A stretch of 64,000 nt of DNA, from the NCBI GenBank assembly GCA_963831815.1, contig CAWHRL010000001.1, positions 135,827-199,826 on the forward strand, given 5' to 3'. Each line of letters begins with the position of its first letter. The stretch's first letter is position 1. Source of the DNA: Vulcanimicrobiota bacterium. Its GTDB lineage: Bacteria; Vulcanimicrobiota; Vulcanimicrobiia; Vulcanimicrobiales; Vulcanimicrobiaceae. Positions 1 to 64,000 of this stretch are shown here, piece after piece. The notes under the pieces were generated by a model. The model did not search any database and had not been told where the DNA came from. It saw only the letters and a program-made list of their open reading frames with translations. The position numbers and the translations under genes were made by a program.

Positions 1-286
1 CGGCTCGGAGATCGAATCTCCGCGCTCGCCGCAGATACAGCGCAAGCAGGATCCAGGCCATCGCAAACTGCGAAAGCGCAAAGCAATATGCGAGGGTCAA
101 CGGTCCGACGACGGGCCGGCTCATCGTATTCGGGAACCACCCGACGGAAATGGGAAGCGCCAGATAATAGGCGATGAAGAAGATCGTCGCCGGGATCACG
201 AAGCGGCGTCGCGACCGCACCAGCCCGCGAAACTCGGGCTCGGCCGCAAGCTCGTGCCAGAGTGTCGGATGAGCGCGGTGCCGCAC
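1..286 (-). CDS. DUF485 (YjcH-like) small inner-membrane protein; the 3' end lies beyond the window
   Basis: My own minus-strand translation from the GTG at 286 gives VRHRAHPTLWHELAAEPEFRGLVRSRRRFVIPATIFFIAYYLALPISVGWFP...ILLALYLRRARRFD. The pattern (FRxLVxxRRRF, two hydrophobic helices, RAxxFD) matches the YjcH/DUF485 family. It is absent from the ORF track because it is open-ended. Its start overlaps the sufU stop (TAGTG). Confidence 0.6.
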   Translation of the reverse strand, partial: MRHRAHPTLWHELAAEPEFRGLVRSRRRFVIPATIFFIAYYLALPISVGWFPNTMSRPVVGPLTLAYCFALSQFAMAWILLALYLRRARRFDLRA

Positions 287-675
287 TATTCTTCGTCCGG
301 CCAGCCGGCGAGCTCGCCGATCGCGGCGCTCTTAAGGACCCGCAGTCCTAGCATCGCACACTTCATACGCGTGGGGCTTATCCCGATCCCGACGTCTTCC
401 AGCACGACGTCTTTTGAGAGCGTAGCGACGTCGCTGAGCTTCATGCCTTTGACCCGCTCGGTCAGCATCGACGCGGAGGCTTGACTGATCGCGCATCCTT
501 TGCCGGAAAACTTCACGTCGCTAACGACCCCGTTGTCGACCTTCAGCTCGATGCGGATCTGATCTCCGCAGAGCGGATTCAGGTCTTCCGCGGTCGCGTC
601 GTAGCGCTCAAGCCTCCCGAAGTTACGAGGATTGCGATAGTGATCGAGGATGTAGTCGCGATAAAAATCATCCAC
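286..675 (-). CDS. sufU: SufU / IscU-like Fe-S cluster scaffold (sulfur acceptor)
   Basis: The C-terminal 129 aa of ORF 286..1026 read (V)DDFYRDYILDHYRNPRNFG...NPLCGDQI...GKGCAISQASASM...RMKCAML, with the three conserved Cys. I trimmed the start to the GTG at 675, just after the sufS stop. The longer N-terminal part is Arg-rich and overlaps sufS. Confidence 0.85.
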   Translation of the reverse strand: MDDFYRDYILDHYRNPRNFGRLERYDATAEDLNPLCGDQIRIELKVDNGVVSDVKFSGKGCAISQASASMLTERVKGMKLSDVATLSKDVVLEDVGIGISPTRMKCAMLGLRVLKSAAIGELAGWPDEE

Positions 676-686
676 GGCGCCGGCCG

Positions 687-1970
687 CTAAATCCCGAAGA
701 CGTGCGCCGCTTTTGCGAGCCCGTCGCAGAGCACGTCTACGTCGGCCTCGGTATTGTAGATGTAAAACGATGCGCGCGCGGTCGCCGACCATCCCATCTT
801 GTCCATCAAAGGCATCGTGCAGTGGTGCCCCGCACGTACGCAGACCCCCTCCGTATCCAAGATTGAGGCGAGATCGTGAGCGTGAACGTCGGCCAGGTTG
901 AACGAGATAACTCCCGAGACGAGCTCCGGATCGCGTGGCCCGTAGATTGCCAGACCGCGCCGTTCGAACTCCGAGAGCCGCTCCAGCGCGTAGCCGGTCA
1001 GTACTCGCTCGTGCTCTCGAACCCACGTCATTCCGACGCTTTCGAGATATTCGATGGCTACGCCGAATGCGATCGCATCGGCGATGTTGCTCGTCCCCGC
1101 TTCGAACCTGCGGGGCGGCTCGCTAAACGTCGTACGATCGTAGCCGACCTTGCGGATCATGTCGCCACCGGATAAGAAAGGAGGCATAGCCTCCAACAGC
1201 GCGCGCTTTCCGTAGAGCGCTCCGATCCCCGTCGGCCCGAGCATCTTGTGACCGCTGAAGGTATAGAAATCAACGTCCAGCGACTTGAGATCGACCGGCA
1301 GATGCGGCGCACCCTGAGCCCCGTCGACGAGAACGACCGCGCCGGCGGCATGAGCGCGCGCAACGATCGTCTCGAGCGGAGCGATCGTCCCGAGCGTGTT
1401 GCTGACGTGCGCGCAGGCAACGACCTTACAGCCGTCGAGCAGCTCGTCGAGATCGTCGAGCACGTAGAGGCCGCGTTCGTCTACCGGGATAAAGCGAAGT
1501 TCGGCGCCCTTCCGCTCCGCCAGCAGCTGCCAGGGCACCAGATCGGAATGGTGTTCGAGTTCGGTGAGCAGAATCGCGTCTCCCGAGTGCAGATGCGTTT
1601 CCCCCCAGGAGTAGGCGACGAGGTTGATCGCTTCGGTGGTATTGCGCACCCACACGATCTCGGAAGTCTCCGCTCCGACAAAACGAGCAACTTTGACGCG
1701 CGCCTGCTCGTATTCCGCCGTCGCGCGCGCCGCAATCTCGTAGACGCCGCGATGAATGTTCGCGTTGTACTGCTCGTAGTAATCGACCAGCGCTTGGATC
1801 ACGACCCGCGGCTTTTGCGAGGTGGCGGCCGAGTCGAGGTAAACGAGCCGCTTGCCGCGCGACGTCGGTCGCTGCAGAATCGGAAAGTCCGCGATGATCC
1901 GCTCGACCTTCGCTTTGTCGCCGTCGGTTTGCCGATCGCCGATAGGCGCCGTGCGTATCGCTTGCCTCAC
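687..1970 (-). CDS. sufS: Cysteine desulfurase, SufS type (class V aminotransferase)
   Basis: 427 aa with the motifs FSGHKMLGPTGIGALYG (PLP-Lys region) and RAGHHCTMPL (active-site Cys loop). It sits between sufD and sufU with an ATGA start/stop overlap. Confidence 0.93.
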   Translation of the reverse strand: MRQAIRTAPIGDRQTDGDKAKVERIIADFPILQRPTSRGKRLVYLDSAATSQKPRVVIQALVDYYEQYNANIHRGVYEIAARATAEYEQARVKVARFVGAETSEIVWVRNTTEAINLVAYSWGETHLHSGDAILLTELEHHSDLVPWQLLAERKGAELRFIPVDERGLYVLDDLDELLDGCKVVACAHVSNTLGTIAPLETIVARAHAAGAVVLVDGAQGAPHLPVDLKSLDVDFYTFSGHKMLGPTGIGALYGKRALLEAMPPFLSGGDMIRKVGYDRTTFSEPPRRFEAGTSNIADAIAFGVAIEYLESVGMTWVREHERVLTGYALERLSEFERRGLAIYGPRDPELVSGVISFNLADVHAHDLASILDTEGVCVRAGHHCTMPLMDKMGWSATARASFYIYNTEADVDVLCDGLAKAAHVFGI

Positions 1971-3163
1971 GACAACTTCGCCCTTAGCGCCGCGCGAATT
2001 TCCTCGCGAAGACTCGACGAAGGAAAGCGCTCGATCGCGGGTTCGAAGAAGCCCAACGCGATCATACGCTCCGCCGCCGCGCGCTCGATGCCGCGGCTCT
2101 CCATGTAGAAAATCTGTTCGGCGTCGATCGCGCCGACCGTTGCGCCGTGGTAGGCCTTGACGTCGTTGGCGCCGATCTCGAGAGCAGGTACGGAGTCAAC
2201 GTGAGCGGTCTGCGAGAGCAGCAGCGCGTCGTCGCGCAGCCGCGCGTCGCTTCCTTGTGCGTGCGGTGCGATGCGAATGTTCCCGAGGAAGCGTGCCTGG
2301 CCGCGCTCGCTCGCAGCGGACTTAACGAGCGTCTCCGACGTCGCTTCGCCGGCCAGATGTTCCACCGTGCTGACTAGATCGACGTGCTGGGCGGCGCGCG
2401 GAAAGAAGAGCGCCGTCAGATGCGCTTGCGCCCCGGGCTCTTCGATCGATACCCGCACGTCGCCGGCAGCGAGATCGGCGCCGAGCTCGGCCAGACACCA
2501 CGCGATCCGCGAATCGCGTCCGGGTCGCGCCGCGCGGTTCGAGATCACGCGCGCACCGCTGCCGGCTTGCTGTAAGGTCGCGTAGGTCACGTCGGCGTGC
2601 TCGGCGCTCACGATCTCGGTAGCGCCGCACAGAAGAGCTCCGGCGCCGGCCGTGACGCGCTCGACGAGGGTGACGCGCGCGCCACGCTCGATTAGCACGA
2701 CGGTCCATGGAAAGATCGCAGCGCCGGGCCGCACGTCGTAGCGTATGACGATTGGCTCGTCGCAAGCGTGGTCCGCAGATACGTACGCGAAAACGCCGAG
2801 GCCCGCAAAAGCCTGCGTGAGTGCGCCGAACTTGGTCGCCGCGATGCCGGTCGAGCCGAATGCGCGAGCGAAAAGCTCGGGATGCTCGCGCGCCGCGGTC
2901 GCAAGATCGCAAAGCAGGACCGAGCGGTCGCTGCTTTCGACGCTGACGCTCGCGGGGCCAACCTCAATCGCTTCGGGGTCCGGGACGATCGCTTCGAAAT
3001 CTACTCGCCAAAAATGCCCCGGCTTCTCGCGACCGCTCGCCGTCGAAAAGAAACGGTCGAGCGCGCGCGTTCGCGTTTCGAGCGAAAACAGCGCGGCATC
3101 GAATGAAGCGAGCCGCGAGTAGAGTTCGCCGGCCGGCGGGGCCGAGGTCAGCGTGCTAAGCAA
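1967..3163 (-). CDS. sufD: Fe-S cluster assembly protein of the SufB/SufD family (SufD-like)
   Basis: The C-terminal region PALEIGANDVKAYHGATVGAIDAEQIFYMESRGIERAAAERMI is typical of SufB/D. The track ORF runs to 3280 but overlaps sufC. A TTG at 3163 gives an 8-nt overlap with the sufC stop. The start is uncertain. Confidence 0.8.
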   Translation of the reverse strand: MLSTLTSAPPAGELYSRLASFDAALFSLETRTRALDRFFSTASGREKPGHFWRVDFEAIVPDPEAIEVGPASVSVESSDRSVLLCDLATAAREHPELFARAFGSTGIAATKFGALTQAFAGLGVFAYVSADHACDEPIVIRYDVRPGAAIFPWTVVLIERGARVTLVERVTAGAGALLCGATEIVSAEHADVTYATLQQAGSGARVISNRAARPGRDSRIAWCLAELGADLAAGDVRVSIEEPGAQAHLTALFFPRAAQHVDLVSTVEHLAGEATSETLVKSAASERGQARFLGNIRIAPHAQGSDARLRDDALLLSQTAHVDSVPALEIGANDVKAYHGATVGAIDAEQIFYMESRGIERAAAERMIALGFFEPAIERFPSSSLREEIRAALRAKLS

Positions 3164-3947
3164 TCGCGCCTGCGCCCAGCGCCGTCGAAGGGCTTGTCTC
3201 TTCGCGAATCTTATCGTACCCTTCACGCTCGATGAGGTGGGCGAGGTCATGACCGCCGGTCTTGACGATACGTCCATCAATCATAATGTGCACGACGTCC
3301 GGAGTCACGTACTGCAAAATGCGCGGGTAGTGCGTGATGATGAGAAAGCCGGCGTTTCGCCCTTCGTCGCTCGCGCGTAGCGCGGCGATCGAGTCGCCGA
3401 CATCCTTTAGCGCATCGATGTCGAGCCCCGAATCGGTCTCGTCCATGATCGCGTATTTCGGAGCGAGTACCGCAAGCTGCAGCATCTCCAGCCGCTTTTT
3501 CTCGCCGCCGGAGAAACCGTCGTTCAAATAGCGCCCCATAAAGGACGGATCGATGCCAAGCTGCTCCATCTTTTCGAGAAGGAGCGCGCGGAACTTCGCC
3601 GGCGGAAGATCGCCGGGGCGTTCGGCCTGCCGCGCTGCGTGCAAAAAGTTGGCGACCTTGACTCCCGGAATCGCGGCTGGATACTGAAATGAGAGGAAAA
3701 GGCCGGCGCGCGCCCGCTTGTCGGGGTTCAAGGCCAGCAGGTCCTGACCGTCGAGCTCAACGCTCCCGGTGACTTGGTACGCAGGATGACCGGTAAGCGA
3801 GAAGGCAAGCGTCGATTTGCCGCTTCCGTTGGGACCCATCAGGGCGTGAATTCGTCCCGGCTCGACCGTCAGGTCGATCCCCTTGAGAATCTCGTTGCCG
3901 CCGATGCTGCAACGCAGGTTTGAGATACGTAGACCTTGCTCGGGCAT
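3156..3947 (-). CDS. sufC: Fe-S cluster assembly ATPase SufC
   Basis: 263 aa with Walker A (GPNGSGKST), the ABC signature (FSGGEKKR), Walker B (AIMDETDSGLD) and the SufC-type C-terminus. Confidence 0.95.
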   Translation of the reverse strand: MPEQGLRISNLRCSIGGNEILKGIDLTVEPGRIHALMGPNGSGKSTLAFSLTGHPAYQVTGSVELDGQDLLALNPDKRARAGLFLSFQYPAAIPGVKVANFLHAARQAERPGDLPPAKFRALLLEKMEQLGIDPSFMGRYLNDGFSGGEKKRLEMLQLAVLAPKYAIMDETDSGLDIDALKDVGDSIAALRASDEGRNAGFLIITHYPRILQYVTPDVVHIMIDGRIVKTGGHDLAHLIEREGYDKIREETSPSTALGAGAIA

Positions 3948-3958
3948 GCGATTTATGG

Positions 3959-4008
3959 TAGCCGAGGCTCTCTTAGAAAGTCAAGGAAAAACTTTACTAT
4001 CTCGGCTA
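3959..4008. promoter_or_regulatory. Nested palindrome in the sufC/sufR divergent intergenic region (candidate SufR operator)
   Basis: TAGCCGAG (3959-3966) and CTCGGCTA (4001-4008) are exact inverted repeats. They enclose an inner AAAGT-N9-ACTTT palindrome. This is the only intergenic DNA between the divergent suf operon and the regulator. Confidence 0.3.
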
Positions 4009-4032
4009 TTTCGTGCTAGGATAACGCGGTAA

Positions 4033-4674
4033 ATGCACGCCGATCGCTTCTTTCAGACGACCAGAGGAAAGATCGTCAGCGAACTGCGCCGCCGCGGCTC
4101 GGCTTCGGCGACCGATTTGGCACGATCGTTTGGGCTCTCTCCGAACGCGGTCCGCCAGCAACTGATGGTCCTCGAGCGTGATGGACTCGTCGCCGAGACC
4201 CCCGTCAGGCGCGGCCCCACCAAGCCCACCTACGAGTTCTCGCTGACTCCCGACGCCGATAAGCTCTTCCCGCAGGCCTACGACAAGATGCTGACCGCCG
4301 TCTTACGCGAGCTTCGAAGTCAGTTTGGTACGGAGGGAGTCGAGCAAGTCTTCGCGGGCCTCTCGCGGCGGGCGATCGACCGGGCGCGGCTATCGGTGAC
4401 CGCCGACGACCCCGAGCAGAAGGTGGCCCAGCTTACCGAGATGCTTCGCAAGACCGGAGTCGTCGCCGAATATAGCTTGATCGAGGGCGGCTTCGCGCTG
4501 CACGAACACAACTGTCCCTATTCAAACGCGGCAAAAGAGAATCCGGAGGTCTGCCAGGTGATCCACCACGTGATGGACGAGACCCTGGGCGGGGCGCACA
4601 CGCAGACCGAGTCGCTCGCACATGGCGGAAAAGAGTGCCGCTTTGAGTTACATCCCACAGAGACGGTGAGTTAA
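4033..4674 (+). CDS. sufR: SufR-like transcriptional regulator: winged HTH (ArsR/DeoR-like) with a C-terminal Cys-containing sensor region
   Basis: The N-terminal HTH reads RGKIVSELRRRGSASATDLARSFGLSPNAVRQQLMVLERDGLV. The C-terminal Cys residues are HEHNCPYS...PEVCQVIHH...GGKECRFE. The gene is divergent from the suf operon. Confidence 0.7.
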   Translation: MHADRFFQTTRGKIVSELRRRGSASATDLARSFGLSPNAVRQQLMVLERDGLVAETPVRRGPTKPTYEFSLTPDADKLFPQAYDKMLTAVLRELRSQFGTEGVEQVFAGLSRRAIDRARLSVTADDPEQKVAQLTEMLRKTGVVAEYSLIEGGFALHEHNCPYSNAAKENPEVCQVIHHVMDETLGGAHTQTESLAHGGKECRFELHPTETVS

Positions 4675-4675
4675 T

Positions 4676-5170
4676 ATGGATTTTCCGAAGTTTCAACGAT
4701 TGGTCGAAGAACGCAGCGGGTTCCGCACGATGGAGAACGCCACCGCGAGCGGGGAGTACTTCAGCGATTCATGCGGCGACATGTACAACTTCTTTTTGAG
4801 GGTTGGGCCGGGCGCGGTTATCGAGGATATATCGTACTTCACCACCGGATGCGGATTCGGAACTGCGACTTGCAGCCTCGTCGTCGGGATCGCGAAAGGA
4901 AAAACGATCGATGAAGCCGCCGCAATCACGGCGAGCGACATCGAACGCGAGCTCGACGGGTATCCGGAGAAGAAGAAAGATTATCCCGAGCGCGCGCTTG
5001 AGGCGCTGCAGGTAGCGCTCGCCGACTATCGCGGCAAGGTGGCGTCCGGAACGGTGCCGGACTTCGCGACGATGCCGCGCGCGGCGCAAGCCGCTGCTTA
5101 CGCACAAGCCGCTCCATCGCCGTCATCGAACGGCGCCGACGCCGGCAAACTGATCATCAACCTGCGATAG
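4676..5170 (+). CDS. NifU N-terminal / IscU-like domain protein
   Basis: SDSCGDMYNFFL and YFTTGCGFGTATCS resemble IscU/NifU cluster-ligand segments. The start is 2 nt after the sufR stop, which suggests translational coupling. Confidence 0.7.
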   Translation: MDFPKFQRLVEERSGFRTMENATASGEYFSDSCGDMYNFFLRVGPGAVIEDISYFTTGCGFGTATCSLVVGIAKGKTIDEAAAITASDIERELDGYPEKKKDYPERALEALQVALADYRGKVASGTVPDFATMPRAAQAAAYAQAAPSPSSNGADAGKLIINLR

Positions 5171-5269
5171 CGCCTTCGCAGCTGCGCACCGCAGCTCACG
5201 GCACCGATCCGTGGCCCGGCGTCGCACTTCCGACCATTCGGCCCCATAGGGTGCCGTGAAGAGCCTCAT

Positions 5270-5506
5270 TTGGAAGACGACATGCCGATAGCGCTGTCTG
5301 ATGCGCCGCCAAAGCTTTTGCCTTTGAGGTACAAGCTGATCATTGATGGGAAGCCTGTAGACACATACACGGTCGGAACCAAGTTTTTGATGGACTTGGG
5401 CAAACTAGGAAGGACGCGAGCTACCCACGCGCTTGAAGTTTATCCGCTCGATACGGTGCCGAACAGCACCATGACCTTCAGCTGCGTCACGATAGCCTCT
5501 AACTAA
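5270..5506 (+). CDS. Hypothetical small protein (the internal ATG at 5282 is a possible start)
   Basis: This is the only ORF in a visibly more AT-rich stretch. I recognise no family. It ends 4 nt inside the convergent isochorismatase gene. Confidence 0.3.
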   Translation: MEDDMPIALSDAPPKLLPLRYKLIIDGKPVDTYTVGTKFLMDLGKLGRTRATHALEVYPLDTVPNSTMTFSCVTIASN

Positions 5507-6072
5507 ATCATGGCTAGGATTTCGTCGACGGTTCCCACCTCGCCAATGCGTGGGAAAATGATCCCAAGCGCGCGAGCGTGTGCCTCGGCCACCGTATCGG
5601 TCATCGCGTCGGATGCGAAGGTAAGGTTGTACGAGCGTTCCCACGCATCGCGCGCCGTCGATTCGACACCGATGCTCGTCGAAATTCCGCACAGGACGAT
5701 GTTCGTGATGCCGCGGCGGCGCAGCTGCAAATCGAGATCGGTCCCGTAGAACGCGCCCCATTGACGCTTGTGAATCAGAATATCGCGCGCGGCGTCGGCC
5801 TTCAGCTCGTCGGCGTACTCAAAGAAGTTCGAGGGTAACGTGCTTTGCGGCGGCGTGGACTCGGCGCGTGTCTTGAGCGCGTCGGCTCTGCCGGGAGACC
5901 AGCCGACACGGACGAGCACTACCGGGCGCCCTTTCGCGCGAAAGGCATCGGCGAGGCGCACAACGTTTAGCAGCACATCGGAGGCCGGATGGACCGTCGG
6001 CCTCGTAACGATGCCTTTTTGCATGTCGATGACGACGAGCGCCGTGTTTGGATCGAGGGTCGTTATAGGCAT
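5503..6072 (-). CDS. Isochorismatase-family cysteine hydrolase
   Basis: ALVVIDMQKGIV, VVLVRV, KRQWGAFYGTDLDLQLRRRGITNIVLCGISTSIGVESTARDA contain the family's catalytic D/K/C pattern. Confidence 0.85.
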   Translation of the reverse strand: MPITTLDPNTALVVIDMQKGIVTRPTVHPASDVLLNVVRLADAFRAKGRPVVLVRVGWSPGRADALKTRAESTPPQSTLPSNFFEYADELKADAARDILIHKRQWGAFYGTDLDLQLRRRGITNIVLCGISTSIGVESTARDAWERSYNLTFASDAMTDTVAEAHARALGIIFPRIGEVGTVDEILAMI

Positions 6073-6629
6073 AACGGGACAATCAATTTGACCTCGTAGC
6101 GTGATGTCTTGCGTGAGGGGTCGGGGAGCGATTCGAAGAGCGTCAAGGCTTCGACTTCGAGGCCAATGGGCGGAAACTCGAGGAGCGTAAGCGGCCGCTT
6201 TGACTCCTTGACTCGCGCGATCGTCACGTGAGCGACCGCATCGTCCTTGAAACTGAAGCCGAGTCGCGCGTAGGCACCGCGGACGTTTTGCGCGAGCTCG
6301 CGAAACTGCGCGCCCTGCTCGCGCGCGCCGACGTAGACCACGCGGGGCCTGCGTTCGTGCGGAAAGGCGCCGAGCTTATCGAACGTTACGGCGAAATGGT
6401 TTGACAGCGCACCGGCGGCGGTCAACGTTGAAGCCACTTGGTCGCAGCGACTCGGCTCGACATAGCCCAAGAATGCCAGCGTGACGTGGAGCTTTTCCGG
6501 CGATTCGTATTTCGCATCGAAGCCCGTCTTATGCAGTGCCTGCGAAAGGGCGACGCATCGCGCGCGGGCTTCTTCATCGAGATCGATTCCGATGAACAGC
6601 TTACGCTTGCGCGGTGGCGCGTCAAACAT
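6063..6629 (-). CDS. thpR: RNA 2',3'-cyclic phosphodiesterase / 2'-5' RNA ligase family (ThpR/LigT)
   Basis: It has the two HxT/S motifs of the 2H phosphoesterase fold: KLHVTLAFLG and VAHVTIARV. Confidence 0.85.
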   Translation of the reverse strand: MFDAPPRKRKLFIGIDLDEEARARCVALSQALHKTGFDAKYESPEKLHVTLAFLGYVEPSRCDQVASTLTAAGALSNHFAVTFDKLGAFPHERRPRVVYVGAREQGAQFRELAQNVRGAYARLGFSFKDDAVAHVTIARVKESKRPLTLLEFPPIGLEVEALTLFESLPDPSRKTSRYEVKLIVPLCL

Positions 6630-7263
6630 TGACTATGTACGGATTCGAGCGCCGCTCGATTCCGATCGTGGTGAAGGGCCCGTGGCCCGGAACGACCTGC
6701 GTGGCGTCGTCGTAGGGCAGCAGCTTGCGGCGAATCGAGCCGACGATATCTTCCATGGACGTGCCGCCGAGGTCCCAACGTCCGATCGAGCCGGCAAAGA
6801 GAGTATCGCCGGTTAAGAGCGCTTTTTTCTCGCCGTCAGCGACTTCGAAGCAGACGCTGCCGGGCGTATGACCGGGGGTATGCAGAACGCGGCAGCGGAC
6901 CGACCCCAACGCGATTGCATCACCGTCGTGAAGCTCGGCATCGAGTGCGACGACCGGCGGCGAATGCTTCAGGCCGAGCCATCGGGCCTGGAGCTCGAGC
7001 GTGCGATAGAGCGGCAGATCGGCCGGATGGAGCATTCCCTGCGCTCCGGTAAGCTCTCGCAGGCGCCCTAAGTCGCCGATATGGTCGATGTGCGCGTGCG
7101 TATGAACCAGAAGCTTGGCGTGCCAGCCGCCGCGGATCAGACGACCGATGACTTCGTCGACGCCATCGCCGCCGTCGACGACGATCGCATCGCCGCTGCT
7201 CTCGTCGGCCAGAATCGTACAATTGCAGGCGAGCGGACCGACCGCGAACGTCTGTGAAATCAT
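6622..7263 (-). CDS. MBL-fold metallo-hydrolase (glyoxalase II-like)
   Basis: It carries the HTHAHIDHIG metal-binding motif, plus HTPGHTPGS and a downstream GHG. Confidence 0.85.
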   Translation of the reverse strand: MISQTFAVGPLACNCTILADESSGDAIVVDGGDGVDEVIGRLIRGGWHAKLLVHTHAHIDHIGDLGRLRELTGAQGMLHPADLPLYRTLELQARWLGLKHSPPVVALDAELHDGDAIALGSVRCRVLHTPGHTPGSVCFEVADGEKKALLTGDTLFAGSIGRWDLGGTSMEDIVGSIRRKLLPYDDATQVVPGHGPFTTIGIERRSNPYIVNV

Positions 7264-7272
7264 CGGAACCCT

Positions 7273-7755
7273 TTACTCAACGTGGATGCCGAAGTCGTGG
7301 AAACCGCCGTTGAAGTATCCGAGCGGCGAGCCCGGTCGCGCGCTGCAAGAGATAACGTGACCGATCAGTATCGAGTGCGATCCGAACTGATATTCGTGCG
7401 CGAGCTCGCAGTCAAAATGTGCGATCGTGCCGCTCAGAACCGGGGCACCGGTCGCATCGGTCGTATAACCGATTTCGGCAAACTGACGCTCCCGAACCTT
7501 GCCCGAGAAATGCTCGGCGAGCACGCGCTGGTCGCCGGCGAGCACGTTCACGCAAAAAACGTGCGAGCTCGAGATGAAGAGGTAGCTGCGAGCTTCGCGA
7601 TTGATGCAGATCAGCAGCGACGGCGGGTCGAGCGAGACGCTCGAAAAAGCGTTAACTGTGATGCCGCGCGGCTCGCCTTCCTTTAGCGTGGTAACGACCG
7701 TGACGCCGGTCGGTACGCGGCGCATGGCGTGCCGAAAGGCTGCCGCGCTCGTCAT
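7273..7755 (-). CDS. Flavin reductase family protein
   Basis: FRHAMRRVPTGVTVVTT...GITVNAFSSVSLDPPSLLICI is typical of flavin reductase-like domains. I trimmed the start to the ATG at 7755, which forms an ATGA overlap with the upstream methyltransferase stop. Confidence 0.8.
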   Translation of the reverse strand: MTSAAAFRHAMRRVPTGVTVVTTLKEGEPRGITVNAFSSVSLDPPSLLICINREARSYLFISSSHVFCVNVLAGDQRVLAEHFSGKVRERQFAEIGYTTDATGAPVLSGTIAHFDCELAHEYQFGSHSILIGHVISCSARPGSPLGYFNGGFHDFGIHVE

Positions 7756-8327
7756 TGCCGCCGCGCACCAATACCGACGCCGAACGGCAGGATCGTGGCG
7801 TCGAGGGCGGGGTGGTTGAGAAACCGCTGCAAGAAGCCATGCGCCGTAAGACAATCGTTGAAGATTGCGAGGCCCGAGAGCTTGAGCATGGGGATGACGA
7901 TCTCGAGGTACGCAAGGTACTCGTCTTTATTTGCGGCTACGAAGACGACGTCGAGATTGCGATGGGGAAAATTTTCGAGAAGCTCGAGCGCCGGTGTGTT
8001 GACGACCTCGATGTAATCGTCTTCACCGGCGCGGCGGAAATACGCGCGTGCGACATCGGTGCGCCCCACGTCAGGATCGATCGTCCAAATCCGCCCAGCC
8101 GGCGGCTGCGCCAGCGCCATCCAAAGCGTCCAGTAGCCGTACCGCGTTCCAACCTCGAGAATCCGATTCGCTTGCATCGCGGTGACGATCGTGGAGAGGA
8201 GGCGCCCGGTTACGCGCGCGACGATTGGGATGCCGTCTACGCCGTCGATCTGTTCGAGCTCGATCAAAAGCGGATGCGGCGCGCGATGCAATGCATCCAA
8301 CTCCCGCGCACGCTCGTCCGAAATCAC
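7752..8327 (-). CDS. Class I SAM-dependent O-methyltransferase (caffeoyl-CoA OMT-like)
   Basis: ILEVGTRYGYWTLWMA (SAM motif I), IWTIDPD and LDVVFVAANKDEYLAY. The start was trimmed to the GTG at 8327 (or the TTG at 8330) so it does not overlap folD. The start is uncertain. Confidence 0.78.
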   Translation of the reverse strand: MISDERARELDALHRAPHPLLIELEQIDGVDGIPIVARVTGRLLSTIVTAMQANRILEVGTRYGYWTLWMALAQPPAGRIWTIDPDVGRTDVARAYFRRAGEDDYIEVVNTPALELLENFPHRNLDVVFVAANKDEYLAYLEIVIPMLKLSGLAIFNDCLTAHGFLQRFLNHPALDATILPFGVGIGARRQ

Positions 8328-8352
8328 CAAGCTCGCTTTGGGCGCGCTGGGA

Positions 8353-9249
8353 CTACCGACCTGCGCGCTCTGCCGCTTTGACGACGTTTCGCAACAGCGC
8401 GACGTTCGTAACGGGGCCGACGCCGCCGGGTACCGGCGTGATCGCGCCGGCGACTGTGACGGCGCTTTCAAAGTCGACGTCTCCGCGTAAGACGCCGTCG
8501 ACGATCGTGGTTCCGACGTCAATGACGGTCGCGCCCGGCATCAAGTCGCTTCCGCGTATCAAGCCGGGAGTTCCGGATGCAACGACGACGATCTCCGCCA
8601 TCTTGACGTATGGCCGAAGATCGCCCGATTTGCTGTGAACCATCGTGACCGTTGCATCCTCTGCGAGCATCAGCAATGCGACCGGTTTTCCCACCACTAT
8701 AGATCGTCCAATCACTACGGCAGGGCGGCCTCGGAGCGGCCAGTGCGGGCTGCGTTCGAGCAGCAGCATGACCGCGGCCGGAGTCGCCGGCACGTACTCA
8801 GTTCCACTGCCGAACGCCAAGTGGGCCTGGTTCGTCGGATTCGTGCCGTCGACGTCTTTGTGAACCGGAATGGCGTCGGCGATCTCGCGAATCCGAAGAT
8901 GCGGCGGAAGCGGCTGCGCCAGCATGACGCCGTGGACGCTTGCGTCACCGTGGAGGTCTTCGAGTCGCGCGCGTATCTGCGACTGCGTAGCGCGTTCGAG
9001 GAGCCGATCCACGACCACGCCGACGCCGACTCGCTCGCCGGTTCGTTCGAGGTTTCTCACGTAAGCAAGGCTCGATTCGTTCTCTCCGACGAAGACGACG
9101 ACGAGCTTGGGAGGAACGCCCGTCTCGCGCAACGAGCCGGTACGCGCGATCAGCTCCGTGCGGAGATCGGCCGCTAGACTTCTTCCGTCGAGAATCAAGG
9201 CAGGCACGCCGTCGCCGTTTCGTTTGCCGAAGGATAGGAACCTCGGCAT
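8353..9249 (-). CDS. folD: Bifunctional methylenetetrahydrofolate dehydrogenase/cyclohydrolase FolD
   Basis: 298 aa from the ATG at 9249. Motifs include LVVVFVGENESSLAYVRN, VDGTNPTNQ, PATPAAVMLLLE, VVIGRSIVVGKPVALL and ITPVPGGVGPVT. The 447-aa track ORF has an implausible Arg-rich N-terminal extension. Confidence 0.92.
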   Translation of the reverse strand: MPRFLSFGKRNGDGVPALILDGRSLAADLRTELIARTGSLRETGVPPKLVVVFVGENESSLAYVRNLERTGERVGVGVVVDRLLERATQSQIRARLEDLHGDASVHGVMLAQPLPPHLRIREIADAIPVHKDVDGTNPTNQAHLAFGSGTEYVPATPAAVMLLLERSPHWPLRGRPAVVIGRSIVVGKPVALLMLAEDATVTMVHSKSGDLRPYVKMAEIVVVASGTPGLIRGSDLMPGATVIDVGTTIVDGVLRGDVDFESAVTVAGAITPVPGGVGPVTNVALLRNVVKAAERAGR

Positions 9250-9269
9250 GCCGCAGTTCGGGAGACTAA

Positions 9270-9800
9270 ATGTCGCGTTATCTCGTCTGGGCGGTCGCGG
9301 CGGTGACGTTGGCGATCGCTCTTTTCGTGCTGTGGCCCTTCGTTTCGCCGACAGCGCACTCGAACGGGCCTGAGAGTTTGGCGGGCGAAGCCGCGCCGGT
9401 CTACAGCTTACGCGACGATCGTGGTGCCGCCGTCTCTCTCGACCGGTACCGCGGACGCGTCGTTGTGATGAACCTATGGGCTTCATGGTGTCCGCCGTGC
9501 CGCGCAGAGATGCCCGATCTTCAGCGGCTGGCAAATGCATATGCCCGAAGCGGGCTCTCCATCGTCGGCGTAAACGAAGGCGAGTCACCGCAGCGCGCCC
9601 GTACCTTTGCCGATTCGCTAGGCATTCATTTCCCGATTTGGATCGACAGCGGTCAGCAGTACGGTCGCACATACGCGGCGCTCGGACTACCGACAACCGT
9701 TATTCTCGATCGGCGGGGAGCGGTGGTGCACGGTTACGACGGCGCGCTCACCTTCGCGCAAATGGAGTCGGCGGTCCAGCCGCTGGTCCGGATGCATTGA
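9270..9800 (+). CDS. TlpA/ResA-family thiol-disulfide oxidoreductase (membrane-anchored thioredoxin fold)
   Basis: It has an N-terminal TM helix followed by VVVMNLWASWCPPCRAEMPDLQ (a CxxC motif). Confidence 0.85.
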   Translation: MSRYLVWAVAAVTLAIALFVLWPFVSPTAHSNGPESLAGEAAPVYSLRDDRGAAVSLDRYRGRVVVMNLWASWCPPCRAEMPDLQRLANAYARSGLSIVGVNEGESPQRARTFADSLGIHFPIWIDSGQQYGRTYAALGLPTTVILDRRGAVVHGYDGALTFAQMESAVQPLVRMH

Positions 9801-10768
9801 GTGGGTTGCTCGTGGCCGCGCTGGTCATCGTTGGTGCGGTCGCTCTCGAGATTCTGCTTCCGGGGCAAGCGGTCTATCATGCCGGATGGTACAATGTAGC
9901 GCTCGGTGCGGTAGTCGCGGTCGCGCTTATCGCCGGGCGGCGGCTCTTTCGCCGAGCGACCTCATCGCGCGCGCGGATTGCCGTTGCTGCGGTTGCACTC
10001 GGTGCGGCCATCGCCGGATTCGCGGGCATCGCGAGCGGACTACTGGCACCCGATAATCAAACCGTCATCGGCGCGCCCGGAGCACGCGTCGCCGTGCAAT
10101 CGCTCGGCGTTCTCGCCTTTCCACTCACGTCGACCGACGCCCGGACGAGCGGCTCGGTCACGCTCGTTCGCCCGCTCGGAGGACCAATCGCGATCGGAGA
10201 GCGTGCACGGGATGCGGGTAACTTCATCCTGCGGACGATCTCGCGCAGTGTCGCTTACGTCGAAGCGCGCGATCTGCGAGGGAATCGCTTGACGATCACG
10301 CAGCCGGAAGGCGCGGCGTTTCTGTCGCCCGTGCTGTTGCTCGAACATCGTCAAACGATCGCCGGGATAGATCTTCCTTACGATTCGTTCAACGTTCCGG
10401 CGGCACGGCGAGTCGTCAAAGCGGTCATGTTCACTCCGGCGCAGGCGGCGATGTTGCTGCACGGCGGCGCGAACTCCGGCGAGGCGGCCGTCCTCTTTGC
10501 GGTTGATGACGAGAACGAACGGCCGTTGCCGCACGCGATTGCGCTGAGCGCGGGAGGGCGAGCTGCGCGCGCCGGCGGTCTCTCGTTGCGAGCGGTCGTC
10601 GCTGCGTATCCAGCGGTCGAAGTCGTCGCGGCTCCCAATCTCTTTGCGACGGTCTTTGGGACGCTGCTGATGATTGGCGGCGTAGTCGGTCTACTGACCG
10701 GCGACGATCGCGCGAACGTTTCGCAGCACGATGCTGCCCTGCGACAGCTCGACGCCCTTGGGCGGTAA
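9797..10768 (+). CDS. Hypothetical membrane protein with ResB-like topology (N-terminal TM helices, a periplasmic domain, a C-terminal TM helix)
   Basis: The in-frame TTG at 9797 overlaps the tlpA stop. Hydrophobic helices are LLVAALVIVGAVALEILL, VALGAVVAVALIAG, AVAAVALGAAIAGFAGIA and ATVFGTLLMIGGVVGLL. The earlier part of track ORF 9476.. overlaps tlpA in another frame. The family assignment is tentative. Confidence 0.5.
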   Translation: MSGLLVAALVIVGAVALEILLPGQAVYHAGWYNVALGAVVAVALIAGRRLFRRATSSRARIAVAAVALGAAIAGFAGIASGLLAPDNQTVIGAPGARVAVQSLGVLAFPLTSTDARTSGSVTLVRPLGGPIAIGERARDAGNFILRTISRSVAYVEARDLRGNRLTITQPEGAAFLSPVLLLEHRQTIAGIDLPYDSFNVPAARRVVKAVMFTPAQAAMLLHGGANSGEAAVLFAVDDENERPLPHAIALSAGGRAARAGGLSLRAVVAAYPAVEVVAAPNLFATVFGTLLMIGGVVGLLTGDDRANVSQHDAALRQLDALGR

Positions 10769-12817
10769 GACGTAGATCGCCGTCAACCGCGTCGCCTGCG
10801 TATCGATCGGAAACCGCACCGCAACGCGCCGCCAACCCGGTTCGCCGAGCTGCGTCGCATCGAGCAGAACGTCCTCGTTGATTTCGTTGCGCACCGAAAC
10901 GCGAACGCGTCCCTCGCTCCCGTCGTCTTGCACGTCGAATGCAACCCCGATCGTCCCAGGCGGCAGTGGAACATCGCCCTGTGCGTAGGCGGCGCGCTCG
11001 CCGTTTCCAAAGGCGAACGTTAGCCGCACGCAGCTTTGACAGCCGGCGCTCCTGATGACCTGGCCCGCCCCGCCTCGGCGCGCCGTCAAAAAGTAGGCGC
11101 GGTCGGCAAACGGTAAGGCCACCTCGTGCGAGCCGACCGTCACGCGCGTGCTCGTTACGGTCGTGCCAATTCGCACGGTGACAGTCGCGTCACGCGACTG
11201 TGCATGGAATCGGCCCCCCGCGTCTATCGTGCCGGTGGTGGCGGCCCAGTGCAGGACGGCCGGGAGCGCCAGCGCGTACCCACGAGCGTCATAGGCGCGC
11301 GCTTGCAAGGCGATCGCCGCATTTGGATCGACGTTCGCCGGTGCAGGCGCGATCTTGCTGCGCGCCGGCGCGCCGTCGACTTCGATCGGAACGTCGCCCG
11401 TTAGTCCATCATCTCGCAGAATCAAGTGACCGCTGCCGGGAGCGAGTGCGACGAATCTTCCATCGCGAAAAAGACCGATCCGCGAAGGCAAAACGGTTGC
11501 GCTCGGCACCCGGTTGGCTGCCGCCACGTGATACGCGGCATCGACGGCGGCGACCCGCAGCGGGATCTCTGCCCCACTGATCGCGCGCACGACGCCAGGT
11601 CGAGCGACGAGTCGCACGGCCGGCCCTATTGGGGCCGTGCTATAGACGAAGAGTCCGTCGGCAACGGGACGTTCCTTACCGTCCGATGGCGAGTTTGCAA
11701 CGCCGGCATCGGCGTCGCCTAAGCGGCGAACGACAAGCGTAGAAGATCCGCCACCGTCGAAGAGCAAGCCTTCGGTCGCGCCGAGCGAGCGCATCAGCGA
11801 GGAAAACTCTCGACGGGTGACGCCGACGCTCACCTCCGGTTGTCTGCCGTCAACCTCGATCAGAAAGAGCCGGCCGTCGGAAGCGATCGCGGCGCCGGAA
11901 GAGGGCGTGCGTTTCGAGTTCTCCTCGGGATACGGCGCGTCGGGATCGTCGTACCACTGCCCGTCGTGAAGGATCAATGCGCCGCCGCCAACCGCGGCCG
12001 CTATTGAGGCGAGTCCAAAGGGCGAGAGGTCTCCGCTGGCGGTTACGGTCGAATTGACGTCGGGAACGCCTACGACGCCGTAGTCGCTCGGCCCGATCGC
12101 CACATAATAGCCGGGGGGTTGCGGACTGAGATTATCGGCGACGCCGGTCACGCGATAACTCGTCAACGGAGGAGCACCCTCGGTTGGCGCGAGTGAGACG
12201 AGCGTGACGTTCTCCTGCGGGCCTATGCGACCGTAAGACGGGGTCAGCAGAGAGAGCCCACCCTCCGGACGCGGCATGCCGTCGATGGCGTCGAGCGGCA
12301 TCGTGCGCTCCGCGATAACGATCTGTCCCGCGAATGAAAACTCGGCGATGTGCGGCCACCCGTCGCGCGTGATCGCCAGAGCGTAGCGCTTGTACGGAAG
12401 CTGCAGCAGGGTGCCGTTGCGCACGACCATGTTGACGGGCCGATTCGTGTTGCCGATGTCGAAGAAATCGGCGTTGATCCCCGCAACGGCACGCGTGCGG
12501 CGGGCCATCGAGCCGATCGTTTCGCCGCGCGATACGAGCGAGTCGTTCGCCAGGACGGAGTCGAGCCGTACGTCGCTTCGATGCGGCTCCACGACGATGA
12601 CGTGAACGGAGATCGGGCCGCTTACCGTTTCGAGCTGATAGTCGGCATATGCGATTCCGGGTGCAACGCTCTCTACCGACGGCGCCTGCTCGACGATTTG
12701 CGGAAACGGCGCGCTCGGATCTATGCGAGCGGGCAGCTCACTCGAACGCGCCGGCGTCAGAGTGGCGACGAAAAAGACGAAAAGAGCGCCGATCGCAAAT
12801 CTCATTTTGGATGCCAT
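10691..12817 (-). CDS. Secreted phosphodiester glycosidase-family protein (DUF2233/NAGPA-like) with C-terminal Ig-like repeats
   Basis: It has a signal peptide (MRFAIGALFVFFVATLTPARS). AGINADFFDIGNTNRPVNMVVRNGTLL is characteristic of the phosphodiester glycosidase domain. Confidence 0.72.
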   Translation of the reverse strand: MASKMRFAIGALFVFFVATLTPARSSELPARIDPSAPFPQIVEQAPSVESVAPGIAYADYQLETVSGPISVHVIVVEPHRSDVRLDSVLANDSLVSRGETIGSMARRTRAVAGINADFFDIGNTNRPVNMVVRNGTLLQLPYKRYALAITRDGWPHIAEFSFAGQIVIAERTMPLDAIDGMPRPEGGLSLLTPSYGRIGPQENVTLVSLAPTEGAPPLTSYRVTGVADNLSPQPPGYYVAIGPSDYGVVGVPDVNSTVTASGDLSPFGLASIAAAVGGGALILHDGQWYDDPDAPYPEENSKRTPSSGAAIASDGRLFLIEVDGRQPEVSVGVTRREFSSLMRSLGATEGLLFDGGGSSTLVVRRLGDADAGVANSPSDGKERPVADGLFVYSTAPIGPAVRLVARPGVVRAISGAEIPLRVAAVDAAYHVAAANRVPSATVLPSRIGLFRDGRFVALAPGSGHLILRDDGLTGDVPIEVDGAPARSKIAPAPANVDPNAAIALQARAYDARGYALALPAVLHWAATTGTIDAGGRFHAQSRDATVTVRIGTTVTSTRVTVGSHEVALPFADRAYFLTARRGGAGQVIRSAGCQSCVRLTFAFGNGERAAYAQGDVPLPPGTIGVAFDVQDDGSEGRVRVSVRNEINEDVLLDATQLGEPGWRRVAVRFPIDTQATRLTAIYVLPPKGVELSQGSIVLRNVRAIVAGQ

Positions 12818-14049
12818 ACTGCGACGGCGAGCGGGTAACTTCCGGTCGCAAACGGAGCGCTCGCAACGCGGTGCAGCGTGCGAGCGTCAAACGCGTCGAT
12901 CTCATTTGCGCCGGCGCAAGGGACGTAGAGGCGCCGGCTCGCCTCATCGAGGGCGGGCTTCCAGGGCGTCGAGCAAGTTGACAACGGCGACCGTTTCGGA
13001 CGCAGCGTGCGCGCGTCCAAGAGGTCGATTTGGTCGGTGCTTTCGTCCGTCACGAAGAGCGTCTGCGTAGCCGAGTCGAGCGCGACGCCGATGGGGAAAG
13101 CCAGATTTTCGCTGCGCGCGATCACCCGCGGCGTCGGCGTCTTCAGCCCGAGGGCGACGGCCGAGCCGGGTGCGCCAAAAAGCGAGCCGGTACTCTCGTT
13201 TGAAATTGCATAGAGCACCGTGCCGTCGGAGGATAAAGCGAGTGAGAAGACGCGGCTGACGGCACGGAACTTGCGCACGACGCGCATCGACCGTGCGTCG
13301 ACTTCGGCGACGGTTCCATCATTTGCATTGGCCACGTAAACGAGCTGACGCCGCTCATCGACGGCCAGTCCCTCAGCGGTCGCTCCCGTAGTTACGCGTG
13401 CCACGCTTCGATCGACGCTTATGCGCGTCAGCGCTCCGTCGCCGTTCACGTCGCGGTCCGTAACGAAGACGGCACGTGTCGTGCGATCGATCGCAACTTC
13501 GTCCCCGAGCACGACCCCGCCGATGCGACCGACGGTCCACGGCGCGAGGGTCCCCAGCGTCAGCGCGCTGCCCTCAGTGTCGGGGACTGCTATTTTGCCG
13601 AGTGGGTCTACCGCGACGTCGCCGGGAGTCCCGCCGGTGGCGAGCACGCCGAGCACCGAGAAATCGCGCGCCCGATGGAAGATGACGCCGTCGTCGTAAG
13701 AGGCGACGACGATAAGGCCTTCGTTTGTTGAAGGTGGTCGCGCGATGCGCACTCTCGTCGCCGCTAAGCCGGCCTCGTTGCCCGCAACGATCAGCGCGCT
13801 CCCGACGCCTGGATTGGGAGGGACCTCGTAGAGGCCGCCTGGCGCGATCCGTCCGGGCCCGAGCACTACCGCTTGGTAGGGCGGCGAGAAGCCGTCGATC
13901 CGCAATGGTATCGTGCTTCCGGGGAAGTACGGCCAGGCCGTCACCTCGATTCTTCCGGTCGCCCGATGCCGGTTCGGAGCGCGCGCCGCGGTGGCGTTCA
14001 GTACGATCAACGCCGCAAGTAGCAATGCCAAGCTGTGGAGTCGTTTCAC
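12802..14049 (-). CDS. Secreted YVTN/YncE-like beta-propeller repeat protein
   Basis: It has a signal peptide (MKRLHSLALLLAALIVLNATAA). Repeated units of about 40 residues include LVYVANANDGTVAEVDARSMRVV, LFVTDESTDQIDLLDARTLRP and LYVPCAGANEIDAFDARTL. Confidence 0.7.
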   Translation of the reverse strand: MKRLHSLALLLAALIVLNATAARAPNRHRATGRIEVTAWPYFPGSTIPLRIDGFSPPYQAVVLGPGRIAPGGLYEVPPNPGVGSALIVAGNEAGLAATRVRIARPPSTNEGLIVVASYDDGVIFHRARDFSVLGVLATGGTPGDVAVDPLGKIAVPDTEGSALTLGTLAPWTVGRIGGVVLGDEVAIDRTTRAVFVTDRDVNGDGALTRISVDRSVARVTTGATAEGLAVDERRQLVYVANANDGTVAEVDARSMRVVRKFRAVSRVFSLALSSDGTVLYAISNESTGSLFGAPGSAVALGLKTPTPRVIARSENLAFPIGVALDSATQTLFVTDESTDQIDLLDARTLRPKRSPLSTCSTPWKPALDEASRRLYVPCAGANEIDAFDARTLHRVASAPFATGSYPLAVAVWHPK

Positions 14050-14088
14050 TTCAGGGTTCGAGCAGACCGATCGGCACGAAACAGTCTA

Positions 14089-15384
14089 TCAGCGGGGAGT
14101 GTCATCGAGAATCCTCGCGACGCGCTCGAGCCCTTCGCGCACGTCGCTCCCCGGTGCGACCGTTGTCTCCACCGTTTTCCGCGGATCGAGCGAAAAGCTC
14201 GCGAGCCGGTACTCGTCAAACGTTCCGGCAACGACCGCACCGTCGGGATCGACGGCAAACGCACGTCGCGTCGAGCGATCGAAGACGACGATGTAGAGAC
14301 GCAGCTCGAGCGCCCGAGCGCGCGCGATGCGCTCGGACCAGGGCGCACCGATCTCGGTCGTCCAGCAGACCAGCGAATAACCGGCGCGACTGAAAGCGAC
14401 AAGCCCTCCGGGATCGAGTACGAGTTCGTCGTCGGCCGATGCGACCGGGAGCATGCGATCGAGCGCTGCGAGCCGCTCCCCATCGTCCGGCGAGAGGGCG
14501 CAGACGTCGTCAAGGAGCTCGATCCGCTCGTCGATGTCGTCCGGAAGCGGATCGAACGAGATCGCAAGGCGTACCGTCCGATCGAACCTGGATTTGCGAG
14601 CTTTCACCTCCGCAAGCGCCGTTCGACGTGGGAGTGCGTCGCGAAATGCAATCGATGCAACGAGTGTTTGCGGTTCGCGCTCGCCCGCGAGCGCGACGAT
14701 CTCTCCACAGGAATCGACGATCTGGCTCTTCCCGCAGTACGCGACCATACCGAGCTCGCTGCCGCACTTGTTGGCAGCGACAAACGGTACGCTGTTTTCA
14801 TAGGCTCGGACGCGAGCGAGCAGATCGGCTTGAACGTTCTCAAGTGCTGCCGGATCGCGTCCGCTCGTCACCCAAGCGGTCGGCATCACCAAAGCGTTAG
14901 CGCCGCGGTCGACCAGTGCGCGCGCAATCGTGGGAAGTCGCCCATCCGCGCAGACAAGCACGCCGAGCGCGCCGATAGCCGTTGCGATCGGTTCGATTCG
15001 TTCGCCCGGTGCGAACCAGCGCCGGTCGAAGTGCCATAAGAAAAGCTTGTCGGCGCGCCCCGCAAGCGAGCCATCGGCATCGATGACGAATGCGCCGTTT
15101 CGAAGCCCGGTGTCGGTTGATGCGGCAGCGCCCGTCACGATCACCGTGTGCGTGGCAAGCGCGACGTCGCGCAGCCGCTCGATCGCACGGGCGATCGCGC
15201 TCTCCTCGGCAAGCCGCGAGCCACCGAGAACGTACGCGGGAAACGTGGATTCGGGTAACACGACCAAGTCGGCGCGCGATGCCGCTTCGCTCGCCGCCTC
15301 TATTATGCGATCGAGCGTCAGCGGAAACTCATCGCGGTCGTGCGCTCGAAGCTGCACCGCCGCTGCGCGAACCGAGGCAATCAT
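14089..15384 (-). CDS. Carbon-nitrogen hydrolase (nitrilase superfamily) with an extra C-terminal domain
   Basis: The E-K-C triad context is present: LVVLPESTFP, RADKLFLW and GVLVCADGRLP. About 170 extra C-terminal residues are of unclear function. Confidence 0.8.
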   Translation of the reverse strand: MIASVRAAAVQLRAHDRDEFPLTLDRIIEAASEAASRADLVVLPESTFPAYVLGGSRLAEESAIARAIERLRDVALATHTVIVTGAAASTDTGLRNGAFVIDADGSLAGRADKLFLWHFDRRWFAPGERIEPIATAIGALGVLVCADGRLPTIARALVDRGANALVMPTAWVTSGRDPAALENVQADLLARVRAYENSVPFVAANKCGSELGMVAYCGKSQIVDSCGEIVALAGEREPQTLVASIAFRDALPRRTALAEVKARKSRFDRTVRLAISFDPLPDDIDERIELLDDVCALSPDDGERLAALDRMLPVASADDELVLDPGGLVAFSRAGYSLVCWTTEIGAPWSERIARARALELRLYIVVFDRSTRRAFAVDPDGAVVAGTFDEYRLASFSLDPRKTVETTVAPGSDVREGLERVARILDDTPR

Positions 15385-15531
15385 GCTGGCGACTGGTTCG
15401 CGGCTCGAAAAGGTATGCCCTTACGCTGACGTCGAGGAGGCCGCGAGCGCTCGATTGCAAAAGCTTTGCTTCCCAGAGGGCTACACCGCTACGAGCCGAG
15501 CCCGAAGGAGATGTTGCCACACGTGAAACGC

Positions 15532-16272
15532 ATGCTACCGACGTCGCTGCTTGCGCTGCTTGTAGTAAGCATTAGTTTACTCTCGGCCATGCCGCAATCC
15601 GCCGCGGCTCCGGCGGCTTCGCCTAAGCCGGCTGCGAGCCCGTCGAAGAAGAAGGACGTTTGCGGCGCGACCAAGAGCAAATGGGCCCATCTTCAGTGCG
15701 AGGAGTATAACGACTCCGCGCCCGGCGACGAATATTTTGGTCGCATGAAGATCAGTTATCTTGGGATCGATAACACGTATAAAGACGGCTCCATCAGCGC
15801 CGGCGCTTACACAACCGACCCCAGGCTTATCGCGAAACTCGACTTTGCCACGGAAGCGCTGCGCAAATGGGCAGCAAAATATCCAAACGATCCGCAACTC
15901 GCGCGATCCTACTTCCTGGGCGTTATTACGCTGCGCAAGGTCTACACCCAGGGCGAGCAGCAAACGGCGTGGGAGTTCACGCAGCTCCTCATCAAAAAGT
16001 ACGGTAACACGTACTACGGCAAGACGATGAAGTCGACCGTCGCGCAAGGGTACACCGAACATTGGTTTGCGCTCGCGCAGCTCTGTCCGACCCCGCTGCC
16101 GACCGGGGTGATGCCCGAAACGACGCCGGCCGCGACTCCGACGCCGTCACCGGCTCCGGGCCATCCGGCGATCGATATCATCACGCCGCCATGCGTGCAA
16201 CCGTCGCCGCAAGAGGTCGACACGCCCGAGGCGTCCGCGAGTCCGGCGCCGGCTCAGAGACCGTCGCCATAA
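15532..16272 (+). CDS. Hypothetical secreted protein with Pro/Ala-rich N- and C-terminal segments
   Basis: The internal ATG at 15532 gives the signal-like MLPTSLLALLVVSISLLSAMPQSAAA. I recognise no family. Confidence 0.55.
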   Translation: MLPTSLLALLVVSISLLSAMPQSAAAPAASPKPAASPSKKKDVCGATKSKWAHLQCEEYNDSAPGDEYFGRMKISYLGIDNTYKDGSISAGAYTTDPRLIAKLDFATEALRKWAAKYPNDPQLARSYFLGVITLRKVYTQGEQQTAWEFTQLLIKKYGNTYYGKTMKSTVAQGYTEHWFALAQLCPTPLPTGVMPETTPAATPTPSPAPGHPAIDIITPPCVQPSPQEVDTPEASASPAPAQRPSP

Positions 16273-16273
16273 C

Positions 16274-16302
16274 GAAAGCCCCTGCGGTCTGCAGGGGCTT
16301 TC
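16274..16302. terminator. Bidirectional stem-loop terminator between convergent genes
   Basis: GAAAGCCCCTGC-ggtct-GCAGGGGCTTTC is a perfect 12-bp stem, located immediately after the stop at 16272 and before the stop at 16329. Confidence 0.65.
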
Positions 16303-16328
16303 GATTTCCGCGTGGTCGCGCGCGAGGG

Positions 16329-17675
16329 TTACCAGTGACTGATCTTCAGACCGATACCCGCGTACGGACCGCTTAGAGAGAACCCGATCGGAGCTGCACT
16401 CTGATTATAGCCACGGTCACCCAAGAATCCGGCTTCGAAGAAGACCGGGACTCCGGGCAACGAGTAGCTGACTCCGATGTCGTACTTCAGGATGTCGTAA
16501 CCGACCTTGAACGTGCATCCGCCTCCGTTCGGGTTTCCGCACGCGAGCGGTGTGCTCGAGTAGTTGCCGTTGACGCCGAAATAGTAGACCGCGCTTCCGT
16601 AGAACGAGAAGTCGCGATCCAGATCGGGCAGCTTTTCTAGCCCGACACCGGCACCCTCCATGTTCGGATAACCGTAGTTGTTACCCCACGCCATATATCC
16701 GCCAACCAGATAGATGCGTGGCTTGAGGATGCGAATGCCGAGTCGCGCGTCAAAGTCGTAGTTGCGGCCGATGAATGCCGCAACACTTGACGAGCCGAGG
16801 CCACCGATCGTGGTGACGAAGCACCCCGGATCGCTGGCACCGCCGCAGTTATGTTGCCAGTTCCATTGGCGATAGTCGACCTCGACCATGAACGGAAGGC
16901 TCATGAGCGGGGCTTCGACCACACCGTGGATCCGGTACGAGAAGCCGCCGTTGTTGTTGCCGCTGTTCGCGCCGGGAACGAACTCGTTGTAGACGCGCGG
17001 CGAGATTATGTAGTCGCCGGCGACGTAGACGTCGTAGAACGGGCGAGGCGTCGGCGTCGGCGTCGCGACCGGTGGCGGTGGCGGCGGCGGCGGCGGCGGA
17101 CTCGGCGGCGGAGTCGCCGGGATGTAACGTACGACGACGAGACGGCGATCGGGTACCCACAGAACGTAGGCGCCCATTGCCTCCGAGATGACTCGGACCG
17201 GGACGAGAACGGTGCCCTGATACATTTCGGGCGGCACGTCCAATGGACGAGACTCACCGTTAATGATGACTTCCGGCTTGCCGACGGTCACTTTGACCTC
17301 GGCGCCGGCTTTACTAACCGTTGCGGTTTGACTTCCCGCGTCCCACGACACAGTCGGGTATGGCGGGCCCATTTGCTCGAACATCGAGCGAAGCGGAATT
17401 AAAATCGTTCCACCCCGCACGAGCGCCGCGAGAACGCGGCCCCGCTTTAGAATATCGGGCTTGGTGTAGACGTGATGGTCGTTGTAGAGAATCGGATACT
17501 GACCCGACGGCGGGGACCCGAAGTTCGCCGGCGGAGCAGCCGTCGAGCCCTGGTCCTGCGCAATCGCGTTGGTTCCAGTGTTGCCATGCGATGCTCCGGG
17601 CTGGGCTGCGACCGCGGTAAATCCGAGACCGACTGCCATAAGCAGGGTCAGGATTCCAGTGCTCAGTCGCTTCAA
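16329..17675 (-). CDS. Outer-membrane protein: copper-amine-oxidase-N-like (stalk) domain, then a poly-Pro linker, then a C-terminal beta-barrel
   Basis: It has a signal peptide (MKRLSTGILTLLMAVGLGFTAVAA). ALVRGGTILIPLRSMFEQMG...GTVLVPVRVISEAMGAYVLW resembles the Cu_amine_oxidN1 fold. The linker is PPPSPPPPPPPPPPVATPTPTP. The C-terminal half has alternating aromatic/Gly strands and ends ...GIGLKISHW. An AGGAGGA RBS lies upstream. Confidence 0.7.
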   Translation of the reverse strand: MKRLSTGILTLLMAVGLGFTAVAAQPGASHGNTGTNAIAQDQGSTAAPPANFGSPPSGQYPILYNDHHVYTKPDILKRGRVLAALVRGGTILIPLRSMFEQMGPPYPTVSWDAGSQTATVSKAGAEVKVTVGKPEVIINGESRPLDVPPEMYQGTVLVPVRVISEAMGAYVLWVPDRRLVVVRYIPATPPPSPPPPPPPPPPVATPTPTPRPFYDVYVAGDYIISPRVYNEFVPGANSGNNNGGFSYRIHGVVEAPLMSLPFMVEVDYRQWNWQHNCGGASDPGCFVTTIGGLGSSSVAAFIGRNYDFDARLGIRILKPRIYLVGGYMAWGNNYGYPNMEGAGVGLEKLPDLDRDFSFYGSAVYYFGVNGNYSSTPLACGNPNGGGCTFKVGYDILKYDIGVSYSLPGVPVFFEAGFLGDRGYNQSAAPIGFSLSGPYAGIGLKISHW

Positions 17676-17825
17676 TCTGTCCTCCTAGCTGTGAATTGAG
17701 CTTTGCCCCAACCGCCCTGACCCTGCGGGCCTGGTCGGTGAGTGCCTTTCGCGTCCTTTTCGGGGACGGACGATTGCCTCCCCTGCAGTGAGAGCCTTGG
17801 AGTTTGCCGGTTTTCGGCCGACTCG

Positions 17826-18221
17826 CTAGGTGAGCTTTTCGCGCAGTTTTGCCAAGAACTTGGCCTTTTCGATGATGTACCGCTCGTGGGTACCCTCGGC
17901 TACCGCTTCTTGCTCGTCGAAGACTTGGACGGCGAAACTCACGCGTGGCCCGTCGAGCATCACGACTTCGACCTCGGTACGAATGATGAAGCCCACCGGC
18001 ACCAGCTTCTTATGCTCGAGATCGATGTGCGTTCCCAGGGTGATTTGACCCGCCTTTAAAATCGGCTGGACGCAGTGGATCGCGGCGCTCTCAACCAACT
18101 GAACGAGCATCGAGGTGGAGAGGACGTCGACACCCTTGTTCCCGGCCTTCTCGGCAGTCATCCACTCCTCGACGCGGCTCTGAAGACTATACGAGCGGCC
18201 GATGTCGAGTTTCGCGCTCAT
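17826..18221 (-). CDS. Hotdog-fold thioesterase family protein
   Basis: 131 aa. LSTSMLVQLVESAAIHCV...GTHIDLEHKKLVPVG...FAVQVFDEQEAVAEGTHERYII fits the small acyl-CoA thioesterase pattern. Confidence 0.7.
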   Translation of the reverse strand: MSAKLDIGRSYSLQSRVEEWMTAEKAGNKGVDVLSTSMLVQLVESAAIHCVQPILKAGQITLGTHIDLEHKKLVPVGFIIRTEVEVVMLDGPRVSFAVQVFDEQEAVAEGTHERYIIEKAKFLAKLREKLT

Positions 18222-18358
18222 GCCCCCGGGAGATACGCCTTGCAGCCGACTACCTCATGCCGAGGTTCTAGGAACCTGTAGGCGCCGACGGCGGTTCTTG
18301 TGAATCAAAGGCCAACGCGCGCCGTATAAGAGACCATGAAGGACCGACTTTTGGAGAG

Positions 18359-19642
18359 ATGCTCAGGATGACAGTCCCTTCCCTCAATTTGAAAGCGACG
18401 CTCTTGGGGCTTGCCGCGCTCGGCGCGCTCCCGCTTCTTGCCGGCTGCGGCAGGAAGGCGCCGCCCGCAACGCCACCGCTGATGGTCGACGCCTCACCGG
18501 CGAGCCGTCAGAATATAGCGACGTATCTGCCGCTTGACGGGCAGATCGCCCCGCTCGAGCAATCGACCCTCGCCTTCCAGCAGAACGGCACCATCCTCAA
18601 GATCAACGTCAATATCGGCGACATGGTGCGCAGGGGCCAGTTGCTCGCGACCATAGATCCGCGGACGCTCCAAGCGCAGCTGGCCCAGGCACAAGCGCAA
18701 GCGGTTCAGTTTTCCGCCAGTGCACAGGGCTCCGTGGTTGGATATCCGGTGCAGGTACAGACCAACGAGGCGGCAGTCCAGACCGCGAAGGCTTCACTGG
18801 CGAACGCCAAGCTCGTCTTCGATCAGAACAAGCAGCTCTACAAACAGGGCTACGTCTCTCAAACAACCTTGCAGCAATCGGAGGCAAACTACGTCCAAGC
18901 CCAACAGACGTATAACAACGCTGTCGTGGGCTTGCGTAATAACGCGGTTAGCGCGCAAAACGTCAAGGCACAGCAAGCGCAGGCCGTTTCTGCAGCGGCG
19001 CAGGCACAGTTGCTCTCCACACAGCTTTCGCAGACCTATCTCTACGCGCCGTACGACGCGGTCGTAGCGAATCGTCTCGTCGATCCCGGCGCATTTGCCT
19101 CTCCGTCGCAGCCGGTTCTCCAGGTTGCCCGCGTCGACAAGGTTTGGATCAACGTCAACGTGCCGGATGAAGATCTGTCCTACGTTCACCCTGGAATCTT
19201 TGTTACGTACCAGTCGAACTCGTTGCCGGGACGTACGTTTAGCGGTCCGGTGCAAACGGTCAACTTGGTTCCGACGGCCGGCACGCTATCGTATCTCGCG
19301 CGGCTGCAGGTGCAGAACCCCGGCTTCGTTTTGCGCGGTGGGATGCTCGTCACCGTGACGGTGACCAAGGCTCGCGCCGCCAATGCGGTGGTCGTACCGC
19401 GCAGCGCGGTGGCCCAGACGCCGAGCGGCGGCAACGTCGTTTACATCGTCGCCGACAACAAGGCACAGGCCGTTCCGGTTCGCGTCGGCGTCCAAACGGA
19501 CACGTTGTCGCAAGTCATCAGTCCGCGGATTGCGCCGGGAACGATGGTGGTAACGACCCGGCCGGACGCGCTCAAGGACGGAAGCGTCGTTGCCGTGAGC
19601 AATGGGAACGCGCCGCCGGCCTCGAACGGCACGGTTCACTGA
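18359..19642 (+). CDS. Efflux transporter periplasmic adaptor subunit (MFP/HlyD family)
   Basis: It has a lipoprotein-like signal (LLAGCG), a long Gln/Ala-rich coiled-coil hairpin, and barrel motifs (APYDAVVANRLVDPGAF, VWINVNVPDEDL). Confidence 0.85.
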   Translation: MLRMTVPSLNLKATLLGLAALGALPLLAGCGRKAPPATPPLMVDASPASRQNIATYLPLDGQIAPLEQSTLAFQQNGTILKINVNIGDMVRRGQLLATIDPRTLQAQLAQAQAQAVQFSASAQGSVVGYPVQVQTNEAAVQTAKASLANAKLVFDQNKQLYKQGYVSQTTLQQSEANYVQAQQTYNNAVVGLRNNAVSAQNVKAQQAQAVSAAAQAQLLSTQLSQTYLYAPYDAVVANRLVDPGAFASPSQPVLQVARVDKVWINVNVPDEDLSYVHPGIFVTYQSNSLPGRTFSGPVQTVNLVPTAGTLSYLARLQVQNPGFVLRGGMLVTVTVTKARAANAVVVPRSAVAQTPSGGNVVYIVADNKAQAVPVRVGVQTDTLSQVISPRIAPGTMVVTTRPDALKDGSVVAVSNGNAPPASNGTVH

Positions 19643-19644
19643 GA

Positions 19645-21249
19645 ATGACGAGAAGCAAGTTTTCTGCGCGAGCGTTCGTCGCCGCACTCGCGCTGGGTAC
19701 CCTTGTGACCACGGTGGCTCACGCGCAAAATGCGCCGAATCCCGGCGGTCTAGTTCCCGGCGTGCAGATGCCGTCGCCGATGCCGCAACCGACGATCAGC
19801 GGCACGCCGCTTCCTTATCCGGCATATGGAACCCCGGCGCCCGACGTCGAGCAGCTCACACCAAAGAAAGGCGTACCGCAGTCGATTTCACTCGCCGACG
19901 CGATCCGGATCGGCGTCGCGCTTTCGCCGACCTTTGCCTCGCAGAATGCGGCGTGGTACGCGATTCACGCGAAATACACCTCGGAGAAACAAGCGCTCTA
20001 TCCTGGGATCAGCGCCAACGCCCAAGCCGGCAGCGAGTACAACAATGGAACGACGAGCAGTTCCTCGTTCGGACCGCGCCCGTCGAGCAGCCCGATATCG
20101 GGGCCGAGCCCTGCGGCGGCGTTCGGGCTCGCCACGCCGGCGCCGTACTCCCAGTCGAGCGTCACGAACGAGTCCGCCACGATCACGGTCACGCAGTTGA
20201 TCTATGACGGCGGACACACGATCGCCGGGATCCGCTCGGCGAAGGAAGCCGACATCGCCGGACGCGCGACGCTGCTGCGTCAACTTCAAACGCTGGCGCT
20301 GAACGTCGCCAACGCGTACTTTGCAGTCCTTGAAAACAATGCGACGGTAACGGCCGATGCGCAGCTCGTACACGAGTTTGAGGTCAACGAAGCTTCGGTC
20401 GCCGCACAGATTCGCAACGGCGCCGCCGCCCGCTCGGATATTGCCGCGGCCCAGTTTCAGACCGCGCAAGCGCGCGGAAATCTCGTCACTGCACAGGGCG
20501 CGGCGATCGGTGCGCAGGCGACCTTTGCAACCACGCTCGGTCTCGACGCTGACGCGATGGTCGTGCCAAAGCAGCTGATGGCCCAACCCGCGGCGCCGAA
20601 TCCAAGCTACACAACTTCACTCAAGCGCGCGTTGATCATGCGTCCCGATTACATTGCGGCCGCTTACACCGTGCAGTCGAATCAGGAGAACCTCCGCTTT
20701 ACAAAGCTCGCCCGCTTCCCGACGCTCGCGGCGGCAGCGAGCGACGGCGTCGCGAGGCAATTCCTCGACTGCTTCTCCACGACCGTGACGGATAACAAAG
20801 GCATTGTCACTCCGGTCTCTGCGTGCCCGGCAGCTCCGCCTAGCTGGTCCAACACGAAGACGCTGGGCCTCAGCCTTAATATTCCCATCTACGACCAGGG
20901 CGTTACGAACTTCAACATCGCGCAGGCCGCCTCGCAGCTCGATCAGGCGATAGCTTCGTTCAACCTGACGAGGCTTACGGTCGAATCCGACGTTCGTTCG
21001 GCGTTGGCGACCTTGATCTCGTCGCGCGCGTCGCTCGTGCAAGCTCGCTCCGAGTTGACTTCCGCGCAAGTCTCGCTGGACGCTACACAGGCTCAGTATA
21101 GAGTCGGCGCGACCACGATTCTCAACGTGGTAACGGCCGAAGCAAACCTTTCGACGGCCCAGTCGGGGTACATCACCGCGCTCTACGGCGTGCAAACGGC
21201 CGAACAAAACTACCTGTTCGCAATGGGCATCAGCGACGTCCAAATTTAG
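19645..21249 (+). CDS. TolC-family outer-membrane efflux protein
   Basis: It has a signal peptide and two repeated halves of coiled-coil/beta segments (LSLADAIRIGVALSPTF..., LKRALIMRPDY...). It is coupled 3 nt after the MFP stop. Confidence 0.85.
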   Translation: MTRSKFSARAFVAALALGTLVTTVAHAQNAPNPGGLVPGVQMPSPMPQPTISGTPLPYPAYGTPAPDVEQLTPKKGVPQSISLADAIRIGVALSPTFASQNAAWYAIHAKYTSEKQALYPGISANAQAGSEYNNGTTSSSSFGPRPSSSPISGPSPAAAFGLATPAPYSQSSVTNESATITVTQLIYDGGHTIAGIRSAKEADIAGRATLLRQLQTLALNVANAYFAVLENNATVTADAQLVHEFEVNEASVAAQIRNGAAARSDIAAAQFQTAQARGNLVTAQGAAIGAQATFATTLGLDADAMVVPKQLMAQPAAPNPSYTTSLKRALIMRPDYIAAAYTVQSNQENLRFTKLARFPTLAAAASDGVARQFLDCFSTTVTDNKGIVTPVSACPAAPPSWSNTKTLGLSLNIPIYDQGVTNFNIAQAASQLDQAIASFNLTRLTVESDVRSALATLISSRASLVQARSELTSAQVSLDATQAQYRVGATTILNVVTAEANLSTAQSGYITALYGVQTAEQNYLFAMGISDVQI

Positions 21250-21285
21250 GGGCCGGCCTGGCCTAGGGCGACGAACTCCCAGCAC

Positions 21286-22449
21286 ATGATTCCTCGGGCT
21301 TCCGAAACGCCGGCGACGATTTCGGATTCCGTCAACGCTGCGATCCTCGCAATCTCGGAAGACCGTCTGACGGGCTTTCAGACCGATCCTTTCGGCGCGA
21401 TTGCGCTGCGCAGCGGCATTCCCGTCGAAACGGTCATCGAGCGCGTCGTTGCAATGCTCGAGGCGGGCACGATTCGGCGCGTTCGTCAGACGCTGCTCTC
21501 GACGAGCCTGGCGAGCGGCGCGCTCTGCGCGTGGGAGGTTGCGCCGGAACGGCTCGATGCAGCGTTCGAGTATATGTTCAGGGAAGATCCATTCTCCGGA
21601 CATGTCGTCATTCGCACGACCGATGCAGTCACGCCGGGCAGCAGCTACCGGCTTTGGACGACGCTGAAAGTGCCGCAGGGATTTTCGCTGCAAAAACACG
21701 CCGATTGGGTGCGCCGGCACGTCGGCGCCGAGCGCTTCCGGTTGATGCCGGCGAAGATGCTCTTCACGCTTGGCGTCGGGCACGTCCGCCGCCGCGGCCT
21801 GGAACCAGGAGCTCGCGCCGACGAGCCGGCGCGCCCGCTCGAGGCCGCGGTCGTGAAGCTCTCCGAACTAGAGTGGCGGGTGCTGACCGCGCTCAAACGC
21901 GAGTTTTCGCCGCACGAGATCGCGCGCGACCTTTGGCGACCGCGTGCGCTCGAAGCCGGCGTCGAATTCGAAATCTTCGTTTCGGTGGCTCAAGAGCTCG
22001 AACGGCGAGGCGTGATCGGCCGCTTCTCGACCTTCCTGGAGCACGTGAAGCCGACCGCCGGTAACGAACGCGCGACGCGCTATAATGCGCTCTTTCACTG
22101 GGCCGTTGCGCCCGGACGTGAGGTCGAGACCGGCTGCGAGGTAGGTCGCCACTACGTCATAACCCACGCCTACTGGCGCGAAGGCGGCCCCGAGTTCCGC
22201 AACGTCAACGTCATGGCGGTCGCCCACGGCATGGAAAAGGCGGTCGTGTTGGCGCATAAGGCCGCAATCGACGCGCACTTGCGGGAAGCCGGCATCGATT
22301 TTGCATATACAAACGTCTTCTGGGGCGGCCGCAGCGAGATCAAGCCGTCCGAGATCGTGCCCGCCGCGTATCGCGAGTTCTGCGCGGCTCACGGAATCGA
22401 CCCGGAAACGATGCGCGCCGGCGACGGCGAGGGAGGAGCGTCCGCTTGA
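21286..22449 (+). CDS. Tandem Lrp/AsnC-like domain protein resembling fused siroheme decarboxylase (NirD/NirG, AhbA/AhbB-like) subunits
   Basis: Two repeats each have an HTH-like segment followed by a ligand-domain-like segment. The first has GIPVETVIERVVAMLEAGTIRRV...CAWEVAPERLDAAFEYM...YRLWTTLKVP. The second has ELERRGVIGRFSTFL...ALFHWAVAPG. The CDS is confident. The function is tentative. Confidence 0.45.
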   Translation: MIPRASETPATISDSVNAAILAISEDRLTGFQTDPFGAIALRSGIPVETVIERVVAMLEAGTIRRVRQTLLSTSLASGALCAWEVAPERLDAAFEYMFREDPFSGHVVIRTTDAVTPGSSYRLWTTLKVPQGFSLQKHADWVRRHVGAERFRLMPAKMLFTLGVGHVRRRGLEPGARADEPARPLEAAVVKLSELEWRVLTALKREFSPHEIARDLWRPRALEAGVEFEIFVSVAQELERRGVIGRFSTFLEHVKPTAGNERATRYNALFHWAVAPGREVETGCEVGRHYVITHAYWREGGPEFRNVNVMAVAHGMEKAVVLAHKAAIDAHLREAGIDFAYTNVFWGGRSEIKPSEIVPAAYREFCAAHGIDPETMRAGDGEGGASA

Positions 22450-24113
22450 AGCGAGGAGCCCGTCGTGCTGTCGCGGCACTCGCCGCGGTATGCGCTCTTG
22501 GCGGCTGCACGAAGGTGAGCAACGGCACGACGAGCGTTGGTTCCAATAGCTGGACGATTCCGGGGGTGCTGCGCTTCTCCGAGTTCTCCGATCCGAAGAA
22601 TCTCAACCCCGCCCTCAACTCGGCGACGCCGACGCTCGATCTCTCAATGTTCATTTTCTCTTGGACGGTGCGGTACGACGCCAACGGGCGCCCGGTTCCC
22701 GATGCGATCACCGAACTCCCGACTGTGGCCAACGGCGACGTGAGCAAAGACGGCTTGACGCTGAAGTACAAGCTTCGCCCGAACATCAAATGGCAAGACG
22801 GTCAGCCGTTGACCTGCAACGATCTCAAGTTCACGTGGCAGGTCGTGATGAACACACACAATAACGTCATCACGACCGACGGCTACAAAGACATCGGCAG
22901 CATCGACTGCAGCGATCCGCACGTCGCCGTCGTTCATATGAAGAGACTCTACGCTCCGTTCTTGCAGCAGCTGTGGAGCGTGAACGGCAACGCGCCGATA
23001 CTGCCCGAGCACCTGCTCGCAAAATACAACGACGACAAGGGGTCGTTCAACACCGCACCTTACAACTCTCTGCCGATCGGCAGCGGCCCGTTCAAAGTCG
23101 TTGCGTGGAATCGCGGACAGGACGTTCGTATGGTCGCCAATCCGGATTTCTACCTCGGGCGGCCGAAGCTGAAGGAAGTGATCTATAAGATTCTTCCCGA
23201 CGAGAATACCGCGGTGACGCAGCTTCAAACGCACGAGTTGGATATGCTGGCGCTGGGAACGGGCCTCAAATGGCCGGAGTACGCGGGGCTGGCAGCGGAC
23301 CCGCGCAATGGCTTGAAAGCGATTCGAGTCGATGCCTTCGCCTGGGAGCACATCGACTTCAATTTAAGGCATCCGATCGTCGGCGACGTTCAGGTGCGCC
23401 GAGCGCTCGCGTATGCGACGGATCGGGGCGAAATCATCAACAAGGTCGCGCACGGCTCGGCTATTCCGGCGAATACGGATCAGCAGCCTCGCTACTCGTG
23501 GGCGTACACCGACGACATCGTGCACTATCCGTTCGATCCCGCCAAGGCCAAGGCGCTGCTCGACGCGGACGGTTGGAAGGTGGGACCGGACGGCATAAGG
23601 GTCAAGAACGGTCAGCGTCTCGAATTCACGCTGAGCACGCAAACCGAGTCCACGATCGGAAAGGCGAACGAGACGGTCCTCCAGCGGCAGTGGCGCGACG
23701 TCGGTGCGCAGGCCGACGTCAAGAACTATCCGACCAGTCAGTTCTTCGATAACTCGACGAACGGAATTCTGGAAGGGGGACACTACGATGTCGCGCTCTT
23801 TAGCTGGATCGGCGCCGCCGACCCCGACGATAGCGCGATCTACTCGGGCGCCAACCTAGCCCCGCACGGGCAGAACGCGATGTTCTGGACCAATCGCGCG
23901 GCAACCGACGCGATGACCGACGCCCTCAAGACGATCGATCAGGCGCGAAGGAAACGCGACTACACTGTCGTTCAGCAGCAGCTCGCACTCGACGTGCCGA
24001 CCATCATTCTCTTCTTTCAGCGTTTTCCGTTCGTCTACAACACCGACCTGAAGGGATTCGATCCGTCACCGGTCATTACGGCTTTCTGGGATCCTTGGAA
24101 CTACTCGATTTAG
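22446..24113 (+). CDS. ABC transporter substrate-binding protein, family 5 (peptide/nickel, OppA/DppA-like)
   Basis: It has a lipoprotein signal (LGGCTK). LTLKYKLRPNIKWQDGQPLTCNDLKFTW and GSGPFKVVAWNRGQ are typical SBP_bac_5 segments. Confidence 0.88.
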   Translation: MKRGARRAVAALAAVCALGGCTKVSNGTTSVGSNSWTIPGVLRFSEFSDPKNLNPALNSATPTLDLSMFIFSWTVRYDANGRPVPDAITELPTVANGDVSKDGLTLKYKLRPNIKWQDGQPLTCNDLKFTWQVVMNTHNNVITTDGYKDIGSIDCSDPHVAVVHMKRLYAPFLQQLWSVNGNAPILPEHLLAKYNDDKGSFNTAPYNSLPIGSGPFKVVAWNRGQDVRMVANPDFYLGRPKLKEVIYKILPDENTAVTQLQTHELDMLALGTGLKWPEYAGLAADPRNGLKAIRVDAFAWEHIDFNLRHPIVGDVQVRRALAYATDRGEIINKVAHGSAIPANTDQQPRYSWAYTDDIVHYPFDPAKAKALLDADGWKVGPDGIRVKNGQRLEFTLSTQTESTIGKANETVLQRQWRDVGAQADVKNYPTSQFFDNSTNGILEGGHYDVALFSWIGAADPDDSAIYSGANLAPHGQNAMFWTNRAATDAMTDALKTIDQARRKRDYTVVQQQLALDVPTIILFFQRFPFVYNTDLKGFDPSPVITAFWDPWNYSI

Positions 24114-24126
24114 GGAGCGGCGAGAA

Positions 24127-25773
24127 ATGAAAAAAGAGTCTTTACACGCAGTCGTCCTTTTCGCCGCGCTGGCGGCGTTGTGCTCATGCACGAAGACGGG
24201 AACGGTGGCCGGGCCAGGCGGCCGCGCTAACGCTTGGACTCAGCCGCACGTGCTGCGTTTTGCCGATGCCGGAGACGTCAACACGCTCAACCCGCATCTC
24301 GGCCAGTTCGCCGACGTCGGCTATCTATCGTCGCTGACGATGGCCTGGCTGGTGAAGTGGGACTTGCACAACCGCGCCTATCCCGAGCTCGCAACGCAGG
24401 TGCCGGATCAAGAGAACGGCGGCGTGAGCAAAGATGGGCTGACGATCACGTATCACCTACGCAGGGGCGTGCGGTGGTCGGACGGCGCGCCGTTCAACGC
24501 CGACGACGTCGTTTTCTCGACGCGGGTCGTGCTCAATCCCGCCAATAACGAGATCGGACGGCTCGGATGGGATCAAATCACGAAAATCGACGAGCCGGAT
24601 AAGTTCACCGTCGTCTACCATATGCGAAAGCCGTACTCGCCGTTCGTCGAGACGTTCTTTTCAAGCGCCGGCGCCAATCCATGCGTTCTCCCCAAGCACC
24701 TGCTGGCGCAATATCCCAACATCAACCACGTTCCGTACAACTCGCTGCCGGTCGGAATTGGGCCTTTCAAATATGAGCGCTGGGATCGCTCGCAAGACGT
24801 CGTGCTCGTCCCCAACCCGCTCTACTGGCGCGGCCAGCCAAAACTGAAGGAGATCATTTACAAGATCGTTCCCGACCGCAATACGGTGCTCTCCCAGCTG
24901 CAGGCGCACGAGCTCGATCTGTGGCCGACCACCCCGGGGGCCTATCTCGGGCGCGTGCAAGCGATCCCGGGCGTCTCGGTTCTGCGACAAGCGGGCTATT
25001 ACTTCGGTCACCTCGACTTCAATACGACGCGCCCCCGCGTTCGCGACCCGATTGTCCGCGAGGCGTTGCGGATGGCGGTAGATCGGCGCACGCTTCGGGA
25101 CAAGATCGGGCGCGGCGTCGGGATCCTCCAGGAAGTCACGACGCCGCCTACCGCGCCGTATGCCGTGACCTCCATTCCGATGGCCCCGTTCGACATCACG
25201 CGGGCCAACGCGCTGCTGGACCGAGACGGCTGGAGTCGCGGCCCCGACGGCATTCGTCAGAAAAACGGCGTGCGGCTTTCCCTTGACTTCGCGACCTCGG
25301 CCGGGACGCCGGATGCCGACGAGATGATCGAGCTGATCCGTTCGACCTGGAAACAGATCGGGGTCGACATCACCGTCCGGCACTATCCTCCCAACCTGAT
25401 GTTCGCCCCGACCGCGGACGGCGGCATCATCTATTCGAACGATAAGTGGGACGTGGTGACGTTTCAATGGTCGAACGAGGCGATCGGCGATTACTCGCCG
25501 ATCTATTCGTGCAAATCGTTTCCACCGAACGGCCAAAACAACATACGCTGGTGCAATCCACGCGCGCAAGCCGCGATCGATGGGCTCTTCGGTCACTTTC
25601 AGCAGGCGCAGCGCAATGCCGACGTTCTCGTCGTTCAACAGGAGCTCGACCGGGACGCACCCACCATCGTGACCACTCTGCGCGAAGACGTCTACGGCCA
25701 CAACTCGGACATGAAGAACTTTCATCCGAACGCGATCACCCCGTTCGACAATATGATGGATGTCGATATATAG
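24127..25773 (+). CDS. ABC transporter substrate-binding protein, family 5 (paralog of the preceding gene)
   Basis: It has a lipoprotein signal (ALCSCTK). LTITYHLRRGVRWSDGAPFNADDVVFS and GIGPFKYERWDRSQ parallel the upstream paralog. Confidence 0.88.
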   Translation: MKKESLHAVVLFAALAALCSCTKTGTVAGPGGRANAWTQPHVLRFADAGDVNTLNPHLGQFADVGYLSSLTMAWLVKWDLHNRAYPELATQVPDQENGGVSKDGLTITYHLRRGVRWSDGAPFNADDVVFSTRVVLNPANNEIGRLGWDQITKIDEPDKFTVVYHMRKPYSPFVETFFSSAGANPCVLPKHLLAQYPNINHVPYNSLPVGIGPFKYERWDRSQDVVLVPNPLYWRGQPKLKEIIYKIVPDRNTVLSQLQAHELDLWPTTPGAYLGRVQAIPGVSVLRQAGYYFGHLDFNTTRPRVRDPIVREALRMAVDRRTLRDKIGRGVGILQEVTTPPTAPYAVTSIPMAPFDITRANALLDRDGWSRGPDGIRQKNGVRLSLDFATSAGTPDADEMIELIRSTWKQIGVDITVRHYPPNLMFAPTADGGIIYSNDKWDVVTFQWSNEAIGDYSPIYSCKSFPPNGQNNIRWCNPRAQAAIDGLFGHFQQAQRNADVLVVQQELDRDAPTIVTTLREDVYGHNSDMKNFHPNAITPFDNMMDVDI

Positions 25774-27133
25774 CAAAGGCAAGCAGAGCGCAGCCGAGCA
25801 GCGATAGCGCGCGCAGCAGCGCCCAGGCCGGAACCGGCGCGAGCAACCCGCTCGCGCCCTGCTCGGCGGACCAGACGGCCGCGATCGATGCGCCCGGCGG
25901 CGCGTGAAAGGCACCGAGCGGACCGGGCCAGACCGGTAAGGGATTCTGAGTCGCCAGCCAGGCCGCAACGACGAAGACTACCGCGAATGCGGGCGTGACG
26001 AAGAGCGCGTCGCGCAACTGCGATCGTTGCCCGAGAGCACCGAATGCTGCCAACGCCGCCATCGCGAGCAACGCGCTCTGCGCGATGCCGGTCGGCCGCT
26101 GCGCGAGGCCAAGCCAGTCGACGCATACCAACAGCGTGCCCGCGAGCGCGAGCGCGCGGCTCGTTTCGCGCGTTCGAAGCGCGCACCAAATCGCGGCCGG
26201 GTAAGCGACGACGAGATCGTGTTCGTGAACGAACCCCGCCACGAACGGTATCAACGCCGAAAATGCCGCGAAGCGCGCGAACGGGTTGTCGACGCGGCGG
26301 GCGAGCTGGACCGCGGCGACGATCGCAAGAACGGCGAGGCCGGCGTCGACGAAGCGTGCCGCTGCGGGCGTCGTTCCGAGGCCGCGAGCGATTGAGAACG
26401 CGGTAATCTGGATTGCCGAGAATCGTTCAGTCCAGCCGTGCGCGACGATGACGCGGGCGTATGCGAGCGGCCACGCGTAGCCGTAGTAGAGCCAACCGAT
26501 CGCGTAAGTAATCGCCGCGGCGAGGAGCAGCGCGAGCGCAACGCGACCGCTGCGAAGCCGAGCGATCAGTCCGAGCGCGAGGTTTGGCTGCGCGAACGCA
26601 ACGCAAGCCGAGATCGTTGCGACGAGCAATGATCGTTCGGCGGTGATTGCGACCAACACCGCTGCGAGAAAGGCCGGCAGCGCAATCTGTCCGAGTGCCA
26701 GGTCGCTGGTGATCGGACCGAATCCGATCGCAAGCGAAAGCGCCGCCAGGAAGGGCCCCGGGCCGAGCGTTGCTTCGCCGGCGTAGAGCACGGCTGCGAC
26801 CAGTCCAAAGAGACTCGCCATCAGAATCGCCGACCAGCAAGCCGCGGCGATCTCGTATGGCAGCCGCGCGAAAAGGTTCCATACGGCTAAGGTGGCGGGC
26901 GGATTGACGAACGGCAAGATCTCGTCGCGCGCGCGTTCGACCCCCGCAACGGCACGTTCGGCCTTCCAAATCGCTCGGCCGTACGGATCGTCGTGCGCGA
27001 TCCACGCCGAGCCGGCCGCCCAGTAGGCCTCGAAGTCGCGCAAAAATGGTCCCGGTTGGGGCGCAGGACGCGCCGCAAAGAGCGCGACGGCGATACACGT
27101 CCACGCAATGGCGAGCAGAACGTTGCGCGTCAC
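25736..27133 (-). CDS. Polytopic membrane glycosyltransferase, GT87/DUF2029-like
   Basis: From the GTG at 27133 (a GTGA overlap with the M50 protease stop) it reads VTRNVLLAIAWTCIAVALF...FLRDFEAYWAAGSAWIAHDDPYG...ILPFVNPPATL, followed by many TM helices. The 737-aa track ORF merges it with antisense sequence of the M50 gene. Confidence 0.6.
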   Translation of the reverse strand: MTRNVLLAIAWTCIAVALFAARPAPQPGPFLRDFEAYWAAGSAWIAHDDPYGRAIWKAERAVAGVERARDEILPFVNPPATLAVWNLFARLPYEIAAACWSAILMASLFGLVAAVLYAGEATLGPGPFLAALSLAIGFGPITSDLALGQIALPAFLAAVLVAITAERSLLVATISACVAFAQPNLALGLIARLRSGRVALALLLAAAITYAIGWLYYGYAWPLAYARVIVAHGWTERFSAIQITAFSIARGLGTTPAAARFVDAGLAVLAIVAAVQLARRVDNPFARFAAFSALIPFVAGFVHEHDLVVAYPAAIWCALRTRETSRALALAGTLLVCVDWLGLAQRPTGIAQSALLAMAALAAFGALGQRSQLRDALFVTPAFAVVFVVAAWLATQNPLPVWPGPLGAFHAPPGASIAAVWSAEQGASGLLAPVPAWALLRALSLLGCALLAFAIYRHPSYCRTG

Positions 27134-27945
27134 CAACCGAATGTGCCGCTCGCCTGCGGTGTTGCGATGACGTGCGACTGCGCCATAACGAAGAAGAGTC
27201 CAAGGACCGTTGCAAGATACCAGAGACTGACGCGAACGCGCGCGCTCAACGTCATGCTCGCAGCGCGCGGATCGACCTGACCTCTCCAGGCAGCGGCCAT
27301 GGCCGGCACACCGAGAACGCCGATGATGACGACAAAGAGCACCGGAACGTGCATGAATATTGCAAAGGCCACGAAGATCAGGAATCCGCCAAACCACAAC
27401 GGTGGCCAGATCGCGCCGATGATTCGTCCGCCGTCGAACGGGGGCACCGGAATCATATTGAAAAGATTCAAGAAAGCGGAGAGATCCGCAACGGCAAACC
27501 AGAAGCGGTCTTGTTTGATGTCGCCGATTGCATAGCAGGCTGCGGCGAGTCCCAAGCCGACGAGCGGCCCGGCGAGGGCGATGTATGCGTCTTGCTCGAG
27601 ATCCGCCGGAACCGCCCCGGCGGTGAACGCGCCGAGCAGCGGAACGAAAGCGGGTAGACGCGCCGGCAGGCCGTAGGCGCGAAACGCGAAGTAGTGTCCG
27701 AGCTCGTGCGCGAGCAAGAGCAGCATCAGGACGACTGCCAGCTTCCAGCCGAAGATCACGACGTAGATCCAGAGTGAGAGCAAGAAAGTCCAGCTGACGG
27801 CGAACAGCTTCGCTCCAAAGAGTAAGAGAAACTTGAACTTGAGCGCAAACGCCACAATCGCGGCGAGGAGCGCGCCGATGCCGCTGCGGCGTCGCACCGT
27901 CTTCGGCGGCTCGGGTTTTGGCTCGGTCGGCGGGAGGTATTCCAC
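27130..27945 (-). CDS. Site-2 protease family (peptidase M50) membrane metalloprotease
   Basis: It has the HELGHYFAF zinc motif in a TM helix and NLFNMIPVPPFDGGRI (the second conserved motif). Confidence 0.82.
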   Translation of the reverse strand: MEYLPPTEPKPEPPKTVRRRSGIGALLAAIVAFALKFKFLLLFGAKLFAVSWTFLLSLWIYVVIFGWKLAVVLMLLLLAHELGHYFAFRAYGLPARLPAFVPLLGAFTAGAVPADLEQDAYIALAGPLVGLGLAAACYAIGDIKQDRFWFAVADLSAFLNLFNMIPVPPFDGGRIIGAIWPPLWFGGFLIFVAFAIFMHVPVLFVVIIGVLGVPAMAAAWRGQVDPRAASMTLSARVRVSLWYLATVLGLFFVMAQSHVIATPQASGTFGW

Positions 27946-27968
27946 GCAACCCTCTTCAACCGCATCGC

Positions 27969-29261
27969 GTGCCGGTCATCGTGATCGTCGGCGGCGGTTT
28001 CGCAGGGACTTCGGTCGCCCTGCGGCTCGAACGGCGCCTGCGGCCCCAGGAAGCGGAGATCGTTCTGCTGAGCCGCGAGAACTACACCCTATTTACTCCG
28101 ATGCTGCCGGAAGTGACCTCGGGCGAGCTGGAAGTGCGCCACGTCGTCACGCCGATTCGCGCCCAGTTGCACCGCAGCAAGTTCGTGCTGGCCGACGTCG
28201 ACGAGCTCGACGTCGTCAATCGCACCCTAAAGTATCATCACGTGCTCACGCACAAGAACGTCGTGCAGTCCTACGACCATGTCGTACTCGCACTTGGCTC
28301 GTCAACCTCCGACTTCGGGCTCCCCGGCATCGCCGAGCATACGTGGTCGTTGAAAACCCTGGAGGATGCCGATGCGCTGCGCAACCACTTGGTCTGGCTG
28401 CTCGAACTTGCCGATACGATCGATGACGACGCTCGGCGAGACCGGTTGCTACGGCTCGTCGTCGTCGGCGGAGGCTTCACTGGAGTCGAAACGGCCGGCG
28501 AAGTCGTCGAGCTCTTTCGCAGCGTGATGCGATTCTACAAGAACTTGCAGATGGATCGCGTGCGGGTCGTCCTTGTCGAAGCCGGGCCGACGCTTCTCGC
28601 CGGTCTTCCGGCAAAGATGGGTGAGTACTCGCGCCGCGTACTGGAGCGGCGCAGCGTTGAGGTGCTTACCGGAGACGGCGTCACCGGCGCCGACGAACAC
28701 GGTTTGACGCTGCAGAGCGGCCGGCGCATCGAAAGCGAAACGATCGTCTGGAGTGCCGGCGTCAAACCAGCGCTGACGATTGCGAAAGAGCCTGCGCTGC
28801 CCAAGACGAAGCGGGGTGCGATTGAGACGGCGCGCGATATGAGCGTGCCGGGATTCAACGGGGTGTGGGCTTTAGGCGATTGCGCTTCGATTCCCGACGG
28901 CGAGGGCGGCCGCTATCCGATGACGGCTCAGCACGCGATTCGGGAAGGGCCGCGTCTTGCCGACAACATCGTCGCGATCTTGCGCGGCGCGCCGACCAAG
29001 CCGTTCGTCTACCGAACGCTCGGAATGATGGCAGCATTAGGAGGGCGCAAAGCCGTCGCACAGCTTCCCGGTAATCGCGTCATCACGGGATTCGTTGCGT
29101 GGTTCTTCTGGCGCACCTACTATTTGTTCCGGCTGCCGGGACTGGATCGGAAGCTGCGCGTCGCGTTTGATTGGACGCTCGATTTGGTCTTTCCGCGCGA
29201 CACCGCCGAGTTGCGCTTTGGGGAACGAGAAGAGGACGTTCGATCGGGGACCGGGAGCTAG
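27969..29261 (+). CDS. ndh: Type II NADH dehydrogenase (NDH-2), FAD/NAD(P)-binding oxidoreductase
   Basis: It has two Rossmann GxGxxG motifs (VIVGGGFAGTSVA and VVVGGGFTGVETAGE) and GVWALGDCA. The start was trimmed to the in-frame GTG at 27969 so it does not overlap the divergent M50 gene. The start is uncertain. Confidence 0.85.
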   Translation: MPVIVIVGGGFAGTSVALRLERRLRPQEAEIVLLSRENYTLFTPMLPEVTSGELEVRHVVTPIRAQLHRSKFVLADVDELDVVNRTLKYHHVLTHKNVVQSYDHVVLALGSSTSDFGLPGIAEHTWSLKTLEDADALRNHLVWLLELADTIDDDARRDRLLRLVVVGGGFTGVETAGEVVELFRSVMRFYKNLQMDRVRVVLVEAGPTLLAGLPAKMGEYSRRVLERRSVEVLTGDGVTGADEHGLTLQSGRRIESETIVWSAGVKPALTIAKEPALPKTKRGAIETARDMSVPGFNGVWALGDCASIPDGEGGRYPMTAQHAIREGPRLADNIVAILRGAPTKPFVYRTLGMMAALGGRKAVAQLPGNRVITGFVAWFFWRTYYLFRLPGLDRKLRVAFDWTLDLVFPRDTAELRFGEREEDVRSGTGS

Positions 29262-29313
29262 GCTGGGAGCACGACCCCAAGAGAAAGCGCCCGGCGCGCA
29301 GAATACTCGCTAG

Positions 29314-30705
29314 ATGCTTCGCGAACCGATCGAACGCCTGATCCGAGATCCCAAAGAGCTCACGCGTGAGGTGAGTTTTCCGGATCCGGCGCAAATCCGC
29401 ATCTACGACGAGACGCTGCGCGACGGCGAACAGATGCCGGGCGTCTGCTACACGCCGGCGCAGAAACTGGAGATCGCCAAAGTCTTAGCCGGGGTTGGCG
29501 TTCACGTGATGAGCGTCGGCTTCCCGGCCGCGTCGGAGGGCGACCGCCGCACGCTGCAGCTGGTCATGGGGGCGAAACGCCGCGGCGAGCTCGGCGATGT
29601 CGAGATCGTCGTGATGTGCCGCAGCAATCGCGGCGACATCGACGTGACGGTCAAGACGTTGCGCGATGCCGGGGTCGATCCCAGCGAGGTGACGTTCTTC
29701 ATCTTTACCAGCGGAAGCGATCTCCACCTAAAATACAAGATCGGCAAAACGCTGCTGCGCTATGAGGGACGGGAGGAGCGAGAATGGCTCGAGCTGCCGC
29801 TCTCATTCTATCGCGACGCCAACATCCGCTTGCAGTGCGATGCGATTGCGCACGCCCGCGGATGCGGAATCGATCGAATCGAATTCGGCGCGGAGGACGG
29901 GAGCCGCGGCGACGTCGACTACTTCGTCGAATATTTCAAAGCAGGTCTAGAAGCGGGCGGGACTCGCCCCGCGTGGCCGGACACGGTCGGCACGCTGACG
30001 CCCGAAGCGACTCGCTGGTACTGCTCGCGTATCGTCAAAGCGCTGCCCGAGGGGTTGCCGATCGTCGCGCACCTGCACAACGATTACGGACTCGGCACGA
30101 TCAACGCGATAACGGCGACGTCGTGCGGCTTCAAAGTCATCTCGGTGACGGCGAACGGATACGGCGAGCGTGCCGGTAACGTAAAGCTCCACGAGTTCGT
30201 CGTCGCGCTGCGCGTGCTCTATGGCATCGAGCTGCCGGGCTTCAAGTACGGCAAGTTGCGCGAGCTGGCGCGCTTCATGGAACGTATCAGCGGCATTCCG
30301 CTGCAACAGCACGAGCCGATCGTTGGTGCGAAAGTCTTCGCGCACGAATCGGGGATTCACACCCAGGCGATGTTGATCGACCACCGCATGTACGAAGCGG
30401 TCCCCGCAGAGCTGGTCGGCGGAGTGACCAGCTGGGTCTTCGGCAAACATACGGGAGCCGCGCTGGTTGAAGATACGCTTCGACGGCAGCGCGAGCGCTT
30501 GGCGCGCGCCGGAGTCGAGCCGACGACGGAGCTGGCACATCGCGTGACCGACGAAGTGAAACGCCTGCGCGAAGAGCGCGCTGCGTCGAGCACGAGCGAA
30601 GAGGCGATCGAGCTTTACGAAGTTGCAATGCGACGGCTCTCACTCAACGAAGACGACGTCGTCGAAATCGCCATCGCGTTGGGCACCCCGGCCAAAGCCT
30701 CATAA
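29314..30705 (+). CDS. HMGL-like aldolase of the 2-isopropylmalate / homocitrate / citramalate synthase family
   Basis: IRIYDETLRDGEQMPGV, HLHNDYGLGTINAITA and ANGYGERAGN are family signatures. The exact substrate is not resolvable by eye. Confidence 0.85.
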   Translation: MLREPIERLIRDPKELTREVSFPDPAQIRIYDETLRDGEQMPGVCYTPAQKLEIAKVLAGVGVHVMSVGFPAASEGDRRTLQLVMGAKRRGELGDVEIVVMCRSNRGDIDVTVKTLRDAGVDPSEVTFFIFTSGSDLHLKYKIGKTLLRYEGREEREWLELPLSFYRDANIRLQCDAIAHARGCGIDRIEFGAEDGSRGDVDYFVEYFKAGLEAGGTRPAWPDTVGTLTPEATRWYCSRIVKALPEGLPIVAHLHNDYGLGTINAITATSCGFKVISVTANGYGERAGNVKLHEFVVALRVLYGIELPGFKYGKLRELARFMERISGIPLQQHEPIVGAKVFAHESGIHTQAMLIDHRMYEAVPAELVGGVTSWVFGKHTGAALVEDTLRRQRERLARAGVEPTTELAHRVTDEVKRLREERAASSTSEEAIELYEVAMRRLSLNEDDVVEIAIALGTPAKAS

Positions 30706-30740
30706 CGCGCGGGCCGACGCCGCTTGACAAAATGCCTTGC

Positions 30741-30763
30741 GTCACCCTGAGCGTAGTCGAAGG
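30741..30763. repeat. Dispersed core motif copy a (GTCACCCTGAGCGTAGTCGAAGG)
   Basis: It matches the five other copies at 32104, 45880, 60708, 61102 and 61195 directly, in either orientation. Confidence 0.85.
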
Positions 30764-30896
30764 CCGCTCGTCGCTTCGCCCTCCAGGCTCCGCTCCTGCT
30801 GCTCCGCCTCCTCGCTCTCGCCATCCATGGCTTCGCTCGTCGGTCGGAGCCTCTTCGGCATTACGTCAAGGGGCGACGGCCCCGCACGTCGCGGGG

Positions 30897-31255
30897 TTAC
30901 TCTATGAGTTCGATGCGGTTGCCCAAGGGATCGGCGACGTAGCAATGGCGACGTCCGTCTTCAAAAGGCTCGCCGTCTAGAATGGTTATGTCGTGCGAAC
31001 GAAGGCGCGCGACAAGACCAGCGAAATCGCTGCAGACCAATGCCGGATGGGCCTTGAGTGCCGGAAGACAAGTCGAAATCGACACCGACATGAACGAAGA
31101 CCGTGTCGCTTCGGGAACCAGACGCCGCCGCGTCCGACGAGCTCAGGTGGCTTTCTCAGCTTCCGACATGTCCGAGAAGATCGCGGTAGAACGCGAACGT
31201 GCTTCGTTCTCCATGCCGCTGGCATCGCAAGTCTGGACATGAGCGATGCTCTTGA
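30897..31255 (-). pseudogene. VOC/glyoxalase-family gene broken by several frameshifts
   Basis: Family-typical segments are spread over different frames in the correct order: SIAHVQ / LAMPAA / AFYRDLLG / KPPELVGRGGVWF / PALKAHPALVCSDFAGLVARL...YVADPLGNRIELIE. Only the last 64 aa (30897..31091) form an ORF. Confidence 0.65.
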
Positions 31256-31269
31256 AAGGGGTGTCGCTC

Positions 31270-32104
31270 AAGCCAAGGCTGCCGAGACGCCAGGTGGCGA
31301 CGAAGGCTTTGAAGACGAACCGGAAAGCTATCGTGCGTAAAGCGTACGCTGCGCGCGCCGGTTCGCTCGAAGCCGGGAATCGTTGCGACTAGGTGCGCTT
31401 GGGCGGCGGTGACGAGCTGCACGTCAAGCGTTAGCGGCGGCTCGAAGCGATAGGGCTTGGCCTGCGGTGGCGTGCTCTCACCGCCTCTTCGGGCGGCGCT
31501 GCCGAATCGCGCGCTGCGCGGATGCCGGCGTCATCGAGTTGGCGGCGAAATTACCGATCGATTCCTTGACCGACCACGCCGCACACCCAGGGCATCTGCG
31601 CTTGCACGCCTTCGACGGTCGTTCGGTCGCCGCTGACGAGCAAGAGCGGGACGCCGTAGTATCCCAGCAGAGCCCGCGTTGATGGTCGCCTCGCTGCAGC
31701 GGATCGCCGTTAATGCGGACCTCGTAGATGACCGACGGCGTGTACGTATGGCACAAAACGGCGTCGGCGTCGCCGGCGGCGCCATGGTATCCGACGAAGA
31801 ATGCGCCGTCGAATCCGCCGTCGGCATCTTGCACCATCGAGAACGGTTTGCGGTTGCCGAAGATGACGCGCACGTCCGCCGGCAGCTCGTCGAGCAAGAA
31901 GATTGCGCATCGGTCCGTGCGAGTCGTTGACGAGCACCTCAGTGGCACCGCCGGCGCGCGCGCCTTCGATCGCGCCGACGACCTCTTGGGTGTAGTACCG
32001 GCGGAAGATCGCATAGTCCGGATGTGGTGTGCGAGCGTCGACTTGTTGCCAAGCGCAGACGCCTGCCACGCCCTCCATGTCGCTCGAAATGTATAGCTTC
32101 ATCC
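31270..32104 (-). pseudogene. Degraded tandem duplicate of the M55 D-aminopeptidase (DppA-family) gene
   Basis: It starts MKLYISSDMEGVAGVCAWQQ...VNDSHGPMRNLL (frame 1). It then continues as LLDELPADVRVIFGNRKPFSMVQ...FFVGYHGAAGD...VRINGDP (frame 2), CSEATINAGSAG (frame 3), VKESIGNFAANSMTPASAQRAI and IPGFERTGARSVRF. Each segment is collinear with the intact copy at 32151..32984. Confidence 0.78.
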
Positions 32105-32126
32105 TTCGACTACGCTCAGGATGACA
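32104..32126. repeat. Dispersed core motif copy b (reverse orientation; CCTTCGACTACGCTCAGGATGAC)
   Basis: Its reverse complement, GTCATCCTGAGCGTAGTCGAAGG, differs from copy a at one position. It lies between the intact and degraded M55 genes. Confidence 0.85.
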
Positions 32127-32150
32127 CGACTCCGCCCATGGTGACACAAC

Positions 32151-32984
32151 TCACGCGATTGGGTCGGCGGCGGCGGCGATGCGCGTTGCGGCGATGAAGG
32201 CTCGAAGCAGCGGCGGGTACTGGTCGCACGCAAAGCGGACCGTGCGGCCGCCGATTCGATCGAAGCCCGGCATTAGTTCGATGAAATCGGCGTGTTCGAC
32301 GCCGGCGGTTTCGATGGTTAGCTCGAACGGAGGATCGAAAACGAATGGTTTTGCCGTGGCGATGCGTCCCATGGCCTCGCGCGCGCCGGCATGGATCGCC
32401 TCGCGCGCCGCTTGCGGCGTCAGTGAATTTACCGCCGAGAACCCGATCGCGTCTTTCACGGCAACGCCGACGGCCCACGGCATCGCACGCGCAGCCTCCT
32501 TGACGATGACGCTATCGCCGGTGACGAGCACGACCGGGACGCCGTGACTTCCGGCCAACGCAGCGTTGAGCAGTGCCTCGCTGCATGGAACGCCGTTGAC
32601 CGCGACGGAGTAGATCGATCCGCTGAACGTGTGCGAGAGCGTCGCGCAGTCGCCCGCCTTGGCGTGGTACCCGGTGAAGAATACCGCATCGGCCGGTGCG
32701 TCGAAGCCTTGCATCATGCTCCACGGCTTGGGAGCGCCCGAGATCACCCGAAGGTCGTCGTCACCGGGTAGTTCGTCGAGCAGCAAATTACGCATCGACC
32801 AGTGCGAGTCGTTGACGACCATTTCGCGCGCGCCGCCCTCTCGCGCGCCCTCGATGGCAGCCCGAACCTCGCCGGTCATATGGCGCCGGAAGATCGGATA
32901 TTCGTGGTCGTCGCTCGGATCGCACTGCTTCCACGAGCAGACGCCGGCAGTTCCTTCCATGTCGCACGAAATGTAGATATTCAC
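32151..32984 (-). CDS. D-aminopeptidase, peptidase family M55 (DppA-like), intact copy
   Basis: MNIYISCDMEGTAGVCSW...VNDSHWSMRNLL...FFTGYHAKAGD...VVLVTGD. The ORF is 277 aa, full length. Confidence 0.88.
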   Translation of the reverse strand: MNIYISCDMEGTAGVCSWKQCDPSDDHEYPIFRRHMTGEVRAAIEGAREGGAREMVVNDSHWSMRNLLLDELPGDDDLRVISGAPKPWSMMQGFDAPADAVFFTGYHAKAGDCATLSHTFSGSIYSVAVNGVPCSEALLNAALAGSHGVPVVLVTGDSVIVKEAARAMPWAVGVAVKDAIGFSAVNSLTPQAAREAIHAGAREAMGRIATAKPFVFDPPFELTIETAGVEHADFIELMPGFDRIGGRTVRFACDQYPPLLRAFIAATRIAAAADPIA

Positions 32985-32989
32985 GCGGG

Positions 32990-33376
32990 TTACTCTCGCA
33001 GAGCGTCCCGCGCTTGCGCGAGACCGGTCTGGGCCGCAACGTTGTGCGGATTGGCGCGCAGCGCGCGGCGGTAGAGCGGAATCGCATCCGCGAACTTATT
33101 TGCCGCCAGATACATGTCGGCGAGCTGCGTGAGCGCGACGTCGTCGTTGGGATGCGCTGCGATCCGCGCGCGCAGCGTCTGGAGCTGTGCGACGACCGGC
33201 GCCGGGGGGCCGCCTTCGACTGCGTTTTGCGATCCTTGGGACTCGAGCTTCGCGCCCGTCGCCTGCTGCGCCGTCTTTCCGAAGACCGAGCCGGTGACGC
33301 CGAATCCAACCGATACGAGATATGCCATGACGCAGAGAAAGACCGCCGCGACGATCGCAACGATCGGGACGTACAT
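32990..33376 (-). CDS. Membrane-anchored TPR-repeat protein
   Basis: It has one TM helix (MYVPIVAIVAAVFLCVMAYLV), then a TPR-like C-terminus (LADMYLAANKFADAIPLYRRALRANPHNVAAQTGLAQA). The start was trimmed to the ATG at 33376 so it does not overlap the divergent sprT-like gene. Confidence 0.6.
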   Translation of the reverse strand: MYVPIVAIVAAVFLCVMAYLVSVGFGVTGSVFGKTAQQATGAKLESQGSQNAVEGGPPAPVVAQLQTLRARIAAHPNDDVALTQLADMYLAANKFADAIPLYRRALRANPHNVAAQTGLAQARDALRE

Positions 33377-33413
33377 CCGCGGCGGCAGACCACTCGAACC
33401 GTTCTCCGGCACG

Positions 33414-34012
33414 ATGGTTTCGTTGGACGAAGGTGGAAGCAAATCTTGCGTGATCCCGAGCGCATTGCCGACCGAAGCGGACCTGCAGTTGCTCTTTGCG
33501 CGGCTGAACTACGAATTCTTCAACGGCGAGGCGCCGGATTGCAGGATCCGCTATAACGAGCGCTTCTCGAACGCGGCCGGGCGCACTACGTACGGCAAGC
33601 AACCCCTTACGATCGAGCTTTCGCCCAAGCACTTCCGGAAATATCCCGAAGCGCTGACCGAAACGCTCCTGCACGAGATGATTCACGCTTGGTGCTACGC
33701 GAAGTTTCGAGATACCGGACACGGTTCGCGGTTTAAACGTAAGCTGCGCGAGTGCGGCCTCAGCTCGATCTACCACGAACTCGGCAACGTCGCTCCGCTC
33801 AACGAGTCGAACAAAAGGTTCATCCTGCGATGCGAGCGCTGCACCTTCGAAGTGCTTCGGCGGGGACGCCCGCGGCGGCCCTCGAGCTGCCCGCGCTGCA
33901 ACAAACGTCGCTTTGACGAACGCTATCCGCTCGCGGTCTACGAGATCGTCGAGATACGCGCCACCGGAACGACTTTTGACGGAATCCAGGCCGCCCGGAA
34001 AGGTCGCGACCG

Positions 34013-34016
<4 letters not shown>
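33414..34016 (+). CDS. SprT-like zinc metalloprotease domain protein with a C-terminal Cys4 zinc ribbon
   Basis: [12 protein letters not shown]...LLHEMIHAW (HExxH) and CERC...CPRC. The upstream 100 codons of the track ORF are antisense to the TPR gene and were removed. Confidence 0.75.
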
Positions 34017-35425
<1,409 letters not shown>

Positions 35426-35441
35426 CTTTCCAAACGCACTC

Positions 35442-36212
35442 CTATAGTTGGCGCCAGACGAGCGTAACCGCGGCGGTTACCAGCGCAACCGCGACAACGA
35501 TCAATAGTTGAGGCGATCGCAAACGCAACGAAAGACGCGCCCCGATTGGGCCGCCAAGCAATCCGCCGGCGACGAGCGGCAGAACGTCGCGGCCGACGAT
35601 GTCGCGCTGCAAGACGTGAACGACGAGGCCGACCGGCGACGTTAGCAAGATCGCGAACTGCGAGGTGGCGCTGATCGCATGTACGGGCAGCTCGGAAAAG
35701 TAAAGGAAGGTCGGCACCAAGATGATGCCGCCGCCCAGCCCGAAGAGGCTCGAAAAAATACCGACGATGAAACCCAGGCCCAACGCGGCGCGATAAGACA
35801 TCCCCTTGATTTCCGTTACGCGCTCCTGCTCCACGCGGCCGGCCATCCGTCGCTCCGCATTCCACGCCATGTCGACCGCCACCGCGACGAGCAGAACCGC
35901 GAGAATCGTATCGAAAAGCCGCGCCGAGATATGAAACGAAGCGATCGCGCCGAGCACGCCACCGGGGAGGCCGCCGGCCGCGATGAGCCACCCGATCTTC
36001 AGGTGAACGCGACGTTGCAGCAGGTAGGTGAAGGCGCCGCTCGCGCTGTTGGCGACGATCAGAACGAGCGACGTGCCGGCCGCGTAGGCGGGCGAAAATC
36101 CTAAGAAGATGCGCAGAATGGGAACCAGGATGAAGCCGCCGCCCAGCCCGACCATCGAGCCGAAGACGCTTGCGACGAATGCGGCGCCGAAGAGCTCGAG
36201 CGCTAAGCGCAC
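35442..36212 (-). CDS. Sulfite exporter TauE/SafE family membrane protein
   Basis: It shows the two-fold repeat of 4-TM units with GxGGG motifs (MVGLGGGFILVP, LFGLGGGIILVP). Confidence 0.85.
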   Translation of the reverse strand: MRLALELFGAAFVASVFGSMVGLGGGFILVPILRIFLGFSPAYAAGTSLVLIVANSASGAFTYLLQRRVHLKIGWLIAAGGLPGGVLGAIASFHISARLFDTILAVLLVAVAVDMAWNAERRMAGRVEQERVTEIKGMSYRAALGLGFIVGIFSSLFGLGGGIILVPTFLYFSELPVHAISATSQFAILLTSPVGLVVHVLQRDIVGRDVLPLVAGGLLGGPIGARLSLRLRSPQLLIVVAVALVTAAVTLVWRQL

Positions 36213-36237
36213 GTCGCGCTAAGGATTTACCAGCACA

Positions 36238-36798
36238 TTAGCCCGCGCGCCCGAGGTAACGGCGGTCGCGGGTATCGATGCGAATAACATCTCCGCTCTC
36301 GACAAAAAGCGGGACTGCAACCGTCGCGCCGGTTTCCAGCTTGGCCGGCTTCGTGGCATTGGTCGCCGTATCGCCTTTGAATCCCGGATCGGTTTCGACG
36401 ATCCGCAGCTCGACATGGGCCGGCAGGTCGATGCCGATCGCCGTGCTATCGTGGAACTGAACGTCTACAACCATGCCGTCCTTCAAGAAATCGGCAGGAT
36501 CGCCGATAAGATCGCGTTGCAGCGTGACGTTTTCGAAGCTCTCCTGATCCATGAAGTGGTAGCCGTCGGCATCGTTGTAAAGCATCTGCATCTGTCGATT
36601 GTCCACGATGGCGCGCTCGAGCTTCTCGCCGGCCCGGAAAGTCCGCTCCAGCGTCGTACCGGTCTTGACGTTCTTCATGCGCGTGCGGACGAACGCCGAT
36701 CCTTTTCCGGGTTTGACGTGAAGGAACTCGATGACGGTCCAGAGCTGGCCGTCGACGACGATGGTTACGCCGTTGCGAAGATCGTTTGACGAAATCAT
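36238..36798 (-). CDS. efp: Translation elongation factor P
   Basis: MISSNDLRNGVTIVVDGQLWTVIEFLHVKPGKGSAFVRTRMKNVKTG; 186 aa. Confidence 0.95.
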   Translation of the reverse strand: MISSNDLRNGVTIVVDGQLWTVIEFLHVKPGKGSAFVRTRMKNVKTGTTLERTFRAGEKLERAIVDNRQMQMLYNDADGYHFMDQESFENVTLQRDLIGDPADFLKDGMVVDVQFHDSTAIGIDLPAHVELRIVETDPGFKGDTATNATKPAKLETGATVAVPLFVESGDVIRIDTRDRRYLGRAG

Positions 36799-36858
36799 GC
36801 GTTCCCCACAGTACGGGCTACGACAAGCTAAGCCCTGGCAGGACGCGGCGGAGCCCGG

Positions 36859-37548
36859 TTACGCGCGCGGTCGCGAGAGGCGAATCGGGCCTTCGGTTCC
36901 GGCGCGAACGCGTCGAATGTTTTCGCGGTGCATTACCAGGATTAAGAGGGCAGAGAAAACTCCGTAGAGCGCTTCGGGCAGCGAACGGGTAAAGAACCAA
37001 ATTGCAAACGGTGCGAGCGCGCTGCCGAGCATCGAGCCGACCGAAGAATAACGGGTGAGCGCGGCTCCCGCGAGCCATCCGCCGGCCGCCACCAGCCCGG
37101 CGGGCCAGCTCATCGCAAAGATCGCTCCAAAAGAGGTCGCGACTCCCTTACCGCCCTTGAATCGAAGCCACGGTGAAAAACAATGGCCGAGCACCGCTCC
37201 CGTTGCGACGAGCGCGGCGATGATCTGTGCGGTCGGCGGCCAGCCTTCCATATCGAGGCGGTTCCGAAAGAAAACGAGCGCCGACAGCGTGGGTGCGAAA
37301 CCCTTGAGGGCATCGAGCAAAAGGACGGCGATCGCGCCGGTTTTGCCCAAGGTTCGTAGCGCGTTCATCGCGCCGATGTTCCCAGAACCTTGGTTGCGAA
37401 TGTCGGTGCCATAGAAGAGCCGTCCGATGAGATAACCGAACGGAATCGACCCGATGAAGAAGGCACCCGCGAAAGCCACGATCGGGATTGCGGTCAGGAA
37501 CAAAAGCAGAAAGATCGCCGTTGACCCCGGAAGCCCGACATCGCTCAC
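36859..37548 (-). CDS. plsY: Glycerol-3-phosphate acyltransferase PlsY
   Basis: GSIPFGYLIGRLF...DIRNQGSGNIGAMNALR and FKGGKGVATSFG. Confidence 0.9.
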   Translation of the reverse strand: MSDVGLPGSTAIFLLLFLTAIPIVAFAGAFFIGSIPFGYLIGRLFYGTDIRNQGSGNIGAMNALRTLGKTGAIAVLLLDALKGFAPTLSALVFFRNRLDMEGWPPTAQIIAALVATGAVLGHCFSPWLRFKGGKGVATSFGAIFAMSWPAGLVAAGGWLAGAALTRYSSVGSMLGSALAPFAIWFFTRSLPEALYGVFSALLILVMHRENIRRVRAGTEGPIRLSRPRA

Positions 37549-38909
37549 GAGCGTTCGTCGTCCCTCGTGCGGGGGCGAAACTGGAGCGTCAAGGGAACGC
37601 CTTGAAAGTCGAAGTGCTGCCGCAGTGTATTTTCCAAAAAGCGTTTGTAATGCGGTTGCACCAGATCGGGATCGTTGCAGTGAAAGACGAACAGCGGCGG
37701 ATGCGTCCCGGGCTGAGCGGCATAGTAAATCCGCAGAACCTTACCCGCGTGGCCCGGCGGCGGATGGGCGAGAACTGCCCGGCGCACGATGCTGTTGAGC
37801 TGCGCGGTCGGAATGCGCCGATCGAGGTTTTCGGCAACTTCGCTGACGACCGGCATCAGGCTTCCCAAGCGACGGCGCGTCTTTGCCGAGAGAAACGCGA
37901 TCGGCGCGAAGCCGGCAAACGGAATCAGTTCCCGCACGACCCCTGCCAACTCGTTCTGGCTGATCTCTCCAGCCTGCTCGCGGACGAGGTCCCACTTGTT
38001 ACCGACGATGATGAGCCCCTTGCGCTCTTCGATCGCGATGCCGGCCAGGCGACGATCTTGTGCCATGATGCCGCTCATTGCATCGAAGACGAGCAGTGCG
38101 ATGTCGCATCGGGAAATCGCCGCCAGCGATCGCAAGGCGGCGTAGTACTCGATTGCCCCGTGCGCTTCGGGTTTCTTGCGCATACCTGCGGTGTCGACCA
38201 GACGAAATGGTCGGCTCTTCCATGCGAACGCGGCGTCGATCGCGTCGCGCGTCGTGCCGGGGCTCTGCGACACGAGGGTGCGTTCTTCGCCGAGAAGCGC
38301 GTTGACAAGCGAGCTCTTTCCGACGTTGGGACGGCCGATCACGGCCAATGCGAGCTCACCATCGACTTGCGCGTTACTTACTTGTGGCGGCAAGAGTTCG
38401 ACGATGCGATCGAGCAGGTCGCCCGTACCTTCGCCGTGGATCGCCGAAATCGCGACCGGCTCGCCGAAACCGAGACCGCCGAACTCGGCCACGACGGAGG
38501 CCGCAGCATTCGGTGACTCGGCTTTGTTGGCCGCCAGCACAATCGGCCTGCGTTTTCGTCGCAGGATGCCCGCGACGTCGTCGTCGAGTGGATGAAGTCC
38601 GGTTTGGGCGTCGACGACCATGAGTATGACGTCGGATTCGTCGGCGGCAGCTTCGGCTTGCCGGCGCGTGGCGTCGGCAAGCTCCGCGCCGTGCGCCATA
38701 TCTGCGTCCGGATCGATGCCGGCCGTATCGACCAGGCTGAAGATCGAGCCGCGCCAATCGCAGAGAGCGTAGAGCCGATCGCGGGTAACCCCCGGGGTAT
38801 CTTCGACGATGGCGAGCCGGCGGCCGATCAGACGGTTGAAGAGCGCGCTCTTACCGACGTTCGGCCGTCCCACGATTGCGACCGTCGCCGGGTGGAGCAT
38901 TCCGGTCAT
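37545..38909 (-). CDS. der: Ribosome-associated GTPase Der (EngA), two GTPase domains plus a KH-like domain
   Basis: It has two G1 motifs (GRPNVGKSALFN and GRPNVGKSSLVN), two DTAG motifs and two NKxD motifs. Confidence 0.95.
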   Translation of the reverse strand: MTGMLHPATVAIVGRPNVGKSALFNRLIGRRLAIVEDTPGVTRDRLYALCDWRGSIFSLVDTAGIDPDADMAHGAELADATRRQAEAAADESDVILMVVDAQTGLHPLDDDVAGILRRKRRPIVLAANKAESPNAAASVVAEFGGLGFGEPVAISAIHGEGTGDLLDRIVELLPPQVSNAQVDGELALAVIGRPNVGKSSLVNALLGEERTLVSQSPGTTRDAIDAAFAWKSRPFRLVDTAGMRKKPEAHGAIEYYAALRSLAAISRCDIALLVFDAMSGIMAQDRRLAGIAIEERKGLIIVGNKWDLVREQAGEISQNELAGVVRELIPFAGFAPIAFLSAKTRRRLGSLMPVVSEVAENLDRRIPTAQLNSIVRRAVLAHPPPGHAGKVLRIYYAAQPGTHPPLFVFHCNDPDLVQPHYKRFLENTLRQHFDFQGVPLTLQFRPRTRDDERS

Positions 38910-38932
38910 TTCGCGAAAGGCGTTCTTCGAGC

Positions 38933-40324
38933 ATGCCCAGCGTCTACATCGAGACTTTCGGCTGTCAGATGAACGAAGCCGATTCCCGGTACATTGCCGA
39001 ACGTGCGGTTGCGGCCGGGTACACCGTCGCCTCCGCGCCGGAAGAAGCCGACGTCGTTGTCCTCAATACCTGCACGGTGCGCGACAGCGCGGAACGGCGC
39101 GCGTATGGCCGGATGAATCACCTCAAGGCGCTCAAGAGCTCCGAGCGCGGAGTGCGTTTGATCGTAACCGGATGTTTGGCCGAGCAGGACCGCGACGCAA
39201 TGCGCCAGCGAGCGCCCCACGTCGACGCGGTTTTCGGGACTCGGGAACTGGTGCAGCTCGGCGATCAGCTCGCGGCCTGGCAGCCTGCCCTTCGACAGGG
39301 TCAGGATGACAAAGCTGACGGCGCTACGGATAACATGCTGCACTTCGCGCTGGGTGGCACGCCGGATGGGTTGCCGGACGCGTTCTCGCACCTGCGCGCC
39401 TTCGTAACCGTGCAACGCGGCTGTTCGTACTTTTGCACGTTCTGCATCGTGCCGCAGGTACGGGGACGTTTCGATCACCGTCCCCAGGCTGCCATCATCG
39501 AGGAAGTGCGCGCTCGCGTTGCTTCAGGAGCTCGTGAGATCATGCTCGTTGGCCAAACGGTCAATGCGTGGCGCGATCCGGCCGACGGATCGGATTTCGG
39601 CGATCTCTGCAGGGCGATTTCGCGCCTTCCGGGCCTCGAGCGTTTGACGTTTATCTCGCCGCATCCGAAGGACTTCCGCGAAAAGATCCTCGACGACCTG
39701 GCTGCGATCCCGCAGCTCAATCCGCGGATCCATCTCCCGCTCCAATCGGGAAGCGACGCGATGTTGCGGCGAATGAACCGCAAATATACGCTGGCGCAGT
39801 TCCAACACGTCGCCGAATCGATTCGCAGCCGCTTTCCCGAGTGCGCGATCACGACCGACATCATCGTAGGCTTCCCCGGAGAAACCGAGGACGATTTCGA
39901 AGCGACGCTCCGATACGTCGAGAGCGGAGTCTTCGCAAACGCGTTTACGTTCATTTATTCGATCCGCCGAGGGACGCCCGCCGCGCGCTGGGAACAGGTG
40001 CCTCGAGAGACAACCCTCGCGCGCTTCAGGCGCCTCGTCGATGCGCAAAATCGCGTGACCCGCGCGTATCACCAAATGAAAGTCGGTCGAACCGTGCGCG
40101 CTTTGATTGTCGGCGACTCCAAGAAAGACGCAAGCCGGCTCACAGCCAAGACGCCGGACAACGTGACGATCGTCGCGCCTAAGCCGCCCGACTATTCGGA
40201 TGCGCCCATTGGAGATGCGCGTGCGTACGCTCGAACGCCGTGGCTCGACATCGCGATAGAGACTGCCCACGTCTGGGGTTGCGCGGGAAGCGTCGTCGCG
40301 CGAGCCGAGCGGTACTCGATGTAG
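38933..40324 (+). CDS. miaB: tRNA-2-methylthio-N6-dimethylallyladenosine synthase MiaB (radical SAM methylthiotransferase)
   Basis: MPSVYIETFGCQMNEADS (UPF0004 domain), radical SAM CSYFCTFC, and a TRAM C-terminus. The ATG at 38933 was chosen over the longer track ORF. Confidence 0.93.
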   Translation: MPSVYIETFGCQMNEADSRYIAERAVAAGYTVASAPEEADVVVLNTCTVRDSAERRAYGRMNHLKALKSSERGVRLIVTGCLAEQDRDAMRQRAPHVDAVFGTRELVQLGDQLAAWQPALRQGQDDKADGATDNMLHFALGGTPDGLPDAFSHLRAFVTVQRGCSYFCTFCIVPQVRGRFDHRPQAAIIEEVRARVASGAREIMLVGQTVNAWRDPADGSDFGDLCRAISRLPGLERLTFISPHPKDFREKILDDLAAIPQLNPRIHLPLQSGSDAMLRRMNRKYTLAQFQHVAESIRSRFPECAITTDIIVGFPGETEDDFEATLRYVESGVFANAFTFIYSIRRGTPAARWEQVPRETTLARFRRLVDAQNRVTRAYHQMKVGRTVRALIVGDSKKDASRLTAKTPDNVTIVAPKPPDYSDAPIGDARAYARTPWLDIAIETAHVWGCAGSVVARAERYSM

Positions 40325-40332
40325 CCATCGGC

Positions 40333-42804
40333 GTGGCCAAGTTCTCGCCGATGTTGGAGCAGTACTTTGGGATGAAGACGAAGCATCCCGAAGCGATCCT
40401 GCTCTCGCGGGTCGGCGATTTCTACGAAGCCTACGGCGAAGACGCCGAGACGATCGCGCGCGCGCTGCAAATCGCGCTGACGAGCAAGGAGGCCGGAGGT
40501 GGTCAGCGCGTGGCAATGGCGGGCGTGCCGCACCACGCGTTAGCCGGGTATCTCGCGCGGCTCGTGCAGCAGCGATTCATCGTCGCTCTGGCCGAGCAGC
40601 TCGAAGTTCCGCAGCCCAACCGTCTCGTGCGCCGCGACGTCGTACGCTTGGTAACGCCCGGCACGCTGATCGAGGAACAGTTTCTCGACGGCAAGCAGAA
40701 TAACTATCTCGCCGCGGTGGCCTCCTTTGGCGAGACGCTCGCGCTCGCTCATGCCGACGTTTCGACCAGCTATACGGCCGCGACGGCGATCGCCGGGGAC
40801 GACGCGTACGACGAGCTCTTGGCCGAACTGGCACGAATCGGACCCGCCGAAATCGTTGCCGACGTCCCGGCCGACTTGCGCGCCATCATCGCAACCGCGG
40901 TCGAGTCCATCGGTGCGCGCCTTGAAACGCCGAGTCTGGGCGTAGTCGAAGCCTGCACGCGCGAGACGTTCGCAGGCTTTTCGATCGACGAATCGCTGGC
41001 GATCCACCGGGCCCTCGAAGCGCTCGCGGCATTCGTCAGCCGCACCGGCGTTACCAACGGCGAACGTCGACGCGACGTTCCGACGCTTTACCGCCGGCAC
41101 CAGTTCTTGGTCCTCGACCCCGCGACGCGCAAACATCTCGAACTGACCCGCGCGCAGGGACAGAATCCGCGAGCGACGCTCCTGGCAACGCTGGATGCGT
41201 GCGAGACCTCGATGGGGTCGCGAATGCTTGCACGCTGGATACTGGCGCCGCTCGTCGATCGAGCGGCGATCGCGGTTCGTCAAGACGGTGTCGAAGCGCT
41301 CTTTGCCGAGCACGCTCGGCGCGACGGTATCCGTGAGATTCTCAAGGGCGCGTTCGACCTCGAACGGATCGCGCAAAAGGTTCGCTTTCGGCGCGCGACC
41401 CCGCGCGATCTGGGTTCGCTGCGCCGCACGCTCGAAATCCTGCGACCGCTACGCGCGGCCGCGTTGCCGGCGTTCGCGTCCTTGCTGGAACGCGTCGCCG
41501 ATTTCGGCGACGTGCTCGACGACGTACGGGCAACGCTCGTCGACGAGCCTCCCGCGCAGATCGGTGATGGAGGCGCGATTCGCCCGGAGGCCGACGCCGA
41601 GCTTGCGGAGTGCGTTGCCCTTCGCACGGACGCTCGTTCGAAGCTCTCCGAGCTGGAACAGCGCGAACGCGAACGGACCGGCATCAAGACGCTCAAAGTG
41701 AAGTACGCCAGCCCGTTCGGTTACGCGATCGAGGTCAGCCGAAGCTACACCGGTGTGCTGCCCCCCGAGTACGTGCGAAAGCAAACGCTGACGAGTGGGG
41801 AGCGTTACGTTACACCCGAGTTAAAGGAACTCGAGCTCGCCATTTCTACCGCGCAGGCGCGGCAAGAGCGGCTCGAGCGCCGGCTCTTCGAGGCGTTGCT
41901 CGAACGCGTCGCCGAGCGCGCAGAAGAACTCGGAGAGGCGGCCTGCGCGATCGCCGAGATCGACGTGCTGACGTCGCTCGCGAAGTGCGCGGCCGAGAGG
42001 GGCTACGTGCGCCCGAACTTCGTCGAACAGAGCGTCGTCTCGATCGAGGAAGGCCGTCACCCGGTCATGGAAGCCGTTTTGCACGCAAGATTCGTACCCA
42101 ACGACCTCGATCTGCACGTCGGCGAACGTCGCTTCGTGCTCTTGACGGGGCCGAACATGGGCGGCAAGTCCACCTATTTACGACAAAGCGGGCTTCTCGC
42201 CATCATGGCGCAGATCGGCTCTTTCGTGCCGGCAAAAAAAATGGAGCTGGGCGTCATCGATCGGATCTTTACGCGGATCGGTGCAGGCGACGATCTCGCT
42301 TCGGGACAGTCGACGTTCTATCTAGAGATGGCCGAAGCGGCAAATATTTTACGACGTAGCACCGAGCGCTCGTTGCTCTTGATCGACGAGGTCGGACGTG
42401 GCACCGGAACCTTGGACGGGCTCGCAATCGCCCAAGCGATCTGCGAGTTCCTGCTGGGACTCGAAGCGCAGGCTCCGCTCGTGCTCTTTGCAACGCACTT
42501 CCACGAGCTATGCGCGCTCAGCGAACACTGGAGCTTGGTGGCAAACTATCACATCACCGCGGTGGAGAACACCGCGCGTGGAGGGGCGCCGGTCTTTTCG
42601 CATCGCGTTCAGCCCGGCAGTTCGTCGCGCTCCTTCGGAATAGAGGTTGCGCGCATGGCCGGATTACCAGATGCGGTCGTCGAGCGGGCACAAGAGATCG
42701 CCGACGCCTTGTCGGGACAGGCCGACGTCGAGGCGAGGGTTCCGCTTCGAAAGAGACTCTCCAAACGTGCGCCGCCGGAGCGTCAGTTGCCGTTGCTATC
42801 CTGA
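40333..42804 (+). CDS. mutS: DNA mismatch repair protein MutS
   Basis: (V)AKFSPMLEQYFGMKTKHPEAILLSRVGDFYE, Walker A (GPNMGGKST), and STFYLEMAE...LIDEVGRGT. The GTG at 40333 lies just after the miaB stop. Confidence 0.95.
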   Translation: MAKFSPMLEQYFGMKTKHPEAILLSRVGDFYEAYGEDAETIARALQIALTSKEAGGGQRVAMAGVPHHALAGYLARLVQQRFIVALAEQLEVPQPNRLVRRDVVRLVTPGTLIEEQFLDGKQNNYLAAVASFGETLALAHADVSTSYTAATAIAGDDAYDELLAELARIGPAEIVADVPADLRAIIATAVESIGARLETPSLGVVEACTRETFAGFSIDESLAIHRALEALAAFVSRTGVTNGERRRDVPTLYRRHQFLVLDPATRKHLELTRAQGQNPRATLLATLDACETSMGSRMLARWILAPLVDRAAIAVRQDGVEALFAEHARRDGIREILKGAFDLERIAQKVRFRRATPRDLGSLRRTLEILRPLRAAALPAFASLLERVADFGDVLDDVRATLVDEPPAQIGDGGAIRPEADAELAECVALRTDARSKLSELEQRERERTGIKTLKVKYASPFGYAIEVSRSYTGVLPPEYVRKQTLTSGERYVTPELKELELAISTAQARQERLERRLFEALLERVAERAEELGEAACAIAEIDVLTSLAKCAAERGYVRPNFVEQSVVSIEEGRHPVMEAVLHARFVPNDLDLHVGERRFVLLTGPNMGGKSTYLRQSGLLAIMAQIGSFVPAKKMELGVIDRIFTRIGAGDDLASGQSTFYLEMAEAANILRRSTERSLLLIDEVGRGTGTLDGLAIAQAICEFLLGLEAQAPLVLFATHFHELCALSEHWSLVANYHITAVENTARGGAPVFSHRVQPGSSSRSFGIEVARMAGLPDAVVERAQEIADALSGQADVEARVPLRKRLSKRAPPERQLPLLS

Positions 42805-42991
42805 GCCGCCGCTGAGCGTTCTGCGAAGGGATGGCTCGCGAGGCGACGGAAGGGCGGCTTGATGATTTCGTCGATCCGGCTTGGCCTCCGCCTGACGATC
42901 GCGGTCATCGCATACGCGATCGTTACGCCGTAGATTTCTCTCCGGACCGTCGCAACGAGCTCCAGAGAGCGATCCGCTTTGGGGGACTTTC

Positions 42992-44114
42992 ATGTTGCAC
43001 AAATGCTGGTTTCGTAGCGTAGTGATCGTGATTGTTGTGGGCGCGTCGCTCGCAGCGGGGCTCTTGCTCCTGCGCGGGCCGTTCCGTCAGCAGATCGTCG
43101 GGCAGACCGCCCAGCGCTCCTTCGGTCAACTAAAGCTGAATCTGCTGATCCTCGGTTATCAAGCCGACGAGGCGACGACCGACACGATCGTCGTGGCGCA
43201 CCTCGACGTTGCGCGCCGCACCGCGACGTTGGTATCGATCCCGCGCGATACCTGGGTTTCCGTCCCAAGAGCCGGCTTTACCAAGATCAATGCGGCGTTT
43301 GCGTTTCGGCGGAGCGCACGTCACCGCAAGGGTCGCGAGCAAACTCTTAGGCGGAATTCCGATCGACGCCATCGTGGCGTTGCAACCGGAGGGCGCGGCA
43401 GCGCTGGTGGACGCGATGGGAGGTTTGGACGTCAACGTCGACGAGGCGATGGATTACGACGACAATAACGGCGGCCTGCACGTCCACCTTCAGAAAGGGC
43501 GGCAACATCTCACCGGCAGCCAAGTGGCCGGATACGTCCGGTTTCGCCACGACCTCGCCTCTGATTTCGGCCGCGTGAGGCGGCAGCAACAAGTGCTCAA
43601 ACTGATCATGAATCAATTGAGCGAACCGCAGAACTGGGCGAAGTTGCCCGCGATTATCAAGCTCGCGCGCAAGCAGGTCAATACGACGCTCTCCAACGCA
43701 CAGCTCGTTTCGCTTTTGACCGTCTATCGGAATGTACCGGACGAGAACGTACGTTCCTTTACGTTGCCTAGCAAGCTGGGTTGGGTCGGCGACGCCTCGG
43801 TAGTATTTGCCGATCCGCGTTGGGCGAAGCTTATCGGCACGGTGCTCTTCGGGCAACGGGATCCACCACAGGACGAGGTGCTGGTTGCAAACGCAACCGG
43901 CAATCTCGAACTCGACCGAACGATCGTCGGCGCGTTGCGCGGGGCCGGCTGGAACGTCCCGACCTTCGTCGACACGAAGGTAAAACGCAGGAGCGAGGTC
44001 GTCGGCAGCTCGCCGGCAGCTTTCTCTCTTGCGAAGGCGTTCGCGACGGCACTTCGGCCGGGAACCAAAACGGCGCTGGTGCTCGGTGCCGATCTAGCGC
44101 CGGATACGGAGTGA
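42992..44114 (+). pseudogene. LytR-CpsA-Psr (LCP) family gene interrupted by a 1-nt frameshift near 43307
   Basis: Frame A reads ...ILGYQADEATTDTIVVAHLDVARRTATLVSIPRDTWV...KINAAFAF. Frame B continues GGAHVTARVASKLLGGIPIDAIVALQPEGAAALVDAMGGLDVNV...GYVRFRHD...DFGRVRRQQ. The LCP domain spans the junction. Removing C43307 restores one ORF. Confidence 0.7.
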
Positions 44115-44136
44115 TCGCGGTGCCGGCGAAACGAGG

Positions 44137-45450
44137 CTAGCCGAACGACGGAAAAACGATCTGCACGGTAAAGAAGAGCGTCAGCGTGCCTACGATAGCG
44201 ACGGTCGCCCAGGCGATCAGGTTGAAGGCGAGGTTATTCGTCCATGCGCCCATCAATCGCTTATTATTGATGAGCAGCAATATTAGTACGAGAACGATCG
44301 GTAAGAGCGTGCCATTGAATACCTGCGAATAAAAGATGATGGCGAGCAGCGGCGCGCCCGGCGAGATGACGATGGCGGCGCCGATCACGATGAGAGCTAG
44401 GTACAATGAATAAAAGATCGGCGCGTCGCGAAAGCGGTGGTCCACACCTCGCTCGAACCCGAAGGCCTCACAAACGTAGTAGGCCGTAGAGAGCGGCAGA
44501 ATCGAGGCAGTAAAGACCGCGGCGTTAAGCAATCCTAACGCGAAGAGCAATGCGGCAAACTTCCCTGCAAGCGGCTGCAGCGCGACGGCGACGTCGCCGA
44601 CGTCCTTGACGACGATGGGGTGTACGGCGTGAAGGTTGTGGACGTAGATCGTTGCGGCGCACGAAACGATGATAAAGTACGCAATGACGCTCGCCCAGAT
44701 TCCGCCGGTCGCCACGTCAATTCTGGAATACGGGTAGTCGTCTTCACGCACTCCTTTGTCCACGACGGCAGCCTGGATGTAGAATTGCATCCACGGCGAG
44801 ATGGTCGTTCCGATGACCGCAACGATCATCAGCACGTAGGCCTTCGACGCGCTAAAGTGAGGAACGATGGTCTGACGCAGCACGTCGTTCCAGTTTGGGT
44901 GCACTAGGAAGGCGCTGACGATGTAGGCCACGTAGGCAAAACATAAGACAAAGAAGATGCGCTCGAGGCTCTTCGCGGTTCCTCGCGTAACGGTGAGAAA
45001 AACGAAAATCGCCGCGCCCAACACCATTGCGATTTTGAACGCTTCGGCATTTGGAACTTGTAGATAGCCTCCAAAGATCGGCGCCGACGAGGCCACCCCT
45101 GCGAATTCGGTAGCGGTGTTTCCGACGTCGCTGAGCACGAAGAGAAGAAGACACCAAAAGGTTACCTTGACTCCGAAGTTCTCTCGAATCAGGTCGGCTA
45201 AGCCTTTTCCAGTGATCGCGCCCATCCGCGCGCACATCTCCTGCACGACGATCATTGCGATCGCCATCGGAATCAGTAGCCAGAGGAGCGAATATCCGAA
45301 CTGGGCCCCTGCCTGCGAATAGGTTAAGATGCCGCCGACGTCGTTGTCGGCATTGGCGGTGATGATGCCGGGCCCGAGGATGGATAGAAACATGACGACC
45401 GAACGCCAAACGTTCGGGCGGGCAACGCGCCTGGGGGAAGCCGACGCCAT
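44137..45450 (-). CDS. NRAMP-family transporter with a non-canonical metal site (NRMT-like, candidate Mg2+ transporter)
   Basis: It has an NRAMP fold of about 11 TM helices. The TM1 motif reads ANADNDVGG where canonical MntH has DPGN. TM6 reads IGTTISPWMQFY where the canonical sequence is GAxxMPHN. It lies downstream of an M-box riboswitch. The start is the ATG at 45450, with a TTG at 45495 also possible. Confidence 0.85.
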   Translation of the reverse strand: MASASPRRVARPNVWRSVVMFLSILGPGIITANADNDVGGILTYSQAGAQFGYSLLWLLIPMAIAMIVVQEMCARMGAITGKGLADLIRENFGVKVTFWCLLLFVLSDVGNTATEFAGVASSAPIFGGYLQVPNAEAFKIAMVLGAAIFVFLTVTRGTAKSLERIFFVLCFAYVAYIVSAFLVHPNWNDVLRQTIVPHFSASKAYVLMIVAVIGTTISPWMQFYIQAAVVDKGVREDDYPYSRIDVATGGIWASVIAYFIIVSCAATIYVHNLHAVHPIVVKDVGDVAVALQPLAGKFAALLFALGLLNAAVFTASILPLSTAYYVCEAFGFERGVDHRFRDAPIFYSLYLALIVIGAAIVISPGAPLLAIIFYSQVFNGTLLPIVLVLILLLINNKRLMGAWTNNLAFNLIAWATVAIVGTLTLFFTVQIVFPSFG

Positions 45451-45473
45451 ATTCCGCTCGTCGTCTCTCGCCG

Positions 45474-45617
45474 CTAACTGACGAGGGCTCGCCAAAAGCT
45501 AAAGGTTCGGCTTGAATCCTGACCTTGATTTGCGCGAAGCGAATCGTCGTGGATCGCTTCGGTCGCGAGCTGGGCTCGGCCGAGAATGCCGACCAGGAAT
45601 GCCAGTACCTTCTTCAT
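45474..45617 (-). CDS. Possible 47-aa leader ORF between the riboswitch terminator and the transporter
   Basis: The ATG at 45617 is preceded by GGGAGA 9 nt upstream. The translation is MKKVLAFLVGILGRAQLATEAIHDDSLRANQGQDSSRTFSFWRALVS, with a stop at 45474. It is below the ORF-track length cutoff and I recognise no family. Confidence 0.25.
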   Translation of the reverse strand: MKKVLAFLVGILGRAQLATEAIHDDSLRANQGQDSSRTFSFWRALVS

Positions 45618-45754
45618 GACACCTATCTCCCGTTTTTAAAAATCTGCCGCGCGCAGCCAACGAGCGCAGCAGCAAGCGAACTCGCTTATCGCGAGCCGCC
45701 CGTACGAAGTATTACTTGGCCCGTCGTCCACCGCGTTGCCTCACCCCCTTTCCG

Positions 45755-45796
45755 TAAAATAAAAAACTGTCGCTGCTCCTCGCAGGCCGACAGTTT
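45755..45796 (-). terminator. Intrinsic terminator (expression platform of the M-box riboswitch)
   Basis: The minus strand reads AAACUGUCGGCCUGC-GAGGA-GCAGCGACAGUUU followed by UUUUAUUUUA, a long GC-containing stem plus a U-tract. Confidence 0.7.
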
Positions 45797-45825
45797 GAGA
45801 AACTCCGCGCGGCGGGCCGCGCCAA

Positions 45826-46023
45826 CTCCCTCAGTGTCGAGCTTTAGCACTGCACAACTCAGGTCCCGTTCCCTTCCGCGTCACGCCGAGCGGAGTCGAA
45901 GGGCGAAGGGCCAGCCGCATTAGATTTCGCCTTGATTCGGCGGAGTCTGGTCACCCGTTGGGGTCTCTCGACCTTTCCGGGTAGCGGCATTTCTTCATGC
46001 AGACGCCTCACCTAACGAGGAAT
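45826..46023 (-). promoter_or_regulatory. M-box (ykoK leader) Mg2+-sensing riboswitch aptamer
   Basis: The minus-strand RNA reads CCUCGUUAGGUGAGGCGUCUGCAUGAAGAAAUGCCGCUACCCGGAAAGGUCGAGAGACCCCAACGGGUGACCAGACUCCGCCGAAUCAAGGCGAAAUCUAAUGCGGCUGG...CAGUGCUAAAGCUCGACACUGAGGGAG. This reproduces the conserved M-box blocks as I recall them from the B. subtilis mgtE leader: GUUAGGUGAGGC, CUGCCC..AAA.GUC.A.AGAC.C.AA.GGGU.A.CAG, AAGGUGA...UAAUGC.GCUGG and CAGUGCUAAAGCUC. Confidence 0.9.
45880..45903. repeat. Dispersed core motif copy c (GTCACGCCGAGCGGAGTCGAAGGG), embedded in a peripheral helix of the M-box
   Basis: It matches the other five copies directly. It lies between the UAAUGCGGCUGG and CAGUGCUAAAGC blocks of the riboswitch. 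Confidence 0.75.
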
Positions 46024-46082
46024 CCTTAACCAGGATACTCCCGGCCGAGGCTTTGTCAACCCCAAGTCGCGAACTGCTCGTC

Positions 46083-47765
46083 GTGGCAAGCATTCGCGAA
46101 CTCGATGCAGTGACGATCGGTCAGATCGCCGCAGGCGAGATTATCGATCGTCCGGCGTCGGTAGTAAAAGAGCTCGTTGAGAACGCCATCGACGCGGGTG
46201 CCGGTCGCATCACCGTCCATGTCGAACGCGGTGGACTCGATCTCGTCGAAGTTATCGACGACGGAGCCGGAATTGCCGCGGGGGATTTATCGCTCGCGCT
46301 GCGACCGCATACAACCAGCAAGCTGCGAACGACCGAGGAACTCGAATCGATTGCTTCGCTGGGCTTTCGCGGCGAGGGGTTGGCCTCCATCGCCGCGGTC
46401 GCGCGAACGGAAATCGTTTCGCGCGAAGCGGATCGCTCGGTCGGGGCGCGAATCGACGCGCACGGCGAAGAAATCGGCGTCGTCGAACCCGCTGCGGCGC
46501 CGGCCGGCACCGGCGTGCGGGTCGCAAGACTCTTCGAGAACGTGCCGGTCCGACGCGAGTACCTGCGTTCACCCAGCGCCGAGTTCAACCGCCTTTCAGC
46601 ATGGCTCTCGACGTTTGCACTCGCCTACCCCGAGCGCACTTTCTCGTTGCGCCACAACGGCAAAGAGGTTTGGGTCATGCCGGCGAGCAGCAACGAGCGC
46701 GAGCGGCTTGCGATGGTCTTCGGACGCGAGGCCGCGCACAGCCTCATTCCGCTCGACGGCGACGCGGCGCGTATGCTCGCGGGAGGATTGCGCGGTTACG
46801 TCAGCACCCCGGGGAACGATCGGCCCGACCGAAGGATGCAGGTGCTCTTCGTCAATGGCCGGCTACTGCGCAGCAGCATTTTGGCCGGCGCGTGGACGAG
46901 CGGGTATTCAACCTTTGCGATGATGGGGCGCCATCCATATGGCGTCATCTATCTCGAACTTCCGCCCGATCACGTCGACCCAAACGTCCATCCGACCAAA
47001 AGCGACGTTCGGTTGCGTTACGGCAATCAAGTCTTCAGCGTCGTGCGCCGAGCGATCGCCGCGACGCTGAACGATCACGCCAAGATGCGGTTTGCCCAAC
47101 AGATCGGAGGTGCGCGCGAAGCCCTCTCCTTCGCCCCTCCCGGCGATGGCCCGGGCGCTGTCGCGCTCTTCGACGACTCAGCCGAGGAGGCAAGAGCCGT
47201 CGCGGGCGGTGGCCTGCGCATCATCATGCAACTCAACCGCACGTTCGTACTTGCCGCCGATGCCGAGGCGCTGCTCTTGGTCGATCAGCATGCGGCGCAC
47301 GAGCGAATCGCCTACGAAGCGATCGTAGCCTCCGCGCAAAGCCGCCTCTCGAGCGAACCGCTGCTCGTTCCGCAGGTCGTCGAGCTCGATCCCGAACGCA
47401 GCGCGGTGCTCGATCGAGCGATCGAGTTCTTACGCGAAGGGGGACTCGAGATCGAGCCCTTCGGCGAGCGAACGTATCGAATCGTCGCTACGCCATCGGG
47501 GTATGGCGCTCACGCGTTCGATCTCGCCGGATTCATCGACGATTTGAGCCATGAACCCAAACAGCGCGACGTTCGCGAGCGCGTCTGGGCGTCACTCGCC
47601 TGCCATTCGGTCACCGTTGCGGGTGAACGGCTCGAAGCCGACGAGATGCAAACGCTGGTAGAGCGGCTGCAAGCGTGCGAAAACCCGATGCATTGTCCCC
47701 ACGGGCGCCCCACCATGATACGCCTCGGCCACGACGACATCGCGCGCATGTTCAAACGTGTCTGA
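46083..47765 (+). CDS. mutL: DNA mismatch repair protein MutL
   Basis: IRELDAVTIGQIAAGEIIDRPASVVKELVENAIDAGA (GHKL ATPase N-terminus), plus DQHAAHERI and CPHGRP in the C-terminal domain. The start is either the GTG at 46083 or the TTG at 46053. Confidence 0.93.
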   Translation: MASIRELDAVTIGQIAAGEIIDRPASVVKELVENAIDAGAGRITVHVERGGLDLVEVIDDGAGIAAGDLSLALRPHTTSKLRTTEELESIASLGFRGEGLASIAAVARTEIVSREADRSVGARIDAHGEEIGVVEPAAAPAGTGVRVARLFENVPVRREYLRSPSAEFNRLSAWLSTFALAYPERTFSLRHNGKEVWVMPASSNERERLAMVFGREAAHSLIPLDGDAARMLAGGLRGYVSTPGNDRPDRRMQVLFVNGRLLRSSILAGAWTSGYSTFAMMGRHPYGVIYLELPPDHVDPNVHPTKSDVRLRYGNQVFSVVRRAIAATLNDHAKMRFAQQIGGAREALSFAPPGDGPGAVALFDDSAEEARAVAGGGLRIIMQLNRTFVLAADAEALLLVDQHAAHERIAYEAIVASAQSRLSSEPLLVPQVVELDPERSAVLDRAIEFLREGGLEIEPFGERTYRIVATPSGYGAHAFDLAGFIDDLSHEPKQRDVRERVWASLACHSVTVAGERLEADEMQTLVERLQACENPMHCPHGRPTMIRLGHDDIARMFKRV

Positions 47766-48699
47766 AGAGCCTAGTAGGCAACCTCCTACCGTCCTAATCA
47801 TTGCCGGCCCGACAGCCGGCGGGAAAACGGAGCTGGCCATCGCCCTCGCGCGGGAGTTTGATGCAGAGATCGTCGGCGCCGACTCCCGGCAAATCTATCG
47901 AGGTATGGAGATCGGTACCGCCGCGCCGACCCAAAGAGAACTCGACGAAGTGCCGCACCACCTGGTAGGATTTCTCGATCCGCACGAGCGCTATTCGGCG
48001 GCGCGCTACGCGGATGAAGCGATGGCCGCGCTTCGAGCGATTTGGCGGCGCGGCAAACGCGCGATCGTCGCGGGCGGCACCGGCTTCTACATTCGAGCCC
48101 TGATCGGGGGAGTGGCCCTCGCGCCGCAATACGACGAAGGGCTGCGCGGTCGGCTAGCCCGTGAAGCACTGACTCATTCGCCGGAGTTCCTCTATGATTG
48201 GCTGCAGCAGCACGATCCGGTTCGCGCCGCCGCCTTGCAAACGAACGATACGTACCGAGTGCTGCGTGCGCTCGAGATCGCGCTCGCCGCGCCCGGGGCG
48301 AAGCTAAGGGATCAGCCCCCACAGACGCTGACCAGCGAAAGCATCCCGCATCTGCTCGTTTTTCTCGACCTGCCTCGCGAGCTCGTCGACGGGCGAATCG
48401 CTCGACGCACGTCGCTCATGATCGAGAGCGGCTTGGTAGAGGAAGCGGAGCGAGTCGGCTGCGCTGCAATCGCAGCGGATGCGGTCGGCTATCCGCAAGC
48501 GTGGGCATATTTGCGGGGCTGGAGCACGAAGGTCGAGCTGCGCGCGTTGCTCGAACGGGCGACGCGGCGATACGCGCGCCGCCAGCGAGCCTGGTTTCGC
48601 AGTGAACCGTCGACGCTGTGGATCGAACCGCAAGCGGTCGGAGTCGCGGTAAGGGAAAAGCTCGGATGGTCTGCGAAGCGCGCCGGAGGGGATTCTTGA
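47758..48699 (+). CDS. miaA: tRNA dimethylallyltransferase MiaA
   Basis: LIIAGPTAGGKTELAIALA...IVGADSRQIYRGMEIGTAAPT. The GTG start overlaps the mutL stop. Confidence 0.93.
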   Translation: MSEEPSRQPPTVLIIAGPTAGGKTELAIALAREFDAEIVGADSRQIYRGMEIGTAAPTQRELDEVPHHLVGFLDPHERYSAARYADEAMAALRAIWRRGKRAIVAGGTGFYIRALIGGVALAPQYDEGLRGRLAREALTHSPEFLYDWLQQHDPVRAAALQTNDTYRVLRALEIALAAPGAKLRDQPPQTLTSESIPHLLVFLDLPRELVDGRIARRTSLMIESGLVEEAERVGCAAIAADAVGYPQAWAYLRGWSTKVELRALLERATRRYARRQRAWFRSEPSTLWIEPQAVGVAVREKLGWSAKRAGGDS

Positions 48700-48707
48700 T
48701 TAATCCG

Positions 48708-49496
48708 ATGCACGTCACGAAGATGCACGGCGCACGCAACGATTTCGTCGTCGTTGACGGGCGCGCAGCGCCGCTGCGCGACGTAACGTCCTTCGCTCGT
48801 TGGGCGTGCGACCGGCGTGCCGGGCTCGGCGCCGATGGTGTGATTCTCCTCGAGACGTCGCAGCGGGCTGCCGTGCGCATGCGCACGATCAATGCCGACG
48901 GAACCGAAGCCGAGATGTGCGGCAACGGCATCCGTTGCGCCGCTCGCTGGCTCGACGAATCGGGCCAGGGTGACAGCATTGCATTCGAAACGGATGCCGG
49001 CATCGTTCGTACCGAGATCGTTGCCCGAGAACCCGAATATTTGGTTCGAGTCGCTATGGGACGCCCGCGAATCGCGTCAGGCATCCCTTTTTCGATTCCG
49101 CTCGCGACCTTCGTCGATTTGGGAAATCCGCACGTCGTCATCTTCGCAAGCAACGTTGATGCGCTCGATCTTGCCGGGTTGGCGAGAGAGTATCAGAACG
49201 ACCCGGCTTTCCCGAATGGCACCAACGTGCATCTGGCTTCGCCGCTTCGGAACGGCTCGTTGCGCGTTCTTCACTGGGAGCGTGGGGTGGGATTGACTCA
49301 GGCGTGCGGAACGGGCGCCGTGGCCTGCGCTGCAGTCGCGGTGAACAAAAAGCTCGCCGTATCGCCTGTAGAGGTCTTTGTTCCCGGCGGAAGGCTGGTC
49401 GTCGAGTTTGACGAGTCCGGAGCGGCGCATTTGATCGGCCCTGCGGTACGAGTCTTTGACACGGAGGTGAACGTTGGCGTCGCTGTCATGCCGTAG
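48708..49496 (+). CDS. dapF: Diaminopimelate epimerase
   Basis: MHVTKMHGARNDFVVVDG, with the two catalytic Cys contexts EMCGNGIRC and ACGTGAVA. The ATG at 48708 follows the miaA stop. Confidence 0.9.
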   Translation: MHVTKMHGARNDFVVVDGRAAPLRDVTSFARWACDRRAGLGADGVILLETSQRAAVRMRTINADGTEAEMCGNGIRCAARWLDESGQGDSIAFETDAGIVRTEIVAREPEYLVRVAMGRPRIASGIPFSIPLATFVDLGNPHVVIFASNVDALDLAGLAREYQNDPAFPNGTNVHLASPLRNGSLRVLHWERGVGLTQACGTGAVACAAVAVNKKLAVSPVEVFVPGGRLVVEFDESGAAHLIGPAVRVFDTEVNVGVAVMP

Positions 49497-50709
49497 CGGA
49501 AACGCCGTTGGTTTGGCCTCTTGCGACGAAGGCGGCGCGATCTCGTACGATGCGCGGCTCGTTCCGCTTGCCGACGGCGGGATAGTGCGCGAGGCGACGC
49601 TCGACGAGTTGGTTCCCGCTCCCGATGCGACGCTGGAGATGCTCTTACCGGAGCGTCGCCCGCTGACGACGATCGGTCCGATAGCAGGGCGCACCGCGAT
49701 GGCCGTCGCGTTGCCGTCGGGATACACGCGTCTGCTGCTGCCGGCGTATGCCGCGGATCGGAGCGCGCCGGCGCTGCCGCTCTTCGGGTATACGTTCGCC
49801 TGCGTCGTGGAGGATCGATTACACGTCGCGGCGATGCGGACGGACGAGGGGGAGGCGTGGGAGCCGCGCCGCTTCGACCAAGGTGAGCTCGAAGGGCTCA
49901 TCGCACGGCGCCTGGCACGCCGGCCGCAGAATCGCGTACTGCATCAGGTTGCGCTCTGCTCGCTCAAGTACGGCTGCTTTACCGCGCAGAACGTTTTCTT
50001 GCAATGCGGCGAGGCGGCCTTGCCGGTTTCTCCGAGGTGCAACGCGCGTTGCATCGGTTGCATCTCCGAACAAGAACCGGACGCCGGCGTCCCTTCGCCG
50101 CAAGCGCGCATCGCCGACGAGGCCGCTGCGCAAGAGCTTGCGGAGGTTGCGATCGATCATCTCGAGCGGGTAGAGGACGGGATCGTCTCGTTCGGTCAAG
50201 GCTGCGAGGGCGAACCGCTCCTACGCTCGATCGCGATTGAGCGGACCATCGAACGAATTCGTGGCAAATGCTCGAACGGCACCGTCAATCTCAACACGAA
50301 CGCAAGCCTGCCGGCGGCGCTCGAGCGCTGCATCAACGCTGGTTTGCAAGCCGTACGCATCAGTCTCAACTCGTTTCGACCCCGCGTATACTCCGCATAC
50401 TATCGACCGCAGGGATACGATCTTGCGCACGTCCTGGAATCGATTCGGATGGCGATCTCGCGCGGTCTGCGCGTGAGCTTGAACCTTCTTACCCATCCTG
50501 GCGTTACCGACGACGCAGAGGAAGTCGCGGCGATGGAGGCGTTTTTATCGCAGGAATCCGTTGCGATGGTCCAGACGCGCACGCTCAACATCGATCCGGC
50601 CGTTTACTTCGAAGCGGTCGGCCGTCCGCGCACGCCGATCGGCATGCGTCAGGCGATCGAACGAATTCGCCGCCTAGCTCCGGTAGGCAATTTTACGCAT
50701 ACGCACTAG
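49474..50709 (+). CDS. Radical SAM protein of unknown function with an N-terminal extension of about 190 aa
   Basis: It has the CNARCIGC (CxxxCxxC) cluster motif followed by FGQGCEGEPLL and a TIM-barrel-like remainder. I do not recognise the N-terminal region. The start is uncertain. Confidence 0.72.
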   Translation: MASLSCRSGNAVGLASCDEGGAISYDARLVPLADGGIVREATLDELVPAPDATLEMLLPERRPLTTIGPIAGRTAMAVALPSGYTRLLLPAYAADRSAPALPLFGYTFACVVEDRLHVAAMRTDEGEAWEPRRFDQGELEGLIARRLARRPQNRVLHQVALCSLKYGCFTAQNVFLQCGEAALPVSPRCNARCIGCISEQEPDAGVPSPQARIADEAAAQELAEVAIDHLERVEDGIVSFGQGCEGEPLLRSIAIERTIERIRGKCSNGTVNLNTNASLPAALERCINAGLQAVRISLNSFRPRVYSAYYRPQGYDLAHVLESIRMAISRGLRVSLNLLTHPGVTDDAEEVAAMEAFLSQESVAMVQTRTLNIDPAVYFEAVGRPRTPIGMRQAIERIRRLAPVGNFTHTH

Positions 50710-50722
50710 TGAGCGCTAGCCC

Positions 50723-51817
50723 GTGACGATCTGGCAGATTCTGATCGTCGTCGCACTCGGCGTTGCGTACGGTCTCATCGAGCCCGGGCGCTTAACGTAT
50801 GCGTTCGGCCACGCCACGCTGTACGTGTTTCTTCCCGCGCTGCTCTTCGAGGCAGCGTGGAATCTGAACTATCGAGCAATCGTGCGCCAGTGGGTCGCGA
50901 TTGCGACGCTCGCCGGGCCAGGCGTATTGTTGACCGCGGGGCTCGTTGCGGGCGCGCTATCGATCGTTCGCGTGCCTCTTGGACCCGCGCTGTTGACTGG
51001 CGCGATTCTCAGCGCGACCGACCCGATCGCAGTGGTGGCGATCTTTCGGCGGTTGAAAGCCCCGAAGACGCTGATAACGATCGTCGAGTGCGAATCGCTT
51101 TTTAACGATGCTGTGGCCGTCGTACTCTATCGCAGCGTGCTCGTTGCGCTTGCGTTGGGAGCGGCCAGCGGAGGTGCGATCGCGCTAGTGGCGGTCGGCA
51201 CGCTGGTCGGAGCCGTCGGGGGAATCGCGCTTGGCATCGCCATCGCATTCCTCCTGGCGAGCCTGCTGCGCCAGCGCGCAGATGCTGTGATTCAAATAGG
51301 CGCGACGATGATCTGCGCGTACGGCGCCTATTTTGCGGCCGACGCTCTGCGGCTTTCGGGCATCTTCGCGACAATTGCGTGCGGCATCGCGCTTCGATAT
51401 TACGAGCGCTCCTGGATCACGCTGCGGATCGCGGATGACGTCAACCGTTTCTGGGACGTTGCGGCGCTGCTCGCCAACGTGCTGGTCTTCTTTTTGGTCG
51501 GTGCCGCCTTGGAGATCGGTCGTGTTGCGCAGGAACCACTCTTTGTGGTGGCGTGCATCGTGGCGATCGCGGTAGCCCGCGTCGTCGTTGCGGGGCTGCT
51601 CTTGCCCTGTCCGTATCCACGCGAATGGATCAACGTGATCCGCGTCGCGGGAATGCGAGGCGCACTGTCGCTGGCGCTTGCATTGGCGATTCCACTCGGT
51701 GTGGCATACCGCAACGCGATTATCGACGCGACGTTTGCCGTCGCGCTGGCCACCTTGACGGCAGCCAGCCTTACAGTCACTTCGACGGTAAAACGAGCGG
51801 TTGCGAGCCGGAGGTAA
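50723..51817 (+). CDS. Cation:proton antiporter, CPA1/NhaP type
   Basis: LLFEAAWNLN, GAILSATDPIAVVAIF and ECESLFNDAVAVVLY are typical Na+/H+ exchanger motifs. Confidence 0.85.
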   Translation: MTIWQILIVVALGVAYGLIEPGRLTYAFGHATLYVFLPALLFEAAWNLNYRAIVRQWVAIATLAGPGVLLTAGLVAGALSIVRVPLGPALLTGAILSATDPIAVVAIFRRLKAPKTLITIVECESLFNDAVAVVLYRSVLVALALGAASGGAIALVAVGTLVGAVGGIALGIAIAFLLASLLRQRADAVIQIGATMICAYGAYFAADALRLSGIFATIACGIALRYYERSWITLRIADDVNRFWDVAALLANVLVFFLVGAALEIGRVAQEPLFVVACIVAIAVARVVVAGLLLPCPYPREWINVIRVAGMRGALSLALALAIPLGVAYRNAIIDATFAVALATLTAASLTVTSTVKRAVASRR

Positions 51818-51823
51818 TCAACC

Positions 51824-52048
51824 GTGAGACCATTGGATGCTTTCGGACTCGCTGCGGTCAGCGCGATGCTCGTTACTTACGCATTGGAAAAACGGAGCCC
51901 GTGGTTTATCCTCGGGTTTGCGGTCGCCTGCGCCTTGGGTTCGATCTACGGCTTCCTGCAAGGAGCTTGGCCCTTCGGGATCGTTGAGGGCGTGTGGGCG
52001 ATGGTCGCGCTGTGGCGTTGGCGACATTCGTTGGACACGTCCGTTTAG
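51824..52048 (+). CDS. Small hydrophobic membrane protein (three predicted helices), function unknown
   Basis: 74 aa, LAAVSAMLVTYALEKRSPWFILGFAVACALGSIYGFLQGAWPFGIVEGVWAMVALWRW. It starts 7 nt after the antiporter stop. Confidence 0.5.
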   Translation: MRPLDAFGLAAVSAMLVTYALEKRSPWFILGFAVACALGSIYGFLQGAWPFGIVEGVWAMVALWRWRHSLDTSV

Positions 52049-53727
52049 AACGTCATACCCCGCTGGAGCTCGAAATGCTCGGCTATTGGGCCGAGCAGAT
52101 CGGCCGGAAGAAATGTCAAAGCCCCGACCAATAGGATCACGCCGACCAGCAGCGCGACGAAGAGCGTATTGTCCGTTCTGAACGTGCCCACATGCGAAAG
52201 GTCGTTCGTCGGCCTCGCCGCGAGCGACCCGGCGAGGGCGAGCGTGGGAATCATCACCAGGAACCTTCCGCCGAGCATTATCAATCCGGTCGCGATTTCA
52301 TAGAAGACGTTCGCTCCGAGACCGGCGAAGGCCGATCCGTTGTTTGCCGCACCCGACGCGAATGCGTAAAGCATTTCGCTGAAGCCGTGCGGCCCGGAGT
52401 TCCCGAGCGTCGCCGTGCCCTGCGGTATGACGACCGCGACCGCGGTCGCAAAGAGGATGATGCACGGAAAGGTGAGCACCGCAAGCATTGCAAACTGCAC
52501 TTCACGCCGTTCGATCTTCTTTCCGAGGTACTCGGGCGTGCGTCCTACCATCAGACCCGCCAAGAAGACGGTGACCACCACGAAGACCAACATTCCGTAG
52601 AGGCCGCTGCCCACGCCGCCGAAGATGATCTCCGCTAGCTCGAGATTCAGCAGCGCGAAGAATCCTCCGAGCGGAGTGAGCGAATCGTACGCAAAGTTCG
52701 ACGATCCCGTGCCCGAGTCGGTTGCAACCGCAAGTGAAAGCCCGGCGTTGACGACGCCAAACCGCACCTCTTTGCCCTCCATGTTACCACCGTGAACTGC
52801 CATGGCGTGGACGATTGGATTTCCAGCCTGTTCGGAGAGCTGCGCTCCGACAAACGACCCGACGCCGAGCACGAGCATCGTGACGAGCAGCGCTCGGCCC
52901 GCACGCGCGTTACCGGTCATCCGGCCGAAGAGCAGTGGAAAGGCTGTAGAGATCAGCCAGATGGCTAAGAGTTCGAGTAGATTCGAGACGCCGTTGGGGT
53001 TTTCGTTCGGCGACGCCGAGTTCGCGCCGACGAAGCCGCCGCCGTTGCCGCCCAGCAGTTTCGGCGCTTCCTGCGATGCGATCGGGCCGCCGGTGATACT
53101 CTGCGCGAAGCCTTCCGCATTGGTTACCGCGAGGTAGCGCGAGAAGTTTTGAGGTATACCCTGCGACGCGTAGAGTAGCCCGAAGAACGCGCATAGCGGC
53201 AGCAAGACGTAGAAGAGACTTCGCACGCAATCGACCCAGAAGTTCCCGAGCGTCGCGCTGTTTCTACGCGCGAAGCCTCGAATGACGGCAATACCCGCGG
53301 CCAGGCCGATCGCGCCCGCCACGAAATTGAGCCACGCCAACGCCGCCATCTGCGAGAGATAGCTCATAGTGCTTTCGCCGGAGTAGAACTGCCAGTCGGT
53401 CGTCGTGACGAAGCTGACAGCGGTGTTCCAGGCTATCCACGGAGCGACGTTCGGAAAACCTTGGGGGTTGAAGAAATGTCCGTGCCACTGCTGGGTACGC
53501 ATGACTGCGTAAGCGGCCAAGGTCGTGACGAGCGATAGCGCGATCGCGGCGAGAGTATACTCGGCCCATCCCATTTCGCGCTTGGGGTCGATGCCGCAGC
53601 ATCGGTGTAGGGCCGTCTCGCCCCACAGGTGCAGACGCCCCTCGAATACCGCATGCAAGTACCGCGCGAGCGGCGAAGCCGCGACCAGGAGCAGCGCCAG
53701 GAAGACGACCGCGTTCAGCCAGGCCAC
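52045..53727 (-). CDS. KdpA-family protein: a second, divergent paralog not linked to kdpB/kdpC
   Basis: It is 560 aa and full length, collinear with the kdpA at 56260..57960 (WNTAVSF...WQFYSGE..MSYLSQMA, NGGGF, FGGVGSGLYGM, ANNGSAFAGLG). It has substitutions in filter loops 1-3 (see findings). It has a GTG start and no obvious SD sequence. Confidence 0.9.
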   Translation of the reverse strand: MAWLNAVVFLALLLVAASPLARYLHAVFEGRLHLWGETALHRCCGIDPKREMGWAEYTLAAIALSLVTTLAAYAVMRTQQWHGHFFNPQGFPNVAPWIAWNTAVSFVTTTDWQFYSGESTMSYLSQMAALAWLNFVAGAIGLAAGIAVIRGFARRNSATLGNFWVDCVRSLFYVLLPLCAFFGLLYASQGIPQNFSRYLAVTNAEGFAQSITGGPIASQEAPKLLGGNGGGFVGANSASPNENPNGVSNLLELLAIWLISTAFPLLFGRMTGNARAGRALLVTMLVLGVGSFVGAQLSEQAGNPIVHAMAVHGGNMEGKEVRFGVVNAGLSLAVATDSGTGSSNFAYDSLTPLGGFFALLNLELAEIIFGGVGSGLYGMLVFVVVTVFLAGLMVGRTPEYLGKKIERREVQFAMLAVLTFPCIILFATAVAVVIPQGTATLGNSGPHGFSEMLYAFASGAANNGSAFAGLGANVFYEIATGLIMLGGRFLVMIPTLALAGSLAARPTNDLSHVGTFRTDNTLFVALLVGVILLVGALTFLPADLLGPIAEHFELQRGMTF

Positions 53728-53774
53728 CAGAACGCAATTATATGAGGATCATCGTGCCTGCGGCAGCGTCCTAA

Positions 53775-53786
53775 CGGATGATCCGA
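53775..53786. promoter_or_regulatory. 12-mer motif copy (minus strand TCGGATCATCCG) between amt and the kdpA paralog
   Basis: It matches 11 of 12 positions of the two copies at 55999 and 56024. It also forms the 3' arm of an 8-bp inverted repeat, GGATCATC (53746-53753) / GATGATCC (53777-53784). Confidence 0.3.
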
Positions 53787-55043
53787 TCAGATCCCGAGCG
53801 GATAGGCCTCCTCACCGTGCAGCGCGACGTCGAGCCCGTGCTCCTCGGCAACCTCATCCACCTTGACGGGCGTCACCAAGTTGATCAACCATAGCATCGC
53901 ATACGTAAAGACGAAGGCCCAGCTGCTGCAGACGACGGCCGCGACGAACTGCTTACCGAGAAACGCGGGATTCCCGCGAAGGAGGCCGTCGGCACCGTTG
54001 GGGTCCCACAACGTGGACGCGAAAACGCCCAGCAGGACGATGCCCAAGAATCCACCGACTCCGTGTACGCCCCAAACGTCCAGCGCATCATCCCAGCCGA
54101 GCTGATTCTTGAGAGTGACCGCAAAGTAGCAGAGGACTCCTGCGGCGATTCCGATGATCACCGCCGTCGTGGGCGAAACATAGCCCGCGGCCGGCGTGAT
54201 CGTTGCGAGGCCGGCGACCGCGCCGGTCAGCAAACCGACGAATTTCGGCTGACGTCCGCGAGCCCATTCGACGAAGAGCCACGTAATTGCCGCGAACGAG
54301 GCTGCAATATCGGTGTTGAGAAATGCGGAGGCCGTCACCGAATCGACGCGAAGCTCGGATCCGGCGTTGAAGCCGTACCAGCCGAACCAAAGCAGACCCG
54401 TCCCTAGTGCGATGAGCGGAACGTTGTGTGGTCTGTTGTCGACTACGTGACGCCTGCCGACGTAAAGCACGGATGCCAGGGCCGCAAAACCGGCCGAGGC
54501 GTGCACGACGAGACCACCTGCGAAATCGAGCACTCCCCACGTCGCGAGCAGGCCATGGGGACTCCACAGCATGTGTACGAATGGAAAATAGACGAAGACC
54601 AGCCAGAGGGTTAAAAACAAGAAGTACGCTTTAAACGTTACGCGATTTGCGAACGCCCCAGTGATCAGCGCGGGGGTGATGATCGCAAACATCATTTGAT
54701 ACGCGATGTGCGCGACTAGCGGGATGGCGGCATCGTTCCCGGTAAACATCGTATGCAGCGTCACTCCCCGTAAGAAGGCGTACGTCCCCGGGTTGCCGAT
54801 GATGCCGTGCCAGTCCGCCCCGAAACTTTCCGAGTAACCGAAGGCGAACCAGATAACTGTCGTCCATCCGAGCGACATAAAGCTCTGCATCATGATGGTA
54901 AGCACGTTCTTGCGCTGGACCAGCCCACCATAGAAAAACGCGAGCCCCGGAGTCATGAGCATGACAAGACTCGCGCAGAGCAGCATAAAGCCGGTGTTCC
55001 CGATATTGACGGTAGTACTCATAGCGTGCGCCGTTAGGCGCAC
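53787..55043 (-). CDS. amt: Ammonium transporter (Amt/MEP family)
   Basis: NTGFMLLCASLVMLMTPGLAFFYGGLV, VHASAGFAALA, WFGWYGFNAGS and DVWGVHGVGG are classical Amt signatures. Confidence 0.93.
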   Translation of the reverse strand: MRLTAHAMSTTVNIGNTGFMLLCASLVMLMTPGLAFFYGGLVQRKNVLTIMMQSFMSLGWTTVIWFAFGYSESFGADWHGIIGNPGTYAFLRGVTLHTMFTGNDAAIPLVAHIAYQMMFAIITPALITGAFANRVTFKAYFLFLTLWLVFVYFPFVHMLWSPHGLLATWGVLDFAGGLVVHASAGFAALASVLYVGRRHVVDNRPHNVPLIALGTGLLWFGWYGFNAGSELRVDSVTASAFLNTDIAASFAAITWLFVEWARGRQPKFVGLLTGAVAGLATITPAAGYVSPTTAVIIGIAAGVLCYFAVTLKNQLGWDDALDVWGVHGVGGFLGIVLLGVFASTLWDPNGADGLLRGNPAFLGKQFVAAVVCSSWAFVFTYAMLWLINLVTPVKVDEVAEEHGLDVALHGEEAYPLGI

Positions 55044-55079
55044 GCTATGTTTTTCCCGCTCGCGAGCTGGTTCGTGAGG

Positions 55080-55952
55080 CTAGTTCATGAAGGAGAGGCC
55101 GGCTCCCACGTAATGCTGTTTCTGGCCGTTGATTAGCGTCGGCGAGAAGCCGTACTCGACGTCGAACTGCAGGTGGCCGCCAAAGTCGCGCTGGTAGACG
55201 AAGTCGAAAAGGTTCTTCGAGCCAAGCCCGGGACCCGCCGCGGAGAAATAGGCGTACTCCGCAGAGATCTGAGACGGGCCTCCCGGCAGCGCCGCGCTGA
55301 GCTCCAAGCTCGGAATGAAGGCAAAATACGACTGGAACGCGCCGACCGAGTTTGCCGCGCTCAACGCGTTGAAGCTAAGCGTACCCGCGAGGCTGAACTC
55401 CGAATTGATCGTGTAGGCCCCATTGAAATCGCCTGTGAACTCGGCGTTTCCAGCCGTGAAGGCGTGACTCCCAGTCGGATAGGTAATCGCGCCGTACACG
55501 CCCCAGTCGGCTTTCGAGTTGAAACCGAGTTCGTATTTCGTGGCAAGAGTCACGTCGCTCGATCCGCTCACCCGCGGTCCGCCGACCGACGACGTTTCGG
55601 CGCTCGGAAAACTGAACTCAAAATCGAGGTGAGGGTCGGCGGTACCGACTCTGAGCACCGACTGCGGGTAAATCGCATTGCTGCCGCCTCCGACTCCGGT
55701 GAACGTCGTGTTCGTATAACCGTTCTCGAGCAGAAAATGGCCGGGCCGCACCGTGCAGACGCCCGTCGATACCGTAGGGCGATTCACGATCGAGAGGAGC
55801 GACCCGCACGGGTCGCTAGGCGCGCTCGGCGTCGGTGACGGCGAGGCGATCGGCGAAGCCGAAGGCGAGGGCGTTTGAGCGCTCGCGCCGCCGGCGCCGG
55901 CGGCGAGTCCCCAAACGAGAGCCGCTCCGGCGAAAAGCGTTGTACGATTCAT
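55080..55952 (-). CDS. Outer-membrane beta-barrel protein (MetA/phenol-degradation-like transporter or porin family)
   Basis: It has a signal peptide (MNRTTLFAGAALVWGLAAGAGGASA) and a Pro/Ser-rich linker. These are followed by alternating amphipathic strands starting RPTVSTGVCTVRPGHFLLENGYT. The family call is tentative. Confidence 0.55.
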   Translation of the reverse strand: MNRTTLFAGAALVWGLAAGAGGASAQTPSPSASPIASPSPTPSAPSDPCGSLLSIVNRPTVSTGVCTVRPGHFLLENGYTNTTFTGVGGGSNAIYPQSVLRVGTADPHLDFEFSFPSAETSSVGGPRVSGSSDVTLATKYELGFNSKADWGVYGAITYPTGSHAFTAGNAEFTGDFNGAYTINSEFSLAGTLSFNALSAANSVGAFQSYFAFIPSLELSAALPGGPSQISAEYAYFSAAGPGLGSKNLFDFVYQRDFGGHLQFDVEYGFSPTLINGQKQHYVGAGLSFMN

Positions 55953-55998
55953 GGCGCTGCCATTATAGAACCCAACGGAAAAATCCAGCAGCCGTCAC

Positions 55999-56035
55999 TC
56001 GGATCATCCATCCGGCTATCCTTTCGGATCATCCA
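55999..56035. promoter_or_regulatory. Two direct copies of TCGGATCATCCA (55999-56010, 56024-56035) in the divergent porin-amt / kdpF promoter region
   Basis: The 12-mer is repeated exactly, 25 bp apart. Each copy contains the GGAT-N-ATCC palindrome. This is the only intergenic DNA between the two divergently transcribed operons. Confidence 0.35.
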
Positions 56036-56079
56036 AACGACGGGTGGCACGCGTGCCTAGCGTCGGCTATGCTGAGCGC

Positions 56080-56166
56080 GTGCTCCTGGAGATTGGAATC
56101 ATCGCGCTGTCAATCGTCTGTTTTGTCGTCCTCGACCTTTACGTCCTCGGTTGCGAGAAGGTATAG
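56080..56166 (+). CDS. KdpF-like hydrophobic micro-ORF (28 aa) chained upstream of kdpF
   Basis: My own translation from the GTG at 56080 is VLLEIGIIALSIVCFVVLDLYVLGCEKV*. It is a single TM helix with a Y-x-x-x-x-E-K-hydrophobic C-terminus, like KdpF. Its stop is 3 nt before the kdpF start. Confidence 0.35.
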   Translation: MLLEIGIIALSIVCFVVLDLYVLGCEKV

Positions 56167-56169
56167 GCC

Positions 56170-56259
56170 GTGGGCTTCGATGACGCGCTCGGCCTCGTAC
56201 TTACCGTTGCCGGACTGGCCTATCTCGTTTTTGCCATGCTGCGGCCGGAGAGGTTCTAG
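56170..56259 (+). CDS. kdpF: K+-transporting ATPase subunit F
   Basis: My own translation from the GTG at 56170 is VGFDDALGLVLTVAGLAYLVFAMLRPERF*. It is 29 aa with the KdpF-typical YL..A.LRPE(K/R)F end. The stop TAG abuts the kdpA ATG at 56260. Confidence 0.75.
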   Translation: MGFDDALGLVLTVAGLAYLVFAMLRPERF

Positions 56260-57960
56260 ATGACCGCGATCGGATGGGTACAAGCTCTCGTCTTCTTTCT
56301 CATCGTTCTCGCGCTGACCAAGCCGCTGGGCTTGTACATGGCGCGCGTCTTCCAAGGCGAGCGCACTTGGCTTAGCCCCGTGTTGGTTCCGTTCGAAAAG
56401 CTGATCTACCGTCTTTGCGGCGTTCGCGAAGGTGAAGAGATGACGTGGTACGCCTACGCGCTTTCGATGCTCGCCTTTTCGCTGATCGGTCTCGGTTATC
56501 TCTACGTCTTGCTTCGCACGCAGAAATGGCTGCCATTCAATCCCGCGCACGTCGACAATATGACGCCGGACTTGGCGTGGAACACCGCGGTCAGCTTCAC
56601 TACGAACACGAACTGGCAGTTCTATTCCGGCGAAACCGCGATGAGCTATCTCTCGCAGATGGCGGGCCTGGCTTGGCATAACTTCGTCTCGGCTGCGGTT
56701 GGCATCGCGCTCGCGGTTGCGGTCGTCCGCGGTCTGGTGCGCACCAACGTCAAGACCCTCGGCAACTTTTGGGTGGATCTCACGCGCTGTTCGCTCTACG
56801 TGCTGCTTCCGATCTCGATTGTGGTCGGACTCTTTCTCGTTTCGCAAGGCGTACCGCAGAACTTTCACGCGTACCAAAGCGTAAAGTCGATCGAAGGCTT
56901 CGCTCAGACGATTACGGGCGGCCCGATGGCCTCGCAGGAAGTCATCAAAGAGCTCGGCACCAACGGCGGCGGGTTCGTCAACGCCAACTCGGCGTCGCCG
57001 AATGAGAATCCGACGCCGTTGAGCGACCTCGTGGAGCTGCTTTTAATCTTCTCGCTGGGGGCCGGGCTGACGTACATGTACGGCAAGATGGTCAAAGACA
57101 CGCGCCAAGGCTGGGCGATCTTCATAGCGATGGCAATTCTCTTCTTTGCGGGTTTCGCCGTCGCGTACTGGGCCGAGGCAGCCGGGAACCCTATCGTCCA
57201 TCAGTTGGGCGTTGCCGGTGCGAACATGGAGGGCAAAGAGTGCCGGTTCGGCATTCCGGCGTCGGCGCTCTTTGCAACGGTCACCACCGACACCTCGTGC
57301 GGTGCGGTGAACTCCATGCACGACTCCTTTACGGCGCTCGGCGGCCTCATTCCGTTGGTCGACATGCAGCTTGGCGAGATCGTTTTCGGCGGCGTCGGCA
57401 GCGGTCTCTACGGCATGATCGTCTTCGTCGTTTTGACCGTGTTCATTGCCGGTCTGATGGTCGGGCGAACGCCCGAATATCTTGGAAAGAAAGTCGAACG
57501 CCGCGAAGTCCAGTTTGCGATTCTGGCCGCCCTCGTTACGCCGGTACTTTGCCTCGTGCCGACCGCGATTGCGGCGGTACTGCCGGCCGGCTTGGCGACG
57601 CTCAATAACGGCGGCCCACACGGCTTTTCGGAGATCCTTTACGCCTTTACGTCGACCAACGCGAACAACGGCTCTGCCTTTGCGGGGTTGGGTCCGAATC
57701 TTTTCTACAACCTGCTGACCGGCGTCAACATGATGTTCGGCCGGTTCGCGGTCGCCGTGCCGGCGCTCGCGCTGGCGGGAGCGCTCGCCGGTAAGAAGTC
57801 GGTCCCCGAAGGTCCGGGCACCTTCACAACGCACTCGGGCATCTTCGTCGCGCTGCTCATCGGCGTGATCGTGATCGTCGGAGCGCTCACATTTCTACCC
57901 GCCGACTCGCTCGGTCCGATCGTCGAACATCTGCTCATGCTGCAAGGAAAGACGTTCTAG
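56260..57960 (+). CDS. kdpA: K+-transporting ATPase subunit A
   Basis: 566 aa. Filter loops are SFTTNTNWQFYSGE, LGTNGGGF, TSCGAVNSMHDS and ANNGSAFAGLG. It is followed by kdpB and kdpC. Confidence 0.95.
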   Translation: MTAIGWVQALVFFLIVLALTKPLGLYMARVFQGERTWLSPVLVPFEKLIYRLCGVREGEEMTWYAYALSMLAFSLIGLGYLYVLLRTQKWLPFNPAHVDNMTPDLAWNTAVSFTTNTNWQFYSGETAMSYLSQMAGLAWHNFVSAAVGIALAVAVVRGLVRTNVKTLGNFWVDLTRCSLYVLLPISIVVGLFLVSQGVPQNFHAYQSVKSIEGFAQTITGGPMASQEVIKELGTNGGGFVNANSASPNENPTPLSDLVELLLIFSLGAGLTYMYGKMVKDTRQGWAIFIAMAILFFAGFAVAYWAEAAGNPIVHQLGVAGANMEGKECRFGIPASALFATVTTDTSCGAVNSMHDSFTALGGLIPLVDMQLGEIVFGGVGSGLYGMIVFVVLTVFIAGLMVGRTPEYLGKKVERREVQFAILAALVTPVLCLVPTAIAAVLPAGLATLNNGGPHGFSEILYAFTSTNANNGSAFAGLGPNLFYNLLTGVNMMFGRFAVAVPALALAGALAGKKSVPEGPGTFTTHSGIFVALLIGVIVIVGALTFLPADSLGPIVEHLLMLQGKTF

Positions 57961-57972
57961 GGATGGTCATTA

Positions 57973-60030
57973 ATGCTTAGTCAGCGGCGCTTGGAGCGAC
58001 GTCCGAAAGCTCGCCCGCTTTTGGACCGGCCGATTCTCACCCGCGCGTTCGCGGACTCGTTCGCGAAGCTCGATCCTCGCTGGCAAGCGCGCAACCCGGT
58101 GATGTTCGTGGTTGAGGTCGGTGCGGCGGCGACGACGATATTCTTCGTCCGCGACCTTCTGCGCCACACCGGCTCGCCGGGGTTCGACTTTGCGATCGCC
58201 GCGTGGCTTTGGTTTACGGTGCTATTTGCAAACTTCGCGGAGGCCGTCGCTGAAGGGCGAGGCAAAGCCCAAGCCGAGGCGCTGCGCCGCACGAAATCGG
58301 ACACATTCGCACGCTTGCTGCGTGCCGACGATACCGAGGAACGCGTCACAAGCACCAGCCTGCGCAAAGGCGACCGTTTCGTCGTCGAGGCGGACGAAAT
58401 CGTTCCCGCCGACGGGGACGTACTGGAAGGCGCGGCGACCATCGACGAATCGGCGATAACGGGCGAATCGGCTCCGGTCATCCGCGAGTCGGGCGGCGAT
58501 CGTAGCGCGGTGACCGGCGGCACGCGCGTGCTCTCCGACCGCATCGTCGCGCGCGTAACGGCAGATCCGGGCGAAAGCTTCCTCGATCGTATGATTCGCT
58601 TGGTAGAGGGCGCGCAGCGGCAGAAAACTCCAAACGAGATCGCGCTCTCCATTTTGCTGGCCGGCCTTACGATCATCTTCCTGATTGCGGTCGCCACGCT
58701 GGCTCCTTTTTCGCTTTACGCCAACACCCACCAAAGCGTCACCGTTCTGATTGCGTTGCTCGTCTGCCTCATTCCGACGACGATCGGAGGACTGCTCTCG
58801 GCAATCGGCATAGCGGGTATGGATCGCGTGATGCAGCGCAACGTCTTGGCGATGAGCGGTCGCGCCGTCGAAGCGGCCGGCGATGTCGACACGCTTTTGC
58901 TCGATAAGACCGGAACGATCACACTGGGCAACCGCCAGGCCGTCGAGATCATGACGTCTCCCGGCATTGATGCGCGCGATGCGGCGCGTATTGCCTACCT
59001 CTCCTCGCTCGCCGACGAAACTCCGGAGGGACGTTCGATCGTCGCGCTCGCGCAGCAGACCGGCGCGCGCGATGGCGAGGCGCCGGCCGGATCCGTTTTT
59101 GTTCCGTTCAGCGCCTACACGCGCATGAGCGGCCTCGACCTCGCCGACGGAACGAAAATTCGCAAGGGCGCTCCGGATTCGGTGCTTGCCTGGATCCGAG
59201 AGGCCGGCGGTAATCCGTCGAGCGACCTCACGCCCACGATCGAACGCATCGCTCGCAGCGGTGGAACGCCGCTATTGCTCGCTCGCAATACGCTGATCGT
59301 CGGCGTCATCTATCTCAAGGACATCTTGAAGCCGAACATGACCGAACGCTTCAGCCGGCTGCGTGCGATGGGGATTCGCACGGTGATGATTACGGGCGAC
59401 AATCCGCTTACCGCAGCGACGATCGCCAAGGAAGCCGGCGTCGACGACTTTCTAGCCGAGGCTACTCCAGAGACGAAGATGGAGCTCATCAAGCGCGAGC
59501 AGGGTTCGGGGCGGCTTGTTGCCATGACCGGGGACGGCACGAACGACGCGCCGGCGCTAGCTCAATCCGACGTCGGGGTGGCGATGAACTCCGGGACGCA
59601 AGCCGCAAAAGAAGCCGCGAACATGGTCGACCTCGATTCCGATCCGACCAAGCTGATCGAGATCGTCGAAATCGGCAAGCAGCTCTTGATGACGCGCGGC
59701 GCGCTTACCACTTTTTCGATCGCCAACGACGTAGCGAAATACTTTGCGATTCTGCCGGCGATGTTTGCGATCGCCTATCCTGCAATGGCCGTGCTCAACG
59801 TCATGCGCTTGACGACGCCGCAGAGCGCAATCCTCTCGGCAGTGATCTTCAACGCCCTCATTATCGTCGCCCTGATTCCGCTAGCCTTACGCGGCGTACG
59901 ATACGAACCCAAGGGCGCCAACCGCGTTCTCTTCGAGAACGTGATGCTCTATGGCGTCGGCGGGATCATCGTGCCATTCATCGGCATCAAGGTAATCGAT
60001 ATGATCCTTGCGGCGCTTCATCTGACATAG
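57973..60030 (+). CDS. kdpB: K+-transporting P-type ATPase subunit B
   Basis: DKTGTIT (phosphorylation site), [31 protein letters not shown]; 685 aa. Confidence 0.96.
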
Positions 60031-60045
60031 GAACGCAAAAAAAGC

Positions 60046-60621
60046 ATGATTAGCCATCTGGGCACGTCTCTGCGCGTAACGATCGTTTCAGTGATTCTGT
60101 TGGGGCTGATCTACCCGCTGGTGATGACCGTGCTCGCGCAGGTGATCTTTCCGCGGCAAGCCGAGGGCTCACCCGTTACGATCGACGGCAGGACGGTCGG
60201 CTCCGCCATCATCGGCCAGCTTTGGAGAAAACCGCAGTACTTTCATGGCCGGCCGTCGGCCGCCGGCAAAGGTTACGATCCCACCGCGACTGGCGGAACG
60301 AATTTGGGGCCGACGTCGAAAAAGCTGATCGATTCGACCAGAGCGACGATCGCCGCGCTGGAGAAGGAGAATCCCGATGCGAGCGGCTTGCCGCCAATGG
60401 ATTTAATAACCTCCGGCGGCAGCGGCATCGACCCGGACATCACGCCGGAGGCGGCGTACTGGCAAGCGCCGCGCGTCGCGAAGGCGCGGCAAATGAGCCT
60501 TGCGGCGGTTCGAGCGCTCGTAGGACGGCACGTGCGAGGTAGAACGTTCGGCTTTCTAGGCGAGCCGCGCGTCAACGTGCTCGAGATTAACCTCGCCCTG
60601 GACGGATTACAGCCGCAATAG
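60046..60621 (+). CDS. kdpC: K+-transporting ATPase subunit C
   Basis: It has an N-terminal TM helix, then FHGRPSAAG.GYDPTATGGTNLGP and ITSGGSGIDPDITPEAA, typical of KdpC. Confidence 0.93.
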   Translation: MISHLGTSLRVTIVSVILLGLIYPLVMTVLAQVIFPRQAEGSPVTIDGRTVGSAIIGQLWRKPQYFHGRPSAAGKGYDPTATGGTNLGPTSKKLIDSTRATIAALEKENPDASGLPPMDLITSGGSGIDPDITPEAAYWQAPRVAKARQMSLAAVRALVGRHVRGRTFGFLGEPRVNVLEINLALDGLQPQ

Positions 60622-60658
60622 CCTAACGTTCTATCCGGTCTCGCCAACGGCGGTTCTT

Positions 60659-60712
60659 GTCAAAGGCAGTGTGGCGGTCAAGTAGCCGATCAGGTGTTAA
60701 AGGCAGTGTCAC
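60659..60712. repeat. Left inverted-repeat arm of the GIY-YIG cassette
   Basis: The reverse complement is GTGACACTGCCTTTAACACCTGATCGGCTACTTGACCGCCACACTGCCTTTGAC. The right-hand unit is GTGACACTGCCTTTGACG...GCTGACCGGCTACTTGAGGGTGACACTGCCTTTG. Confidence 0.7.
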
Positions 60713-60730
60713 CTGAGCGGAGTCGAAGGG
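60708..60730. repeat. Dispersed core motif copy d (GTCACCTGAGCGGAGTCGAAGGG) inside a 9-bp-stem hairpin
   Basis: It is flanked by GGCAGTGTC ... GACACTGCC inverted arms. It matches the other copies. Confidence 0.85.
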
Positions 60731-60782
60731 CGACACTGCCCTCCTCTTGCGCTCCACTTGCTGCCGCGCAGAATGCACAGCG

Positions 60783-61217
60783 ATGAAGACTTACTACGTC
60801 TACATGCTGCTCTGCGCCGACGGATCATTCTACGTTGGAATTACAAACAATCTTGAGCTGCGGATCGGGCAGCATCAGTTTGGGATCGATCCCCGATGCT
60901 ATACGTTCAAGCGCCGGCCGTTTAAGCTCGTCCACTCATCAGACTTCCATAACGTGGACGAGGCGATCGGTTGGGAGAAGCAGCTCAAAGGTTGGTCCCG
61001 CGCCAAGAAACTTGCGCTAATCGGGAGTGACTGGAAGCTGATCCACGAACTTGCTGAATGCTCCAATCAAACCGCTGCGAGGTTTTACTCGCCCGTGTCG
61101 TCCTTCGACTCCGCTCAGGATGACACGGGCGTGGTTCGCGCTCGAGACGACGAAGTTTATCCCGAGCAAAGACGAGGGGGTCAGGGTGACACTGCCCTTC
61201 GACTCCGTTCAGGGTGA
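60783..61217 (+). CDS. GIY-YIG nuclease superfamily protein (small YhbQ/UPF0213-like type), with its C-terminal tail encoded by repeat DNA
   Basis: MKTYYVYMLLCADGSFYVGITNNLELRIGQHQ...YTFKRRPFKLVHSSDFHNVDEAIGWEKQLKGWSRAKK is the GIY-(10-11)-YVG motif with the R and E core. The tail ...SSFDSAQDDTG...GDTALRLRSG is translated from repeat copies e and f, so the true stop may be functionally irrelevant. Confidence 0.8.
   Translation: MKTYYVYMLLCADGSFYVGITNNLELRIGQHQFGIDPRCYTFKRRPFKLVHSSDFHNVDEAIGWEKQLKGWSRAKKLALIGSDWKLIHELAECSNQTAARFYSPVSSFDSAQDDTGVVRARDDEVYPEQRRGGQGDTALRLRSG
61102..61124. repeat. Dispersed core motif copy e (CCTTCGACTCCGCTCAGGATGAC), hairpin-flanked
   Basis: It is flanked by GCCCGTGTC ... 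GACACGGGC inverted arms, in reverse orientation relative to copies a, c and d. Confidence 0.85.
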
Positions 61218-61218
61218 C
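61195..61218. repeat. Dispersed core motif copy f (CCCTTCGACTCCGTTCAGGGTGAC)
   Basis: It matches the other copies directly. It is flanked by direct GGGTGACACTGCC copies and leads into the tandem array. Confidence 0.8.
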
Positions 61219-61405
61219 ACTGCCTTTGACGACGCCCGCTTTGACGGCTGACCGGCTACTCGAGGGTGACACTGCCTTTGACGACGCCCGCTTTGACGGC
61301 TGACCGGCTACTCGAGGGCGACACTGCCTTTGACGACGCCCGCTTTGACGGCTGACCGGCTACTTGAGGGTGACACTGCCTTTGGCGGCTGACCCGCTAC
61401 TCGTC
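61212..61405. repeat. Tandem repeat with a 52-bp unit, three full copies plus a shortened fourth
   Basis: GGGTGACACTGCC recurs at 61212, 61264, 61316 (one G>C change) and 61368. The unit is GGGTGACACTGCCTTTGACGACGCCCGCTTTGACGGCTGACCGGCTACTCGA. The last unit lacks the internal CTTTGACG duplication and overlaps the stop of the kdpD-like ORF. Confidence 0.92.
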
Positions 61406-63529
61406 GGAGATGACGGAGGCGTCTGTTGCATTGCCGGGTGGTTGAAGAACGAGCAGTTCGCGAGCTCCGGCGTCGAGCAATCTGCGCGGAAATGCCGGAC
61501 GCTGCGGCCAACGTGAAGCATGTTGCGGACCCGCTACCGCAATCGTCGTTTCGGGACGCGACCGCGCCACGTCGAGCAATGCTTTCGGCACGTCTTCGGC
61601 AACGAGTTCGATCCACTCCGTGTTGGTCTTACGCGCTTCGGCCCGGAGCTTTTCGACGATTACGGAATCCACTTTTTCGCGCGGCGCGTTGACGTGAGCG
61701 ATCGCAAACTCAATCGCAAGACGCGCCGCGACTTTGCCCGCGCGCGCGACCATGGTGAGATCGACCTCGCGCGAACCGACTGCCAGCAGAATTCGCTCGA
61801 AGGGCGACGTTATTCGTTCGCGGTGGCGAGCGCGGAGCGCCTCGCGGAGTGCAAGCTCGCGCAGTGCGAAGAGATTTTCCGTGCGAAAGAAATTCGCGAG
61901 CGCCGCTTCGCAGCGTTCGGGCGGATAGATCTTTCCGTCGCGCAACCTCTGGCGTAGCGTCTCGGGCGTGACGTCGATGAGGATCACCTCGTCGGCGAGC
62001 GTCAGGATTCCGTCGGGCAGCGTTTCCCGGACGATCGTTCCGGTCAGCCGCAAGACCGTGTCGCCCAAACCTTCGAGATGTTGGACGTTGAGCGTCGTTA
62101 TCACGTCGATGCCCGCGCGGAGAACGGCCAGCACGTCGTAGAAGCGCTTGGGTGCAATCGAGCCCGGCGCGTTAGTATGCGCGAGCTCGTCGATCAACGC
62201 GACCTGAGGCTTTCGCGCGATAAGCGCATCGCGGTCGAATTCGCGGTAGGTCATACCGTTGACCGCGACGACCTTCGGCGGGATGACCTCCAAACCGTCG
62301 AGCAACGCCGCCGTTTCCTTCCGCCCATGTGTTTCGACGAAGCCCACCACAACGTCGATGCCATCCGCGCGAAGCTGGTGCGCGCGATCGAGCATCGCGT
62401 AAGTCTTTCCCGCTCCGGCGGCGGCGCCGATGTAGACGGTGAGCCTTCCGTAACCTACGCGCAGACGGTCCCCGGCGGTTTGCGAGTACGGCGAGCGCAC
62501 CGGATTCGCACCTAGATACGTTTGACCCGCGCCGACAATGAAAAGGTCGTACGGAAGCGGCAAGTTGGCGAGCTTCGCCGCAATTCGACCGTGGGGAAGC
62601 GCCACGAGCGACGCCCGTAGCGCGTCGCCGGGCAAACTTGACGGATCGAATGTTTCGTGGAGCATCTCGCCGCCCAGGTCGCGGCTGATGCGCTCGAGCG
62701 ACGCGCGATCTACGCCCGCAACCGCAACCACCTCGAGTCCAAGGTCGAGAGCCTGTGCGATCGCCGCCGTCCGCTTGAGGTACGCGATCTGATCGACGTT
62801 GGGGTAGACGAAGGCGGCCGCCATGGAGGTGCGGCCGTCCCTTACCGCCGGGAGCGTGAGGCTATCCACGGTGCGCAGCAGCAGCTCGCGGAGCATGTAG
62901 AGCGTCTGCTCTTTGAAGATTCCGTTTAGCGCACGCTCGATGTCCGCCTCGTTAACGATCTTCCCGGCCCTTACGCGGCTCTGGAGCAGGCGGGGCGAAA
63001 CGTCGAGCGCTACGACCTCGTCAGCGGCTTGCAGAAACGAGAGCGGGATGATTTCCCGCACCGGGAAGCCGATGAGCGACTCGACCGCCGGCGCCACGTT
63101 TTCGAGATGCTGAATGTTGAAGGCGCCGATGACTCCGATGCCGTGGTTCTTTAGCGCGAGCGCGTCTTGCCAGCGCTTCGCGTTCGTCGAATCGCCCAGA
63201 TTGTCGTGTGCGAGCTCGTCGAGAACGACGACGTCGGGCTTTTCGCGCAGCGCGGCCTCGTAATCGAAGTCCTCGAAGACGCGTTCCCCGAGCGTGACCC
63301 GCCGCGGCGCAATGCGAGGCAATCCCGCGGCTATGCGCTCGAGCTCCGGACGTCCCTTCGTCTCAATCCATCCGATGGCCACGCGTTTGCCGTCCGCAGC
63401 AAGGCGCCGCGCGTCTTCGAGCAGCCGTCGAGTCTTACCGGAACCGGGGGCGCTGGCGACATAAACGACGAGTCGCGGGCGACCGCCGATTTCGCGCAGC
63501 AGCTCTTCCGCTCGCGCCGTGCGATCCAT
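61397..63529 (-). CDS. KdpD-like sensor lacking TM and kinase domains: two tandem KdpD-N-terminal plus USP-like modules
   Basis: Module 1 has VVYVASAPGSGKT...GWIETKGRPE...VLDELAHDN...FNIQHLE. Module 2 has TVYIGAAAGAGKT...GFVETHGRKE...LIDELAHTN...LNVQHLE. Each is followed by a USP-like segment. No hydrophobic helices and no HisKA or HATPase motifs are visible. Confidence 0.85.
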   Translation of the reverse strand: MDRTARAEELLREIGGRPRLVVYVASAPGSGKTRRLLEDARRLAADGKRVAIGWIETKGRPELERIAAGLPRIAPRRVTLGERVFEDFDYEAALREKPDVVVLDELAHDNLGDSTNAKRWQDALALKNHGIGVIGAFNIQHLENVAPAVESLIGFPVREIIPLSFLQAADEVVALDVSPRLLQSRVRAGKIVNEADIERALNGIFKEQTLYMLRELLLRTVDSLTLPAVRDGRTSMAAAFVYPNVDQIAYLKRTAAIAQALDLGLEVVAVAGVDRASLERISRDLGGEMLHETFDPSSLPGDALRASLVALPHGRIAAKLANLPLPYDLFIVGAGQTYLGANPVRSPYSQTAGDRLRVGYGRLTVYIGAAAGAGKTYAMLDRAHQLRADGIDVVVGFVETHGRKETAALLDGLEVIPPKVVAVNGMTYREFDRDALIARKPQVALIDELAHTNAPGSIAPKRFYDVLAVLRAGIDVITTLNVQHLEGLGDTVLRLTGTIVRETLPDGILTLADEVILIDVTPETLRQRLRDGKIYPPERCEAALANFFRTENLFALRELALREALRARHRERITSPFERILLAVGSREVDLTMVARAGKVAARLAIEFAIAHVNAPREKVDSVIVEKLRAEARKTNTEWIELVAEDVPKALLDVARSRPETTIAVAGPQHASRWPQRPAFPRRLLDAGARELLVLQPPGNATDASVISDE

Positions 63530-63591
63530 CGCCGCCAGCCTTCTCCGCTTCAGGCAAGGCGCCCCCGCCGGTCGGCCCGAAAACGCGCGTG

Positions 63592-64000
63592 CGTGGCTTG
63601 GCTTTGTTACGGCTTACTCGCCCTCGCCTGGATCGTCGATCTCGTGACTCCGCAGCTTTTCATTGCGGCGATCTTGTTCAACGGACCGATCGCGCTCAGT
63701 AGCCTTGCGCTCCAGAGCAGACTGACCACCAACCTCGTGATCGTAGCCGAAATTGCGAACGTCGTCGCGGGGTACGTCAACGGAGTTCAAGCCGGCTATC
63801 ATTGGGACAGCATCGCGATCGGAGACCGGCTGCTCCTTGCCGCGTCTTTTGTGTTGGTCGGCTATTTGAGCGTCAAGACGCAGGAGTACGCTCGCGAGGC
63901 GGGAGTCTCGGCGGGGCGCATGCGCCAAGTAGAGATCGAAAAATCGCTTCGTGAGGCGACCGGCCGCGTGCGCGAAACGCTCAACGTCGAGCTCGTGCAG
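63592..64000 (+). CDS. Partial membrane protein (N-terminal TM bundle, then a coiled segment); possible sensor; the 3' end lies beyond the window
   Basis: My own translation from the GTG at 63592 is VAWLCYGLLALAWIVDLVTPQLFIAAILFNGPIALSSLAL...LVIVAEIANVVAGYV...LLLAASFVLVGYLSVKTQEYAREAG...EIEKSLREATGRVRETLNVELVQ. It is open to the window end and divergent from the kdpD-like gene. Confidence 0.45.

Follow-up and report, generated by a model that had tools for sequence, protein, structure and literature searches.

The window analyzed here, a stretch of 64,000 nucleotides from a soil bacterium of the phylum Eremiobacterota, carries the genes of a standard ATP-driven K+ pump together with a second, conserved copy of KdpA. 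The pump genes lie on the plus strand, where a conserved hydrophobic 28-aa ORF (56080 to 56166; called as a gene in the related loci L084 and L170) heads an operon that continues with kdpF (56170 to 56259; 29 aa, read from the sequence, with orthologs that match PF09604), the canonical kdpA1 (56260 to 57960; PF03814, E 3.9e-241; TIGR00680, 739 bits), the P-type ATPase subunit gene kdpB (57973 to 60030; TIGR01497, 1040 bits), and kdpC (60046 to 60621; PF02669, E 1.6e-67). Divergent from it, a minus-strand run comprises genes for a candidate outer-membrane protein (OMP; 55952 to 55080), an Amt-family ammonium transporter (55043 to 53787), and KdpA2 (53727 to 52045), a 560-aa KdpA paralog with a GTG start and an altered selectivity filter. 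An NhaP-type cation/proton antiporter gene (50723 to 51817, plus strand; PF00999, E 9e-50) is the constant right-hand neighbor of kdpA2 in Cybelea loci, and its position is kept in all KdpA2 loci. On the far side of the pump genes lies a KdpD-like non-kinase sensor (61397 to 63529, minus strand) with two KdpD N-terminal domains (PF02702 matches two segments; NF038185 at 489 bits, short of its cut-off of 550). The local sensor set is unusual in pairing this tandem-domain protein, which lacks a kinase, with a separate histidine kinase.

A sequence-only reading of this DNA had described the three minus-strand ORFs, with KdpA2 as full length, and the family HMM matches agree. KdpA2 matches PF03814 (E 4.7e-199) and TIGR00680 (592 bits, cut-off 388), and it is 55% identical to KdpA1 and 45% to Escherichia coli KdpA. 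Amt is canonical (PF00909, E 1e-112; TIGR00836, 417 bits), with conserved twin-His motifs and Archaeoglobus fulgidus Amt-1 (2B2F) as its best solved relative; the reported lack of glnK beside it was borne out by a search with an approximate query sequence, which found no P-II/GlnK homolog in the 64-kb window. The 290-aa OMP has a signal peptide, a Pro/Ser linker, and about 14 predicted beta strands, but no Pfam or NCBIfam match. Its AlphaFold model is of low confidence (pLDDT 56) and structurally matches only outer-membrane barrels (e.g., NanC, OmpG, and a COG4313 channel), which supports the label of a putative beta-barrel OMP at class level only. The family appears specific to Eremiobacterota: nearly all of its 484 homologs are annotated as hypothetical and assigned to Cybelea or Eremiobacterota, and every KdpA2 locus has a member.

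The earlier reading placed kdpA2 third in a porin-amt-kdpA operon, a description that is too plain, as the gene has its own conserved promoter and a kdp-type operator. A TATAAT -10 box (53737 to 53742, minus strand) was read 9 nt ahead of the GTG. The operator (53770 to 53790, minus strand; core TCGGATCATCC at 53776 to 53786) matches the palindrome CCGAACGGATSATCCGTTCGG imperfectly, with its left arm directly against the stop codon of amt. This near-leaderless arrangement (GGATSATCC core, 33 nt, TATAAT, 8 to 10 nt, start codon) recurs in 9 of 11 KdpA2 loci, with its position conserved to within 1 to 2 nt. The same 21-bp palindrome lies upstream of the 28-aa ORF-kdpF-kdpA1BC operon, whereas 2.02 Mb of loci from other phyla contain no match to it at up to three mismatches. 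One plus-strand copy of the core TCGGATCATCC (55999 to 56009) is 31 nt from the -10 box of the OMP-amt unit (TATAAT, 55962 to 55967, minus strand, 9 nt before the OMP ATG, by sequence reading), and a second (56024 to 56034) is 33 nt upstream of the -10-like box of the kdp operon (TATGCT, 56068 to 56073, plus strand). The OMP-amt unit is located in the divergent promoter region of kdp, with which it has the operator core in common. Because no terminator intervenes between amt and kdpA2, read-through into kdpA2 is still possible.

KdpA2 belongs to a large, unnamed, monophyletic clade (bootstrap 100%) of at least 119 sequence clusters at 71 to 100% identity, at least 108 of them full length, from Cybelea-like Eremiobacterota. 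Its sister is the P0121 clade (about 65 members), which occurs in Lustribacter and Elarobacter. The two have in common the derived states N112T, T339A, S140A, M350A, H351Y, and N513 and much of the filter signature described below; their joint placement as sister to Eremiobacterota KdpA1 is weak (50 to 53% bootstrap, by neighbor joining only). KdpA2 evolves under purifying selection, with dN about 2-fold above that of KdpA1 and dN/dS of about 0.12, compared with about 0.085 for KdpA1; both ratios are approximate because dS is saturated (above 1). These comparisons support the view that KdpA2 is a real, divergent paralog. In L002, the closest relative, kdpA2 is apparently frameshifted (4 nt) and its operator and promoter are degraded, and L005 lacks the gene while retaining OMP-amt at the same locus; the function would therefore seem to be dispensable.

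Gene neighborhoods were examined at 15 loci, 11 for KdpA2 and 4 for the sister clade. At none of them is the gene followed by kdpB, which follows canonical kdpA in 122 of 122 cases, nor is it followed by kdpC or kdpF. The absence of kdpF, kdpB, and kdpC from the transcription unit had been recognized from the sequence, but the other strand carries a complete kdp operon, which begins 128 nt away from the start codon of the OMP gene. To call KdpA2 an orphan is misleading, since a complete divergent kdpFABC lies 0.3 to 5 kb away in all 11 KdpA2 loci with flanks; in the sister clade one adjoins the gene in two of the three loci with enough flank, and the sister-clade gene of L172 has no kdp gene within 10 kb. 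Amt, by comparison, does not qualify as the defining partner. It adjoins kdpA2 in the window and in L002, L004, L084, L165, and L166 and is nearby in L001, in varying order (amt>A2, A2>amt, A2>OMP>amt, or A2 by itself, flanked by genes on the opposite strand). The amt-linked clade that a phylogeny had been proposed to reveal does exist, but as a derived subclade of a broader group. No amt accompanies the basal KdpA2 lineages: in L081/L082 and L168 the partner of kdpA2 is OMP, and in L083/L167 it is a co-oriented gene for an RCK-domain K+ channel, 3 to 38 nt downstream. The sister-clade loci L170 and L171 also lack amt, and in both of them, as in L001, the gene is monocistronic.

Alignment of KdpA2 with KdpA1 reproduces the loop strings quoted earlier exactly (e.g., TTTDWQ for TNTNWQ and LGGNGGGFVG for LGTNGGGFVN), with changes in every filter loop but the fourth. 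Across 108 members of the clade, an invariant signature (N112T, N114D, I225P, T230G, S343G, C344T, A346S, and V347S) is 99 to 100% fixed. Each fixed change occurs in only 2 to 11% of 255 diverse canonical KdpA sequences, A346S (28%) excepted, and none of the 255 combines more than two of the four core changes. Position 237 is variable (N237G/A, found in about 20% of canonical KdpA as well). Judged from these alignments, the signature is jointly unique and is not due to chance. The changed positions are ligands of the S3 and S4 sites (bioRxiv 10.1101/2025.03.04.641403): the residues that supply the high-affinity S3 carbonyls (112, 230, 343, and 344) have changed, two to glycine (T230G and S343G), and so has one S4 ligand (343). 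By register, Asp114 of P-loop 1 corresponds to the glycines of the filter (G232, G345, and G468).

Outside the filter, the protein remains a KdpA. Its AlphaFold model has a TM score of 0.89 to E. coli KdpA (6HRA/5MRW) and only about 0.5 to KtrB and TrkH. Every residue tested with a known part in the tunnel or in coupling to KdpB (PMC6255902; PMC12629597) is kept across the 108 sequences: E370 (99%), R400 (100%), R493 (100%), and V496 (97%), as well as the KdpB contacts F386 (99%), L422 (99%), and V538 (97%). Conservation is about 100% in the GGVGSGLYG loop and in the GRTPEYLGKK motif, and of the 99 positions conserved throughout KdpA, 90 are unchanged. Part of this retention could stem from constraint on the fold and not from interaction with KdpB. 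The clade also has several specific bulky-to-small changes outside the filter (F291G, F335S, and Y299Q).

The explanation that we favor, at roughly even chances, is that KdpA2 is a member of the Kdp regulon and serves KdpFBC as an alternative ion-selecting A subunit. The kdp locus of Eremiobacterota would have undergone a duplication of kdpA, with a lineage-specific second A subunit as its product. The gene of this subunit would have a near-leaderless promoter to itself and, because the palindromic operator of kdpFABC recurs there, would be switched on with the pump genes; the operator is probably bound by a NarL/GerE-type response regulator of the local KdpD-like/histidine kinase/response regulator module. 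KdpA2 would then compete with KdpA1 for KdpF, KdpB, and KdpC and pass ions to KdpB by way of the intersubunit tunnel, as the retained fold, sealed intramembrane loop, vestibule charges, tunnel residues, and Arg400 contact with the KdpB P domain would allow. KdpB is promiscuous, and the E. coli G232D mutant pumps NH4+ and Rb+ (PMC12629597); the filter alone can therefore set specificity. The expected outcome is a form of the pump whose cation affinity or selectivity is altered. On the most parsimonious view it would still carry K+, with a different affinity or different discrimination against competing cations; Rb+ or NH4+ might be accepted as well. The findings thus suggest a swappable subunit of the Kdp pump that has so far gone undescribed. 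Some observations run counter to the pump isoform: kdpA2 has no translational coupling to kdpB, the sister gene in L172 is remote from kdp, and L002 and L005 imply dispensability.

Of the two options raised from the sequence, insertion into KdpFBC is thus the better supported; the other, in which KdpA2 acts by itself as an SKT-type channel or uptake protein, independent of KdpB in the manner of KtrB or TrkH, we regard as rather unlikely. Driven by the membrane potential, K+ or a different monovalent cation would pass through such a protein, a lower-affinity second route co-induced with the pump, with the neighboring OMP or RCK-channel genes as functional partners. This reading would account for the absence of kdpB, kdpC, and kdpF after kdpA2, the monocistronic and remote genes, and the co-oriented RCK-channel gene, and F291G, F335S, and Y299Q could open a path. 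Stoichiometry also speaks against simple sharing of KdpB, as co-induction with kdpA1 and the lack of translational coupling would leave A subunits in excess of B, C, and F. However, all solved KdpFABC states seal the KdpA pore below the intramembrane loop, with the tunnel to KdpB as the only exit (PMC6255902), and the GGVGSGLYG loop, E370, R493, V496, R400, and the seal residues that face KdpB are kept at 97 to 100%, for which a KdpB-independent channel has no obvious need. The fold is KdpA-like, and in Cybelea the gene always adjoins kdpFABC and has its operator in common with it.

A functional tie to Amt and to NH4+ handling under nitrogen limitation appears improbable. KdpA2 would either provide the filter for KdpFA2BC, which would pump NH4+ at the expense of ATP, or act as an NH4+-excluding K+ filter during ammonium scavenging. 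In favor of such a tie, the linked Amt has no GlnK, and none of 122 canonical kdp loci from other phyla has amt within 8 to 9 kb. The S3 ligands are remodeled with two new glycines and an Asp, a single substitution, G232D, is enough for E. coli KdpFABC to pump NH4+, which KdpB accepts (PMC12629597), and in yeast K+ limitation and NH4+ leak through K+ pathways are linked physiologically (PMC1609136). Yet the linkage is derived: basal lineages and the sister clade lack amt despite much of the filter signature, gene order near amt is shuffled, OMP-amt occurs without KdpA2 in L005, and kdpA2 has a kdp operator and its own promoter. Moreover, G232 is unchanged in KdpA2.

It is very doubtful that KdpA2 is a redundant or decaying duplicate whose filter drifted neutrally within normal KdpA variation. 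Each substitution does occur somewhere in canonical KdpA (2 to 28%), dN is raised, and the gene is damaged in L002 and missing from L005, but dN/dS is about 0.12 across lineages with saturated dS, the signature is fixed in a combination not seen in canonical KdpA, the promoter and operator hold their position, and the clade is large and has a sizeable sister. Least probable of all is a non-transport role, for which we know of no precedent, either as a membrane protein that binds K+ and, as sensor or regulator, informs the KdpD-like/histidine kinase/response regulator module of cation levels outside the cell or as a sequesterer of KdpB or KdpC; co-regulation with and proximity to the unusual sensor set and an excess of A over B subunits would fit, but full conservation of tunnel, vestibule, and coupling residues is simpler under transport.

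Among known systems, amtB-glnK operons and porin-amt pairs resemble the window in having a canonical twin-His Amt and a preceding outer-membrane barrel gene. They differ in that glnK is missing here and that the OMP-amt unit shares a promoter region and operator core with kdp. The literature searched yielded no description of an amt-linked orphan KdpA, as had been surmised, nor of an isoform pair for Kdp. A conceptual parallel to KdpA1 and KdpA2 is TrkH and TrkG of E. coli K-12, paralogous SKT subunits with distinct transport properties and one accessory machinery, as both use the same TrkA regulatory subunit. Distinct activities of the two are described in PMC9898762. They belong to another SKT branch, however, their partner is an RCK ring and not a P-type ATPase, and trkG is prophage borne and not adjacent to trkH. 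Compared with canonical KdpA (E. coli; PDB 5MRW, 6HRA, and 7NNL), KdpA2 has the same HMM family and fold of four MPM repeats, the filter glycines G232, G345, and G468, the entrance residue Q116, the vestibule pair E370/R493, tunnel residue V496, the D3M2 loop, and the KdpB contacts R400, F386, L422, and V538. It differs in lying outside the kdpFABC operon with its own promoter and no kdpB after it, in its S3/S4 ligands (N112T, T230G, S343G, and C344T) and further changes (N114D, I225P, A346S, V347S, and H351Y), and in its roughly 2-fold-faster nonsynonymous change. The E. coli substitutions G232D and Q116R, which on their own shift the affinity and ion range (Rb+ and NH4+) of the whole pump and preserve coupling to KdpB (PMC12629597), provide a mechanistic model for a natural filter variant such as KdpA2, in which G232 and Q116 are kept and multiple, naturally fixed changes elsewhere in the filter might have a comparable effect.

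We propose that the second KdpA paralog of the window (KdpA2) is a putative alternative ion-selecting subunit that, produced together with KdpF, KdpB, and KdpC, would assemble with them into a pump of altered cation affinity or selectivity. This is the most economical reading of the protein, although we hold it with only about even confidence. The gene (53727-52045, minus strand) follows two other minus-strand ORFs, and the sequence-only reading had delimited all three exactly. The first (55952-55080) encodes a 290-aa outer-membrane beta-barrel candidate (OMP) with a signal peptide, a Pro/Ser linker, and about 14 predicted strands. Its family has no Pfam or NCBIfam match, even with 26 members scanned at E ≤ 1, and its AlphaFold model resembles outer-membrane barrels only but is weak (pLDDT 56), so we restrict the assignment to that class. 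The second (55043-53787) encodes a canonical ammonium transporter, Amt (PF00909, E 1e-112), whose twin-His motifs align to solved Amt structures. Whereas a P-II (GlnK) gene adjoins amt in the amtB-glnK nitrogen module, tblastn with an approximate E. coli GlnK query found none at E ≤ 1e-3 in the window or in 11 related loci.

On the opposite strand, 128 nt from the OMP start, a complete kdp operon begins with a 28-aa hydrophobic ORF (56080-56166), followed by kdpF (56170-56259), the canonical kdpA1 (56260-57960), kdpB (57973-60030), and kdpC (60046-60621). Every Eremiobacterota kdp locus examined, whether or not it has KdpA2, carries the 28-aa ORF (VLLEIGIIALSIVCFVVLDLYVLGCEKV) just before kdpF; the ORF may encode an extra small pump subunit or a leader peptide. 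Beyond kdpC, a KdpD-like non-kinase sensor (61397-63529, minus strand; 489 bits to NF038185, under the cut-off) has two KdpD N-terminal sensor domains in tandem but no kinase domain. The neighboring gene (~63550-64000, plus strand), which runs off the end of the window, encodes a separate membrane histidine kinase; in related loci the kinase gene is followed by one for a Response_reg+GerE regulator. Together they make up a non-canonical Kdp signalling module. A GIY-YIG domain ORF (60747-61217, plus strand) between kdpC and the KdpD-like gene is probably a recent insertion, as it is confined to the window and its closest relative, L002. A small plus-strand ORF after the NhaP antiporter gene (~51834-52060), seen by eye and encoding a probable membrane protein of ~75 aa, converges on or overlaps the 3' end of kdpA2.

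KdpA2 is a full-length member of its family, scoring 662 bits against PF03814 (E 4.7e-199; cut-off 22.6) and 592 bits against TIGR00680 (cut-off 387.7), to which KdpA1 scores 739 bits. Its AlphaFold model (pTM 0.81) has the KdpA fold, with 10 transmembrane helices and four MPM repeats, at low confidence in the filter loops. In the same genomes, pairwise dN/dS is ~0.12 for KdpA2 and ~0.085 for KdpA1, values that are approximate because dS is saturated, and dN is ~2-fold higher for KdpA2.

The central peculiarity of KdpA2 is its selectivity filter. The four loop strings reported earlier are exact in the KdpA2-KdpA1 alignment (55% identity), and we scored 108 full-length clade members on an E. 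coli numbering map validated on landmark residues. N112T, N114D, T230G, T339A, C344T, and A346S occur in 100% of the clade and I225P, S343G, V347S, and H351Y in 99%; position 237 is variable (N237G 65%, N237A 31%), and P-loop 4 is canonical. Among 255 canonical KdpA sequences, each of the 99-100% fixed changes is found in 2-11%, but A346S in 28%, and no sequence combines more than two of T112, G230, G343, and S347. Normal KdpA variation, which the sequence-only reading had raised as a possibility, can accordingly account for individual sites (2-28% in canonical KdpA), but we reject it for the joint combination. Recent structural and molecular dynamics work places the high-affinity S3 site at the carbonyls of N112, T113, T230, S343, C344, N466, and N467 and the S4 site at S343, S378, and N466 (bioRxiv 10.1101/2025.03.04.641403); S3 is the main determinant of affinity and selectivity (PMC12629597). 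Of these S3/S4 ligands, canonical KdpA sequences carry N112 (93%), T230 (82%), S343 (85%), and C344 (58%), which KdpA2 replaces with T112, G230, G343, and T344 (99-100%), so that the changes fall exactly on the ion-coordinating scaffold. They add two extra glycines and, at the first-loop position aligned by register with G232, G345, and G468, an acidic residue. Those three filter glycines and the entrance residue Q116 are conserved in all 108 members.

In contrast to the filter ligands, the known residues that connect KdpA to KdpB (roles in PMC6255902 and PMC12629597) are all retained. E370 (99%), R493 (100%), V496 (97%), and R400 (100%) are kept across the clade, as are the interface seal residues F386, L422, and V538 (97-99%), and L389, I421, and L541 undergo only Leu/Ile/Val exchanges. 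The intramembrane loop GGVGSGLYG, the motif GRTPEYLGKK, and 90 of the 99 universally conserved KdpA positions are likewise present. These features bear on the main rival, in which KdpA2 would work as a stand-alone channel of the KtrB/TrkH type, a type whose open cytoplasmic pore is gated by an RCK (KtrA/TrkA) partner. In its favor, KdpA2 has no partners in cis, and a gene for a 550-567-aa K+ channel (Ion_trans_2 pore plus TrkA_N RCK domains) adjoins it in three related loci (L083 11728-13395, L167 11692-13347, and L001 9693-11396), co-oriented and 3-38 nt downstream in L083 and L167; but that channel has its own pore, KdpA2 keeps both the sealed-loop sequence and the KdpB contacts, and its fold is nearer to E. 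coli KdpA (TM 0.89 to 6HRA_A, 5MRW_A, and 7NNP_A) than to KtrB/TrkH (~0.5). We regard a stand-alone channel as less likely than an alternative subunit.

A genome scan assigns the window to Candidatus Eremiobacterota, in the company of Cybelea-like genomes. In the protein database, the KdpA2 clade comprises 119 clusters at 71-100% identity, all named simply KdpA, and nothing falls between 71% and ~57%. It is monophyletic with 100% bootstrap in a neighbor-joining (NJ) tree of 242 KdpA sequences. Among 50%-identity representatives the clade has no separate full-length member, but searching them turned up P0121, which led to another paralog clade, whose ~65 clusters carry the labels Lustribacter and Elarobacter. 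P0121 is sister to the KdpA2 clade (53% bootstrap), and the two together are sister to the canonical KdpA1 clade of Eremiobacterota (50%). Both paralog clades have N112T, S140A, T339A, M350A, H351Y, and N513, derived states that are rare in canonical KdpA and that favor, with weak bootstrap values from an NJ tree only, a single old duplication within the phylum. Horizontal acquisition from another phylum is not favored, as the nearest relatives are the Eremiobacterota KdpA1 and P0121 (bootstrap only 50-53%). A metagenome contig scan with KdpA2, swamped by generic KdpA motifs, recovered only canonical genes at ≤56% identity and served as background; clade contexts were taken from contigs encoding clade members.

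The neighborhoods of 11 KdpA2-clade loci with flanks and four sister-clade loci separate what is constant from what is not. Throughout the KdpA2 clade, kdpA2 has a complete divergent kdpFABC operon at a distance of 0.3-5 kb, one or more genes of the 290-aa OMP family in its locus, and an NhaP antiporter gene on its other side. The gene had been called an orphan, and it is one in the sense that kdpB directly follows none of the 15 paralog genes (11 KdpA2, 4 sister), versus 122 of 122 canonical loci, but not in the sense of being remote from the pump. The order along the strand is OMP-amt-kdpA2 in the window, L002, and L084, amt-kdpA2 in L004, kdpA2-amt in L165, and kdpA2-OMP-amt in L166. Without amt, it is OMP-kdpA2 in L081 and L082, kdpA2-OMP in L168, and kdpA2-RCK channel in L083 and L167. 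In L001 kdpA2 stands alone, flanked by opposite-strand genes. In the sister clade, L170 and L171 have a solo gene divergent from kdpFABC, with neither amt nor OMP. In L172, a 42-aa ORF (9873-10001) immediately before the sister-clade kdpA encodes a hydrophobic segment that may loosely resemble the KdpC N-terminal transmembrane helix. The proposed amt linkage thus exists in the window, and amt-containing loci do form a group of their own in the phylogeny; however, that group is a derived subclade, its gene order varies, and amt is missing in L081-L083, L167, and L168. In other phyla, amt was absent from the 8-9 kb around all 122 canonical kdpA genes. Since kdpFABC is constant and amt variable, the robust association is with kdpFABC.

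Upstream sequences tie kdpA2 to the pump as well. The exact 11-mer TCGGATCATCC has three copies in the 64-kb window, all at this locus: two in the OMP/kdpF divergent region (55999 and 56024) and one on the kdpA2 strand (53776-53786), 49 nt ahead of the kdpA2 start. When the upstream regions of orthologs are compared, it proves to be the core of a 21-bp palindrome, CCGAACGGATSATCCGTTCGG, which precedes the kdp operon in 11 KdpA2 loci and in the KdpA2-less L005, 33 nt upstream of a TATGCT/TATCCT box before the 28-aa ORF. At the equivalent position in 9 of 11 loci, kdpA2 has this cis-element: core, 33 nt (32 in one locus), TATAAT, 8-10 nt, and start codon. The other core copy in the window's divergent region lies 31 nt from a TATAAT box, and 9 nt separate this box from the OMP ATG. 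In 2.02 Mb of loci from other phyla, nothing matches the palindrome at ≤3 mismatches, and CCGAACGGA-type half-sites recur upstream of sister-clade genes, including the remote L172. We infer from the palindrome and the separate promoter layout that kdpA2 is probably an independent transcription unit of the kdpFABC regulon. No intrinsic terminator was found on the minus strand between OMP, amt, and kdpA2, so read-through from amt, and with it co-transcription as in the porin-amt-kdpA operon first described, is possible. A generic sigma-70 scan of 51.7-56.4 kb, which requires a -35 box, consequently yielded no promoter; it was the orthologous comparison that brought out the TATAAT box and the operator, both of them conserved.

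The -10 boxes (53737-53742, 55962-55967, and 56068-56073) lie only 6-10 nt before the start codons, 6 nt in the case of the 28-aa ORF, which suggests a leaderless transcript there and leaderless or near-leaderless mRNAs at all three promoters, possibly a general feature of these Eremiobacterota. The likely regulator of the palindrome is predicted to be the Response_reg+GerE protein beside the histidine kinase and the KdpD-like sensor. Porin genes of the BBP2 type (PF07642) in L001, L004, and L166 have the palindrome upstream as well; the sites before such genes and some small ORFs are L001 7194, L004 6361, L166 9664/8107, L168 3019, and L083 6396. These sites suggest that outer-membrane channels form a small regulon under joint control with the pump.

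These results also limit a specific role of KdpA2 in NH4+ handling. Amt neighbors would fit it, as would the G232D mutation of KdpA, which allows coupled transport of NH4+ and Rb+ owing to the promiscuity of KdpB (PMC12629597); but the amt linkage is derived and variable and the promoter on kdpA2 is of the kdp type, and we consider such a role improbable. Its boldest form, in which KdpA2 would turn the KdpFBC ATPase into an ATP-driven pump for a non-K+ cation, most plausibly NH4+, is a long shot. If true, it would allow the cell to scavenge ammonium alongside Amt in peat soils that are acidic and poor in nutrients; such a pump would also be the first primary active ammonium transporter found in nature and the first P-type ATPase to change substrate via a channel-like subunit swap.

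Some observations count against an alternative subunit. Co-induction implies a surplus of A subunits, L172 is >10 kb from any kdp gene, and kdpA2 appears dispensable, given lesions in L002 and its absence from L005 (a Cybelea genome), where OMP-amt sits beside kdpFABC. In L002 (95% identity), the gene has a 4-nt deletion within the EYLGKKIE codons (lesions at 9150-9250 and 7932-7995), a degraded operator core (GGATAGTCC), and a degraded -10 box (TATGAT); it is probably a recent pseudogene, although assembly error in a long-read MAG may be responsible. Neutral decay of KdpA2 is very improbable, and so is a sensor function.

KdpFABC is the textbook case of a channel-like subunit joined to a P-type ATPase, and current work asks how specificity is set by the filter of KdpA when KdpB itself is promiscuous. 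We found no description of a second or orphan KdpA, or of an isoform-type Kdp arrangement, in the searchable literature; a second KdpA that is natural and widespread would be a novelty in this class of pumps. The rebuilt S3/S4 site, the intact KdpB-coupling residues, and the pump's operator would imply interchangeable ion-selecting subunits, whereas a KdpA2 acting alone would mean that a KdpA can go back to working as a channel or transporter. N112T, N114D, I225P, T230G, S343G, C344T, A346S, and V347S form an evolution-tested set for transplanting into E. coli KdpA, usable to probe affinity and selectivity. More broadly, the loci point to a compact regulon for cation homeostasis in acidic-soil Eremiobacterota, which are largely uncultured; it contains the pump, the additional A subunit, and outer-membrane barrels, joined in some genomes by Amt or an RCK channel. 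Compared with canonical KdpA, KdpA2 is alike in sequence, fold, and coupling residues but differs in operon position, not being directly upstream of kdpB, and in lacking the canonical S3/S4 ligand residues. Filter mutants of KdpA made in the laboratory provide its mechanistic precedent, and the closest functional analogy to KdpA1 and KdpA2 is the TrkG/TrkH pair, which have TrkA in common.

Follow-up and report, generated by a model that had tools for sequence, protein, structure and literature searches.

To our knowledge, the REP/REPIN-RAYT system is so far the only well-described family of short bacterial repeats that has a dedicated enzyme of its own. In this system, also referred to as REPtron or REPIN-RAYT (Nunvar et al. 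2010, PMC2817692; Bertels & Rainey 2011, PMC3116915), the enzyme is an HUH tyrosine transposase related to IS200/IS605, the repeats have a GT(A/G)G or CGTC head, and the RAYTs were first described from a proteobacterial range. Small stand-alone GIY-YIG proteins such as BH0048 (PDB 1zg2) and EF2693 (PDB 1ywl) are of the UPF0213/COG2827 type, the prokaryotic 'Slx1 family' of Dunin-Horkawicz et al. 2006 (PMC1564403), a paper in which repeats are not mentioned. No repeat association of UPF0213/COG2827 proteins is reported in the searchable sources, and the searchable literature, whose reach leaves out most subscription-journal papers, holds no description of an association between a GIY-YIG protein and a repeat.

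Here, we analysed a window of bacterial DNA (the whole stretch, 64,000 nucleotides), in which kdpC (60046..60621, + strand; stop codon at 60619-60621; Pfam PF02669 KdpC, E=1.6e-67) and a KdpD-N-like sensor gene (61397..63529, - strand; two PF02702 domains in Pfam) form the left and right host flanks of a 775-bp gap. The gap contains an ORF with a 101-aa GIY-YIG core, a + hairpin upstream of it, inverted - copies downstream of it and a 52-bp tandem array; all the kdpC-kdpD elements listed in an initial annotation of this DNA were found again in our re-analysis. The synteny of kdpC is kept in the relatives L001, L020 and L200-L203. We consider it fairly probable (roughly 60%) that this cassette is a member of a widespread and undescribed partnership between a REP-like hairpin repeat and a minimal, stand-alone UPF0213/Slx1-like GIY-YIG nuclease.

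The GIY-YIG ORF spans from the ATG at 60783 to the stop codon at 61217 on the + strand; a start at TTG 60747 was not borne out, the homologues conserving ATG 60783 instead. Its conserved core (60783..61085) is a single UPF0213/Slx1-like domain of 101 aa. The GIY-YIG match (PF01541, E=1.1e-17; 64.6 bits against a cut-off of 22.6) is the sole Pfam match of the protein and covers amino acids 4-76 and profile positions 2-76 of 78. The remaining tail (61086..61217, + strand) is unconserved, translated repeat: it is encoded by the downstream repeats, with its TGA stop codon inside a repeat copy (GGGTGACA), and the ORFs of homologues commonly terminate within the first downstream repeat (..PSTSSG, then stop). 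Compared with the solved UPF0213 members, the protein matched PDB 1zg2 (E=1.9e-13) and 1ywl (E=9.6e-11). An AF2 model (pLDDT 88, pTM 0.76) consists of one GIY-YIG domain and one helix, for which Foldseek returned 1zg2, 1ywl and then Slx1 in this order, with UvrC-N also matched. No second domain (NUMOD, helix-turn-helix or zinc finger) was detected in the Pfam search or in the AF2 model, and neither NCBIfam nor PADLOC gave the protein a name or a defence-system match. Among 40 homologues, Y17, R27, H31 and E65 are invariant and Y7 is conserved in at least 90%, while among 76 homologues Y7, Y17, R27, H31 and E65 are each conserved in at least 95%. The gene is under purifying selection, with a dN/dS of 0.04-0.12, and the minimal GIY-YIG nuclease family comprises about 8,000 clusters at 50% identity.

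The repeat accompanying this gene was characterized over 79 loci, which were picked by protein similarity alone, and has the consensus TGTCAnnCTGAGC-loop-GTCGAAGnnTGACA. Its parts are a TGTCA head on the 5' side, a short stem with covarying positions and a middle that is conserved but non-complementary (GAGC-N2/3 or nested insert-GTCGA). In the window, the upstream hairpin (60702..60740, + strand; core 60708-60736; inverted repeats I13 and I5) has the sequence GGCAGTGTCACC/TGAGCGGAGTCGAAG/GGCGACACTGCC, a DNA folding energy of -11.1 kcal/mol (z -2.7) and identical counterparts in L001 and L020. The downstream hairpin (61090..61131, - strand; core 61097-61124; inverted repeats I5/I12), which is the inverted counterpart of the upstream one (25 nt, 96% complementary), folds as DNA at -17.2 kcal/mol (z -5.3) and is conserved in the same two relatives. 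It is followed by a second - core copy with half-sites on its flanks (61181..61227; repeats D2 and D4, motif scan), the core of which was located at 61196-61213. The core motif CCTGAGCGGAGTCGAAGG occurs six times in the window at ≤3 mismatches, compared with 0.1 expected from shuffles. Judged from the aligned loci, the stem shows compensatory changes: its covariation score is 0.32, versus 0.10 for shuffles (0/500) and at most 0.14 for slid controls, and at stem columns 12-31 and 13-30, 29 cells each were changed on both sides.

A promoter-like module, TTGCGC-16 nt-CAGAAT (60747..60774, + strand), ends 8 nt before the ATG. In most Eremiobacterota loci, the pattern cTTGCC/cTAGCC ... gCGCAGAnt is found at a constant distance from the start codon. 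A sigma-70 consensus scan called no promoter, and it is by conservation that this putative module is recognized. Its presence suggests that the cassette may carry its own promoter, and the 8-nt spacing would imply a leaderless mRNA.

At the right of the gap, a tandem array of 3.3 x 52 bp (61211..61384, - strand; TRF score 334, 97% identity) extends to about 3.7 copies if a partial fourth unit to 61410 is included. The latter part (61380..61410; the fourth copy of D3, 84%) corresponds, in the alignment with the empty sites, to the native terminus of the host spacer, which continues into the KdpD-like stop codon (61397-61399). In each 52-bp unit, a 16-nt half-site AGGGTGACACTGCCTTT is joined to about 36 nt that duplicate the host spacer between kdpC and kdpD, including the kdpD-like stop codon, and the unit matches the empty-site spacer of L200. 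The left arm (60650..60712; I1-I4), 75-82% complementary to 61239-61401 and 77-82% to the 52-bp units, is an inverted copy of the unit with a 14-nt deletion; it is made up of a half-site and of sequence that can be assigned to the host because the empty site of L200 shows that very spacer. The host spacer at this locus has been duplicated in tandem and once inverted. The array is absent in L020 and shorter in L001, and the 52-bp unit was found at the kdp locus only, in the window and one close relative. Given this single-locus occurrence and its composition of half-site and host spacer, we rejected the unit as a dispersed element or a family-wide terminal repeat. The inverted repeats of about 50 nt that the initial annotation saw bounding the cassette are thus present here, as a local duplication of half-site and host spacer, but they are not the ends of the family; the conserved ends are the ~28-40-nt hairpins adjoining the ORF, not the 50-nt arms.

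Across the 79 loci, the density of the repeat at up to 250 bp from the gene is 100-200 times that found more than 2 kb away. The + half-sites reach 6-7 per kb at -250..0 and the - half-sites 10.4 per kb at +1..+100, against a background of 0.02-0.09 per kb at distances over 2 kb. In 59/72 loci, a + copy precedes the gene and a - copy follows it, and in a motif-free test the two flanks shared an exact inverted repeat of ≥12 nt in 57/72 loci versus 7/345 controls. The downstream - orientation also persists (81 vs 37 sites) if the following gene is oriented like the nuclease gene, which led us to reject neighbouring transcription as the only determinant of the orientation of the flanking arrays. 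The arrangement of gene and hairpin occurs in Eremiobacterota, Acidobacteriota, Bacteroidota, Leptospiraceae, Saccharibacteria and Pseudomonadota, cultured isolates included, and the pairing spans at least six bacterial phyla. The co-occurrence of repeats and GIY-YIG genes that had been envisaged from the window is therefore strong and of fixed geometry across phyla. Moreover, repeat subtype tracks protein similarity, protein distance being smaller within a subtype than between subtypes (0/5000 and 30/5000 permutations; the effect is small and the permutations ignore relatedness). Paralogues of one chromosome carry different subtypes (e.g. L003 vs L007), and solo copies nearby share their subtype with the cassette of the locus (Fisher p = 0.0055). 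Subtypes were assigned with the cleaner of two schemes; the first, cruder one gave no signal in the closest 32 loci.

The repeat is also dispersed away from the gene. Four solo copies lie in the window: one at 30741..30763 (+), 36 nt past the stop of the + gene 29314-30705; one at 32103..32125 (-), 26 nt past the stop of the - gene 32151-32984; a half-site GCTCAGGATGACA at 18361..18372 (-); and a core copy at 45885..45902 (+), within a 45-nt insert in a hairpin loop of the M-box riboswitch. Among 123 perfect hairpins in metagenome contigs, 9 (7%) are within 400 bp of the gene and 114 are not. Solo copies are mostly intergenic, just past gene 3' ends, either single or as inverted doublets. GIY-YIG is the only recurrent non-housekeeping neighbour of the metagenomic hairpins, beside which neither HUH enzymes nor other transposases recur. 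In Sphingomonas parapaucimobilis YK209, nine records together contain at least 150 inverted doublets, and a single gene was detected; over 50 kb of this strain annotated with PGAP, 12/13 copies are intergenic, mostly as inverted doublets. Thus, the further copies of the core motif anticipated in the initial annotation are numerous, in metagenomes as well as in YK209. One solo site, beside a tRNA gene, is polymorphic among relatives. Neither a target-site duplication nor a known transposase was recognized at the cassette or the solo copies, and no defined insertion junction was identified at the latter. A general inverted duplication of target flanks at solo copies was considered but found no support, 1-2 extra complementary base pairs being all that was seen.

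The cassette resembles REP/RAYT in many respects. In both, a nuclease ORF lies between two inverted repeats, with a repeat at or directly after the stop codon; the repeat combines a conserved head with an imperfect palindrome, which shows compensatory changes and has a middle that is not complementary; extragenic copies number in the hundreds, many of them paired as inverted doublets or grouped in clusters; the gene is passed on vertically under purifying selection; and enzyme and repeat types co-vary, here with a small effect in which relatedness is not controlled. In contrast to REP/RAYT, the enzyme here is a GIY-YIG protein of ~100 aa (Slx1/UPF0213-like), the repeat head is TGTCA, the gene is flanked by long polar arrays in which full sites and half-sites occur, genomes commonly have several paralogues, and at least six phyla are involved. 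Since GIY-YIG is the sole Pfam match and there is no HUH enzyme, the cassette is not a member of REP/RAYT and only works like one; with a GIY-YIG enzyme instead of an HUH tyrosine transposase, its chemistry cannot be that of RAYT.

The protein shares with the UPF0213/COG2827 proteins the single-domain architecture, the fold, a significant degree of sequence similarity (E = 1.9e-13) and the catalytic Tyr, Tyr, Arg and Glu. Unlike BH0048 and EF2693, which have no assigned substrate, the present subfamily displays an EKQLKGWSRxKK motif that is nearly invariant, as well as a C-terminal helix. Slx1-Slx4 (PDB 7cq2, 6seh, 4xlg) has the GIY-YIG fold and is the next-best structural match, the likeness being structural only (E about 1e-2). 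Eukaryotic Slx1-Slx4 recognizes the structure of branched and hairpin-like DNA and cuts it accordingly, and an activity of this type is proposed for the present nuclease; unlike the latter, Slx1 has a RING/PHD domain, needs Slx4 and has no cognate repeat family. Homing enzymes, found in phages, introns or organelles, have a long C-terminal, sequence-specific DNA-binding region. Their free-standing GIY-YIG genes (I-TevI, T4 Seg proteins) share with the cassette the catalytic domain, a fixed intergenic site that is either occupied or empty and a promoter of their own (here putative), whereas the present nuclease lacks such a region, is chromosomal and is bracketed by a dispersed repeat. IS200/IS605 and MITEs likewise have structure-recognized hairpin ends and short, non-autonomous intergenic derivatives, but the ends of IS200/IS605 are not inverted repeats and its enzyme is an HUH transposase.

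The reading of this locus as REP/RAYT-like, with GIY-YIG in place of HUH, had already been offered in the initial annotation. Its association, geometry and dispersal are upheld by the data above, and we infer that the nuclease may bind, cleave and disseminate the repeat, that is, mobilize it. The unit would be laid out as one or more + hairpins, its own promoter, the nuclease ORF with its 3' end and stop codon in the first repeat, and one or more - hairpins. The nuclease would recognize the extruded or single-stranded hairpin via the conserved loop and head and nick it, which would parallel the cutting of branched DNA by Slx1. Repair of the nick by break repair, template switching or unequal exchange would then leave repeats copied, inverted and amplified, preferentially near the gene, and such a model would explain why arrays are polar, copies nested and host spacer duplicated, and how the cassette could be inverted in place. 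As far as we know, GIY-YIG nucleases do not become covalently linked to DNA in an intermediate, and a cut-and-rejoin cycle as in RAYT should therefore not be taken for granted. More tentatively, at slightly less than an even chance, the minimal GIY-YIG family may be the cognate enzyme of phylum-spanning REP-like repeats and form with them a second, mechanistically independent repeat-plus-nuclease replicator, which would spread through hairpin nicking and repair copying and possibly through insertion into existing hairpin loops.

The kdpC-kdpD spacer is filled in ten genomes (the window, L001-L004, L006, L008, L020, L021 and L203) and empty in L200, L201 and L202; the empty spacers are free of repeats, which occur there only alongside the gene. 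The cassette is found in both orientations at this site, and repeat number varies among kdp-locus genes that are 93-94% identical. The comparison of this junction among relatives, proposed from the window, has thus revealed empty sites, copy-number variation and inversion, and the repeats evidently turn over. Together with the non-monophyly of the kdp-locus genes in a neighbour-joining tree, the occurrence of two paralogues in different contexts in each of seven genomes, the five tandem gene copies in L055 and the putative promoter inside the unit, these observations would also fit an autonomous selfish cassette, in which hairpin-promoter-GIY-YIG-hairpin is itself mobile like an IS or a free-standing homing-endonuclease-like gene, targets hairpins or palindromic spacers at gene 3' ends, and gives rise to solo repeats as decayed ends or MITE-like derivatives. 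Indeed, multiple paralogues and tandem gene copies are more reminiscent of a selfish, autonomous element than of a single-copy gene that has been domesticated. However, the gene has been retained at the kdp locus in species so far apart that dS is saturated, at a dN/dS of about 0.05-0.1; one gene stands against at least 150 doublets in Sphingomonas; and the nuclease has no homing-type DNA-binding domain. Both partners are, moreover, very rare or absent on phages and plasmids, which were rejected as carriers of the cassette: the repeat had 0 matches in 2.9 million viral contigs, and the protein was found in 5/50,697 phage records, all weak matches (36-40% identity), and in 5/72,556 plasmid records, of which one examined closely (Sphingomonas) is a chromosome piece with rpsD, topA and hisG. 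We regard this explanation, which overlaps the main one and differs from it chiefly in the beneficiary and the moving part, as unlikely.

In Sphingomonas, whose protein is WP_347092679.1, the gene sits operon-like between nrdR and an RNA methyltransferase gene. This placement, the Slx1-like fold, the strong purifying selection and the vertical inheritance would be expected of a host maintenance or regulatory protein, namely a housekeeping nuclease or binder that processes or protects hairpins and cruciforms while the repeats spread by other means, the copies at its own gene being auto-regulatory. Such a role, which we hold to be improbable, leaves unexplained the strict inverted geometry, the growth of arrays adjacent to the gene, the repeat-free empty sites and the coupling of paralogue and subtype within genomes, and no other candidate mobilizing enzyme recurs beside the repeats.

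An RNA-level element is more improbable still. In this case, the hairpins would be 3'-UTR stem-loops that stabilize or terminate mRNAs, and the GIY-YIG protein would be an RNA-binding or RNA-cleaving factor, in line with the role in RNA metabolism about which Dunin-Horkawicz et al. 2006 (PMC1564403) speculate for prokaryotic Slx1-like proteins. The solo copies do lie 0-150 nt past stop codons with a modest sense bias (about 26 vs 9, counted by eye; 28 vs 17 in an independent set). On the contrary, the upstream copies of the cassette precede the promoter-like module and the downstream copies are antisense to the cassette mRNA, G·U-type pairs in the stem are about equally frequent on either strand, and no T-tracts were found after the hairpins. 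Nor did Rfam contain a family matching the repeat in the window or in ten related loci, either with the gathering threshold applied or with E values up to 10 allowed, chance matches to miRNA models being the only ones. Finally, a coincidental accumulation of the repeats together with a small gene in intergenic spacers that are convergent and permissive, with the upstream neighbour co-directional in 66/74 loci and the downstream one convergent in about 60%, has hardly any probability in view of the 100-200-fold local enrichment with fixed polarity across phyla, the persistence of this polarity beside non-convergent downstream genes and the repeat-free empty kdp spacers.

The partnership between the hairpin repeat and the GIY-YIG nuclease, which remains our preferred reading, is directly testable, since cultured carriers exist (among them Sphingomonas parapaucimobilis YK209, Dyadobacter sp. 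32 and Chishuiella changwenlii DSM 27989). If true, it would explain why the repeat breaks metagenome assemblies, 50/123 hairpin sites being within 600 bp of a contig end, and why gene calls are polluted by peptides such as SFDSAQDD and PSTSSG. It would also provide a small nuclease (about 100 aa), possibly structure- and sequence-specific, with a defined candidate DNA target, and would suggest a substrate for the UPF0213/Slx1-like stand-alone GIY-YIG proteins of unknown function. Overall, a second such system built on an unrelated nuclease fold would mean that this type of partnership between a repeat and its enzyme has evolved more than once.

The 775-bp gap between kdpC, which ends at 60621 (+ strand) and forms the left host flank, and a convergent KdpD-like gene (61397-63529, - strand, stop side at 61397) contains a GIY-YIG ORF on the + strand, running from an ATG at 60783 to a stop at 61217. 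The first 76 residues of its product match the Pfam GIY-YIG domain (E=1.1e-17). The conserved part of this ORF is bracketed by a hairpin in '+' orientation upstream (60702-60740; ssDNA fold -11 kcal/mol, z -2.7) and its inverted counterpart '-' downstream (61090-61131; -17 kcal/mol, z -5.3), whose 25-nt arms are 96% complementary. A further core copy lies at 61196, downstream of the conserved part, followed by 3.3 copies of a 52-bp tandem unit (61211-61384, 97% identity), to which a left arm at 60650-60712 is 77-82% complementary. In the window as a whole, the 18-nt core is found six times, where 0.1 copies would be expected. This layout, including a left arm that is the reverse complement of the 52-bp unit, had been described in the initial annotation, and all of its parts (ORF, hairpins, core copies and 52-bp array) were recovered here. 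The KdpD-like protein itself comprises two tandem KdpD N-terminal sensor domains without a kinase domain, and in relatives (kdp-locus relative L200, 4628-8576) a HisKA/HATPase_c kinase and a response regulator are separate genes adjoining the KdpD-like gene; the KdpD sensor thus appears to be split into separate genes.

The window protein has an exact match in a Candidatus Cybelea (Eremiobacterota) metagenome-assembled genome, and a scan of one genome per species with this protein as the sole query yielded 79 loci. At nearly all of them, the gene is adjoined by a repeat of the form TGTCA-nn-CTGAGC-(2-3 nt or nested insert)-GTCGAAG-nn-TGACA. Across these protein-selected loci, '+' half-sites reach 6-7 per kb within 250 bp upstream of the gene and '-' half-sites 10.4 per kb over the 100 bp directly downstream, compared with a half-site density of 0.02-0.09 per kb more than 2 kb away. 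The co-occurrence of repeat and GIY-YIG gene, which the initial annotation had proposed testing, thus held at nearly all loci, mostly with the same flank geometry ('+' upstream with '-' downstream in 59 of 72 loci). A motif-free test likewise detected exact inverted repeats (12 nt or longer) shared by the two flanks in 57 of 72 loci versus 7 of 345 control positions. The carriers (Eremiobacterota, Acidobacteriota, Bacteroidota, Leptospiraceae, Saccharibacteria and Pseudomonadota) include complete isolate genomes, indicating that the association is not an assembly artefact. At many loci the reading frame closes inside the first downstream repeat, which supplies the TGA.

The upstream neighbour is co-directional with the GIY-YIG gene in 66 of 74 loci and the downstream neighbour is often convergent; array polarity as a mere by-product of such neighbours is ruled out, because the downstream array is still mostly '-' (81 versus 37 sites) where the downstream neighbour is co-directional, so that the mirror arrangement is a property of the cassette itself. 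In most Eremiobacterota loci, a conserved promoter-like module (cTTGCC-about 17 nt-CAGAnT) separates the last upstream hairpin from the start codon and ends ~8 nt before the latter. It may act as an internal promoter that gives a leaderless mRNA, a reading kept provisional because a sigma consensus scan did not call the module. A Bacteroidales MAG (L055, 10001-12363) carries the gene plus repeats in five tandem copies with a period of ~500 bp, each matching the query at exactly the same level of identity, and the kdp locus of L008 has very long polar arrays, with ~640 bp of '+' repeats upstream of the gene (9263-9905) and ~340 bp of '-' repeats downstream (10307-10644).

The repeat is a structured element. 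Among 62 hairpins from loci chosen without regard to the repeat, two variable stem positions stay paired through two-sided changes (CG/UA/GC and CG/AU/GC/UA), and the stem covariation score was 0.32, compared with 0.10 for shuffles (0 of 500 reached the observed value) and at most 0.14 for slid partners. G·U-type pairs are about equally frequent on both strands of these hairpins, giving no sign of an RNA-only constraint, and the 5' TGTCA head is retained even without its 3' partner.

As for the protein, Y17, R27, H31 and E65 are invariant and Y7 nearly so (≥90%) in 40 homologues, all five are each ≥95% conserved in 76 homologues, and an EKQLKGWSRxKK motif is likewise conserved. dN/dS among the kdp-locus gene copies is 0.04-0.12. 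An AF2 model (pLDDT 88) shows a single GIY-YIG domain and a C-terminal helix, with the function-unknown UPF0213 proteins 1zg2 and 1ywl as nearest structures and Slx1 next. Slx1 is a structure-specific nuclease that acts on branched DNA. Clustered at 50% identity, the family numbers 8,132 clusters when matches with E up to 1e-3 are counted and 1,254 at the stricter limit of 1e-10. A published classification (Dunin-Horkawicz et al. 2006, PMC1564403) agrees with the UPF0213/Slx1 placement and does not mention repeats.

Ten genomes carry the cassette at the junction of kdpC and the KdpD-like gene. It shares the strand of kdpC in the window, L001 and L020 and is inverted in L002-L004, L006, L008, L021 and L203. 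Empty junctions, for which the initial annotation had proposed looking, do exist: L200 and L201 (KdpC 92% identical to that of the window) have a 51-nt spacer, L202 (83%) has none, and no repeat is present at any of the three. The three closest genomes all retain the hairpin-promoter-gene-hairpin core; extra repeats outside it come to ~250 bp in the window and ~75 bp in L001, and L020 has none. In L020, a 1-nt deletion breaks the frame of the closest GIY-YIG orthologue (10001-10302, 94% identical), which is a pseudogene unless the deletion is a long-read assembly error. Outside its half-site, the window's 52-bp unit matches the empty-site spacer; each unit therefore consists of a 16-nt half-site and ~36 nt duplicated from the host spacer, with the KdpD-like stop codon among them, and the left arm is the same unit in inverted form. 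Accordingly, the ~50-nt inverted arms first reported are real, but they are composed of half-site and duplicated host DNA, and the 52-bp unit was found in our data at the kdp locus only. Host DNA duplicated along with half-sites, in tandem as well as inverted, looks unlike a product of classical transposition; break-induced unequal exchange, fold-back copying, or inversion between the inverted repeats on either side are the more likely routes. A low-resolution neighbour-joining tree does not place the kdp-locus genes in a single clade, so that repeated insertion or replacement by paralogues is possible.

A second site, an orthologous gene-end/tRNA spacer, was compared at L021 3513-3530, L003/L004 about 3630, L008 3043 and L001/L020 about 16400. 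Two lineages carry different full repeat copies there, three genomes have a plain GC-rich hairpin with no repeat, and one has the repeat core inside the loop of a GC-rich, terminator-like hairpin, which suggests repeat turnover, possibly by insertion into hairpin loops. In the window, an M-box (Mg2+) riboswitch (45823-46026, - strand; 121.6 bits) has a 45-nt insert (~45865-45910) replacing the model's 7-nt hairpin loop, and this insert holds the repeat core (45885-45902). Together with nested repeat copies, these two cases hint that existing hairpin loops may be preferred landing sites.

Away from the gene, 123 perfect hairpins were sampled from metagenome contigs. Among the matches listed, 9 of the 123 (7%) have a member gene of the GIY-YIG family no more than 400 bp away, far above chance, yet most repeat copies are solo; this family is the sole recurrent non-housekeeping neighbour, and no recurrent transposase lies beside the repeats. 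Fifty of these 123 sites (loci L080-L199, among the matches listed) are no more than 600 bp from a contig end, as is usual for a multi-copy repeat, and short-read metagenome assemblies seem to break at it often. Solo repeats tend to follow stop codons at a distance of 0-150 nt and modestly favour the sense orientation (about 26 versus 9 by eye; 28 versus 17 in an independent set), and the exact pattern has no copy in 2.9 million viral contigs. One solo copy in the window separates a DppA-like (D-aminopeptidase family) gene (32151-32984, - strand) from its frameshifted, apparently decayed paralogue (31478-32147, - strand). In Sphingomonas parapaucimobilis YK209, only one gene of the family was detected (E up to 1e-8); the 89-nt inverted doublet that precedes it is present in at least 150 copies, spread over nine records of the strain, and is absent from every other record of the collection. 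In a 50-kb PGAP-annotated stretch of this strain, 12 of 13 copies are intergenic and most are inverted doublets 50-70 bp apart, a layout like that of REPINs. On L205 (NZ_CP155752.1 271000-320999), the GIY-YIG gene of this strain follows nrdR and shares 4 nt with the beginning of an RNA methyltransferase gene; the record is labelled 'plasmid', although rpsD, topA, hisG/hisD, glyA, nusB and murI mark it as a chromosome piece.

Enzyme and repeat also vary together. Three loop subtypes (N2, N3 and nested) can be told apart among the flanking repeats, and proteins of the same subtype are more alike than those of different subtypes (difference reached in 0 of 5000 permutations for all loci and 30 of 5000 within Eremiobacterota), a small effect in statistics that ignore kinship. 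Paralogues on the same chromosome differ in subtype, such as L003 (N3) and L007 (N2) on OY970335.1, and solo copies at distances above 1.5 kb tend to match the subtype of the local cassette (17:5 versus 1:6, Fisher p = 0.0055).

Rfam holds no family matching the repeat, NCBIfam and PADLOC hold no model for the protein, and no publication linking GIY-YIG proteins to REP-like repeats was found in literature outside subscription-only journals; we thus found no earlier description of the pairing in these databases or the openly searchable literature. All arrangement-level features defining RAYT-REP units (Nunvar et al. 2010, PMC2817692) have a counterpart here: flanking repeats in inverted orientation, a repeat at the stop codon of the ORF, a repeat built of head, palindrome and non-complementary middle, compensatory changes, enzyme-repeat congruence and clustering. 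The sole exception among the features compared is the enzyme class, and the cassette is therefore not a REP/RAYT member, in keeping with the initial annotation of a REP/RAYT-like arrangement around a GIY-YIG enzyme. The main rival explanation treats the entire cassette as an autonomous selfish element, with the solo repeats as decayed remnants of its ends. We favour a direct functional link between enzyme and repeat, with a probability of about 0.6, and place less confidence in true dissemination of the repeats by the enzyme. The GIY-YIG cassette most likely functions like a REP/RAYT system, in which the nuclease would nick its cognate hairpin and subsequent repair would copy or rearrange the repeats.
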